DNA of 64,000 nt from NCBI GenBank assembly GCA_012295275.1, contig CM022677.1:16864001-16928000 (forward strand), in the 5' to 3' direction. Every line of letters begins with the position of its first letter. Within the stretch, counting starts at the first letter, position 1. A program made the translations under genes and the position numbers. Source of the DNA: Chrysomallon squamiferum. Its lineage: Eukaryota > Animalia > Mollusca. This document shows, in pieces, positions 1 to 64,000 of the stretch. The notes beneath the pieces were generated by a model. It had not been told where the DNA came from and made no database searches. It saw only the letters and a list, made by a program, of their open reading frames with translations.

Positions 1-24
1 GGAGGAGTCAAAGCTGCTTACGCT
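1..24 (+). CDS. M13 peptidase copy A, tail of the GENIADNGG exon (cut by window start)
   Basis: Translates GGVKAAYA followed by a GTCTGT donor; identical to 58695-58718, where the full exon is visible. Confidence 0.85.
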
Positions 25-825
25 GTCTGTAGCAATAACGGAAACTGTTGTTGTAGTAGTGATACAAGAAGTAGTAGTAGTAGTAGTAACAGTAGTAATA
101 GTAATAGTAGTAACTGTAGTAGTAGTAGTAGTTGTGGGAGTAGTAGTAGTAGCAGTAATCGTAGTGGTAATAGTATTAGAAATAATCGTGGTAATAGTAT
201 AGTAGTAGTAGTAGTAGCAATTAAAGTCATATCACGAAACGAAAGCAAAAAATAGTAGTAATAATAAACAAATAAAAATAAAAATAAATTAAAACAAATT
301 TAGAAATAAAACAAATAAATGAGAAGAAAGGGACACAGCCAAAAAGTATAGTGGTAGTAGTTGCTGAAGTAGTAGCTGTGATAGTAACAGTGTGGTAGAA
401 CATGTACTAGGTATTGTACTTTTACTTATTATGTCTATGTCTGTCTAGGCACCCATCCGTCGGTCTGTCTGAATCTATCTGTCAGTTTATCTATCTGTTT
501 ACATTATTATTTAGTTTATTATGTCATTGTCTGTTTATCAGTCTATATATTAATTTATATTATTATTTAGATTATTATGTAACTGTCTGTTTATTAGTCT
601 ATCTGTCTACTTACATTATATTTTAGATTATTTTGTAATTTTCTGTTTATCAATTTACCTATTTATTTGGATTATTATTTAGATTATTTTGTAATTTTCT
701 GTTTATCAATTTACCTATTTATTTGGATTATTATTTAGATTATTATGTAATTGTCTCTTTATCAGTCTGTCTATTTATATTGTTATTTAGATCATTATGT
801 CAGTATCTATTCATCAATCTACTTA

Positions 826-2620
826 TATTATTATTTAGTTTATTATGTCATTTCTGTTTTTCTATGTTTAAATTACTGTGTAATTGTCTGTTTACCAATG
901 TATTTGTTTATTTATATTATTATTTAGTTTATTATGTCATTTCTGTTTTTCTATGTTTAAATTACTGTGTAAGTGTCTGTTTACCAATGTATTTGTTTAT
1001 TTATATTATTATTTAGTTTATTATGTCATTTCTGTTTTTCTATGTTTAAATTACTGTGTAAGTGTCTGTTTACCAATGTATTTGTTTATTTATATTATTA
1101 TTTAGTTTATTATGTCATTTCTGTTTTTCTATGTTTAAATTACTGTGTAAGTGTCTGTTTACCAATGTATTTGTTTATTTATATTATTATTTAGTTTATT
1201 ATGCCATTTCTGTTTTTCTATGTTTAAATTACTGTGTAATTGTCTGTTTACCAATGTATTTGTTTATTTATATTATTATTTAGTTTATATTGTCATTTCT
1301 GTTTTTCTATGTTTAAATTACTGTGTAATTGTCTATTTACCAATGTATTTGTTTACTTATATTATTATTTAGTTTATATTGTCATTTCTGTTTTTCTATG
1401 TTTAAATTACTGTGTAATTGTCTGTTTACCAATGTATTTGTTTATTTTTATTATTATTTAGTTTATTATGTCATTTCTGTTTTTCTATGTTTAAATTACT
1501 GTGTAAGTGTCTGTTTACCAATGTATTTGTTTATTTATATTATTATTTAGTTTATTATGTCATTTCTGTTTTTCTATGTTTAAATTACTGTGTAATTGTC
1601 TGTTTACCAATGTATTTGTTTATTTATATTATTATTTAGTTTATTATGTCATTTCTGTTTTTCTATGTTTAAATTACTGTGTAATTGTCTGTTTACCAAT
1701 GTATTTGTTTATTTATATTATTATTTAGTTTATATTGTCATTTCTGTTTTTCTATGTTTAAATTACTGTGTAATTGTCTGTTTACCAATGTATTTGTTTA
1801 TTTATATTATTATTTAGTTTATTATGTCATTTCTGTTTTTCTATGTTTAAATTACTGTGTAATTGTCTGTTTACCAATGTATTTGTTTATTTATATTATT
1901 ATTTACTTTATTATGTCATTTCTGTTTTTCTATGTTTAAATTACTGTGTAAGTGTCTGTTTACCAATGTATTTGTTTATTTATATTATTATTTAGTTTAT
2001 ATTGTCATTTCTGTTTTTCTATGTTTAAATTACTGTGTAATTGTCTGTTTACCAATGTATTTGTTCATTTATATTATTATTTAGTTTATTATGTCATTTC
2101 TGTTTTCTATGTTTAAATTACTGTGTAATTGTCTGTTTACCAATGTATTTGTTTATTTTTATTATTATTTATTTAGTTTATATTGTCATTTCTGTTTTTC
2201 TATGTTTAAATTACTGTGTAATTGTCTGTTTACCAATGTATTTGTTTATTTATATTATTATTTATTTTATTATGTCATTTCTGTTTTTCTATGTTTAAAT
2301 TACTGTGTAAGTGTCTGTTTACCAATGTATTTGTTTATTTATATTATTATTTAGTTTATTATGTCATTTCTGTTTTTCTATGTTTAAATTACTATGTAAT
2401 TGTCTGTTTACCAATGTATTTGTTTATTTATATTATTATTTAGTTTATTATGTCATTTCTGTTTTTCTATGTTTAAATTACTGTGTAAGTGTCTGTTTAC
2501 CAATGTATTTGTTTATTTATATTATTATTTATTTTATTATGTCATTTCTGTTTTTCTATGTTTAAATTACTATGTAATTGTCTGTTTACCAATGTATTTG
2601 TTTATTTATATTATTGTTTA
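826..2620. repeat. 89-bp intronic minisatellite, about 20 units
   Basis: Unit attattatttagtttattatgtcatttctgtttttctatgtttaaattactgtgtaa(t/g)tgtctgtttaccaatgtatttgtttatttat; ORF-track starts recur every 89 nt. Confidence 0.97.
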
Positions 2621-2709
2621 AATGATTGTGTCTGGATCTATTTATCAGCCTATCTATGTGTTTATTTATTAATGTACAGAATATTCAAATTTTTCATACA
2701 AAATTGCAG

Positions 2710-2805
2710 GCTCTTGAAAAATGGTTAGATGAAGGGAAAGGAGAAAAGCTTCTTCCTGGACTGAACTTCACACACAAACAACTTTTCTTTGTTAGCCTTG
2801 CTCAG
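2710..2805 (+). CDS. M13 peptidase copy A exon
   Basis: ttgcag| ... |gtaaat, phase 0-0; ALEKWLDEGKGEKLLPGLNFTHKQLFFVSLAQ contains the LPGL..T..QLFF motif of neprilysin/ECE. Confidence 0.93.
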
Positions 2806-2915
2806 GTAAATTTCAATTCCTGTAATCTAGTTATATTTACAAACAACTTTTCCTTCATAACTTTCAATTAGTGCAGCTATTATTTCCAACAACAACAAGA
2901 AATATTAAATAAAAC

Positions 2916-2946
<31 letters not shown>

Positions 2947-3011
2947 AAATTCCTTGTTGGCTTTGCTCAAGTAAATTCCATTTATTCCTAGTTCTTTGTC
3001 TTCTTCTTCTT

Positions 3012-3106
<95 letters not shown>

Positions 3107-3314
3107 CGTCATCATCATCATTACTATTATTATTATTAATATTTGAGAGATAGTGCTCTTTAACAATAAAAATGTCAGAAACAATCATAAATTTAAAGTA
3201 ATCACTGCTAATAGCTGTGTATGTGTGTGTGTGTGTGTTTACATACATATCGGTGTGTGTGTATATGTGTGTAAATATATATATATATATATTGATTTAT
3301 TTCTATTACTGAAG

Positions 3315-3391
3315 GCATGGTGTGGCAAGTTAACCAAAAACGGTGCCAAGTACCAGATAGTTGCCGATGTTCACTCTCCTAACAAATTTAG
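3315..3391 (+). CDS. M13 peptidase copy A exon
   Basis: gaag| ... |gtaagt; AWCGKLTKNGAKYQIVADVHSPNKF(R) has the WC and D.HSP..FR motifs. Confidence 0.93.
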
Positions 3392-3711
3392 GTAAGTAAT
3401 TACTAATTACAGTATATATGTTCTAGAATAATAATAATAATAATAATAATGAAAATAACGAAGCTATGTTCATCGTTATATTTTTTCATTGTTTTGTTTC
3501 TTGTTATCAGTGGCTCTCCGTATTTACTTGCTTGTTTTTTTTTTTTTTTTTTTTTCTCTTTTTTTTTTCTGTCTGTTCTTTCGAAGGAGGGTGGTGGTTG
3601 AATTTGTTTTCTAGATATGGGGAAGTTATTTCATTAATATTGCTGCTGCTGTTATTACTATCTATTATCTATTATTGTTGTTATTACTGCTGTTGCTGTT
3701 GTTACTGCTAT

Positions 3712-3743
<32 letters not shown>

Positions 3744-3858
3744 TTAAGTTCTCGAACTATTTTTGTTACTACTATTGTCATACTTTTTAATATCACCATC
3801 ATTATCCACATTATTACATTTTGTTTTCTTCTTAGTACATATAAGTTATATTTTTCAG

Positions 3859-3958
3859 GATTATCGGTTCAGTTTCAAACAATGAGCATTTTGCTGAACA
3901 GTTTAAGTGCCCTGTCGGTTCTCCAATGAATCCAGAAAAGGAATGTCATTTGTGGTGA
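3859..3958 (+). CDS. M13 peptidase copy A terminal exon
   Basis: tttttcag| [32 protein letters not shown]; the CP.GSPMNP..C..W terminus is typical of M13 peptidases. Confidence 0.95.
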
Positions 3959-4738
3959 AACGTTACTGGTGTCACAGTATGAATGAAACATGTCTCCATA
4001 ATTATGTGTTGTATGTTTCTGTGATATTTCTATAACTTTTACTGTTTTTTTAAAACAAATATTTACTGTTTTTGAAAATCCTGTGGCAGCACAAATAAAC
4101 ATTATTTTTTAAAATTCTTCGTATTATTATTATTTAGTTCTGTTTGACTGACCAATGGTTATTAATGCAAAATAATGATAACACTACTGATATAGATAAA
4201 TACTGACACATGAACCTATATAATGAAAAATGAAACAAAAACCTGTGTCCTAAATAATGAAAAAAACAACAGTCTGTGTCTTTGTTAAGAAAACATGAAC
4301 CTGTCATTTGAATAAAGAAACACAGACGTGTCATGAATAATGAAAAATGGTTCTGCATCCCAAATAACAAAATATTAATCTAAGCCTAAAACAGGGTAAC
4401 ATGAACATGTAATGAACTTGAACCTAAATCTTGAATAATTTTGTTTTAATATGACGTAGATACTGACACCTGAATGTACATCTTGAATGATGAAAAAGAA
4501 TGATATAGCTTTAAAAAAGAAAACAGTAACGTATATGTTTAATATGGAAAATAAAATTAGTTTGAATAATGAAGTATTAGTCTGTCCTAAATACAGAAAC
4601 CTGAACATATCTAGTAAAATGTAACGATAAAAAAAATGATGCCTTAAAAAATATAACAAGAACCTGTATTTTGAATAATTAAAAATGAACTTATATCTAG
4701 GAATGTGAAACAGAAACCTACATCTCGATTAATAAACC

Positions 4739-4924
4739 ATTAGCCTGTGTTAATAACGAAACATTAAGCTGTGTTAATAACGAAACATTAAGTTATGTTA
4801 ATAACGAGACATTAAGTTATGTTAATAACGAGACATTAAGTTATGTTAATAACGAGACATTAAGTTATGTTAATAACGAAACATTAAGCTATGTTAATAA
4901 CGAAACATTAAGTTATGTTAATAA
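4739..4924. repeat. 24-bp minisatellite, about 8 units
   Basis: Unit attaag(c/t)t(g/a)tgttaataacga(a/g)ac repeats with period 24. Confidence 0.95.
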
Positions 4925-4934
4925 TTAGGAACAT

Positions 4935-5800
4935 CATTGAACAAATGTCTTCTAAATTTTCATATCTAGGCAGATTTTAACTAATTTCACATATTTTTCG
5001 TAGATTTCTTTCATTTACAAAGCCTATTCAGTACGTTTGCAGACGCTATATACTGACTGAGGTTCAACACGAAACATTAGTTTAGTGACTAAAATAATGC
5101 ACTAATGGGAATCGCTATACACCACAGCGGATCATATTCTAGTTATGCATTTCCATATTTGTTGATATTAATTTTTTCTTACCTCGTTCTGGTCCAGGAC
5201 CTAACACTAACTGTTCATTTGTTAGATGTAAGGCCTCTTGTATATGTCCAACGAATTCTCCACCATGAATTGCATAGTCAAGAAGTTCTATCCTTGATAC
5301 TTTATCAATCTTTATATATATAGCATTCATTTATAAAACATTCTGCCAATTCTTTTCGCGTTTAATTTGTGTGTATTTTGATGATTAAACAGATATGCAG
5401 CCTTCTAAATCTTCGTAAGTTGGGAGAGATATTCACTAATTTCCTCTGGTTTGCATAGATATGTTTCAGAGAGATCATTTTCCTCATGTATAGGTTTTCC
5501 ATCGCGATCCCAGCTCGAAGTGAAAAGTTTAATAAATAAAAAGGCACCAATCGGGTTGGCTACGTAATGATTCGGATCTTTTAAAGTCTTCAAACAGTGC
5601 TTTTCCATTTTTATTTTTTTCTGAAATTGTTCTGAGTTAATCTAATTTCATTTCGAATTATATACACGTGAGTAATTTCTTAATACGTTAGGCAAGACTT
5701 TTCCGTAAACTACAGAGCTGTTCAGGTGTGATACAGATGAACATAGCTCGGAATTCACAACTGATAATACAAGGAATAAAACGAAGTGTTGCCGACACAT
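4935..5800 (-). pseudogene. Intronless prolyl 4-hydroxylase alpha-like pseudogene, N-terminal half
   Basis: Signal-peptide-like MCRQHFVLFLVLSVVNSELCSS; KDPNHYVANPIGAFLFIKLFTSSW resembles P4HA DPEGFVGHPVNAFKLMKRL..W; ELLDYAIHGGEFVGHIQEALHLTNEQLVLGP resembles the TPR peptide-binding domain. Stops and frameshifts lie between the blocks. Confidence 0.8.
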
Positions 5801-5855
5801 GTTTTGTTCGTCGTATAAATGCGTTAAGTGAAGCGAGTTCATAACACATTTGCTT

Positions 5856-6360
5856 TACGAACAGGGTTTAATGAACGGCTCTCAAAACTAACGTCAGTCA
5901 GAAGTCACAGATATGGTTAAATTACAGAACATCTAAATGTAAATATTAATTTGGCTTATGTTGCTATTGAGGCCAGTCCATTTTCAAATTCGGTATGAAA
6001 TAAACTCTATGGAAATATCTTTAAAAAATTGAAAATTGAAAATTGTTATTAACTAGAGATGAACAGTGGGAAGCTGTATTTGGTTTGTGGTACCACAAAT
6101 AAATATACAGTAAAACAACTAAAGCAAGTTTATTAGATACTGCTATCATGTTCTGACCTGTGTTTTGCTATGATAAAACAGTCCCGGCTCTGGTTTTGAA
6201 ATCAGAAAAGCGAATATTTGAAGTAAACAAAAACTTTGGTGAAATCTTTTTAGCTGAAGTTGCTGTTGAAGTTGCAATATTTCAATGAACTGGTTAATGT
6301 TCATTAAGATAAACCGTATTGCGTTAGTGTTTACTTTAACGCTGTCTCTGAGTTAAAGAT
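5856..6360 (-). pseudogene. Possible highly eroded P4HA catalytic-half remnant
   Basis: FISYRI*KWTGLN resembles I..RI.D.TGL; terminal EPFIKPCS* resembles QEFRRPC. Only short motifs. Confidence 0.4.
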
Positions 6361-7040
6361 ATATATTGTTTATAGGGTTGGTGCGTGTATGTATGCGTTG
6401 AATGTATTTATAATATATTTACATGCATACTGCAGTTACTACTACAACTTCTACAGCTTTCACTATACCTTTCTGGAGTAGACTTCAAGGATTAGCTGAG
6501 TTTATGTATTGCATATTATTACAGTTAAATGTATTATAATAATGCTGGTAGTCTTTCTAAGTAACATTTATATATATATAAACTAATAACAACAACTGTA
6601 AGATCAATAATAACACCAACAACATAATAATAATGCTAATTAAACACTATTATGCAACATACTAATGGCAGTAAAGATATTCTGTAATAATAATAATAAT
6701 AATAATAATAATTATAATAATAATAATAATCGTGATCATGATGATCATGATAATATCGAAGATAATGATGATGATCGTTATATTGTTTCATTGTTTTGTT
6801 TCTTGTTATCAATGGCTCTTCGTATTTACTTTCTTGTTTTCTTTTTTTCTTTTTTGTTCTCTTTTTTTCTCTCTATTCAACGCGTGTATGTATGCGTTGA
6901 ATATTTTTGTAATATATTTACATCCATACTGCAGTTACTACTTCAACTTCTACAGCTTTCACTAACAAGGGTTATAAAAACTCAGCTACTGCGTCTACTA
7001 ATAATTCGTATATTACTAGAACTACCACTACTAAAACTAC

Positions 7041-7492
7041 TGCTTGAAGTGTCATGCGATTAGGTAAACTATCCCGATACAAATTACACGAAAAGACTGG
7101 TGCCCCTTCTTAGGTAATATTCTTACAGCAAAATAATGAAACAGTGTTGAACCTCCTTCCACATCGCTCAAATAGATGGGAACAAAGATGATTATGTGTT
7201 CTTTTAAAAGCTGCTATTGTTTTCGTTGAGTGTTAAATCGGTTCTTTGTACGAGAGTGTTAAACATGGTGGGGGTAAATGTGTTTCAGCCATTAATAGCG
7301 TGGAGTAAAAAGTCCTACGGTAGTGTCGCTCTACAAACGCCTGGCTTAAATACTAACGAGTCGCTTTTAGTTTAAGCACAGCTAGCAGGGTCAAAGTTCG
7401 ATCTTTCTAATAGTGTGCATTTCGTCGCTGGCAATGGCTTATAACACAAGTTGTGTCTAAAAATGCATTTTTCTTTGCCTTCAAACTAGTTT

Positions 7493-7547
<55 letters not shown>

Positions 7548-8330
7548 TAATAAATGTCCGATAATAAAAGCTACAATCTAATAATCAAATGAAAGCTCAT
7601 TCAGTTACCTTTGGTGTGCATTTGGCGTGCAACAGCTCCGCATTTGAAACTAGGACGTGCTTAGCGAAATCGCCGTGAATCACGTTTTCAACAAAGCGAA
7701 ATCGCTGTAGATTTTATACACAACTAAAAGGAACTGGAGCTATTTAAAATGATTATATTTCTACGTTGATTATATTTTTAACAACTTGTAGGCTGCATAT
7801 TTTCTGACTTTTACTGTATATAATATGAATATGTTTAGAAATAAACAAATTAACATTGTGTTGTCCTCATTACGCTCTCTTCCGTTCTAAGATAGGCGAT
7901 TGTTTTGCTTTCAAAATTCTAGCGATAAATGGCGAATTAACAATCGTTAACATAACAAACTATACTACATAACAAAATAATGTATTCAGAATGCTGAATA
8001 GAAAACTAATCACTTTTTTAATATCATAAATACTAAAATTGATCAGTTTTAAAACTTAGATTATTTTTGTTTCTTGATAAGTTCCATCAGAGAAAATTTC
8101 AACAGTAGTCAAATGATGGATAATTTTTGTTTGCAGTCAAATCACAGCAAGTACAAAGTAAAGGACACTATTTAATATCTGCTTCAAATGACAGACGTTT
8201 AACATCTGTGTCTTTAATTGCCTTCAGTCTTCTGACTGTAAAAATTTTACTGCTCCAGTTAGTACCAGCAATACCTTTCTGGAGTAGACTTCAAGGATTA
8301 GATGAGTTTATGTATTGCAGATTATTACAG
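7041..8330 (-). pseudogene. Degraded intronless P4HA-like pseudogene (repeat unit 1)
   Basis: Minus strand gives, in P4HA order: FLQSED*RQL, AVI*LQ..HLTTVEI, LKAKKNAFLD/QLVL*AIASDEMHTIRKI, IYLSDVEGGSTLFHYFAVRILPKKG/APVFSCNLYRDSLPNRMTLQA. The last block resembles YLSDVEAGGATVF...PKKG.AVFWYNL...RT.HA. Confidence 0.8.
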
Positions 8331-8489
8331 TTAAATGTATTATAAAAATGCTGGTAGTCTTTCTAAGTAACATTTATATGTATATAAACTAATAATAACA
8401 ACTGTAAGATCAACAATAACAACAACAACATAATAATAATGCTAATTAAACACTATTATGCAACATACTAATGGCAGTAAAGATATTCT

Positions 8490-8534
<45 letters not shown>

Positions 8535-8860
8535 GTAATAATAATAATAATGATCGTGATCATGATGATCATGATAATAACGAAGCTATGATGATCGTTA
8601 TAATGTTTCATTGTTTTGTTTCTTGTTATCAATGGCTCTTCGTATTTACTTTCTTGTTTTCTTTTTTCTTTTTTTTTTCTCTTTTTTTCTCTCTATTCAA
8701 CGTGTGTATGTATACGTTGAATATTTTTATAATATATTTACATGCATACTGCAGTTACTACTTCAATTTCTACAGCTTTCACTAACATGGGTTATAAAAA
8801 CTCAGCTACTGTATCTACTAATAATTCGTATATTACTACAACTACCACTACTATTACTAC

Positions 8861-10115
8861 TGCTTGAAGTGTCATGCGATTAGGTAAACTATCCCGATAC
8901 AAATTACACGAAAAGACTGGTGCCCCTTCTTAGGTAATATTCTTACAGCAAAATAATGAAACAGTGTTCAACCTCCTTCCACATCGCTCAAATAGATGGG
9001 AACAAAGATGATTATGTGTTCTTTTAAAAGCTGCTATTGTTTTTGTTGAGTGTTAAATCGGTTCTTTGTACGAGAGTGTTAAACATGGTGGGGGTAAATG
9101 TGTTTCAGCCATTAATAGCGTGGAGTAAAAAGTCCTACGGTAGTGTCGCTCTACAAACGCCTGGCTTAAATACTCACGAGTCGCTTTTAGTTTAAGTACA
9201 GCTAGCAGGGTCAAAGTTCGATCTTTCTAACAGTGTGCATTTCGTCGCTGGCAACGGCTTATATCACAAGTTGTGTCAAAAATGCATTTTTCTTTGCCTT
9301 CAAACTAGTTTAAATATATATATATATTAATAATAAATGTCCGATAATAAAAGCTACAATCTCATAATCAAATGAAAGCTCATTCAGTTACCTTTGGTGT
9401 GCATTTGGCGTGCAACAGCTCCGCATTTGAAACTAGGACGCGCTTAGCGAAATCGCCGTAAATTACGTATTCAACAAAGCGAAATCGCTGTAGATTTTAT
9501 GCACAACTAAAAGGAACTGGAGCTATTTAAAATGATTATATTTCTACGTTGATTATATTTTTAACAACTTGTAGGCTGCATATTTTCTGACTTTTACTGT
9601 ATATAATATGAATATGTTTAGAAATAAACAAATTAACATTGTGTTCTCCTGATTACGCTCTCTTCCGTTCTAAGATAGGCGATTGTTTTGCTTTCAAAAT
9701 TCTAGCGATCAATGGCTAACATAACAATCGTTAACATAACAAACTATACTATCTAACAAAATAATGTATTCAGAATGCTGAATAGAAAACTAATCACTTT
9801 TTTAATATCATAAATACTAAAATTGATCAGTTTTATAACTTAGATTATTTTTGCTTCTTGATAAGTTCCATCAGAGAAAATTTCAACAGTAGTCAAATGA
9901 TGGATAATTTTTGTTTGCAGTCAAATCACAGCAAGTACAAAGGAAAGAACACTATTTAATATCTGCTTCAAATGACAGTCGTTTAACATCTGTGTCTTTA
10001 ATTGCCTTCAGTCTCCTGACTGTAAATATTTTACTGCTCCAGTTAGTACCAGCAATACCTTTCTGGAGTAGACTTCAAGGATTAGCTGAGTTTATGTATT
10101 GCAGATTATTACAGT
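8861..10115 (-). pseudogene. Degraded P4HA-like pseudogene (repeat unit 2)
   Basis: Near-identical to unit 1, with an extra TGA after YLSDVEGG. Confidence 0.75.
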
Positions 10116-10273
10116 TAAATGTATTATAAAAATGCTGGTAGTCTTTCTTCGTAACATTTATATATATATAAACTAATAACAACAACTGTAAGATCAATAA
10201 TAACAACAACAACAACATAATAATGCTAATTAAACACTATTATGCAACATACTAATGGCAGTAAAGATATTCT

Positions 10274-10317
<44 letters not shown>

Positions 10318-10650
10318 TATAATAATAATAATAATAATCGTGATCATGATGATCATGATAATATCGAAGATAATGATGATGATCGTTATATTGTTTCATT
10401 GTTTTGTTTCTTCTTATCAATGGCTCTTCGTATTTACTTTCTTGTTTTCTTTTTTCTTTTTTTTTCTCTTTTTTTTTTCTCTCTATTCAACGTGTGCATG
10501 TATGCGTTGAATATTTTTGTAATATATTTACATGCATACTGCAGTTACTACTTCAACTTCTACAGCTTTCACTAACAAGGGTTATAAAAACTCAGCTACT
10601 GCATCTACTAATAATTCGTATATTACTACAACTACCACTACTAAAACTAC

Positions 10651-11930
10651 TGCTTGAAGTGTCATGCGATTAGGTAAACCATCCCGATACAAATTACACG
10701 AAAAGACTGGTGCCCCTTCTTAGGTAATATTCTTACAGCAAAATAATGAAACAGTGTTCAACCTCCTTCCACATCGCTCAAATACATGGGAACAAAGATG
10801 ATTATGTGTTCTTTTAAAAGCTGCTATTGTTTTTGTTGAGTGTTAAATCGGTTCTTTGTACGAGAGTGTTAAACATGGTGGGGGTAAATGTGTTTCAGCC
10901 ATTAATAGCGTGGAGTAAAAAGTCCTACGGTAGTGTCGCTCTACAAACGCCTGGCTTGAATACTCACGAGTCGCTTTTAGTTTAAGCACAGCTAGCAGGG
11001 TCAAAGTTCGATCTTTCTAACAGTGTGCATTTCGTCGCTGGCAATGGCTTATATCACAAGTTGTGTCTAACAATGCATTTTTTTTGCCTTCAGACTAGTT
11101 TAAATATATATATATATTAATAATAAATGTCCGATAATAAAAGCTACAATCTCATAATCAAATGGAAGCTCATTCAGTTACCTTTGGTGTGCATTTGACG
11201 TGCAACAGCTCCGCATTTGAAACTAGGACGTGCTTAGCGAAATCGCCGTAAATTACGTATTCAACAAAGCGAAATTGCTGTAGATTTTATGCACAATTAA
11301 AAGGACCTGGAGCTATTTAAAATGATTATACTTCTATGTTGATTATATTTTTAATAACTTGTATGATGCATGTTTCATTATATCTTCTGACTTTTACTGC
11401 ATATAATATGAATATGTTTAGAAATAAACAAATTAACATTGTGTTCTCCTGATTACGCTCTCTTCCGTTCTAAGATAGGCGATTGTTTTGCTTTCAAAAT
11501 TCTAGCGATAAATGGCGAATTAACAATCGTTAACATAACAAACTAAACTACATAACAAAATAATGAATTCAGAATGCTGAATAGAAAACTAATCACTTTT
11601 TTAATATCATAAATACTAAAATTGATCAGTTTTATAACTTAGATTATTTTTGTTTCTTGATAAGTTCCATCAGAGAAAATTTCAACAGTGGTCAATGATG
11701 AATAACTTTTGTTTGCAGTCAAATCACAGCAAGTACAAAGGAAAGAACACTATTTAATATCTGCTTCAAATGACAGACGTTTAACATCTGTGTCTTTAAT
11801 TGCTTTCAGTCTTCTGACTGTAAATATTTTACTGCTCCAGTTAATACCAGCAATACCTTTCTGGAGTAGACTTCATGGATTAGATGTGTTTATGTATTGC
11901 AGAATATTTCAGTTAAACATCAGATGCTGG
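10651..11930 (-). pseudogene. Degraded P4HA-like pseudogene (repeat unit 3)
   Basis: Near-identical to units 1 and 2. Confidence 0.75.
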
Positions 11931-12437
11931 TAGTCTTTTTAAGTAACATTTATATTTAGAAACTGTATTTCTGCAGTGTAAAAACTTGGTTTTGTAATTC
12001 CTTTCAAGGTAATTCTTAAAATAAAACCTAACAATTAAAAGGACCCTGACTGCATGTTATCGATGACATCACGTTTAATTTCTAAATCAACAATAAAATA
12101 ATATTTATTAAATAATTGTTCGTTTGTTTTGTTTTTTCGTTCACCTGTTTAAAATAGCCCATATAAACAAGTTAATGCATGTTTTGATTTAATCAGTCAC
12201 ATTCCATCCCACTGGGCTTGTTTTTTCTTTTCTTTTTATATATAATGACATTTAACATCAACAAAAGGTCTCAAACTATCTTCTAGTTCTTAAATTCATA
12301 AATAAAATAAATACAAATATGACTTTCCATTAATATTAGCATTTCCATTTAAAATTAATTTTAAAAATAGTGCCTTTGTGTCATGCGTCAATCTTTTGAG
12401 AATGAGTTATATATATATATATATACACACAAACACA

Positions 12438-12495
<58 letters not shown>

Positions 12496-14706
12496 TTCCT
12501 GCACCAACTCAGGTCCTGACCCCAGTTGTTTTGTTTTTATACGCGACAATAATTTTCTGTATGTAGCTTACAGGGGCCCTGCACGTGACACACATATCAG
12601 TAACAGCCAGAACGTCTTTATGTTTTCCCACTATGCGAATAAAAAGAAATACAATACATGCCGTGACAGTGGCTGGAACAGATGAACACTCAGGTTAAAT
12701 AAGAAGACACAGTTTCAGCCCTTTTTATTTATTTGTTGTTAAGGAGAGGTCAGATAAAGTGACGATAAATGTGCTGTTCATACAAACACGGTATGATAGG
12801 GTGGAAATTAAAAACGTACTTCACGGTGGCTACAAAGAGGTAGAATTGAGCAGATATAATAATACCTTTCAGGTATTTGATAGCAGGTGTTCCAAGCAGC
12901 TTTTTCATTCAGTTTCAGGTGCCTCGTATTTCAGAGATTAATGACTCGACTTTAGATGATCTTGTTACAGTGCAATGTAGAAGGATATATATCTATTTTT
13001 TTTTTTTTTTTTAATTATTATTATTATTTTTTTTTTTTTTGGTCTTACAAACACAGATAAACATATAGAGAATCTATGTTTTTCTGTATAAAGCTATGAT
13101 TAAATCTAAAGTATATTCCAAAAACAGATATTAAACGATTGAGCTATGTACGAGTTAACTCCCCTACAATTAAAAAAAAAAGAAATGAAAAGAAAGTGAA
13201 GTTTTAGTTAAAATCTAATCATAACCGTGACATCAAAACTAATTCTAACATGAATAAAACAATAACCTTAGCTTGAGTTATAATAGTTAATATTATCAGT
13301 GCATAACACAGCCGTATCTTGACAAAACGATTTTGTCGAATGTGATGTCAGTACCTTAATGCTAACCCTTCAAAAGACTAATCCTAAGTCGTAGCAAATT
13401 GTCAACAAATCATCTGTTAGTATGAAATAAGATCATTTATTCACCATCACGTACATAATTTGTAAAATATACAGCAAAACAGAAATCCGACAAAGAAAGA
13501 AGAAAATAAAAATAAGAAGCATTAATAAATAAATAAATAAATAAATAAATAAATAGCGAGAGAGATTTTATGAAGCACAGAATACAGACATGATGTACAA
13601 TGTTGTACAATCTATTCAATGCCTCTGCTTGCATATTTCTCGATACAACCATTACTCTTCTCTACTTGATTAAACTGCTACTTTTACTGAACACTTTTGA
13701 TATAATTGTAGAAACAGAAAAAGATGTACAAGTTTTCACTTGAATTTCTCTCTCGCAATACCAGTTTTTCTTTTAGGAGCTGATGTATTGTTTCCTGTCT
13801 CAAGAGAGGAAAGAAAAAGATAAGAAAAAACTAAGAAAAAATATACTTCACAAATGTATTCGTGTACCTGTATATATTTTACATTTTAAACAATTCAAAT
13901 ACAAAAATATATGAAATAAAGGATCCAATAACAGTTCTTAATTTCATGTTAGTAAACACATATATAATTCATAATAGTTTTAAAGTCATACAAAAAGTGA
14001 CAATATTTGATTTGATTTGTGACAAAATCTAAATAGACAATGTATGTTTTCTTATATATAATTATCATATTTAAATATTAGTATACTTCTTTTATGACAT
14101 GGCAATTAATTTACAGAAAAAAAGAAAAAGGAAACAATACAGAACTAAACCCAGAAATTATTTATAATTTCATTTTGAAGTAATACAGAGCTATCACAAT
14201 TTATTTAACATTTCATTTCATATTTTATATTTAAAAAGAAATAAAATAACAGTTCTTAATTTGATTTCTCATAAACACTGTATATTTATGTAACTTTAAC
14301 CGCAAGATATATAAACAAAGACAAAAAGAAAAAAAAAACCAATAGAGAAAGAAACAGTTATAATCATCTGCAATACAATTACAAACAGGTATATAATTTG
14401 TTTACATTTTCTTTAAAAAAGTATATATATAGTATATAATATATAGATATTAATACATGACAGTTTGAAAAATAATAAATTGATAGATTGATAAATCAAT
14501 AAATCAATAAATAAATAAACAAATGTGATGTTTATAAACATTTTCCACGTATGTTTGGTAGATATCGAAGAAAAGTTTCAAATCAAATCAAGTGTTTATG
14601 ACGTCATCCTGCTGTCTGACATTATCAGTAACACAAAATGTAAACGAATAAAAATAAAGAAACAAATAAATAAATATTCAAAAAAACAAACAAACGAAAA
14701 AACGCA

Positions 14707-15739
14707 TTATTTAAGTGATGACAAAAACATACAATATTTACAAGATTTTGTTTCGGGCACTGAAAATACCAAAGCAGGTATTTGTCCTCGTGTCACATCT
14801 GTAGAAAGTTTTCTTGTACTGAGATCAGATGGCTTTGACTCCGAAAAGCGACAAACAAAAGAGTCAACTTCAATTTCTGATTTACCATTGATTCCATAGC
14901 ATGTGCCTCCATCTCCTCCAGTAATAGTAACATACAAGCTGTACTGAGTGTCTTCAGTAATATGCAGTGAATCGTTGAACTCGACATAATACTCTCCAAA
15001 AACGTGTTCACAGCTCTTTTTCAGTTCAGACCCGGCAAGTATTGTGTCTATTCCTGTGACTGTGACTTTGACGAAGACGCTGACGTTGTAAGTGTGTTCA
15101 TCAGCGTTACCGTACAGTCGAAATCCACGAAGATAAGCTTCTTTGTTTACAGAAAAAGTAATGGCTTCATACTCTTTATCAGAACATGACCAGAAAGGAC
15201 GTATTATTCTATTGAACCGGTTTATTGTAACGATTGGACGAATTATTGCAGATGCCTGAATTCCTATGTTAGGACCCGGTTGATCATGCATCTCCCAGTG
15301 TCTATACATATTGTTTTTTACTATCACAAATTCCAAGCGATCCTGTGTCTCTGACTCTATGAAATACTTCTGATTGCGTAATTGATCGTCATTCGCGACC
15401 TCTCCCAGTGTTCCACGTCTGTTTACTCTTCTAGTCTGCTTTTCTGGGTTTTTTTCAAAAAATAATCCGTGACAAACGTCAGTAAAGTCATCCGACTTCA
15501 AAACTTCGTCGGCATTATCCAAAATGATAAGCAGAGCTCTTCTTCTTTGATTATGTTCATAAAACAGGTGAGCTTTTTCCAGCACGAAGCATGCTTTCTG
15601 CGACCAGCACAACGGAAACTTCGGCTTCAAATATTGAACACACTGCTCTTGTAATGTTGTGATAACGTACTTCCTCGATAAATGCAGCAGACAGGAGACG
15701 TTGTTCTTTGTTGTGACGACGGCATCCGTATAAAGATAG
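14707..15739 (-). CDS. BTB gene 1 terminal exon: BTB C-terminus, shortened BACK, PHR domain (BTBD3/6-like)
   Basis: cacatag| phase 2; YLYTDAVVTTKNNVSCLLHLSRKY is open into the 307-aa ORF. PHR motifs present: AITFSVNK, LRGFRLYG, TDVTRGQIPALVF. Confidence 0.92.
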
Positions 15740-15965
15740 CTATGTGAAAGAATATAGTAACACTTTAAAACAAGAGATAATTATGGGAGATTAATAAATT
15801 AGAAAATAATTAGATTACTAACAAAAACTGTATTGCTATCAACGCTTGTGTCTGTGTGTATGCATCCCTTCCTTACTGTGTTTGTACGTGTTTCCGTGTG
15901 TCTGTGTATGTGTGTGTAATTGTTCGTGTTCTTTTTAGTGAGAGTATGCGTATGCTTTAACATAC

Positions 15966-16223
15966 TTCAAAAAGTTTTCAAAATCGTCTTGCTTCATATC
16001 AGCTAATTTAAAGTCGTCTGGAACGTTTTTTTCTAATGTCTGATGGAAAACTTCGCTTCGTATCTTCAAAATAAAGCTATGTGCTTTAACAACTGTTTCA
16101 TTGTCGCCTATTCGAAATTCAATATCATTGTCTGTTTTGTTATTAAAAACGTATTTCAAACATTGAGTTAGTTTCCTTTCTGCCTGCCATGCTGAGGTTT
16201 CTGGTGAGGCGGCCACGTTTTCA
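15966..16223 (-). CDS. BTB gene 1 exon c (second BTB, N-terminal part)
   Basis: tctgtag| ... |gtatgt, 258 nt, phase 2-2; WQAERKLTQCLKYVFNNKTDNDIEFRIGDNETVVKAHSFILKIRSEVF. Confidence 0.9.
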
Positions 16224-17454
16224 CTACAGAAAAAATAAAATAAAACACAAACAAATAAAACAACAAAAAAACAACAACAAACAAACAAAACAAAGCAAAA
16301 CAAAAAAAAACCTATAAAAAGTGTAATAATAATAAGGACATAGGTTTGTGTCCGTCAAATCTGTTGTTAACAACTGTTGAGATAAAATAAGAGTAAGTCT
16401 GTAGTCACCGCGTCAGGACTACATATTTACAATTAGCTGGAAGTGCTATTTTATATAGACAATCCTATAAACAGAATAAAACGTGCCAGCTACTGTTTCA
16501 CTTTCCCGTTTGATCTGTATACGACTTCTTTTTTCTTTTTCCCTTTTCTGTTATTATTATTAAACAAGTTTGATGTTGAAAAATATGACTTAAAACAGAG
16601 CAGCTTTGTAAGTCTCATGAAAAGCCACTACGATACAAATGCATGAATATAAAGCAATGAAAACCAGCGAAGTGATAATTTACTGGCCCTTAGGACACTT
16701 TTATAGTAATGCTATTCACATAGAAAATAAATTATAAGTACACCTTAATTTGCTCGCTGTATTGCGTATTATAATAATCCATTAAATGATTTAATAAAAG
16801 TCATAGGACTATAGTAAGTTTTATTGACAATTCAGATAAGGGGGAGGGCTTCAGTGTGTGGAGGGCTTCAGTGTGAACAAATGGTGTAGAAAATAGGATA
16901 TGGCGCACATAACTACGGTAGTTTTAAGTGTGTTTCAAACAGGTTTTTCTTTGAGAATAAAATTTTATGCATTTCAGAGATTAATGAGTCATAGAGAACA
17001 GCATTTATTCATGACACTTTTTAAACAGGCTGTTATTTTAACAGGATGATATTCTTACATGAAAATATTTACAGGAATTACTAATCTTAACATTAAAAAT
17101 AATGTTAAATCAAAGCTAACACCAACTCTGAATTAACCCTTATTGCAAATTCAACAACGTTTCTGATATTACTTACCTGAATGTTAGCTCTGCATCTGTT
17201 CACATAAACCTATGATTAACATTCTCGTTAAATTTAATCTGACAGCCTATCAGTAGCCTAAACCCTAATTCTAACACCACCTCGCTATTCCCCTTAATGT
17301 TAACCCATCACAGATCTTAATATTATCCAACCACAATTCTGGACGGAACATAATTTCACCAAAGTATGTCCGGTACAGACTTATGGTTGGATGATGTTAT
17401 ATAAAAACATAACTAATTAACTATCTAAATAAAAAAATAAAAAATAAATACTAT

Positions 17455-17533
<79 letters not shown>

Positions 17534-17585
17534 AATAAGTAAATAAGTAAATAAATATATATATTTTTTGTAATCTTATGCATAC

Positions 17586-17729
17586 AGATGCTCGGTGAAG
17601 TCTTTCGACGACGACTTCATAAAATTCACACACTGCTTTTCTAGTGTTCTGATGATGTACTTCCTCGATAGATTCAGAAGATCGGAGACGTTGTTGTCTG
17701 TTAGGTCGACGTCATCCGTATAAAGATAT
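17586..17729 (-). CDS. BTB gene 1 exon b (first BTB, C-terminal part)
   Basis: tacacag| ... |gtatgc, 144 nt, phase 2-2; YLYTDDVDLTDNNVSDLLNLSRKYIIRTLEKQCVNFMKSSSKDFTEH. Confidence 0.85.
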
Positions 17730-17956
17730 CTGTGTAAAATAATGTATAGTAAGACTTTAAAACGAGAGATAGTGATGGAAGATTTATTAATTAGAAAATA
17801 ATTAAATTACTAACAAAAGTTATTGTTATCAATGTTCGTGTCTGTATGTACGAATCTCTTCCTCACTTTGTTCGTACAGGTGTTTACTTGTGTCTGTGTT
17901 TGTGTTTGTTTCGTGTTTGTGTGTAGATGTTCTTGTTTTTTCTTTTCGTGTGTGTT

Positions 17957-18018
<62 letters not shown>

Positions 18019-18045
18019 TGTGTGTGTGTGTGTGCTTTAACATAC

Positions 18046-18296
18046 TTCAAAAATTCTTCAAAAACTTCTTGCTGCATATCAGCTAATTTAAAGTCGTCTG
18101 GAACAGGGTTTTTTAATATCTGATTGAAAACTTCGCTTCGTATCTTCAAAACAAAGCTATGTGCTTCAACAACTGTTTCATTGTCGCCTATCCGAAATTT
18201 AATATCACTGTCTGTTTTGTTATCAAAAACGTATTTCAAACATTCTGGTAATGTCTTTCCTGCCTGCCATGTTGACGTTGGATCTGAGCTGGCCAT
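18046..18296 (-). CDS. BTB gene 1 first coding exon (first BTB, N-terminal part)
   Basis: Acceptor just before 18303, ATG at 18296; MASSDPTSTWQAGKTLPECLKYVFDNKTDSDIKFRIG...AHSFVLKIRSEVF...FEEFLK|gtatgt. Confidence 0.9.
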
Positions 18297-18943
18297 GTTT
18301 AGACTACATAAAAAAAAAAAAAAAAAAAAAAAAGGAAAGAAAGAAAGAAAGAAAGCCAAACAATAATAATAATAAAAATAGGAATAGGGACAGAAAGGGA
18401 AAAACTAATTATTCGAACATAGAACTGTAACAATTCATACAGATAATAAATAAATAAATAAATAAATAAGATTGAAAAAAATAAAATAAAATAAAAGGAA
18501 AGAAAAAAAAAAAAAAAACAAAACAACAATAACAAAAACAATAATAATAATAATAAATATAAGTGTACATGTCTTACTTCTCTAATCTGTATATCAAAGT
18601 ATTTATTTATTTATTTATTAACAATAGCGTTGTTGTTTTTATTTTGCTTTTTGTTGTTTTGGGATAAAGGTTTTTTATTTTTACTTTACTGTTTTATTTA
18701 TTTTTTGATATTTTTTATTATTGTTGTTTTGTTTTTGTTTTGTTTTTTCTCCTGTGGCGAAGTAATTCATACATAGATGAAATGTAATTATATATATATA
18801 TATAGTGTGCTACTTTTCGTCAGGTACTTTAATAAGGGTAATTAATATCCTAAACAATCCTTTATGTCCCGGTTAAGAATATTTCATGTCTAGACAACCA
18901 ATGTTCAGATCGTGATATAAGTACTTTTACACACACATACACC

Positions 18944-19030
<87 letters not shown>

Positions 19031-19093
19031 CAAATAAAATAAAATAAAATAAAACAATATAAAATACATTGTAGTTTCATTATTGCAGCCAAC

Positions 19094-19155
19094 CTGAAAA
19101 GTCCTGATTGATAATTCCTTAGAAGATTTCCATTTAATGGTTAAACTATTGATCA
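19094..19155 (-). other. Putative 5' UTR exon of BTB gene 1 (homologues at 45705-45780 and 51936-52011)
   Basis: ctcctcag| ... cag|gttggc here; the homologues have tttttag| ... cag|gtaggc. Confidence 0.4.
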
Positions 19156-19541
19156 CTGAGGAGAAGAACGTAAAAATAAATAAAATTAAATTAAATAAAT
19201 AAAATTAAATAAAACAGATTATAAAAAAGTGTGGCATACTTTTTCAAGTAGCACATAGAATTACAATAGAATGATGACGAATATGTTGACCATGATGATA
19301 TTGATAATTATGATGATGATGATGATGATGATAATAATAATGGAATTAATTTAACGCTACTATTACTAAGATTACTAGTATCACTATTACCACTACCACT
19401 ACATATTTATTACAAAAAGTATTATCATTATTTGTATTTATTATTTTATTTTTTGTTATCCTCCGGGAACCACAGATTCGGAAATGAGATGTAACTAAAA
19501 AAAAACAAAAAAAAAAAAACATTTATTATTATTATTATTAT

Positions 19542-19629
<88 letters not shown>
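19542..19629. repeat. (TAG)n microsatellite
   Basis: Long perfect trinucleotide run; one of many AAT/TAG/CA/AG runs in the window. Confidence 0.95.
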
Positions 19630-19630
<1 letters not shown>

Positions 19631-20418
19631 TTTATTTATTTATTTATTTATTTATTCATTCATTTATTGTAGTAAAAAATGTTATACTAGTAACCAATTC
19701 TGTTAGTTTTATGTTATTTTTAATTTAGAATTCACATTCGCACTATAGGCAATATGTGCAAGATAATGGCTGAACTCGTAAAATATTTATACAAAATGCT
19801 TTTTAGTTTTAACTTTTTTTGGAGAAAACACGTCTCCCAAAATATGACCTAGGGAACATGGGTTAGTTGCATATTTTCAAAATGGCGACCTCCTCAAATT
19901 TCAGAGTTCTTACTGGTTGAGTATAAACGCTGTAAACGAATATCCAACATACACAAACATACACAAACGGGGATAAATTTAAAACCAAATAACCTTTCTT
20001 TTGTACAATTTAATTCCACTGAAGAAAAGTAAGTTAACAAAAGTGCACATTTAATATAATGACATCATGGTAAAGATACATTTAAAAACTATTTTTCTGA
20101 GGGTTTTTAAATATATTTTTCAGAAGGTAGTCTCGTGACCATGCTATCATGTTACAGATATGTTTGTATCTGATGTAGGTCAGATGAGAATACAAGTATA
20201 CCCGAGTGTTGTTTACGACAATCTGACAAGGTCATTGTTAAATCTACTCTTAAACCAACTCTAATACCAACCCTGAATTAGTTCTAAATGCAACAACGTT
20301 TCTCATATTACTTACATGAATCTTAACTCTACGTCTGCTTACCTAAACATTTTCATAATTTTATCTCAAAGTCAAATAATATCGATATTATTATTAATAA
20401 AAATACGAAATTCCTACA

Positions 20419-20465
<47 letters not shown>

Positions 20466-20667
20466 ACATAATTTATGGACAGTTCTGACAAACCTGTTAG
20501 ATATCTAAAAACGGGTTTAACAAAATTCACCCAAATATTTATTGCACTGATGAAATATATTAGATGAAATATAATGCTGATTTGTTTTAAGCAGATAATA
20601 GCACGACATAAAATAAATCGCAACGAAATATAAATACCTGCAAATTTAAAAATTGCCGGCTGCAGAT

Positions 20668-20871
20668 CTGAAACACCTCCTTCTTGGTGAGTAGTAATAC
20701 CTGGAACTGAGAACTTTCTGTTTGACAAGGTCACTGAAACACTTCCTTCTTGGTGAGTAGTTATACCTGGAACTGAGAACTTTCTGTTTGACAAGGTCAC
20801 TGAAACACTTCCTTCTTGGTGAGTAGTTATACCTGGAACTGAGAACTTTCTGTTTGACAAGGTCACTGAAA
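20668..20871. repeat. 66-bp tandem repeat x3 upstream of BTB gene 1
   Basis: ctgaaacac recurs at 20668, 20734 and 20800, with a partial fourth start at 20866. Confidence 0.95.
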
Positions 20872-21437
20872 TACTTTCTGTGTGTGGCTGCTGAGAAAGT
20901 CGTGATAAACACGTGACTGAAATTAGATACATCAAAAATTGCGCAACTTGTCACGGTACAGTTTGTGCAGTGTAATGTAACGTATAGTTTAAAACCTGTT
21001 AAAGAAACAAACAGTTATAAATCTGTCATTCCTTATTTTGTCTGTGAAATAGTTATCTTTTTTTTCTCAGAAAGTGTATTTATGAAAAGTTATCGTTAAC
21101 TGTTATGTAGGTCAGATGAAAAAAAAAATTAATAATGTTTTAATAGTTCTGACGACAAGAAGCGTTATAGTAGAATCGTTTAAACTGATACGTTTTTTCT
21201 ATGTACATACTCTGAGTCAAAGTGATCTAAACACAGACGTTACAAATACCACCTTTATTTTTTTTAGTATTTGTTTTTAATTATTATTTATTTATCTGTT
21301 TCACTTATTCCTTTTTAATTTATATACTGGTATTTTTGTTTGTTTGTTTCTTTCATTTTCTTTTCTTTTCTTTCCTTTTCTTTTATTTCACTACAAAAAA
21401 TACAGTATAATATACAATACAGTTAATACGTGCTAAC

Positions 21438-21530
<93 letters not shown>

Positions 21531-22723
21531 AAAATTAAAATAAAATTAATGTCTCAAAATATAGAACTGTACAAAATATCATTAAAAACGACGACAGTAT
21601 CAATAATAATCATAATAATAACAACAACAACATAAAAGAAAATAGGAAGAACATGTATAATTATTAATTTACAACTATATGACTTCCAAATCGCTAATAG
21701 AACTACATTAAAATTATGACGAATATGACCATGATGATGATGATGAAGATGATGATAATGAAAATATTTTAACACTATTACAAATACTACTACTATGATG
21801 CTGCTACAGCTACTACTACTGCCATTTCTACTATTTGATGCACTGGTACTATTGCAAGTACTGCTTTTATCATAATTATATAATTGTATTTATTTATGTA
21901 TTTTATTTTTGTCGGGGAGTAATAGACCACAGAAATCCGATGTAATTAAGAAAATGTCACACAATGACAATGATAAAATACAACACAGGATTAGTTATGG
22001 CTGATGCAATAGACAGAAATATTCTAAATCTTAACAAAATATGAAACACCTACAAATGTCAAGTACGTCCTTGTCTCTGACTGGTCTTACTGGAACTGAT
22101 ACGTTTCTGTTTGACAAGGTCACTGAAATGTATCCTGCGTTTGTTGTTAGTAACATCGTTTGCTCGTAAAAACATCTCTGAAATCTAATATCGTACAAGT
22201 CACTCTAGAAGGGTAGGACCGCTGTATTATGTTTTCCATTCTAATGTCGATATCAGTTTAATTGTTATGTGCTTCTGTTGACGAAGCAACTGACATTGCT
22301 GAAAATGTGAATGTGACACTCTAAGGTAATTTAATAAGGGGCAGATTTGTTTTTAATTTTTTTTTTTTTTTTTGACTTTTTGACTTTTTCCCCCACGGGA
22401 CTTGTAAAACATTTTTAAACGTAATTTACAATATTTATTTATTTATAGACACAGACATACAAACATAAACATACTGGCAGATGTACACGGAAATAAAAAG
22501 CAGTATATTTTATCTTTCAAAAATATATTAACAGCTTTATGTCACATACTCTGTATGTGAGAAACAAGCCGTAAAAATGCAGTTGGTTGAAATGTTAAGC
22601 ATTTAATTCTGGCTTACGTTTCTTTCTTTTACCTGTTGGTATGTGTGATTTGATTCTGAATGTGTGACTGGGAAAATGTGTATGTCTATGGCGTATGTTT
22701 GTGATGATTTTCTTTATTTGTAA

Positions 22724-22786
<63 letters not shown>

Positions 22787-22859
22787 AGTATTCTAGAGCA
22801 TATTACATATGTAGTATTTCATAATAAATACAGTTTCATATTACTATATCATAAAAGAA

Positions 22860-23100
22860 AATTAATGTGTTTCCAAACAGATTTATAATTTTTATTCATT
22901 CATTTATTTGTTTATTTTTCATCAAAAAGCTTCTTTTTAACAATTTTAATCTAAAAGCTTGTCTATTCAAGCCAATATTTGGGAAATTAAGAACTTCGTT
23001 ATTAGCTTCTCCAATTACTGTGTTACATTTTGTTTGAAATATTCTTTCATCCCATAAAAAATCTAAAATTAACTTTTTCAATTTTAATTTTGCCCATTTT
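22860..23100 (-). mobile_element. L1/Tx1-like LINE ORF2 fragment (region after RT)
   Basis: KKLILDFLWDERIFQTKCNTVIGEANNEVLNFPNI...AFRLKLLKR resembles the FlW....ik...l.....gGL..pdi...a.klkw.kr segment of L1/Tx1 ORF2. Confidence 0.6.
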
Positions 23101-23488
23101 CAAAATTCATCGTTCTAAAAGCGTATTGATAACTACAGACCTACCACGCAACGCTAGTTTACGCATTTAATAAACTATGCAAACGTTCGCAAACTATAAC
23201 GTATAAAATAGCAGGTAATCGACATTTTCTAAGAGAAATTCTATTTCAAAGAATTTAGATAAATGACCGGTAATTTTTAAAGCACTGAAAAAAAAATATA
23301 ATGTGACACTCCGTCAAATACTTTCTCAAAGCCAATATTTAGGTTATAATCTCATATTTACTGTAATTTATGTCTGCTATCGCTGCAATATTTTCTGATA
23401 TATATATATATATACGTACATATATATATATATATATATGTACGTATGTTTATATCAATCTATTTATCCACAAATTTGTTTATGTAGG

Positions 23489-23593
<105 letters not shown>

Positions 23594-23989
23594 AAATATA
23601 TGCCATGGATACTCACATCATCTGAAACACCGTAGAAAAACCAATAATTATATGATATACACTTTAATCAGCTGCTTTTTGTTATTTTTTTCTCTCACAT
23701 ATTCTGAATGTTACTCTATTGTGAGATGAAATTGTTAATATAATTTTGATATATAAAAAACACTGTTTTGTCTTTATTACTGTGTTATGCGAACATGTAT
23801 TCTATTGCTTTTACGTTTGCTAATTCTTTTGTAACCTTGTGTGTATGTATGTGTGTATGTGTGTGTCTATGTATCTGAAGTTAGTGTTTATTCCTATACA
23901 CATCCGTGCGGACTTCAGCACTCGCAGCTGTGAAATAAAATATTTAACAGCAAATACACTAAAAACATATGTTTTGGCTTAGTTTGATC

Positions 23990-24037
<48 letters not shown>

Positions 24038-24566
24038 CACAATAATAATAATAAATAAAATTATACAAAACGTAGCATAATATATAAATAAGGCTGAGTT
24101 TTAAAATGACAGATTCCGGGTCATGTAAGATATAAACTGTCATTTGCTGACACATAGTTTCTTAAAAAAAAAAAAATGATAATAATATTAATAATAATAA
24201 TAATAATAATTTCAGGTCAAGCACCTAAATGACACGTGAATAATTTGCTTTTTACATGTAAATATGACCTCTAATGCATTCATAGTGGAAATAATATATA
24301 TATATATGTTTTCAAAAATGTACTTAGAAATGTTTGTTGTGGAGTTTTCACAGAGTAATGTGTCCATATTACGGTACCAGGAGAATAACTGTTATATTTG
24401 TGTTTAAAGAGTTTCCATCATGCATTGTTTGGTGCCAAAATTAATTATAGCCAGTGAATAAGAGAAACTGACAGAAATTGTGATCGAGTGTGGTAATGGT
24501 TAAAAAAGACAATTAAACAAAACAGAAAAAAAAAAAAAACAACAACAACAACAACAACAAACAAAC

Positions 24567-24950
24567 AATAACGGATATAACCACCTCTTGAATTGACCAC
24601 TGCAGTGAATCACAGGTGCATAGAATTGACTAAAGTTTTGATTTCTGACACTGGAATACTGTTCCATTCTTGAATGAGCGCTAGGCGAAGTTTGTTGATG
24701 GGTTTGGTTCGATTACGAACAGTTTGCCCACTGATTCGGTCAGTATGAAGCCCTGGTGTGTGAGCAGCAGTAACAGTGGCAGAATCTATAGTGTTCATGA
24801 TATAGCATGCGTTGAAACACGAGGACGTCCACGAAGTAGTGGTATCGCTCGACTGGAACTCCCAACACGCCTTGCAACGTCTTCTGCCGACAAGCCAGCA
24901 TCAAGCATGCCAACTGCCGTTTCGCGTAAATTATTGGGAATTTTTGGCGT
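24567..24950 (-). mobile_element. Tc1-family transposase relic with the DDE core deleted
   Basis: PKIPNNLRETAVGMLDAGLSAEDVARRVG...RGRPRVST, then ISGQTVRNR fused directly to LRLALIQEWNSIPVSEIKTLVNSM...AVVNSRGGYIRY. Confidence 0.88.
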
Positions 24951-26734
24951 ACCAAAAATTCTACAATGTAAAAAACGTTTTTTTTATTTTTTTTATTTTT
25001 TTTATTATTTTTTTCACAATTTTTATTATTATTATTAGTATTATTAGTATTAGTATTATTACAAGAACTACTACTATTATTACAACTCAATCAGAACGAA
25101 CATTTAATGCAATACAATGATACAATCTATTACTTCATACATTTGGAACTATATTACCTACCTCCAACAAACACGCAATAAAATGAATAACTTTCACCAT
25201 TACTACATTTATTATTATTATACCAGTATTGTCATTACTACTACTACTAGTAATACTACTGTTACTGCCAGTACTTATGTCATTATTATCTTTCGACTTT
25301 TATTTCAAATTCTTGGTACAGCTTTTACTCTCTTCTCAGAAAGAGAATCCTACTATGTGATATCTTTCAAAAACAACAACAAACAACAACAACAACACAA
25401 CAACCGAATAATATAAGTATATGTCTCCATTTAAACAAATAATATTGTCCATCTGCTATTACTACTACTGTAATTACAAATTCTGATTCTAATTCTAGGT
25501 CGTAGAACTACTTTTTATTGCTCTTCTGAATCCTTAAAATGTATTTGCTGATTTTGATCTTAGAATTACACTTTTATCAGAAAGAGTTTATTTTTAAATG
25601 GGATGCACAGACATAGATTTAATTTATTAAATTTTTCGAGCGTTGATAAGATCACACAACACAGTATTCAGTGACAGATGAAGAAACTCCTCTGTATCAG
25701 GAATAAGAAGAGACATCTCAAACGATTAATCATTATTACCTCTGCTGTTACAGCCACTACCATTATAACTGCTACTACGATTATTACTAGTAAGACCGCA
25801 CTTATTATTATTATTATTCCTAGAAGAATTTGCTGCCTCTTCTTAGTGAAAACACTAGAAAGAACAAATGAAAAAATATAAATATAGATACATACTCAGT
25901 TCTGAATGTACAAGTGATAATAAGAAAAATAAAATAAGATATCGTAACAATAAATACGTTCGGCACAACTCGGTATTGCTAATATCACTTCTGTTGTTTT
26001 CTATTATATGAAAAATAAATAATGTAGAAACTAGTGGTTTACTCCTCTTGATTTTAATGTGATCTGCAGCATTCTATACGCAACAGATCAAAAACTGCAT
26101 TAAGACGTATCTGACAAAACTGTAAATTGCTTATATGTATAATTGAGACTGAGTGCGATTGTGTATTTGTGTGACTAAATGTTTGCCGGCAAGTAGACGT
26201 AAATAGTTTTAATCATCTTGCATGACGACGGGTCGTTATGATTTTCAGGCATTTCGCATATTGCTTTATGATGGCATATGTTAATAACGTGACTTTATCG
26301 TTACAACACATCGCATCATGAATTAGGAAAATGTTCGATCACATGTGAAAAATCTCCTCTTTTCATTGCCTGAAAAACTATGTTGCTATGGTTGCAATAC
26401 CATTGATGATCATTAAATGTTATCATTTCTAAAAATAATACACGAAGATTCTGCTGATGCATAGTTCTTTCTTGTTGCATACTCTAGTGATAATAAAATA
26501 CTACTACAATTACTAATACGATACTACCACTACTATTTTTGTTATTTAATTTTTGACTTTTTTTTATGTAGTTCTTAGTGATACTTTCTGTCTTGTTGCA
26601 GAAAGCATCACAGTGTGTGATTTATATGAATAAATCATTAATACTAATCAAGCCATTTCAAGCAATGACGTCATCAACACCAGGGAAAACAAATATTATC
26701 AAAAATAACAAGTCAAAGTCACAGCACATTTCAT

Positions 26735-27125
26735 TTAATCTTCTGGGTTTGTGAATTATTGCCCTCTTTCTCGAATCCATTAAGTTGATACCCATTTAGA
26801 GCCTATAAGAACAGGACAAGCTGGATGACCTACTATAAAATGAGGCAACCATTTCAATGGAAATAATAACAAAAGACCCAGCTGTACATTCTTATTCGGA
26901 AAAACTGTTGCATCTCCTTTCACGGTAGTCATGTAGTTTAACAATTCTGTTTCCATGTGTTAAAATTTAAAGACCTCTTGAGTCAGTATAGTCCCCATGA
27001 TGCTATACTATCCACCTATTCCATCGTTTGCCACCTGAAGTGGTTAAGCATATTTCATAAAGAGGCCCGTGACTGCATCAATTCTATTTCGAATTTTCGA
27101 ATCTCATTCCGTATCAGTCAGATAT
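26735..27125 (-). pseudogene. P4HA catalytic (2OG-Fe(II) oxygenase) domain pseudogene, intronless
   Basis: IRNRIDAVTGLFMKYA*PLQVANDGIGG*Y, HGNRIV, YMTTVKGDATVF, HPACPVLIGSKWVST*WIRERGQ*FTNP; several stops and frameshifts. Confidence 0.92.
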
Positions 27126-27296
27126 AAAAAAAATGCAAAATAATAATAATAATAATTAAAAAAAAAAAAAAATAATAAATAAAGAAAAAAAAAAAATAAT
27201 AATAATAATCATAATTCGGGATGATTTCAAAGTAGCACAGAAAATGTTTTAGTTTCTTCAATTTCAATATCACTGATAAAATAACACACACACACA

Positions 27297-27750
27297 CAGT
27301 GGTACCTCGTGTTATGAGTGCTCCGACTTACGAGTTTTTCGAGTTACCTCGCCGTGGAAGCATCTGTTTTGAATTGTGCTCGCGTTTTATGCAGTATTTT
27401 GCCAAATTTCAATGGATCCTAAGAAAGTCAATGCAAAGGACAGTGCTGAGAAGAAGAAGCGGATGATGTCCATTGCATTAAAGCATGAAATCATAGAAAA
27501 ACATGAGTGAGGTATATATGTAGTCAACGTGGCTAGGAAGTACGAGCGTAGTACTTTCACTGTATGCACCATATTGAAGCAGAAGGAGTCAATACAGTTT
27601 ATAAGGTATTAAAATAATTACAAAACTCGGAGTTGGTTTCTGGGGGGCTGAAACGGATTAATGGTATTTCAATTATTTTCATTTGGGAAAACCGATTTGA
27701 TATACGAGCAAACTGAGTTACGAGATCGGTCACGAAAAGTCAAAGTATCT
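27297..27750 (+). mobile_element. Tigger/pogo-type internally deleted DNA transposon
   Basis: Left end CAGTGGTACCTCG; 27412-27594 encodes MDPKKVNAKDSAEKKKRMMSIALKHEIIEKHE*GIYVVNVARKYERSTFTVCTILKQKESI (CENP-B/psq HTH). The right TIR is eroded. Confidence 0.85.
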
Positions 27751-27795
27751 ATATATACATATAATTGTGTGTGTGTGTGTGTGTGTGTGTGTTTC

Positions 27796-27840
<45 letters not shown>

Positions 27841-27972
27841 TCTGTAATAAAATGTGGCTTTGTTAGAACTTCATGACAGTTTTAAATGCATATTATGGAT
27901 ATATCATTTATTCTAAATTCATATCATATCACTATTTTAAAATACTCATTCTCATGAAATACATGCATATAC

Positions 27973-28023
<51 letters not shown>

Positions 28024-28343
28024 TACACATATCCACATGCATATGTTTCCTTGTAAAATAAAAACTCAAGCAACATTTATCATGCAGCCAATTGGTCTAC
28101 TGATTCAAGTTATGAAAACTAAGAAATGAAAATAAATAACAAAAGAAAGAACAAAAAAGATAAAAAAAAATAAAATAAAAACATTCTTATACATATGAAC
28201 ATATTTCCAGGCTTTAAGAGAAAATGGGTTTACTTGTGAGTTTGTGTAGACTCTTTGGCTAAGGGAGGCAGAGGTGAAGGTCAAATCCACAAATTATACA
28301 AAGAAACAAAATGAAATAAATAAATAAATAAATAAATAAATAA

Positions 28344-28378
<35 letters not shown>

Positions 28379-28871
28379 TAATAATAATAATAAAGGACAG
28401 AAATATTGTTGGATTCTTGCTTTTCCCAGTTATGGAGAGCAGTGAACTCTAACATTTGGAGAAATATACCAATGAGAGTTTAGAGTTCCAGTGAAAGTAT
28501 GTTCCTACACCTTCAGTAAATCCTGGACTGCTTTACACAGTTGAATAATTAAAATAAAATGTCTTTAATTAAGATAGTAAGAGATGTGAGCAAAAATAGG
28601 CATCATTAAAAAAATAATAATAATAATAATAAAAAATAAATAAATAAATAAATAAATCCAGACGAGTAAGTGAAATGTGGCTAATATGGTCGAATAAGTC
28701 TTCTTTTTTTATAAATTCAATCGTTATTTGTAAATATTTATAACAATCTTCTTTCTAGGATGTTTATTTATATTATTATTTAAATGATTGTGTCTGGATC
28801 TATTTATCAGCCTATTTATGTGTTTATTTATTAATGTACAGAATATTCAAATTTTTCATACAAAATTGCAG

Positions 28872-28967
28872 GCTCTTGAAAAATGGTTAGATGAAGGGAA
28901 AGGAGAAAAGCTTCTTCCTGGACTGAACTTCACACACAAACAACTTTTCTTTGTTAGCCTTGCTCAG
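28872..28967 (+). CDS. M13 peptidase copy B exon (orphan duplicate)
   Basis: Identical to 2710-2805 with intact splice sites; no HExxH or GENIAD exon lies between copy A and this exon. Confidence 0.6.
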
Positions 28968-29185
28968 GTAAATTTCAATTCCTGTAATCTAGTTATATTT
29001 ACAAACAACTTTTCCTTCATAACTTTCAATTAGTGCAGCTATTATTTCCAACAACAACAAGAAATATTAAATAAAACAAATAACTAAATAAATAAATAAA
29101 TAAATAATAAATTCCTTGTTGGCTTTGCTCAAGTAAATTCCATTTATTCCTAGTTCTTTGTCTTCTTCTTCTTCTTCTTCTTCTT

Positions 29186-29244
<59 letters not shown>

Positions 29245-29454
29245 CGTCATCATCATCATTACTATTATTATTATTAATATTTGAGAGATAGTGCTCTTTA
29301 ACAATAAAAATGTCAGAAACAATCATAAATTTAAAGTAATCACTGCTAATAGCTGTGTATGTGTGTGTGTGTGTGTGTTTACATACATATCGGTGTGTGT
29401 GTATATGTGTGTAAATATATATATATATATATTGATTTATTTCTATTACTGAAG

Positions 29455-29531
29455 GCATGGTGTGGCAAGTTAACCAAAAACGGTGCCAAGTACCAGATAG
29501 TTGCCGATGTTCACTCTCCTAACAGATTTAG
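29455..29531 (+). CDS. M13 peptidase copy B exon
   Basis: AWCGK...VHSPNRF(R); one K>R change versus copy A; splice sites intact. Confidence 0.6.
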
Positions 29532-29594
29532 GTAAGTAATTACTAATTACAGTATATATGTTCTAGAATAATAATAATAATAATAATGAAAATG

Positions 29595-29627
<33 letters not shown>

Positions 29628-29683
29628 TAATAATGCTAATTAAACACTATTATGCAACATACTAATGGCAGTAAAGATATTCT

Positions 29684-29723
<40 letters not shown>

Positions 29724-30009
29724 TGATGATGATCATGATAATAACGAAGCTATGTTGATCGTTATATTTTTTCATTGTTTTGTTTCTTGTTATCAGTGGC
29801 TCTCCGTATTTACTTGCTTGTTTTCTTTTTTTCTTTTTTTTTTCTTTTTTTTTCTGTCTATTCTTTTGAAGGAGGGTGGTGGTTGAATTTGTTTTCTAGA
29901 TAATGGGGAAGTTATTTCATTAATATTGCTGCTGCTGTTATTACTATCTATTATCTATTATTGTTGTTATTACTGCTGTTGCTGTTGTTACTGCTATTAT
30001 TATTATTAT

Positions 30010-30062
<53 letters not shown>

Positions 30063-30174
30063 AGTTCTCGAACTATTTTTGTTACTACTATTGTCATAAT
30101 TTTTAATATCACCATCATTATCCACATTATTACATTTTGTTTTCTTCTTAGTACATATAAGTTATATTTTTCAG

Positions 30175-30274
30175 GATTCTCGGTTCAGTTTCAAACAATG
30201 AGCATTTTGCTGAACAGTTTAAGTGCCCTGTTGGTTCTCCAATGAATCCAAAAAAGGAATGTCATTTGTGGTGA
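30175..30274 (+). CDS. M13 peptidase copy B terminal exon
   Basis: [32 protein letters not shown]; I>L and E>K versus copy A. Confidence 0.6.
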
Positions 30275-31072
30275 AACGTTACTGGTGTCACAGTATGAAT
30301 GAAACATGTCTCCATAATTATGAAACCATAATTATGTGTTGTATGTTTCTGTGATATTGCTATAACTTTTGCTGTTTTTTTTTTTAAAACAAATATTTAC
30401 TGTTTTTGAAAATCCTGTGGCAGCACAAATAAACATTCTTGTTTAAAATTCTTCGTATTATTATTATTTAGTTCTGTTTGACTGACCAATGGTTATTAAT
30501 GCAAAATAATGATAACACTACTGATATAGATAAATACTGACACATGAACCTATATAATGAAAAATGAAACAAAAACCTGTGTCCTAAATAATGAAAAAAA
30601 CAACAGTCTGTGTCTTTGTTAAGAAAACATGAACCTGTCATTTGAATAAAGAAACACAGACGTGTCATGAATAATGAAAAATGGTTCTGCATCCCAAATA
30701 ACAAAATATTAATCTAAGCCTAAAACAGGGTAACATGAACATGTAATGAACTTGAACCTAAATCTTGAATAATTTTGTTTTAATATGACGTAGATACTGA
30801 CACCTGAATGTACATCTTGAATGATGAAAAAGAATGATATAGCTTTAAAAAAGAAAACAGTAACGTATATCTTTAATATGGAAAATAAAATTAGTTTGAA
30901 TAATGAAGTATTAGTCTGTCCTAAATACAGAAACCTGAACATATCTAGTAAAATGTAACGATAAAAAAAATGATGCCTTAAAAAATATAACAAGAACCTG
31001 TATTTTGAATAATTAAAAATGAACTTATATCTAGGAATGTGAAACAGAAACCTACATCTCGATTAATAAACC

Positions 31073-31882
31073 ATTAGCCTGTGTTAATAACGAAACATTA
31101 AGCTGTGTTAATAACGAAACATTAAGCTGTGTTAATAACCAGACATTAAGCTGTGTTAATAACGAAACATTAAGCTGTGTTAATAACGAAACATTAAGTT
31201 ATGTTAATAACGAAACATTAAGCTGTGTTAATAAGGAAACATTAAGCTATGTTAATAACGAAACATTAAGTTATGTTAATAACGAACCATTAAGCTGTGT
31301 TAATAATGAAACATTAAGCTGTGTTAATAAGGAAACATTAAGCTGTGTTAATAACGAAACATTAAGCTGTGTTAATAACGAAACATTAAGTTATGTTAAT
31401 AACGAAACATTAAGCTGTGTTAATAACGAAACATTAAGTTATGTTAATAACGAGACATTAAGCTGTGTTAATAACGAGACATTAAGTTATGTTAATAACG
31501 AGACATTAAGTTATGTTAATAACGAGACATTAAGCTGTGTTAATAACGAGACATTAAGTTATGTTAATAACGAAACATTAAGTTATGTTAATAACGAGAC
31601 ATTAAGCTGTGTTAATAACGAGACATTAAGCTGTGTTAATAACGAGACATTAAGTTATGTTAATAACGAAACATTAAGCTATGTTAATAAGGAAACATTA
31701 AGCTGTGTTAATAACGAAACATTAAGCTGTGTTAATAACGAAACATTAAGCTGTGTTAATAAGGAAACATTAAGCTGTGTTAATAACGAAACATTAAGCT
31801 GTGTTAATAAGGAAACATTAAGCTGTGTTAATAAGGAAACATTAAGCTGTGTTAATAACGAAACATTAAGTTATGTTAATAA
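31073..31882. repeat. 24-bp minisatellite, about 34 units
   Basis: Same unit as 4739-4924, expanded. Confidence 0.96.
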
Positions 31883-31889
31883 TTAGGAA

Positions 31890-32757
31890 CATCATTGAAC
31901 AAATGTCTTCTAAATTTTCATATCTAGGCAGATTTTAACTAATTTCACATATTTTTCGTAGATTTCTTTCATTTACAAAGCCTATTCAGTACGTCTGCAG
32001 ACGCTATATGCTGACTGAGGTTCAACACGAAACTTTAGTTTAGTGACTAAAATAATGCACTAATGGGAATCGCTATACACCACAGCGGATCATATTCTAG
32101 TTATGCATTTCCATATTTGTTGATATTAATTTTTTCTTACCTCGTTCTGGTCCAGGACCTAACACTAACTGTTCATTTGTTAGATGTAAGGCCTCTTGTA
32201 TATGTCCAACGAATTCTCCACCATGAATTGCATAGTCAAGAAGTTCTATCCTTGATACTTTATCAGTCTTTATATATATAGCATTCATTTATAAAACATT
32301 CTGCCAATTGTTTTCGCGTTTAATTTGTGTGTATTTTGATGATTAAACAGATATGCAGCCTTCTAAATCTTCGTAAGTTGGGAGAGATATTCACTAATTT
32401 CCTCTGGTTTGCATAGATATGTTTCAGAGAGATCATTTTCCTCATGTATAGGTTTTCCATCGCGATCCCAGCTCGAAGTGAAAAGTTTAATAAATAAAAA
32501 GGCACCAATCGGGTTGGCTACGTAATGATTCGGATCTTTTAAAGTCTTCAAACAGTGCTTTTCCATTTATTTATTTTCTGAAATTGTTCTGAGTTAATCT
32601 AATTTCATTACGAATTATATACACGTGAGTAATTTCTTAATACGTTAGGCAAGACTTTTCCGTAAACTACAGAGCTGTTCAGGTGTGATACAGATGAATA
32701 TAGCTCGGAATTCACAACTGATAATACAAGGAATAAAATGAAGTGTTGCCGACACAT
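31890..32757 (-). pseudogene. P4HA-like N-terminal pseudogene, duplicate
   Basis: Near-identical to 4935-5800. Confidence 0.78.
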
Positions 32758-33340
32758 GTTTTGTTCGTCGTATAAATGTGTTAAGTGAAGCGAGTTCATA
32801 ACACATTTGCTTTATGAACAGGGTTTAATGAACGGCTCTCAAAACTAACGTCAGTCAGAAGTCACAGATATGGTTAAATTACAGAACATCTAAATGTAAA
32901 TATTAATTTAGTTTATGTTGCTATTGAGGCAAGTCCATTTTCAAATTCGGTATAAAATAAACTCTATGGAAATATCTTTAAAAAATTGAAAATTGAAAAT
33001 TGTTATTAACTAGAGATGAACAGTGGGAAGCTGTATTTGGTTTGTGGTACCACAAATAAATATACAGTAAAACAACTAAAGCAAGTTTATTAGATACTGC
33101 TATCATGTTCTGACCTGTGTTTTGCTATGATAAAACTTAGTCCGGGCTCTGGTTTTGAAATCAGAAAAGCGACTATTTGAAGTAAACAAAAACACTTTGG
33201 TGAAATCTTTTTAGCTGAAGTTGCTGTTGACTACTATATTTCAATGAACTGGTTAATCTTCATTAAGATAAACCGTATTGCGTTAGTATTTACTTTAATG
33301 CTGTCTCTGAGTTAAAGATATATATTGTTTATAGGGTTGG

Positions 33341-34918
33341 TGCGTGTATGTATGCGTTGAATATTTTTATAATATATTTACATCCATACTGCAGTTACTA
33401 CTTCAATTTCTACAGCTTTCACTAACAAGGGTTATAAAAACTCAGCTACTGCATCTACTAATAATTCGTATATTACTACAACAACCATTACTATTACTAC
33501 TGCTTGAAGTGTCATGCGATTAGGTAAACTATCCCGATACAAATTACACGAAAAGACTGGTGCCCCTTCTTAGGTAATATTCTTACAGCAAAATAAAGAA
33601 ACAGTGTTCAACCTCCTTCCACATCGCTCAAATAGATGGGAACAAAGATGATTATGTGTTCTTTTAAAAGCTGCTATTGTTTTTGTTGAGTGTTAAATCG
33701 GTTCTTTGTACGAGAGTGTTAAACATGGTGGGGGTAAATGTGTTTCAGCCATTAATAGCGTGGAGTAAAAAGTCCTACGGTAGTGTCGCTCTACAAACGC
33801 CTGGCTTAAATACTAACGAGTCGCTTTTAGTTTAAGCACAGCTAGCAGGGTCAAAGTTCGATCTTTCTAACAGTGTGCATTTCGACGGTGGCAATGGCTT
33901 ATATAACAAGTTGTGTCTAAAAATGCATTTTTCTTTGCCTTCAAACTAGTTTAAATATATATATATATATATTAATAATAAATGTCCGATAATCAAAGCT
34001 ACAATCTCATAATCAAATGAAAGCTCATTCAGTTACCTTTGGTGTGCATTTGGCGTGCAACAGCTCCGCATTTGAAACTAGGACGCGCTTAGCGAAATCG
34101 CCGTAAATTACGTATTCAACAAAGCGAAATCGCTGTAGATTTTATGCACAACTAAAAGGAACTGGAGCTATTTAAAATGATTATATTTCTATGTTGATTA
34201 TATTTTTAATAACTTGTAGGCTGCATATTTTCTGACTTTTACTGTATATAATATGAATATGTTTAGAAATAAACAAATTAACATTGTGTTGTCCTCATTA
34301 CGCTCTCTTCCATTCTAAATTAGGCGATTGTTTTTGCTTTCAAAATTCTAGCGATCAATGGCGATTTAACAATCGTTAACATAACAAACTATACTACAAA
34401 ACAAAATAATGAATTCAGAATGCTGAATAGAAAACTAATCACTTTTTTAATATCATAAATACTAAAATTGATCAGTTTTATAACTTAGATTATTTTTGTT
34501 TCTTGATAAGTTCGATCAGAGAAAATTTCAACAGTAGTCAAATGATGGATAACTTTTGTTTGCAGTCAAATCACAGCAAGTACAAAGGAAAGGACACTAT
34601 TTAATATCTGCTTCAAATGACAGACGTTTAACATCTGTGTCTTTAATTGCCTTCAGTCTCCTGACTGTAAATATTTTACTGCTCCAGTTAGTACCAGCAA
34701 TACCTTTCTGGAGTAGACTTCAAGGATTAGCTGAGTTTATGTATTGCAGATTATTACAGTTAAATGTATTATAAAAATGCTGGTAGTCTTTCTAAGTAAC
34801 ATTTATATGTATATAAACTAATAATAACAACTGTAAGATCAACAATAACAACAACAACATAATAATAATGCTAATTAAACACTATTATGCAACATACTAA
34901 TGGCAGTAAAGATATCCT

Positions 34919-34953
<35 letters not shown>

Positions 34954-36689
34954 TATCGTGATCATGATGATCATGATGATCATGATAATAACGAAGCTAT
35001 GATGATCGTTGTATTTTTTCATTGTTTTGTTTCTTGTTATCAATGGCTCTTCGTATTTACTTTCTTGTTTTCTTTTTTTCTTTTTGGTTCTCTTTTTTTT
35101 CTCTCTGTTCAACGTGTGTATGTATGCGTTGAATATTTTTATAATATATTTACATCCATACTGCAGTTACTACTTCAACTTCTACAGCTTTCACTAACAA
35201 GGGTTATAAAAACTCAGCTACTGCGTCTACTAATAATTCGTATATTACTAGAACTACCACTACTAAAACTACTGCTTGAAGTGTCATGCGATTAGGTAAA
35301 CTATCCCGATACAAATTACACGAAAAGACTGGTGCCCCTTCTTAGGTAATATTCTTACAGCAAAATAAAGAAACAGTGTTCAACCTCCTTCCACATCGCT
35401 CAAATAGATGGGAACAAAGATGATTATGTGTTCTTTTAAAAGCTGCTATTGTTTTTGTTGAGTGTTAAATCGGTTCTTTGTACGAGAGTGTTAAACATGG
35501 TGGGGGTAAATGTGTTTCAGCCATTAATAGCGTGGAGTAAAAAGTCCTACGGTAGTGTCGCTCTACAAACGCCTGGCTTAAATACTAACGAGTCGCCTCA
35601 GTTTTAGTTTTAATACAGCTAGCAGGGTCAAAGTTCGATCTTTCTAACAGTGTGCATTTCGTCGCTGGCAATGGCTTATATAACAAGTTGTGTCTAAAAA
35701 TGCATTTTTCTTTGCCTTCAAACTAGTTTAAATCTATATATATTAATAATAAATGTCCGATAATAAAAGCTACAATCTCATAATCAAATGAAAGCTCATT
35801 CAGTTACCTTTGGTGTGCATTTGGCGTGCAACAGCTCCGCATTTGAAAATAGGACGAGCTTAGCGAAATCGCCGTAAATTACGTATTCAACAAAGCGAAA
35901 TCGCTGGAGATTTTATGCACAACTAAAAGGAACTGGAGCTATTTAAAATGATTATACTTCTATGTTGATTATATTTTTAATAACTTGTATGATGCATATT
36001 TCATTATATCTTCTGACTTTTACTGCATATAATATGAATATGTTTAGAAATAAACAAATTCACATTGTGTTCTCCTGATTACGCTCTCTTCCGTTCTAAG
36101 ATAGGCGATTGTTTTGCTTTCAAAATTCTAGCGATCAATGGCGATTTAACAATCGTTAACATAACAAACTATACTACATAACAAAATAATGAATTCAGAA
36201 TGCTGAATAGAAAACTAATCACTTTTTTAATACTAAAATTGATCAGTTTTAAAACTTAGATTATTTTTGCTTCTTGATAAGTTCGATCAGAGAAAATTTC
36301 AACAGTAGTCAAATGATGGATAACTTTTGTTTGCAGTCAAATCACAGCAAGTACAAAGGAAAGAACACTATTTAATATCTGCTTCAAATGACAGACGTTT
36401 AACATCTGTGTCTTTAATTGCCTTCAGTCTCCTGACTGTAAATATTTTACTGCTCCAGTTAGTACCAGCAATACCTTTCTGGAGTAGACTTCAAGGATTA
36501 GCTGAGTTTATGTATTGCAGATTATTACAGTTAAATGTATTATAAAAATGCTGGTAGTCTTTCTAAGTAACATTTATATGTATATAAACTAATAATAACA
36601 ACTGTAAGATCAACAATAACAACAACAACATAATAATAATGCTAATTAAACACTATTATGCAACATACTAATGGCAGTAAAGATATTCT

Positions 36690-36755
<66 letters not shown>

Positions 36756-37612
36756 GTAATAATAATAATAATGATCGTGATCATGATGATCATGATAATA
36801 ACGAAGCTATGATGATCGTTATAATGTTTCATTGTTTTGTTTCTTGTTATCAATGGCTCTTCGTATTTACTTTCTTGTTTTCTTTTTTTTTTTTTTTTTT
36901 TTTTTTTTTCTCTCTATTCAACGGGTGTATGTATACGTTGAATATTTTTATAATATATTTACATGCATACTGCAGTTACTACTTCAACTTCTACAGCTTT
37001 CACTAACATAGGTTATAAAAACTCAGCTACTGCATCTACTAATAATTCGTATATTACTACAACTACCACTACTAATACTACTGCTTGAAGTGTCATGCGA
37101 TTAGGTAAACTATCCCGATACAAATTACACGAAAAGACTGGTGTCCCTTTTTAGGTAATATTCTTACAGCAAAATAATGAAACAGTGTTCAACCTCCTTC
37201 CACATCGCTCAAATACGTGGGAACAAAGATGATTATGTGTTCTTTTAAAAGCTGCTATTGCTTTTGTTGACTGTTAAATCGGTTCTTTGTACGAGAGTGT
37301 TAAACATGGTGGGGGTAAATGTGTTTCAGCCATTAATAGCGTGGAGTAAAAAGTCCTACGGTAGTGTCGCTCTACAAACGCCTGGCTTAAATACTCACGA
37401 GTCGCTTTTAGTTTAAGGACAGCTAGGAGGGTCAAAGTTCGATCTTTCTAACAGTGTGCATTTCGTCGCTGGCAATGGCTTATATCACAAGTTGTGTCTA
37501 AAAATGCATTTTTCTTTGCCTTCAAACTAGTTTTAAAAAAAACATATATATATATATATATATATATATTAATAATAAATGTCCGATAATACAATCTCAT
37601 AATCAAATGAAA
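33341..37612. repeat. ~1.77 kb tandem repeat (about 2.4 units) carrying P4HA relics at ~33501-34770, 35273-36540 and 37082-37600 (- strand)
   Basis: Equivalent ORF starts at 34556 and 36327; same unit as 6466-11955. Confidence 0.93.
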
Positions 37613-38727
37613 GCAGATAAACATATAGAGAATCTATGTTTTTCTGTATAAAGCTATGATTAAATCTAAAGTATATTCCAAAAACAGATATTAAACTATT
37701 GAGCTATGTACGAGTTAACTCCCCTACAATTAAAAAAAAAAGAAAAGAAAAGAAAGTGAAGTTTTAGTTAAAATCTAATCATAACCGTGACTTCAAAACT
37801 AATTCTAACATGAATAAAACAATAACCTTAGCTTGAGTTATAATAGTTAATATTATCAGTGCATAACACAGCCGTATCTTGACAAAACGATTTTGTCGAA
37901 TGTGATGTCAGTACCTTAATGCTAACCCTTCAAAAGACTAATCCTAAGTCGTAGCAAATTGTCAACAAATCATCTGTCAGTACGAAATAAGAACATTTAT
38001 TCACCATCACGTACATAATTTGTAAAATATACAGCAAAACAGAAATCCGACAAAGAAAGAAGAAAATAAAAATACGAAGCATTAATAAATAAATAAATAG
38101 CGAGAGAGATTTTATGAAGCACAGAATACAGACATGATGTACAGTGTTGTACAATCTATTCAATGCCTCTGCTTGCATATTTCTCGATACAACCATTACT
38201 CTTGTCTACTTGATTAAACTGCTAATTTTACTTTTACCAGTTTTTCTTTTAGGAGCTGATGTATTGTTTCCTGTCTCAAGAGAGGAAAGAAAAAGATAAG
38301 AGAAAACTGAGAAAAAATATACTTCACAAATGTATTCGTGTACCTGTACATATTTTACATTTTAGACAATTCAAACACAAAAATATATGAAGCAAAGGAT
38401 CCAATAAAGTAAAGGATAAAATTACAAACAGGTATATAATTTGTTTATATTATATTCAGATATTAATACATTTCTTTTATTATATGACAGTTTGAAAAAT
38501 AATAAATTGATAAGTTGATAAATCAATAAATAAATAAATGAGATGTTTATAAACATTTTCCACGTATCTGTTTGGTAGATATCAGTCCATTAGAAAGAAA
38601 AGTTTCAAATCAAATCAAGTGTGTATGACGTCATCCTGCTGTCTGACATTATCAGTAACACAAAACGTAAAGCAAATATAAAGAATAAATAAATAAAACA
38701 GAAAAGTAACAAAAAAACAACAACATA

Positions 38728-39777
38728 TTACTCCAGTGAAGCCTCAAGTTTGCAAGGTATTTTTTCTTGCACTAAAAATACCAAAGCAGGTATTTGTCCT
38801 CGTGTCACATCTGTACGAAGTCTTCTTGTACTGTGCTGAGATGGCGTTGACTCAGAAAAGCTACAAACAAAAGAGTCAACTTCAATTTCTGGTTTACCAT
38901 CAGTTCCATACCATGTGTCTCTATGACATCTTTCTCCTCCAGTAATAGTAACATGCAAGCTGTACTGAGTGTCTTTAATAATCTCCAGTGGACATCTGAA
39001 CACGACATCATACTCTCCAGAAACGTCTTCATATCTCTGATTCAGTTCAGACCCGTCAAGTATTTCGTCTGTTCTTTTGTCTGTGACGAAGACTCTGACG
39101 TCGTAGTTTTGTGGATTACCGTAATTGTACAGCCGAAATCCAACAAGCTGAGCGTTTTTGTTTACTGAGAAAGTAATGGTTTCATCCTCTTCATCAGAAA
39201 TTGACCAGGAACCATGTATTATTCCATCGAACCGCTTTATTGTAATCTGTTTTTTAGGAATAACTGCAGCTCTCTTTTTGGGGTTAAAAGGTAAACCACC
39301 TATACCAGTCTTCACCCAGTGTTTCAAAATTGTGTATTCTTCTGTCTCAGTGAGTATGTGAGTGGGTGTCACGTGTTCTACAAAATACATCTGATTGAGT
39401 AATGGATAACGCACGTGCATGACGACCTCTCCCAGTAATCTACGTCTGATTTCTCCACTCGTCTCTATTCTTCGTTTCCTGCACGCGCTGTCAGCCCACT
39501 TCACAGCGGCTTCAAAAACATTTTTCTCATCTGCTTTCAGTTCGTCTGATCGTACGATCTCAACCAGACATTCGTGACAAAGATAGGTTACTTCATCCGA
39601 CTTCAAAACTTCGTCGCCATTTTCCAAAATGTAAAGCAGAGCTTTTTTTCTTAGATCATATTCACCAGACACATGAGCTTGTTCCAGCACGACGCATGCA
39701 TTCTTTGGCAACAACGACTCCTCCAAATATCTCCGCTCTTCTTGTGTTGTGATAAAGTACGTCCTTGGTAGAGACAT
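38728..39777 (-). CDS. BTB gene 2 terminal exon: intact BACK + PHR domains
   Basis: 349-aa ORF with LCHECLVEIVRSDELKADEKNVFEAAVKWA...LLGEVVMHVRYPLL (BACK) and TITFSVNK..LVGFRLY...TDVTRGQIPALVF (PHR). The ancestral acceptor is mutated acacag>acacat near 39809; an in-phase cryptic caag| acceptor precedes 39763. Confidence 0.85.
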   Translation of the reverse strand: MSLPRTYFITTQEERRYLEESLLPKNACVVLEQAHVSGEYDLRKKALLYILENGDEVLKSDEVTYLCHECLVEIVRSDELKADEKNVFEAAVKWADSACRKRRIETSGEIRRRLLGEVVMHVRYPLLNQMYFVEHVTPTHILTETEEYTILKHWVKTGIGGLPFNPKKRAAVIPKKQITIKRFDGIIHGSWSISDEEDETITFSVNKNAQLVGFRLYNYGNPQNYDVRVFVTDKRTDEILDGSELNQRYEDVSGEYDVVFRCPLEIIKDTQYSLHVTITGGERCHRDTWYGTDGKPEIEVDSFVCSFSESTPSQHSTRRLRTDVTRGQIPALVFLVQEKIPCKLEASLE

Positions 39778-39959
39778 CAGACAGATTACGTCATCCGTAA
39801 ACAGATATATGTGTAAAACAATGCATAGTAAGATTTTAAAACGAGAGATAATTATGGGAGATTAATTAATTAGAAAATAATTAGATTACCAACAAAAATT
39901 GTATTGTTCATGTCTGTATGTATTTCTCTCTTCCTCACTGTTTTCGTATCTGTGTTTCC

Positions 39960-39996
<37 letters not shown>

Positions 39997-40030
39997 CTAC
40001 AAATAGTACTAATAATAATACTTCACATAC

Positions 40031-40090
40031 TTCAACACTTCAGACAGCTGACCGTGGACTTTTTGGTTCCAGTCATCCTTATAAAGATAC
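40031..40090 (-). CDS. BTB gene 2 putative micro-exon B4
   Basis: tacacag| ... |gtatgt, 60 nt, phase 2-2, open: YLYKDDWNQKVHGQLSEVL(K). Confidence 0.5.
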
Positions 40091-40411
40091 CTGTGTAAAA
40101 GAATGCATAGTTATTTTATTAGAAAATAATTACATTACTAACAAAAATTATATTGTTCATATATGTCTCTCTTCCTCACTGTTTTCGTTTCTGTGTTTCC
40201 TTGTGTCTGTGTGTGTGTGTGTGTGCGTGTGCGTATTTTAATACAGTTTAAACATTCTATAAAAAGGTCATTGTATTCTCGAAATGATGCTGTTAACACC
40301 TTTCTCTGTTTTCGTACTAAAAACGTGTTCAAACCATTCAGTTAATTCATTTTCTGTCTGCCAAATTGATGTTGCGTCTGTCGTGGCCGTGTTTTAACAA
40401 CAACAACAATG

Positions 40412-40442
<31 letters not shown>

Positions 40443-40449
40443 CACATAC

Positions 40450-40548
40450 TTCCATTCCAGTGTGGTGTACTTCAACCGTAGACGCAGGTGACCGGTGATA
40501 TTGTTGTTTGTTAGGATGATATCATGCGTAAAAACCTTCATAATAAGA
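40450..40548 (-). CDS. BTB gene 2 putative micro-exon B3
   Basis: ttttaaag| (shifted acceptor) ... |gtatgt, 99 nt, phase 2-2, open: LIMKVFTHDIILTNNNITGHLRLRLKYTTLEW(K). Confidence 0.4.
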
Positions 40549-40728
40549 CTTTAAAACGACATATAATTAGGGGAGATTAATTAATTAGAAAATAATTAGA
40601 TTACTAACAAAATCTCTATTGTTTTGAACATTTATATCTGTATGTATGTCTCTCTCCCTCACTGTGTTAGTATGTGTGTTTAGAGATATCTGTGTTAATG
40701 TGTTTGTGTTCCTCTGTGTGCGTGTCGG

Positions 40729-40762
<34 letters not shown>

Positions 40763-40940
40763 CGTATTTTAATATATTTTAAACATTCTATAAAAAGGTC
40801 ATTGTATTCTCGAAGTGATGCTGTTAACACCTTTCTCTGTTTTCGTACTAAAAACGTGTTCAAACCATTCAGTTAATTCATTTTCTGTCTGCCAACTTGA
40901 GGTTGCGTCTGTGGTGGCCGTGTTTTAACAACAACAACAA

Positions 40941-40994
<54 letters not shown>

Positions 40995-41001
40995 CACATA
41001 C

Positions 41002-41094
41002 TTCAATTTCAGTGCTTCGATGTACTCCCAACGTAGACGCAACTGACCTGTCACGCTATCGCCTGTCCGGATCACGCCATGTGTATGACAGTCG
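41002..41094 (-). CDS. BTB gene 2 putative micro-exon B2
   Basis: tacacag| ... |gtatgt, 93 nt, phase 2-2, open: DCHTHGVIRTGDSVTGQLRLRWEYIEALKL(K). Confidence 0.5.
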
Positions 41095-41455
41095 CTGTGT
41101 AAAAGAATGCATAGTAAGACTTTAAAACGACATATAATTATGGGAGATTAATTAATTAGAAAATAATTAGATAACTAACAAAATCTCTATTGTTATCAAC
41201 GTTCATATCTCTATGTATGTCTACCTTCCTCACTGTGTTAGTATGTGTTTTTAGAGATATCTGTGTAAATGTGTTTGTGTTCCTGTGTGGGAATGTGTGT
41301 TTGTGTGTGTGAGTGTTTGTTTGTGTGTGTGTGTGAGTGTTTGTTTGTGTGTGTGTGTGTGTTTGTTTGTGTGTGTGTGTGTTTGTGTGTGTGTGTTTGT
41401 TTGTGTGTGTGTGTGTGTGTTTGTGTGGGTGTGTGTTTGTGTGTGTGAGTGTTTG

Positions 41456-41487
<32 letters not shown>

Positions 41488-41535
41488 AGTGTTTGCTTGT
41501 GTGTGTGTGTGTGTTTGTGTGTGTGAGTGTTTGTT

Positions 41536-41575
<40 letters not shown>

Positions 41576-41604
41576 TGAGAGTGCGCGCGCGAGTTTTAAC
41601 ATAT

Positions 41605-41751
41605 TTTAAACATTCTATAAAAATATGATTGTGTCCTCGAAGAAATATAATATCGCTCTCTGTTTTGGTACTAAAAACGTGTTCAAACCATCCGATTAAT
41701 TCATTTGCTGTCTGCCAACTTGATGTTGCAGATGTGGTGTCAATGTTTTCA
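41605..41751 (-). pseudogene. Shrunken BTB N-part exon relic A2 (others at ~42067-42183, ~40778-40928, ~40247-40397, stub ~39990-39996)
   Basis: ENIDTTSATSSWQTANELIGWFEHVFSTKTESDIIFLRGHNHIFIECLK is an in-frame deletion derivative of the 258-nt exon. The donor is mutated GT>AT. Confidence 0.7.
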
Positions 41752-41785
41752 CTACAAATAGTACTAATAATAATACTTCACATAC

Positions 41786-41845
41786 TTCAACACTTCAGGC
41801 AGCTGACGGAGGACTTTTTGGTTGAAGTCATCCTTATAAAGATAC
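41786..41845 (-). CDS. BTB gene 2 putative micro-exon B1
   Basis: tacacag| ... |gtatgt, 60 nt, phase 2-2, open: YLYKDDFNQKVLRQLPEVL(K). Confidence 0.5.
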
Positions 41846-42298
41846 CTGTGTAAAAGAATGCATAGTAAGGCTTTAAAACGATATATGATTATGGTAGATT
41901 ATTTTATTAGAAAATAATTAGATTACTAACAAAATATCTATTATTATCAACGTTCATATCTCTATGTATGTCTCTCTTCCTCACTATGACTGTATGTGTG
42001 TTTCCATCTATCTATATATGTGTGTGTGTTCGTGTGTTGTGTCTATGTGTGTGTGTTTTCAAATATTTTAAACATTCTATAAAAAATGTTATTCTGCTCG
42101 TAAAGTGATACTGTTAAAACCTTTTCGGCACGGAATTTAAAACATTCTTTTTTGTCTGCCATCCTCCGTTTGTAGTATTTTCACTAAAAATATTAAAAGA
42201 AAAAATTAAAATAAAAAAAATAATAATAAAAAATATAATGGGGAGAGAATACGGAAAAAAAAATTGTTCGAACATAGAAGTGCAACAATTCGTAGAGC

Positions 42299-42342
<44 letters not shown>

Positions 42343-42361
42343 TTAACAACAACTATAATTA

Positions 42362-42399
<38 letters not shown>

Positions 42400-43120
42400 A
42401 TAATAATAATAATAATAGTAGTAGTAATAATAATACGAAGAAGAAGAAGAACCTACTACTAAATATCATTTTAAATATTTCCGTGTACAGATCAGCGATC
42501 TTATATAGCGACTCACACTGTAATGATCAGTTTGTTATATTTCTATACAACTATGACCGGTACACGGACACATTTCAAAAACTAAACAACTGTAATTTCT
42601 AACAAGCCGCTATTCTTATTATTATAATTATTATTATTATAAGCAGACATGTCTTGTCACAGTCAGGTAAAGATTATTTCACTGTGGGACAATCGCAATG
42701 TACTTATGGTCATTTATACCAATTTACTCCTCCAAAAGACAAAACAACTATCCGAAAATGACAAATTTAAAACGAAACACTATATAAGAAAACAAAATAA
42801 TAATAATAATAAAGTAAGAAAAATAAAGGAATAAGATGCGCTGTTTTTAAGGTAGAAAACAGTATAAAATATCTTTTAATTTAAAATTCCTGGTCGACAG
42901 TTTCTTATAAGCGACTTTTTTCTGTCTGTCGACTAGCTATAAATAACAAATTTCATCGAACCATGATAAATGAAATAAAACAAAAAATAAAATAAATAAA
43001 TAAAATAAAAATGAAGTAAGCAATGTATAACAAAAGACGTAAATAAAAACAATAATTGCCATAATAGTGTAGTAGTAGTAATAGTACTGTTAGTAGTAGT
43101 AGTAGTAGTAATACTAATAG

Positions 43121-43161
<41 letters not shown>

Positions 43162-44241
43162 ATAATAATAATAATAGCACACTACAGTCAGGGTATACGT
43201 AACGTTTTTCATATCAAAATAAAAAAAACAAACAAAAAAAGCAAAAGAATAAATAAATAAAAAATACACTTAAATAATCTACTTTGGTATACTTAGTAGT
43301 AAATTAAGAACACTGGAATCGTCAAAACATAATAAATACTTTTAATATGGCCGACATAATTTATTTTTCTTTGTGTACTTTTAACTATCAAACCTTCTAC
43401 TGATAAACAAGTGACTGACCTCAAAAATATAAATGTCATCAACTGTCACTTTGTTAGGTTTGAATATCAGATTAAAACAAACAAATCGTGCTACGAGACA
43501 TATGTATATTCATCTTATATAACTTTTCTTTACAACAGATTAAGTATTACTAGAATACATTATTTATACGTAAGTTTTAAAATGTGTGTAATAATAATAA
43601 TAATAATAATACAGTATACTAAATATAAGTCTACATGTCTTATGTCTCTAATCTGTATATCAAAGTAAGCTAACAGGTGACTTTTTGTTACGTAGATCAT
43701 ATAAAAATAGCGACTCACTGGTACACAAGACACATGTAGCTCATAAGTGTAGATATAAACAGTAAAAATATGAAATGATTTACATTTGTCAGCTTTGTGA
43801 GAAGATAAATATTTTAAATAATGACGATAAAGATAACCAACTCATTTCCAACAAACAAAACAAACAAACAAACTGGTAAACAGAAAATAATACAATTATA
43901 TGAGCTAGCATTATTATTACATTTTTTATTTGCTCGTTGCACACACCAGAGCGGTAAGTAAACTTTCGTAGTTGTACAATATATTTTCAGGTGAGGGTCT
44001 ACCTCATGTTTTTTATGTGTTTAAAAACCTCACAGTTTAATGACCAGTTTGTTTGTCACCTGCACATCAATAACAACAATAATCCTTTTACGTTTTCACT
44101 GAAAATGAAAACAAATACAATAACATTTTATACACTCGTTCGAAAGTGTGATAAACCAACACAAAAATTAAATGAGAACGAAGAAATGAATTAAGAAAGG
44201 AAGAAAGAAAGAACGAAAAGAAGTAACGAAAGGAAGGAAGA

Positions 44242-44357
44242 ACTTCATATAATTCACACACTGCTTTTCTAGTGTTCTGATGATGTACTTCCTCGATAGA
44301 TTCAGAAGATCGGAGACGTTGTTGTCTGTTAGGTCGACGTCATCCGTATAAAGATAT
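44242..44357 (-). pseudogene. BTB gene 2 exon b' lacking its donor
   Basis: YLYTDDVDLTDNNVSDLLNLSRKYIIRTLEKQCVNYMK, then an abrupt junction to intronic sequence. Confidence 0.7.
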
Positions 44358-44662
44358 CTGTGTAAAATAATGTATAGTAAGACTTTAAAACGAGAGATAG
44401 TTATGGGAGATTTATTAATTAGAAACTAATTAAATTACTAAGAAAAGTTGTATTGTTATCAATGTTCGTGTCTGTATGTATGAATCTCTTCCTCACTTTG
44501 TTCGTACAGGTGTTTTTTACTTGTGTCTGTGTTTGTGTTTTTTCGTGTTTGTGTGTAGATGTTCTTTTTTTTCTTTTTGTGTGTTTATGTGTGTGTGTGC
44601 GTGTGAGTGTGTGTGTGTGTGTAAGTGTGTGTGAGTGTGTGTGAGTGTGTGCTTTAACATAC

Positions 44663-44914
44663 TTCAAACATTCTTCAAAATCTTCTGGCTGCATATCAGC
44701 TAACTTAAAGTCGTCTGGAACTGGGTTTTTTAATGTCTGATCGAAAACTTCGCTTCCTGTCTTCAAGCTATGTGCTTCAGAAACTGTTTCATTGTCGCCT
44801 ATCCGAAATTTAATATCACTGTGTGTTTTGTTGTCAAAAACGTATTTGAAACCTTCAGTTACTGTCTTTCCTGTCTGCCATGTTGAGGCTGGACCTAAGC
44901 TGGCTATGTTTAGA
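44663..44914 (-). CDS. BTB gene 2 exon a' (BTB N-terminal part; start ATG changed to ATA)
   Basis: tatgtag| ... |gtatgt, 252 nt, phase 2-2, open, with a 2-codon in-frame deletion (AHSLKTGSEVF). Confidence 0.65.
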
Positions 44915-45548
44915 CTACATAAAAAGAAAAAAAAAATAAGAAAAGGAAAGAAAGAAAGAAAGAAAGCCAAACAATAATAATAATAAAAATAGGAATAGGG
45001 ACAGAAAGGGAAAAACAAATTATTCGAACACAGAACTGTAAAATTAATACAGATAATAAATAAATAAATAAATAAATAAATAAAAAATAAGATTGAAAAA
45101 AACCACAAAATAATAAAAGGAAAGAAAAAGAAAAAAAAACAACAATAACAAAAACAATAATAATAATAATAAATATAAGTGTACATGTCTTACTTCTCTA
45201 ATCTGTATATCAAAGTATTTATTTATTTATTTATTAACAATAGCGTTGTTGTTTTTATTTTGCTTTTTGTTGTTTTGGGATAAAGGTTTTTTATTTTTAC
45301 TTTACTGTTTTATTTATTTTTTGATATTTTTTATTATTGTTGTTTTGTTTTTGTTTTGTTTTTTCTCCTGTGGCGAAGTAATTCATACATAGATGAAATG
45401 TAATTATGTATATATATATATATAGTGTGCTACTTTTCGTCAGGTACTTTAATAAGGTTAATTAATATCTTAAACAATCCTTTATATCCCGGTTAAGAAT
45501 AGTTCATGTCTAGACAACCAATGTTCAGATCGTGATATAAGTACTGTT

Positions 45549-45621
<73 letters not shown>

Positions 45622-45948
45622 AACACACACACACACACACACACAACAAATAAAATAAAATAAAACAATATAGAATACATTGTAGTTTCAATATTGCTGC
45701 CTACCTGAAAAGTCCTGATTGGTAATTCCTTAGAAGATTTCCATTTAATGGTTAAACTATTGATCACTGAGGAGAAGGACCTAAAAATAAATAAAATAAA
45801 ATAAAATAAATAAAATTAAATAAAACATTTTCATATAAAAATGTCGCATACTTTTTCAAGTAGCACATAGAATTACAACAGAATGATTACGAATATACTG
45901 ACCATGTTGATGATATTGATGATTATTATAATGATGATGATGATGATC

Positions 45949-46002
<54 letters not shown>

Positions 46003-46140
46003 TGGAATAGGGAGAGAACGGGAAAAACAAATTATTCGAACATAGAACTGTAACAATTCATACAGATAATAAATAAATCAATAAGATAGAAAAAATAATA
46101 AAAAAAGAAAGAAAAAAAAAAAACAACAAAAACAATAATA

Positions 46141-46178
<38 letters not shown>

Positions 46179-46328
46179 GAAATGGAATAGGGAGAGAACG
46201 GGAGAAAGAAATTATTCGAACATAGAACTGTAACAATACATACGGATAATAAATAAATCAATAAGATAGAAAATATAATAAAAAAAAGAAAGAAAAAGAA
46301 AAAAACAACAACAAAAACAATAATAACA

Positions 46329-46380
<52 letters not shown>

Positions 46381-46386
46381 GAAGAA

Positions 46387-46418
<32 letters not shown>

Positions 46419-47048
46419 ACCTCCTACTAAAAATCATTTTAAACATTTCCGTGTACAGATCAGCGTTCTTATATAGCGACTCACACTGTAATGATCAGTT
46501 TGTTATATTTCTATACAACTATGACCGGTACACGGACACATTTCAAAAACTAAACAACTCTAATTTCTAACAAGCCGCTATTCTTATTATTATAATTATT
46601 ATTATAAGCAGACATGTCTTGTCACTGTCAGGTAAAGATTATTTCACTGTGGGACAATCGCAATGTACTTATGGTCATTTATACCAATTTACTCCTCCAA
46701 AAGACAAAACAACTATCCGAAAATGACAAATTTAAAACGAAACACTATATAAGAAAACAAAATAATAATAATAATAAAGTAAGAAAAATAAAGGAATAAG
46801 ATGCGCTGTTTTTAAGGTAGAAAACAGTATAAAATATCTTTTAATTTAAAATTCCTCGTCGACAGTTTCTTATAAGCGACTTTTTTCTGTCTGTCGACTA
46901 GCTATAAATAACAAATTTCATCGAACCATGATAAATGAAATAAAACAATAAAATAAAATAAATAAATAAAATAAAAATGAAGTAAGCAATGTATAGCAAA
47001 AGACGTAAATAAAAACAATAATTGCCATAATAGTGTAGTAGTAGTAGC

Positions 47049-47085
<37 letters not shown>

Positions 47086-47125
47086 ATAGTAATACTAATA
47101 TTACTACTACTACTACTACTACTAC

Positions 47126-47163
<38 letters not shown>

Positions 47164-47187
47164 GCACACTACAGTCAGGGTATACGT

Positions 47188-50100
47188 AACGTTTTTCATA
47201 TCAAAATTAAAAAAAAAAAGCAAAAGAATAAATAAATAAAAAAGACACTTAAATAATCTACTTGTTAGAGAACAAACTTTGATATACTTAGTAGTAAATT
47301 AAGAACACTGGAATCGTCAAAACATAATAAATACTTTTAATATGGCCGACTTAATTTACTTTTCTTTGTGTACTTTTAACTATCAAACCTTCTACTGATA
47401 AACAAGTGACTGACCTCAAAAATATAAATGTCATCAACTGTCACTTTGTTAGGTTTGAATATCAGATTAAAACAAACAAATCGTGCTACGAGACATATGT
47501 ATATTCATCTTATATAAATTTTCTTTACAACAGATTAAGTATTACTAGAATGCATTATTTATACGTAAGTTTTAAAATGTGTGTAATAATAATAATAATA
47601 ATAATACAGTATACTAAATATAAGTCTACATGTCTTATGTCTCTAATCTGTATATCAAAGTAAGCTAACGAAGGTGACTTTTTTGTTACGTAGATCATAT
47701 AAAAATAGCGACTCACTGGTACACAAGACACATGTAGCTCATAAGTGTAGATATAAACAGTAAAAATATGAAATGATTTACATTTGTCAGCTTTGTGAGA
47801 AGATAAATATTTTAAATAATGACGATAAAGATAACCAACTCATTTCCAATAAACAAAACAAACAAACAAACTGGTAAACAGAAAATAATACAATTATATG
47901 AGCTAGCATTATTATTACATTTTTTACTTGCTCGTTGCACACACCAGAGCGGTAAGTAAACTTTCGTAGTTGTACAATACATTTTCAGGTGAGGGTCTGC
48001 CTCATGTTTTTTTATGTGTTTAAAAACCTCACAGTTTAATGACCAGTTTGTTTGTCACCTGCACATCAATAACAACGATAATGCTTTTATGTTTTCACTG
48101 AAAATGAAAACAAATACAATAACATTTTATACACTCGTTCGAAAGTGTGATAAACCAACACGAAAATTAAATGAGAACGAAGGAATGAATTAAGAAAGGA
48201 AGAAAGAAAGAACGAAAGGAAGCAACGAAAGGGGGAATAAATGTGTTATTTAAGGACACAGATTTGTGTGCGTCAAAATTGTTGTTAACAACTGTTGAGA
48301 TAAAATAAGAGTAAGTCTGTAGTCACCGCGTCAGGACTACATATTTACTATTAGCTGGAAGTGCTATTTTATATAGACAATCCTATAAACAGAATAACAT
48401 GTGCCAGCTATTGTTTCACTTTCCCGTTCGATCTGTATACGACTTCTTTTTTCCTTTTCCCCTTTCTGTTATTATTATTAAACCAGTTTGATGTTTAAAA
48501 ATATCACTTAAAATAGAGCAGCTTTGTAAAGTCTCATGAAAAGCCACTACGATACAAATGCATGAATATAAAGCAATGAAAACCAGCGAAGCGATAATTT
48601 ACTGGCCCTTAGGACACTTTTATAGTAAAGCTATTCACATAGAAAATAAATGATAACTACACCTTAATTTGCTTGCTTTGTTGCATATTATAATGATCCA
48701 TTAAATAATTTAATAAAAGTCACAATAAGTTTTATTGACATTTGAGATAAAGTGGAGGGATACAGTGTGTGTTGGCTACAATGTGGACAGAAATGGTGTA
48801 GAAAGTAGGACATGGTGGACAGAAAGAGGGTAGTAAGAGGACGCCAAAAGACAGTAGTATTGAGTGTTAATATAGTTTTAAGGGTGTTTTAAACAGATTT
48901 TTCTTTGACAATAAAATTTCACGTATTTCAGAGATTGATGAGTCGTAGAGAACAGCATTTATTAATGACCCGTTCTAAATACGCTGTTATTTTAACAGGA
49001 TGATATTCTTACATGAAAATATTTACAGGAATTACTAATCTTAACATTAAATTTAACCTTAAATCAACACCAACATCAAATCTTAGGAAGATAGTTGATG
49101 AAAAGTAGACATATATATATTATTTCATAGACACACACACACACAGACACACAGACACACGTTTAACATAACTACATATATATATATATTTTTACTTCAC
49201 TCGCATCACCAGTGGATCAAGTTACAGCTAACAAGTAATATTTGTTTCTCATGTAGATCAGATAAAAGCAGTGTGTCACAGTAGAACAAAGGTATATATT
49301 TTACGACTATCTGACAAATTCATTAATAGAGTGTTTGCTCATAAGTGTAGATATAAACTGTAAAAAGTATGAAATTATTTCCATTTGTCAACATTTTGAG
49401 AAGATAAATGATTTAAGAAACGACGATAAAGACAACAACTACAACCAAAGTACTTCCAATAACCGAAACAAACAAACAAACTGCTGCTACCAATTTATAT
49501 TTTTATGTATTAACAATATTGCTGCCTACCTGAAAAGTCCTGATTGATAATTGAACGTTTTTCATATCAAAATTAAAAAAAAAAAGCAAAAGAATAAATA
49601 AATAAAAAAGACACTTAAATAATCTACTTGTTAGAGAACAAACTTTGATATACTTAGTAGTAAATTAAGAACACTGGAATCGTCAAAACATAATAAATAC
49701 TTTTAATATGGCCGACTTAATTTACTTTTCTTTGTGTACTTTTAACTATCAAACCTTCTACTGATAAACAAGTGACTGACCTCAAAAATATAAATGTCAT
49801 CAACTGTCACTTTGTTAGGTTTGAATATCAGATTAAAACAAACAAATCGTGCTACGAGACATATGTATATTCATCTTATATAAATTTTCTTTACAACAGA
49901 TTACTAGAATGCATTATTTATACGTAAGTTTTAAAATGTGTGTAATAATAATAATAATAATAATACAGTATACTAAATATAAGTCTACATGTCTTATGTC
50001 TCTAATCTGTATATCAAAGTAAGCTAACAGGTGACTTTTTGTTACGTAGATCATATAAAAATAGCGACTCACTGGTACACAAGACACATGTAGCTCATAA

Positions 50101-51440
50101 GTGTAGATATAAACAGTAAAAATATGAAATGATTTACATTTGTCAGCTTTGTGAGAAGATAAATATTTTAAATAATGACGATAAAGATAACCAACTCATT
50201 TCCAATAAACAAAACAAACAAACAAACTGGTAAACAGAAAATAATACAATTATATGAGCTAGCATTATTATTACATTTTTTACTTGCTCGTTGCACACAC
50301 CAGAGCGGTAAGTAAACTTTCGTAGTTGTACAATACATTTTCAGGTGAGGGTCTGCCTCATGTTTTTTTATGTGTTTAAAAACCTCACAGTTTAATGACC
50401 AGTTTGTTTGTCACCTGCACATCAATAACAACGATAATGCTTTTATGTTTTCACTGAAAATTAAAACAAATACAATAACATTTTATACACTCGTTCGAAA
50501 GTGTGATAAACCAACACGAAAATTAAATGAGAACGAAGGAATGAATTAAGAAAGGAAGAAAGAAAGAACGAAAGGAAGCAACGAAAGGGGGAATAAATGT
50601 GTTATTTAAGGACACAGATTTGTGTGCGTCAAAATTGTTGTTAACAACTGTTGAGATAAAATAAGAGTAAGTCTGTAGTCACCGCGTCAGGACTACATAT
50701 TTACTATTAGCTGGAAGTGCTATTTTATATAGACAATCCTATAAACAGAATAACATGTGCCAGCTATTGTTTCACTTTCCCGTTCGATCTGTATACGACT
50801 TCTTTTTTCCTTTTCCCCTTTCTGTTATTATTATTAAACCAGTTTGATGTTTAAAAATATCACTTAAAATAGAGCAGCTTTGTAAAGTCTCATGAAAAGC
50901 CACTACGATACAAATGCATGAATATAAAGCAATGAAAACCAGCGAAGCGATAATTTACTGGCCCTAAGGACACTTTTATAGTAAAGCTATTCACATAGAA
51001 AATAAATGATAACTACACCTTAATTTGCTTGCTTTGTTGCATATTATAATGATCCATTAAATAATTTAATAAAAGTCACAATAAGTCTTATTGACATTTC
51101 AGATAAAGTGGAGGGATACAGTGTGTGTTGGCTACAATGTGGACAGAAATGGTGTAGAAAGTAGGACATGGTGAACAGAAAGAGGGTAGTAAGAGGACGC
51201 CAAAAGACAGTAGTATTGAGTGTTAAGATAGTTTTAAGGGTGTTTTAAACAGGTTTTTCTTTGAGAATAAAATGTCCCGCATTTCAGGGATTAATGAGTC
51301 GTAGAGAACAGCATTTATTAATGACACGTTCTAAATACGCTGTTATTTTAACAGGATGATATTCTTACATGAAAATATTTACAGGAATTGCTAATCTTAA
51401 CATTAAATTTAACCTTAAATCAACACTAACACTAAACCTT
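47188..51440. repeat. Local ~2.37 kb tandem duplication of BTB intron-derived DNA
   Basis: aacgtttttcatatc starts matching tracts at 47188 and 49554. 46190-48230 also matches 42230-44240, and 48250-49080 matches 16333-17130. Confidence 0.88.
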
Positions 51441-51459
51441 ATGAAGTTAGTTGAGTAAA

Positions 51460-51508
<49 letters not shown>

Positions 51509-51617
51509 GTCTACCTTTCATCAATTAGCTTCCTAAGGTATTTTATGTCTGAACAAAGATGGCTGTCTCGGTTAAGATTATTTCATCGACACACACACAC
51601 ATGCACAAACACATACA

Positions 51618-51680
<63 letters not shown>

Positions 51681-52449
51681 AACATAACTACATATATATT
51701 TTTTTTATGCCGGCTATTTTTTTGGTGTTTTTTTTACTTTAATCGCAAGGTCAGTGGATCAAGTTACATCCAACACGTAGTTTGTTTCTCATGTAGATCA
51801 GATAAAAACAGTGTGTCACAGTAGAACTCTGGTATATATTTTACACACATACACCCAACATACACACACATACATAACAAATAAAATAAAATAAAACAAT
51901 ATAGAATACATTGTAGTTTCAATATTGCTGCCTACCTGAAAAGTCCTGATTGGTAATTCCTTAGAAGATTTCCATTTAATGGTTAAACTATTGATCACTG
52001 AGGAGAAGGACCTAAAAATAAATAAAATAAAATAATATAAATTAAATTAAATAAGACAGATCATATAAAAATGTGGCATACTTTTTTTTAAGTAGCACAT
52101 AGAACTACAATAGAATGATGACGAATATGATGATGATATTGATAATTATGATGATGATGGTGATAATAATAATGGAATTAATTTAACACTACTATTACTA
52201 ACATTCTAACATCAGCGGCTGCTATCGCTATACTACTAGTACTGCCACTTCCACTATTGAAACTCATACTATTACATCGACTGGGCCTATTAGAAGTATA
52301 ACTATTATCACTACCACTACAGATTTATTAATGTATGCATTACAAAAAGTATTATCATTATTTGCATTTTTTTTCTTTTTTCTTTTTTTTTTTTATCCTC
52401 CGTTAGCCACAGTCTCAGAAATGAAAATTAACTGTGCACAGATCATCAG

Positions 52450-52724
52450 AAACATTTGTATATATTTCGATATGTTGGATATTCGCTTACAGCGTTCAAA
52501 CTGATCCAGTAAGAACTCTGTAGTGCACCGATATATGAGGAGGTCACCATGTTGTAATTGTACAAACAGCTCATGTTCCCTAGGTCAGATTTTGCAATAT
52601 AGGCAATATGTGCAAAATAATGGCTGAACTCCCAAAATGTGAACGTGATTGTAAATGTGAACGTGATTCTGTAAGGTAGTTTAATAGTTGACATAATAAC
52701 TATCTTTATTGTTGCATTTGCTGC

Positions 52725-52785
<61 letters not shown>

Positions 52786-53105
52786 TTCATTCATTCATTT
52801 ATTATAGTAAAAAATGTTATACTAGTAACCAATTCTGTTAGTTTTATGTTATTTTTAATTTAGAATTCACATTCGCACTATAGGCAATATGTGCAAGATA
52901 ATGGCCGAACTCGAAAAATATTTATACAAAATGCTTTTTAATTTTAACTTTTTTTGGGAGAAAACACGTCTCCCAAAATATGACCTAGGGAACATGGGTT
53001 ATTTGCATATTTTCAAAATGGCGACCTCCTCAAATTTCAGAGTTCTTACTGGTTGAGTATAAACGCTGTAAACGAATATCCAACATACACAAACATACAC
53101 AAACG
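52450..53105. mobile_element. Foldback/MITE-like element with ~140-bp imperfect inverted arms
   Basis: 52450-52590 (tatgttggatattcg..ccagtaagaactct..gaggaggtc..catgttccctaggtca) is the approximate reverse complement of 52980-53100. Confidence 0.55.
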
Positions 53106-53554
53106 GGGATAAATTTAAAACCAAATAACCTTTCTTTTGTACAATTTAATTCCACTGAAGAAAATTAAGTTAACAAAAGTGCACATTTAATATAATGACA
53201 TCATGGTAAAGATACATTTAAAAACTATTTTTCTGAGGGTTTTTAAATATATTTTTCAGAAGGTAGTCTCGTGACCATGCTATCATGTTACAGATATGTT
53301 TGTATCTGATGTAGGTCAGATGAGAATACAAGTATACCCGAGTGTTGTTTACGACAATCTGACAAGGTCATTGTTAAATCTACTCTTAAACCAACTCTAA
53401 TACCAACCCTGAATTAGTTCTAAATGCAACAACGTTTCTGATATTACTTACATGAATCTTAACTCTACGTCTGCCTACCTAAACATTTTCATAATTTTAT
53501 CTCGAAATCAAATAATATCGATATTATTATTAATAAAAATACGAAATTCCTACA

Positions 53555-53607
<53 letters not shown>

Positions 53608-53813
53608 ACATAATTTATGGACAGTTCTGACAAACCTGTGTGTTAGATATCTAAAAACGGGTTTAACAAAATTCACCCAAATATTTATTGCACTGATGAA
53701 ATATATTAGATGAAATATAATGCTGATTTGTTTTAAGCAGATAATAGCACGACATAAAATAAATCGCAACGAAATATAAATACCTGCAAATTTAAAAATT
53801 GCCGGCTGCAGAT

Positions 53814-54017
53814 CTGAAACACCTCCTTCTTGGTGAGTAGTAATACCTGGAACTGAGAACTTTCTGTTTGACAAGGTCACTGAAACACTTCCTTCTTGGT
53901 GAGTAGTTATACCTGGAACTGAGAACTTTCTGTTTGACAAGGTCACTGAAACACTTCCTTCTTGGTGAGTAGTTATACCTGGAACTGAGAACTTTCTGTT
54001 TGACAAGGTCACTGAAA
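53814..54017. repeat. 66-bp tandem repeat x3, duplicate
   Basis: Same as 20668-20871. Confidence 0.95.
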
Positions 54018-54586
54018 TACTTTCTGTGTGTGGCTGCTAAGAAAGTCGTGATAAACACGTGACTGAAATTAGATACATTAAAAATTGCTCAACTTGTCAC
54101 GGTACAGTTTGTGCAGTGTAATGTAACGTATAGTTAAAAACCTGTTAAAGAAACAAACAGTTATAAATCTGTCATTCATTATTTTGTCTGTGAAATATTT
54201 ATCTTTTTTCTCAGAAAGTGTATTTATGAAAAGTTATCGTTAACTGTTATGTAGGTCAGATGAAAAAAAAAATAATAATAATGTATTAATAGTTCTGACG
54301 ACAAGAAGCGTTATAGTAGAATCGTTTAAACTGATACGTTTTTTCTGTGTACATACTCTGAGTCAAAGTGATCTAAACACAGACGCTACAAATACCACCT
54401 TTATTTTGTTTTAGTATTTCTTTTTAATTATTATTTATTTATCTGTTTCACTTATTTCTTTTTAATTTATATACTGGTATTTTTGTTTGTTTCTTTCTTT
54501 CATTTTCTTTTCTTTTCTTTCCTTTTCTTTTATTTCACTACAAAAAATACAGTATAATATAGAATACAGTTAATACGTGCTAACAC

Positions 54587-54681
<95 letters not shown>

Positions 54682-55884
54682 TTAAAATAAAATTAATGTC
54701 TCAAAATATAGAACTGTACAAAATATCATTAAAAACGACGACAGTATCAATAATAATCATAATAATAACAACAACAACATAAAAGAAAATAGGAAGAACA
54801 TGTATAATTATTAATTTACAACTATATGACTTCCAAATCGCTAATAGAACTACATTAAAATTATGACGAATATGACCATGATGATGATGATGAAGATGAT
54901 GATAATGAAAATATTTTAACACTATTACAAATACTACTACTATGATGCTGCTACAGCTACTACTACTGCCATTTCTACTATTTGATGCACTGGTACTATT
55001 GCAAGTACTGCTTTTATCATAATTATATAATTGTATTTATTTATGTATTCTAACAGTATTTTATTTTTGTCGGGGAGTAATAGACCACAGAAATCCGATG
55101 TAATTACGAAAATGTCACACAATGACAATGATAAAATACAACACAGGATTAGTTATGGCTGATGCAATAGACAGAAATATTCTAAATCTTAACAAAATAT
55201 GAAACACCTACAAATGTCAAGTACGTCCTTGTCTCTGACTGGTCTTACTGGAACTGATACGTTTCTGTTTGGCAAGGTCACTGAAATGTATTCTGCGTTT
55301 GTTGTTAGTAACATCGTTTGCTCGTAAAACATCTCTGAAATCTAATATCGTACAAGTCACTCTAGAAGGGTAGGACCGCTGTATTATGTTTTCCATTCTA
55401 ATGTCGATATCAGTTTAATTGTTATGTGCTTCTGTTGACGAAGCAACTGACATTGCTGAAAATGTGAATGTGACACTCTAAGGTAATTTAATAAGGGGCA
55501 GATTTGTTTTTAATTTTTTTTTTTTTTTTTTTTTTTGACTTTTTGACTTTTCCCCACGGGACTTGTAAAACATTTTTAAACGTAATTTACAATATTTATT
55601 TATTTTATAGACACAGACATACAAACATAAACATACAGGCAGATGTACACGGAAATAAAAAGCAGTATATTTTATCTTTCAAAAATATATTAACAGCTTT
55701 ATGTCACATACTCTGTATGTGAGAAACAAGCCGTAAAATGCAGTTGGTTGAAATGTTAAGCATTTAATTCTGGTTTACGTTTCTTTCTTATACCTGTTGG
55801 TATGTGTGATTTGATTCTGAATGTGTGACTGGGAAAATGTGTATGTCTATGGCGTATGTTTGTGATGATTTTCTTTATTTGTAA

Positions 55885-55968
<84 letters not shown>

Positions 55969-56034
55969 TTGATATTCTTAAATACAGTTTCATTTTACTA
56001 AATACAGTTTCATATTACTATATCAAAAGAAAAT

Positions 56035-56280
56035 TAATGTGTTTCCAAACAGATTTATTATTTTTTATTCATTCATTTATTTGTTTATTTTTCATAAAAA
56101 AGCTTCTTTTTAACAATTTTAATCTAAAAGCTTGTCTATTCAAGTCAATATTTGGGAAATTAAGAACTTCGTTATTAGCTTCTCCAATTACTGTGTTACA
56201 TTTTGTTTGAAATATTCTTTCATCCCATAAAAAATCTAAAATTAACTTTTTCAATTTGAATTTTGCCCATTTTCAAAATT
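56035..56280 (-). mobile_element. L1/Tx1-like fragment, duplicate
   Basis: Near-identical to 22860-23100. Confidence 0.6.
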
Positions 56281-56705
56281 CATCGTTCTAAAAGCGTATT
56301 GATAACTACAGACCTACCACGCAACGCTAGTTTACGCATTTAATAAACTATGCAAAAGTTCGCAAACTATAACGTATAAAATAGCAGATAATCGACATTT
56401 TTCTAAGAGAAATTTCTATTTCAAAGAATTTAGATAAATGTCCGGTAATTTTTAAAGCACTGAAAAAAAAAAAATAATGTGACACTCCATCAAATGCTTT
56501 CTCAAAGCCAATATTTAGTAAATATAAAGGTATTATTTCATATTTACTGTAATTTACGTCTGCTATCGCTGCAATATTTTCTGATATATATATATGTATG
56601 TACGTATGTTTATATCAATCTATTTCTCTAATTTTACATGTGGGTACAGGAGAGAGAGAGAGAGAGAAGAAGAAGAAGAAGAAGAAGAGAGAGAGAGAGA
56701 GAGAG

Positions 56706-56905
56706 NNNNNNNNNNNNNNNNNNNNNNNNNNNNNNNNNNNNNNNNNNNNNNNNNNNNNNNNNNNNNNNNNNNNNNNNNNNNNNNNNNNNNNNNNNNNNNN
56801 NNNNNNNNNNNNNNNNNNNNNNNNNNNNNNNNNNNNNNNNNNNNNNNNNNNNNNNNNNNNNNNNNNNNNNNNNNNNNNNNNNNNNNNNNNNNNNNNNNNN
56901 NNNNN
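56706..56905. other. Assembly gap (200 N)
   Basis: Run of exactly 200 N. Confidence 0.99.
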
Positions 56906-57328
56906 CCTCACTGGAAAGATAACGACTCGCTGTGTTCTGTGCAGTGAGTCACAGTTATACTCCTCCTCGTACGTCTCCGTCCGTTTCTTTCGCCTCTGAG
57001 TAGGACATCGGTTAATTTGGCAGCGACATTCATCGGTTGTGAGGATGGAGATGGAAGACCGTGCGACTTGACCCAGTTCTCGCTCTATCGTCTGTCCAGT
57101 GAGTTAAGGTTGTTTTCCTTCTCTTTGTCCGTCTGCGTCTTCAACTATGAGAATGATACGAGTGATGTGTACAGGGATATTCATTAGTGTCTGCAAGTCT
57201 GAATCTGTAGAGACGGAAGAGCTTGTCACAGTGTCCACTTCTCACTCTGTCCAGTGAGTTAAGGTTTTCTTTGTCTCTGTCCACATTCATCCCTCTCTAT
57301 CCCCTCGGAGTACGATATCGATCGAGAT

Positions 57329-57623
57329 CAATGGCGGATCTACATTTTTGGGGTCCTGATGCCTGAACTCCTATGGATGCCCTTCGCAAGCCGAAACGAG
57401 GTCTGGGTAACCTCGGAGTTCTTCTTCAATGGGTTTGTTCCAATTCGTATTACCATATTTTTATTTTTGTTTTTATTTTACTATTTTATTTTATTTTTAA
57501 ATTAACCACGGAATGGATTACAATTTTGAAGCGATATTGACTAAAGTCACTTCCGGCAGCCCCATCCTATATTAGTGGCCCTGAATGTTGAGCTTTATTA
57601 GTTTCATGAGAGATCCACTCCTG
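57329..57623. mobile_element. Possible hAT-like MITE in an M13 intron
   Basis: Imperfect TIRs caatggcggatct / agatccactcctg; flanking 8-mers atcgagat and atgaagac match only partly. Confidence 0.35.
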
Positions 57624-57755
57624 ATGAAGACATACATCAGTGTGTGAAGTCTGAGTCTGTAGAGATGGGAGGCCAGTGCATGGTCCTCAGTCTAAAGATG
57701 GTTACTACCTGTATGTCCTGTCCAGTGATTCAACGGTTTGCAATTTTAATTTCAG

Positions 57756-57823
57756 GTCCATAAATCTAGGCGCAATCGGTTTGATTATTGGACACGAAAT
57801 TACTCATGGTTTTGATGATACAG
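57756..57823 (+). CDS. M13 peptidase copy C zinc-binding exon
   Basis: tttcag| ... |gtaaaa; [22 protein letters not shown](G) contains HExxH. Confidence 0.95.
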
Positions 57824-58049
57824 GTAAAAGAATATATATTTAAAAAAAGCAAAAAAACAACAACAAAGAAACACTGATGTCATTAGCATCAACATAAAAC
57901 TAAGAAAAAGAAGAAGGTAAAATAAATAAATATTTAAATAAATAATAATAGAATAATAATAATATAAATAATAATAATATAAATAATAATAATAATTGTT
58001 ATTATTATTATTGTTATTATTATTATTGTTGTTGTTCTTATTGTTTTTA

Positions 58050-58082
<33 letters not shown>

Positions 58083-58091
58083 TTGTTGTTG

Positions 58092-58138
<47 letters not shown>

Positions 58139-58174
58139 TGTTTGCTTGTTTATTTGTTTCTTTCTTTATTTTAG

Positions 58175-58299
58175 GAAGTCAATACGATGAAGATGGAAAT
58201 CTGAACAACTGGTGGGAAAATGTATCACAATCTAAGTTTAAAAAAAAGGCTCAGTGCTTCGTTAGTCAGTATTCAAAATATCAACTGGCCGGTGATCAC
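58175..58299 (+). CDS. M13 peptidase copy C exon
   Basis: ttttag| ... |gtaaat; SQYDEDGNLNNWWENVSQSKFKKKAQCFVSQYSKYQLAGDH. Confidence 0.95.
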
Positions 58300-58566
58300 G
58301 TAAATAAACATATTTAATTATAGCATGTTCCTAAAAGTTAATTACAAGAATTAATAAGTAAATTAATAAAACAAAAATTAAAAATTAAAATTTAAAAAAA
58401 AACAATTTCACTTATTTTGTATGCATTACACGTATAATGTGTGTATATATGTATGTCTGTGTGTGTATGTATGTGTACGTCTGTCTTCCTGCCATAAACG
58501 TGCATGAGTAATAATACTTTAATTTTAATAATAATAATAACAATGATACTTTGATACTTCGTTGAG

Positions 58567-58614
<48 letters not shown>

Positions 58615-58652
58615 GTCACATATAAGGTGTCATGCAGATGTATTCATTTCAG

Positions 58653-58718
58653 GTCAGAGGGTTACAGACACTTGGTGAAAATATCGCAGACAATGGAGGA
58701 GTCAAAGCTGCTTACGCT
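58653..58718 (+). CDS. M13 peptidase copy C exon with the third zinc ligand
   Basis: tttcag| VRGLQTLGENIADNGGVKAAYA |gtctgt; contains the ExxxD motif. Confidence 0.93.
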
Positions 58719-59411
58719 GTCTGTAGCAATAAGGGAAACTGTTGTTGTAGTAGTGATATAAGAAGTAGTAGTAGTAGTAACAGTAGTAATAGTAATAGTA
58801 GTAACTGTAGTAGTAGTAGTAGTTGTGGGAGTAGTAGTAGTAGCAGTAATCGTAGTGGTAATAGTATTAGAAATAATCGTGGTAATAGTATAGTAGTAGT
58901 AGTAGTAGCAATTAAAGTCATATCACGAAACGAAAGCAAAAAATAGTAGTAATAATAAACAAATAAAAATAAAAATAAATTAAAACAAATTTAGAAATAA
59001 AACAAATAAATGAGAAGAAAGGGACACAGCCAAAAAGTATAGTGGTAGTAGTTGCTGAAGTAGTAGCTGTGATAGTAACAGTGTGGTAGAACATGTACTA
59101 GGTATTGTACTTTTACTTATTATGTCTATGTCTGTCTAGGCACCCATCCGTCGGTCTGTCTGAATCTATCTGTCAGTTTATCTATCTGTTTACATTATTA
59201 TTTAGTTTATTATGTCATTGTCTGTTTATCAGTCTATATATTAATTTATATTATTATTTAGATTATTACGTAACTGTCTGTTTATTAGTCTATCTGTATA
59301 CTTACATTATATTTTAGATTATTTTGTAATTTTCTGTTTATCAATTTACCTATTTATTTGGATTATTATTTAGATTATTATGTAATTGTCTCTTTATCAG
59401 TCTGTCTATTT

Positions 59412-62270
59412 ATATTGTTATTTAGTTTATTATGTCATTTCTGTTTTTCTATGTTTAAATTACTGTGTAATTGTCTGTTTACCAATGTATTTGTTTATTT
59501 ATATTATTATTTAGTTTATTATGTCATTTCTGTTTTTCTATGTTTAAATTACTGTGTAATTGTCTGTTTACCAATGTATTTGTTTATTTATATTATTATT
59601 TAGTTTATTATGTCATTTCTGTTTTTCTATGTTTAAATTACTGTGTAATTGTCTGTTTACCAATGTATTTGTTTGTTTATATTATTATTTAGTTTATTAT
59701 GTCATTTCTGTTTTTCTATGTTTAAATTACTGTGTAATTGTCTGTTTACCAATGTATTTGTTTATTTATATTATTATTTAGTTTATTATGTCATTTCTGT
59801 TTTTCTATGTTTAAATTACTGTGTAATTGTCTGTTTTACCAATGTATTTGTTTATTTATATTATTATTTAGTTTATTATGTCATTTCTGTTTTTCTATGT
59901 TTAAATTACTGTGTACTTGTCTGTTTACCAATGTATTTGTTTATTTATATTATTATTTAGTTTATTATGTCATTTCTGTTTTTCTATGTTTAAATTACTG
60001 TGTAAGTGTCTGTTTACAAATGTATTTGTTTATTTATATTATTATTTAGTTTATTATGTCATTTCTGTTTTTCTATGTTTAAATTACTGTGTAAGTGTCT
60101 GTTTACCAATGTATTTGTTTATTTATATTATTATTTATTTTATTATGTCATTTCTGTTTTTCTATGTTTAAATTACTGTGTAAGTGTCTGTTTACCAATG
60201 TATTTGTTTATTTATATTATTATTTAGTTTATTATGTCATTTCTGTTTTTCTATGTTTAAATTACTGTGTAAGTGTCTGTTTACCAATGTATTTGTTTAC
60301 TTATATTATTATTTAGTTTATTATGTCATTTCTGTTTTTCTATGTTTAAATTACTGTGTAATTGTCTGTTTACCAATGTATTTGTTTACTTATATTATTA
60401 TTTAGTTTATTATGTCATTTCTGTTTTTCTATGTTTAAATTACTGTGTAATTGTCTGTTTACCAATGTATTTGTTTATTTATATTATTATTTAGTTTATT
60501 ATGTCATTTCTGTTTTTCTATGTTTAAATTACTGTGTAATTGTCTGTTTACCAATGTATTTGTTTATTTATATTATTATTTAGTTTATTATGTCATTTCT
60601 GTTTTTCTATGTTTAAATTACTGTGTAATTGTCTGTTTACCAATGTATTTGTTTATTTATATTATTATTTAGTTTATTATGTCATTTCTGTTTTTCTATG
60701 TTTAAATTACTGTGTAATTGTCTGTTTACCAATGTATTTGTTTATTTATATTATTATTTAGTTTATTATGTCATTTCTGTTTTTCTATGTTTAAATTACT
60801 GTGTAAGTGTCTGTTTACCAATGTATTTGTTTATTTATATTATTATTTAGTTTATTATGTCATTTCTGTTTTTCTATGTTTAAATTACTGTGTAAGTGTC
60901 TGTTTACCAATGTATTTGTTTATTTTATATTATTATTTAGTTTATTATGTCATTTCTGTTTTTCTATGTTTAAATTACTGTGTAAGTGTCTGTTTACCAA
61001 TGTATTTGTTTATTTATATTATTATTTAGTTTATTATGTCATTTCTGTTTTTCTATGTTTAAATTACTGTGTAATTGTCTGTTTACCAATGTATTTGTTT
61101 ATTTATATTATTATTTAGTTTATTATGTCATTTCTGTTTTCTATGTTTAAATTACTGTGTAATTGTCTGTTTACCAATGTATTTGTTTATTTATATTATT
61201 ATTTAGTTTATTATGTCATTTCTGTTTTTCTATGTTTAAATTACTGTGTAAGTGTCTGTTTACCAATGTATTTGTTTATTTATATTATTATTTAGTTTAT
61301 TATGTCATTTCTGTTTTCTGTGTTTAAATTACTGTGTAATTGTCTGTTTACCAATGTATTTGTTTATTTATATTATTATTTAGTTTATTATGTCATTTCT
61401 GTTTTCTATGTTTAAATTACTGTGTAAGTGTCTGTTTACCAATGTATTTGTTTATTTATATTATTATTTAGTTTATTATGTCATTTCTGTTTTTCTATGT
61501 TTAAATTACTGTGTAAGTGTCTGTTTACCAATGTATTTGTTTATTTATATTATTATTTAGTTTATTATGTCATTTCTGTTTTTCTATGTTTAAATTACTG
61601 TGTAATTGTCTGTTTACCAATGTATTTGTTTATTTATATTATTATTTAGTTTATTATGTCATTTCTGTTTTTCTATGTTTAAATTACTGTGTAATTGTCT
61701 GTTTACCAATGTATTTGTTTATTTATATTATTATTTAGTTTATTATGTCATTTCTGTTTTTCTATGTTTAAATTACTGTGTAATTGTCTGTTTACCAATG
61801 TATTTGTTTATTTATATTATTATTTATTTTATTATGTCATTTCTGTTTTTCTATGTTTAAATTACTGTGTAATTGTCTGTTTACCAATGTATTTGTTTAT
61901 TTATATTATTATTTAGTTTATTATGTCATTTCTGTTTTTCTATGTTTAAATTACTGTGTAAGTGTCTGTTTACCAATGTATTTGTTTATTTATATTATTA
62001 TTTAGTTTATTATGTCATTTCTGTTTTTCTATGTTTAAATTACTGTGTAATTGTCTGTTTACCAATGTATTTGTTTATTTATATTATTATTTTGTTTATT
62101 ATGTCATTTCTGTTTTTCTATGTTTAAATTACTGTGTAAGTGTCTGTTTACCAATGTATTTGTTTATTTATATTATTATTTAGTTTATTATGTCATTTCT
62201 GTTTTTCTATGTTTAAATTACTGTGTAATTGTCTGTTTACCAATGTATTTGTTTATTTATATTATTATTT
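59412..62270. repeat. 89-bp intronic minisatellite, about 32 units
   Basis: Same unit as 826-2620. Confidence 0.97.
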
Positions 62271-62360
62271 AAATGATTGTGTCTAGATCTATTTATCAGC
62301 CTATCTATGTGTTTGTTTATTAATGTACAGAATATTCATATTTTTCATACAAAATTACAG

Positions 62361-62456
62361 GCTCTTGAAAAATGGTTAGATGAAGGGAAAGGAGAAAAGC
62401 TTCTTCCTGGACTGAACTTCACACACAAACAACTTTTCTTTGTTAGCCTTGCTCAG
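62361..62456 (+). CDS. M13 peptidase copy C exon
   Basis: ttacag| ALEKWLD...FVSLAQ |gtaaat. Confidence 0.92.
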
Positions 62457-62650
62457 GTAAATTTCAATTCCTGTAATCTAGTTATATTTACAAACAACTT
62501 TTCCTTCATAACTTTCAATTAGTGCAGCTATTATTTCCAACAACAACAAGAAATATTAAATAAAACAAATAACTAAATAACTAAATAAATAAATAATAAA
62601 TTCCTTGTTGGCTTTGCTCAAGTAAATTCCATTTATTCCTAGTTCTTTGT

Positions 62651-62709
<59 letters not shown>

Positions 62710-62710
62710 T

Positions 62711-62745
<35 letters not shown>

Positions 62746-62953
62746 CGTCATCATCATCATTACTATTATTATTATTAATATTTGAGAGATAGTGCTCTTT
62801 AACAATAAAAATGTCAGAAACAATCATAAATTTAAAGTAATCACTGCTAATAGCTGTGTATGTGTGTGTGTGTGTGTTTACATACATATCGGTGTGTGTG
62901 TATATGTGTGTAAATATATATATATATATATTGATTTATTTCTATTACTGAAG

Positions 62954-63030
62954 GCATGGTGTGGCAAGTTAACCAAAAACGGTGCCAAGTACCAGATAGT
63001 TGCCGATGTTCACTCTCCTAACAAATTTAG
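62954..63030 (+). CDS. M13 peptidase copy C exon
   Basis: AWCGK...VHSPNKF(R) |gtaagt. Confidence 0.92.
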
Positions 63031-63352
63031 GTAAGTAATTACTAATTACAGTATATATGTTCTAGAATAATAATAATAATAATAATAATGAAAATAACGA
63101 AGCTATGTTCATCGTTATATTTTTTCATTGTTTTGTTTCTTGTTATCAGTGGCTCTCCGTATTTACTTGCTTGTTTTCTTTTTTTCTTTTTTTTTCTCTT
63201 TTTTTTTTCTGTCTGTTCTTTCGAAGGAGGGTGGTGGTTGAATTTGTTTTCTAGATAATGGGGAAGTTATTTCATTAATATTGCTGCTGCTGTTATTACT
63301 ATCTATTATCTATTATTGTTGTTATTACTGCTGTTGCTGTTGTTACTGCTAT

Positions 63353-63384
<32 letters not shown>

Positions 63385-63500
63385 TTAAGTTCTCGAACTA
63401 TTTTTGTTACTACTATTGTCATACTTTTTTAATATCACCATCATTATCCACATTATTACATTTTGTTTTCTTCTTAGTACATATAAGTTATATTTTTCAG

Positions 63501-63600
63501 GATTATCGGTTCAGTTTCAAACAATGAGCATTTTGCTGAACAGTTTAAGTGCCCTGTCGGTTCTCCAATGAATCCAGAAAAGGAATGTCATTTGTGGTGA
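63501..63600 (+). CDS. M13 peptidase copy C terminal exon
   Basis: IIGSVSNN...[16 protein letters not shown], identical to copy A. Confidence 0.93.
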
Positions 63601-64000
63601 AACGTTACTGGTGTCACAGTATGAATGAAACATGTCTCCATAATTATGTGTTGTATGTTTCTGTGATATTTCTATAACTTTTACTGTTTTTTTAAAACAA
63701 ATATTTACTGTTTTTGAAAATCCTGTGGCAGCACAAATAAACATTATTTTTTAAAATTCTTCGTATTATTATTATTTAGTTGTGTTTGACTGACCAATGG
63801 TTATTAATGCAAAATAATGATAACACTACTGATATAGATAAATACTGACACATGAACCTATATAATGAAAAATGAAACAAAAACCTGTGTCCTAAATAAT
63901 GAAAAAAACAACAGTCTGTGTCTTTGTTAAGAAAACATGAACCTGTCATTTGAATAAAGAAACACAGACGTGTCATGAATAATGAAAAATGGTTCTGCAT

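What the first reader, a model, noticed from the sequence alone, without database searches (positions are those of the whole stretch)
39763..44914. Array of divergent, frame-preserving micro-exons in a BTB-BACK-PHR gene: a candidate exon-cassette diversification system
Seen: between BTB exon a' and the intact BACK-PHR exon lie about five tandem copies of a two-exon module. The four B exons (41786-41845, 41002-41094, 40450-40548, 40031-40090; 60/93/99/60 nt) derive from the BTB C-terminal YLYTD exon. Each is stop-free, a multiple of 3, phase 2-2, and bounded by AG and GTATGT (B3 through a shifted acceptor). The interleaved A exons have lost their donors and two have lost acceptors. B1 and B4 differ at 5 nt, all amino-acid-changing (F/W, L/H, R/G, P/S), while the adjacent 34-nt intron stretch is identical. 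Known: BTBD1/2/3/6-type BTB-BACK-PHR proteins are regarded as Cullin-3 substrate adaptors; symmetric exons allow combinatorial splicing, as in Dscam and schistosome micro-exon genes. Inference: any subset of B exons could join a' to BACK-PHR in frame, giving variable adaptor isoforms. Caveats: a' lacks its ATG and the last exon needs a cryptic acceptor, so a decaying multi-BTB gene is a real alternative.
Basis: partly seen in the sequence, partly recalled or inferred. Interest (0 to 1): 0.85.

Follow-up and report, generated by a model that had tools for sequence, protein, structure and literature searches.

The report
New exons born from gene debris
In a mollusc, probably a vent snail, broken tandem copies of a ubiquitin-adaptor gene have become short, fast-changing exons, four of which are spliced together in one open frame in a single RNA contig and likely give the protein a new front end in place of its lost BTB domain, while mix-and-match skipping remains untested.

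Summary
The exon before B1 is not a' but a 63-nt piece of module A1 with a new donor (42183-42121). All five exons (A1', B1-B4) are 3n, phase 2-2 and open in one frame. B exons are truncated copies of the family's large last exon, with a donor made from old coding sequence. They diverge faster than their introns (B2/B3 24 of 69 against 18 of 305), and B1/B4 changed mostly at amino-acid sites; B2 did not. The PHR exon also shows excess amino-acid change against its window paralogue. Not shown: exon skipping, any join to B4 or to BACK-PHR, a start codon, or a second RNA sample. The BTB core is lost, so a variable Cullin-3 adaptor is unlikely. Best reading: a selected, serially spliced exon array replacing the BTB domain in a greatly expanded BTBD3/6-type family, known to be expanded in vent snails. 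New variant of a known kind; interest 0.6.

The parts
44663..44914 (-). a': BTB N-terminal exon, 252 nt, phase 2-2, ATG changed to ATA, 2-codon deletion; drifting copy of the unit-1 BTB-only gene's exon
   Evidence: (omega 0.92 against unit-1 copy); no Pfam BTB hit; not covered by any read laying
44240..44357 (-). b0: a's own second exon (start of the BTB tail), cut short by a local duplication; little-changed stand-in for the ancestor of the B exons
   Evidence: 52.7 bits on the BTB-tail profile
44060..44098 (-). A0: candidate 39-nt symmetric exon with an in-frame Met; copies at 48059-48097 and 50415-50453; use in RNA not tested
   Evidence: sequence only
42121..42183 (-). A1': 63-nt phase 2-2 exon cut from A remnant 1 by a new donor (GTTTTA); spliced to B1
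   Evidence: loose end at 40092, (contig covers 55 of 63 nt)
41786..41845 (-). B1 exon, 60 nt
   Evidence: (five B1 letters in the RNA contig)
41598..41751 (-). A2 remnant: acceptor kept, donor lost, skipped in the RNA contig
41002..41094 (-). B2 exon, 93 nt
   Evidence: record positions 116-208
40770..40925 (-). A3 remnant: acceptor and donor lost, 4-nt insertion and stop; skipped in the RNA contig
40450..40548 (-). B3 exon, 99 nt, shifted acceptor; carries the first in-frame Met of the RNA-supported chain
   Evidence: record positions 209-309
40240..40393 (-). A4 remnant, 96% identical to A3, dead
40031..40090 (-). B4 exon, 60 nt, recent copy of B1; splice sites intact, inclusion not seen
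39990..39996 (-). A5: only the acceptor and 7 nt are left of the BTB exon that belonged to the last exon
38728..39808 (-). Last exon: BTB tail + BACK + PHR, open frame; native acceptor AG changed to AT, first in-phase AG gives exon start 39763
   Evidence: RNA contigs lie on it, no spliced 5' join seen
53452..53492 (-). Candidate first-exon end with two possible donors; the upstream one would supply an in-frame start in phase 2; untested
   Evidence: sequence only
14707..18303 (-). Paralogous unit 1, used as comparison: BTB-only gene (18046-18303 + 17576-17729) and BTB-PHR gene (15966-16223 + 14707-15739), with no array

Best explanation
Tandem copies of a broken BTB gene segment have yielded short symmetric exons, four of which (A1', B1, B2, B3) are spliced in series in one RNA contig, and they likely form, under diversifying selection, a new front end for a BACK-PHR protein that has lost its BTB domain and would therefore act as a variable binder or decoy rather than as a normal Cullin-3 adaptor. 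Inferred history: a module made of BTB exon A, its intron and the first ~110 nt of the large last exon lost A's middle and donor, gained a GTATGT donor from the old coding tail, and was then copied four to five times. Shown: exon borders, open frame, three splice joins, faster change in exons than introns, triplet-only net lengths. Inferred: selection, translation, the start codon, the joins B3-B4 and B4-39763, and the decoy or binder role.
For: Spliced contig with three joins at AG/GT borders. In DNA runs X2 and X5 the only records over the 3' half of B4 run on into the intron (depth of bin 40004-40057 explained by one genomic record each). The 315-nt chain has 0 stops in the ancestral frame and 6 and 9 in the others; with B4 and 39763 it stays open for 469 codons. 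B-specific indels and splice shifts arose after A had died, yet every net length is 3n, while only 14 of 76 indels in non-coding duplicates of the window are 3n. Exon against flank: B2/B3 24 of 69 vs 18 of 305 (p=1.7e-9), B1/B2 29 of 57 vs 16 of 155 (p=1.5e-9). Codon model with introns as clock: omega on B branches 3.3-3.4, p about 1e-6 over 4 of 4 gap placements. B1 vs b0 has about 19.5 amino-acid-changing and 0.5 silent differences (p=0.005). PHR against the unit-1 paralogue: omega 2.9 and 4.5 in two halves, pooled p=0.0009. The last exon still models as helical BACK plus PHR, best match human BTBD2 PHR 3no8, E 1e-14.
Against: One contig, one run; X9 laid 0 records on the array. The last 10 nt of the contig fall at a masked repeat and could be B4 or B3's intron. 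No X6 contig uses 39763: the only record in that bin is unspliced (39704-39857, depth 2.3), although filters can drop records. No start codon is shown, and out-of-frame ATGs precede the first in-frame Met in B3. Exon-only omega is 1.7, not significant (p=0.16-0.17). B2 has omega 0.40-0.56 with raised silent change, 6 of 24 differences from B3 being CpG-type. Introns near acceptors may be conserved or homogenised, which inflates the intron-clock omega. The B alignments were gapped by hand, and the p values are not corrected for several tests. The stop-free state alone is weak.
Confidence: 0.45

Rival explanations
1. The array is a combinatorial cassette system: any subset of the symmetric exons is included, giving many N-terminal variants of one BACK-PHR protein.
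For: Every exon tested is phase 2-2 and 3n, including a' (252 nt) and three candidate A0 exons (39 nt), so any skip keeps the frame. B1, B2 and B4 share near-identical acceptors and all four B exons share one donor. Assembled contigs drop rare isoforms. A weak DNA joint in X7 (40025 to 41094, depth 102, side 24) hints at other B-type cassettes elsewhere.
Against: The only transcript seen includes B1, B2 and B3 in order; no skip joint was listed for X6 or X9. Symmetry follows automatically from copying one phase 2-2 module and does not by itself imply skipping.
Confidence: 0.2
2. The chain ends at B3 or B4 by reading through the donor to a nearby stop, giving a short protein or non-coding RNA, and the BACK-PHR exon is separate or dead.
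For: The contig's last 10 nt are unresolved. Read-through reaches a stop at codon 26 (B1, B4), 66 (B3) or 71 (B2). The window already holds a BTB-only gene that ends shortly after the same point (unit 1). The last exon's native acceptor is dead and no 39763 join was seen.
Against: The last exon is open over about 360 codons with triplet-only deletions and excess amino-acid change in PHR. X6 contigs with few differences lie on it. It has no BTB exon of its own left, and its first available AG is in phase with the array.
Confidence: 0.18
3. It is a transcribed, decaying multi-BTB pseudogene: leftover splice sites are used by accident, the open frame is inherited or lucky, and fast exon change comes from CpG decay and gene conversion with many paralogues.
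For: a' drifts (omega 0.92), all A copies are broken and the last acceptor is dead. The locus is a mosaic: flanks of the two units are about 95% identical but the genes only 73-78%. The family is very high-copy in DNA runs. Exon-only omega is not above 1 and B2 has a silent excess. Stop-free P is about 0.04 if the four simulated values are multiplied.
Against: All net exon lengths are 3n even where this needed non-triplet deletions plus a new splice site (A1', B3). The B1/B4 lineage changed almost only at amino-acid sites. Splice signals stay near-identical around exons that are only 58-73% alike.
Confidence: 0.17

Closest known systems
BTB-BACK-PHR (BTBD1/2/3/6) family, expanded in vent snails: 56 copies in Chrysomallon squamiferum and 35 in Gigantopelta aegis, in tandem clusters (PMC7736800, passages); listed with immunity-related expansions in G. 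aegis (PMC7895826, figure-legend passage)
   Same: BACK and PHR above Pfam cut-offs; 41-46% identity to G. aegis paralogues; tandem clusters; split between the BTB exon and a large last exon at the same place in all window copies.
   Different: The BTB exon is lost and replaced by an exon array. None of 42 fetched relatives shows such an array (2 of 42 have a weak second hit, E 0.048 and 0.3). The passages read say nothing on splicing or selection.
Schistosome micro-exon genes (MEGs) (PMC4350168, passages)
   Same: Short symmetric exons in a row; high dN/dS in part of the exons.
   Different: MEGs have very small symmetric exons over most of the coding region, all carry a signal peptide, vary by skipping, and are described as restricted to flatworms. 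Here the exons are 60-99 nt, would be about a quarter of the frame (375 of about 1410 nt), derive from a BTB domain, and skipping is not shown.
Dscam-type tandem exon arrays with mutually exclusive choice (PMC1397879, abstract in listing; PMC9013439, passages)
   Same: Tandemly duplicated, homologous exons within one gene.
   Different: One-of-many choice is not met: B1, B2 and B3 are in the same contig. The units are truncated pieces of a terminal exon with a new donor, not whole internal exons.
Nematode F-box and MATH-BTB adaptor superfamilies (as summarised in a passage of PMC4334554)
   Same: Large birth-and-death family of ubiquitin adaptors with positive selection on the presumed substrate-binding domain (here PHR).
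   Different: There the Cullin-binding part is conserved; here the BTB part itself is broken and its remains diversify.

Membership tests
BTB-BACK-PHR family (gene descent) | BACK domain | tested here: met
   PF07707 50.9 bits, cut-off 20.9
BTB-BACK-PHR family (gene descent) | PHR domain | tested here: met
   PF08005 61.6 bits; model matches BTBD2 PHR 3no8, E 1.1e-14
BTB-BACK-PHR Cullin-3 adaptor (function) | Intact BTB domain in the same protein | tested here: not met
   A5 deleted, A1-A4 lack about 110 nt; a' gives no Pfam BTB hit; B exons score 4.4-12.6 bits against 52.7 for b0 on a BTB-tail profile. Inclusion of a' itself was not tested in RNA.
BTB-BACK-PHR Cullin-3 adaptor (function) | Binds Cullin-3 through BTB and 3-box (PMC3597819, passages) | not testable with these tools
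   no host Cullin-3 sequence was held; the spliced product was not folded
Schistosome MEG | Very small symmetric exons make up most of the coding region | tested here: not met
   symmetric, but 60-99 nt and about a quarter of the predicted frame
Schistosome MEG | Signal peptide, secreted or membrane-anchored | not tested
   start codon unknown; no predictor run
Schistosome MEG | Variants made by exon skipping | tested here: inconclusive
   one contig, no skip joint listed; contigs drop rare forms
Dscam-type mutually exclusive array | Only one exon of the cluster per transcript | tested here: not met
   B1, B2 and B3 in one contig
Tandem exon duplication | Homologous exons in tandem within one transcript | tested here: met
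Positively selected adaptor family (F-box / MATH-BTB like) | dN above dS in the substrate-binding domain | tested here: met
   one paralogue pair only: PHR halves omega 2.9 and 4.5, pooled p=0.0009, pooled after the regions were seen
Positively selected adaptor family (F-box / MATH-BTB like) | Conserved Cullin-binding domain | tested here: not met
   BTB lost in this gene; omega 0.92-1.31 among the three full A exons of the window

The most novel reading that the evidence does not exclude
A newly arisen, MEG-like combinatorial system in a mollusc. Debris of a ubiquitin-adaptor gene was turned into a row of freely skippable, positively selected exons, and similar cassettes recur in paralogues. 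Together they give a repertoire of variable-tip PHR proteins used in symbiont or pathogen recognition.
Probability: 0.2. Interest if true: 0.85.

Novelty: new variant of a known kind. Interest (0 to 1): 0.6.

Why it matters
The locus appears to show a symmetric exon array being born, with each step still readable in one window: the ancestral exon (b0 and its unit-1 twin), the new donor made from coding sequence, dead copies beside live ones, and two rescues of the frame by new splice sites. How arrays such as schistosome MEGs begin is hard to see in old families (my assessment). It also questions the reading of the vent-snail BTBD6 expansion as a nervous-system adaptation (PMC7736800): the amino-acid excess in PHR and in the B exons points to an arms-race recognition role, which is testable. 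If skipping is real, it would add a new route to protein diversity in a mollusc.

Tried and rejected
No whole genome is held, so paralogous arrays and alleles could not be listed. A metagenome scan for the shared acceptor gave 3 loci; all 3 match only over 20-24 nt and have no BTB similarity, so they are chance. Protein searches for the spliced product or other isoforms found nothing: B3 against 1.84 billion representatives gave 0 hits, and the four-exon alignment against longer proteins gave 0 of 307 candidates; both are weak tests. X9 (RNA, share 0.13) laid 0 records on the array, and X7 has no cover on B2 or B3; filters can cause both, so neither counts as absence. Summed contig depths on the last exon reach about 60,000 against about 26-36 for locus-specific records in X2; I take this only as 'many copies', not as a count or an expression level. 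I first thought the middle of B1 was frame-shifted against the ancestor; the alignment with B2, B3 and B4 favours the in-frame reading, so I dropped that. I also first read GTATGT as a chance motif in dead sequence; one search refuted that for B1 and B2. Rows for the unit-1 last exon were out of frame and were discarded (redone); that script stopped at its time limit after printing. The donor scores use approximate frequencies from recall and are not relied on. Literature searches listed no paper on an exon array in a BTB-BACK-PHR gene; (Chrysomallon + BTB + splicing) gave 0 papers. The library lacks most subscription journals, and I opened no supplements, including those of the two snail genome papers, which may list these genes. 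Earlier-finding look-ups by place, words and sequence were empty.
Full report
Setting. The window is AT-rich, microsatellite-rich animal DNA built of two large tandem units. No whole genome is held. The closest named proteins to the last exon are Gigantopelta aegis 'BTB/POZ domain-containing protein 2-like' at 41-46% identity; 7 of 9 hits are from that species. The source is therefore probably a related vent gastropod; the species was not determined. Passages of PMC7736800 report 56 and 35 BTBD6-type copies in two vent snails, in tandem clusters. A figure legend in PMC7895826 groups BTBD6 with immunity-related expansions.

Anatomy. Unit 1 holds two plain genes on the minus strand: a BTB-only gene (exon a with ATG, short exon b with a stop) and a BTB-PHR gene (exon A, large last exon). 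Unit 2 holds the matching a' (ATG changed to ATA) with its own second exon b0. Then come a 2-kb duplicated spacer, the modules A1-B1-A2-B2-A3-B3-A4-B4, a 7-nt trace of A5, and the last exon. Each B is the first 60-100 nt of a last exon. The letters after its donor match the coding tail of b0 rather than the intron of exon A, so the donor was most likely made from old coding sequence (inference). All A copies share a deletion of about 110 nt and loss of the donor, so A died before the module was copied.

Observation. The five B1/B4 differences all change amino acids, but this alone is not significant (p=0.34 against flanks; p=0.57 against silent sites).

RNA. Eleven runs were listed; 9 hold the last exon or part of it and 2 of these are RNA, both kept as contigs. 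On 38600-40195, one X6 contig lay only on 40031-40092 and carried the B1 letters, while DNA runs X2 and X5 ran on into the introns. On 39995-41240, a contig of the same length and depth (319 nt, 5.51) resolved into B1 (record 54-115), B2 (116-208, 1 difference) and B3 (209-309, 0 differences), with a 53-nt loose end in front. The B1-B2 joint is in the joint table; the B2-B3 joint is read from the pieces table. The loose end maps once in the window, inside A1, and defines a 63-nt exon A1' (42183-42121) that is also phase 2-2. The implied introns are 275, 691 and 453 nt. Limits: one contig, one run; X9 laid nothing on the array; the last 10 nt fall at a masked repeat. The only X6 record at 39763 is unspliced (depth 2.3), and the library also holds intronic contigs, so DNA or pre-mRNA is present.

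Frame. The 315-nt chain has no stop in the ancestral frame and 6 and 9 in the others. Adding B4 and the last exon from 39763 gives 469 open codons, with the first Met in B3. Stop-freedom alone is weak (P 0.70, 0.47, 0.59, 0.19). Length is stronger. In 16,515 aligned non-coding bases of the window's duplicates, 14 of 76 indels are 3n (4 of 25 outside simple repeats). Four independent exon classes all being 3n has P about 0.012. The five internal B indels, as I placed them, are all 3n (P 2e-4 at the neutral rate, 0.004 at one third). Two cases needed a rescue: A1' carries non-triplet deletions offset by a new donor, and B3 lost its acceptor and uses one further upstream. Dead A3 and A4 carry a 4-nt insertion and a stop, although dead A2 is also still open.

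Rate. Exons differ far more than their flanks: B2/B3 24 of 69 against 18 of 305, B1/B2 29 of 57 against 16 of 155. A codon model with the upstream introns as clock gives omega 3.3-3.4 on B branches (p about 1e-6, 4 of 4 gap placements). On exons alone it gives 1.7, not significant. Pairwise, 3 of 8 B comparisons show an amino-acid excess at p<0.05 uncorrected, all involving B1 or B4. B2 shows the opposite trend, with many silent and CpG-type changes. The two last exons of the window differ with omega 1.46 overall (p=0.025) and 2.9 and 4.5 in the PHR halves (pooled p=0.0009). Their flanks are about 96% identical but the genes 73-78%, so gene conversion with other paralogues is likely and could add to these signals.

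Protein. The last exon keeps BACK and PHR. Its model (mean pLDDT 71.7, pTM 0.50) matches the BTBD2 PHR structure best. The B exons hardly score as BTB tail any more (4.4-12.6 bits against 52.7). Cullin-3 docks on the BTB and 3-box together (PMC3597819, passages), and Btbd6 uses its BTB for partner capture too (bioRxiv 10.1101/575910, abstract). A product made of the array plus BACK-PHR would therefore not be a normal adaptor (inference). The start is open: candidates are an upstream exon ending at 53479, a Met late in a', three 39-nt A0 exons, or the Met in B3.

Comparison. It works like a tandem symmetric-exon array. It fails the MEG test on exon size and share (PMC4350168, passages) and the Dscam test on one-of-many choice (PMC9013439, passages; PMC1397879, listing abstract). 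The family behaves like nematode F-box and MATH-BTB adaptors in its PHR (PMC4334554, passage), but here the Cullin-facing part is the broken one. None of 42 fetched relatives shows an array. Seven literature searches listed no such case; subscription papers and supplements were not seen.

Verdict. The exons are real and spliced, and probably under selection. Serial inclusion in a BTB-less BACK-PHR protein is my best reading (0.45). The rivals are combinatorial skipping (0.20), a short separate product (0.18) and a spliced pseudogene (0.17). New variant of a known kind; interest 0.6, rising to about 0.85 if skipping and paralogous arrays are confirmed.

Noticed in passing
window 17576-18303 (minus): Apparently intact two-exon BTB-only mini-gene with ATG, good splice sites and a stop soon after the BTB tail; a possible dominant-negative or dimer partner for the family. 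Not checked in RNA.
   Followed up: partly
window 14707-16223 (minus): Unit-1 BTB-PHR gene has GTG in place of ATG and several in-frame deletions that remove most of BACK (no Pfam BACK hit), yet stays open to the end of PHR.
   Followed up: partly
window 38731-39250 against 14710-15230: PHR domains of the two paralogues differ mainly at amino-acid sites (omega 2.9 and 4.5), while flanks beyond the 3' end are about 96% identical.
   Followed up: yes
window 44060-44098, 48059-48097, 50415-50453 (minus): Three copies of a 39-nt AG...GT segment, phase 2-2, with a short leucine-rich run and an in-frame Met; could extend the array upstream or form part of a weak signal peptide. Untested.
   Followed up: partly
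run X7 laid on window 40025 and 41094; run X5 on 40023-40161: X7 has a contig joining B-type flanks around unknown sequence (depth 102, side 24) and loose ends with other exon starts; X5 has a B4-type exon behind a B1-type intron. Both hint at further cassettes or allele shuffling.
   Followed up: no
window 38600-39950: Summed contig depth in DNA run X2 is up to about a thousandfold above locus-specific records, suggesting far more family copies than the 35-56 annotated in the two published snail genomes; not a valid copy count.
   Followed up: no
window 58626-58943 (plus): Short match to Peptidase_M13 (E 1.9e-4, below the Pfam cut-off), possibly a neprilysin exon at the edge of the tandem unit.
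   Followed up: no
window 24613-25035: Short open frames that resemble the end of a Tc1/mariner transposase (resemblance recalled; the one frame scanned gave no Pfam hit).
   Followed up: no
window 474-2632, 59165-62283, 31063-31882, 20668-20879, 53814-54025: Tandem repeats with periods near 89, 24 and 66 nt, shared in part between the two large units.
   Followed up: no
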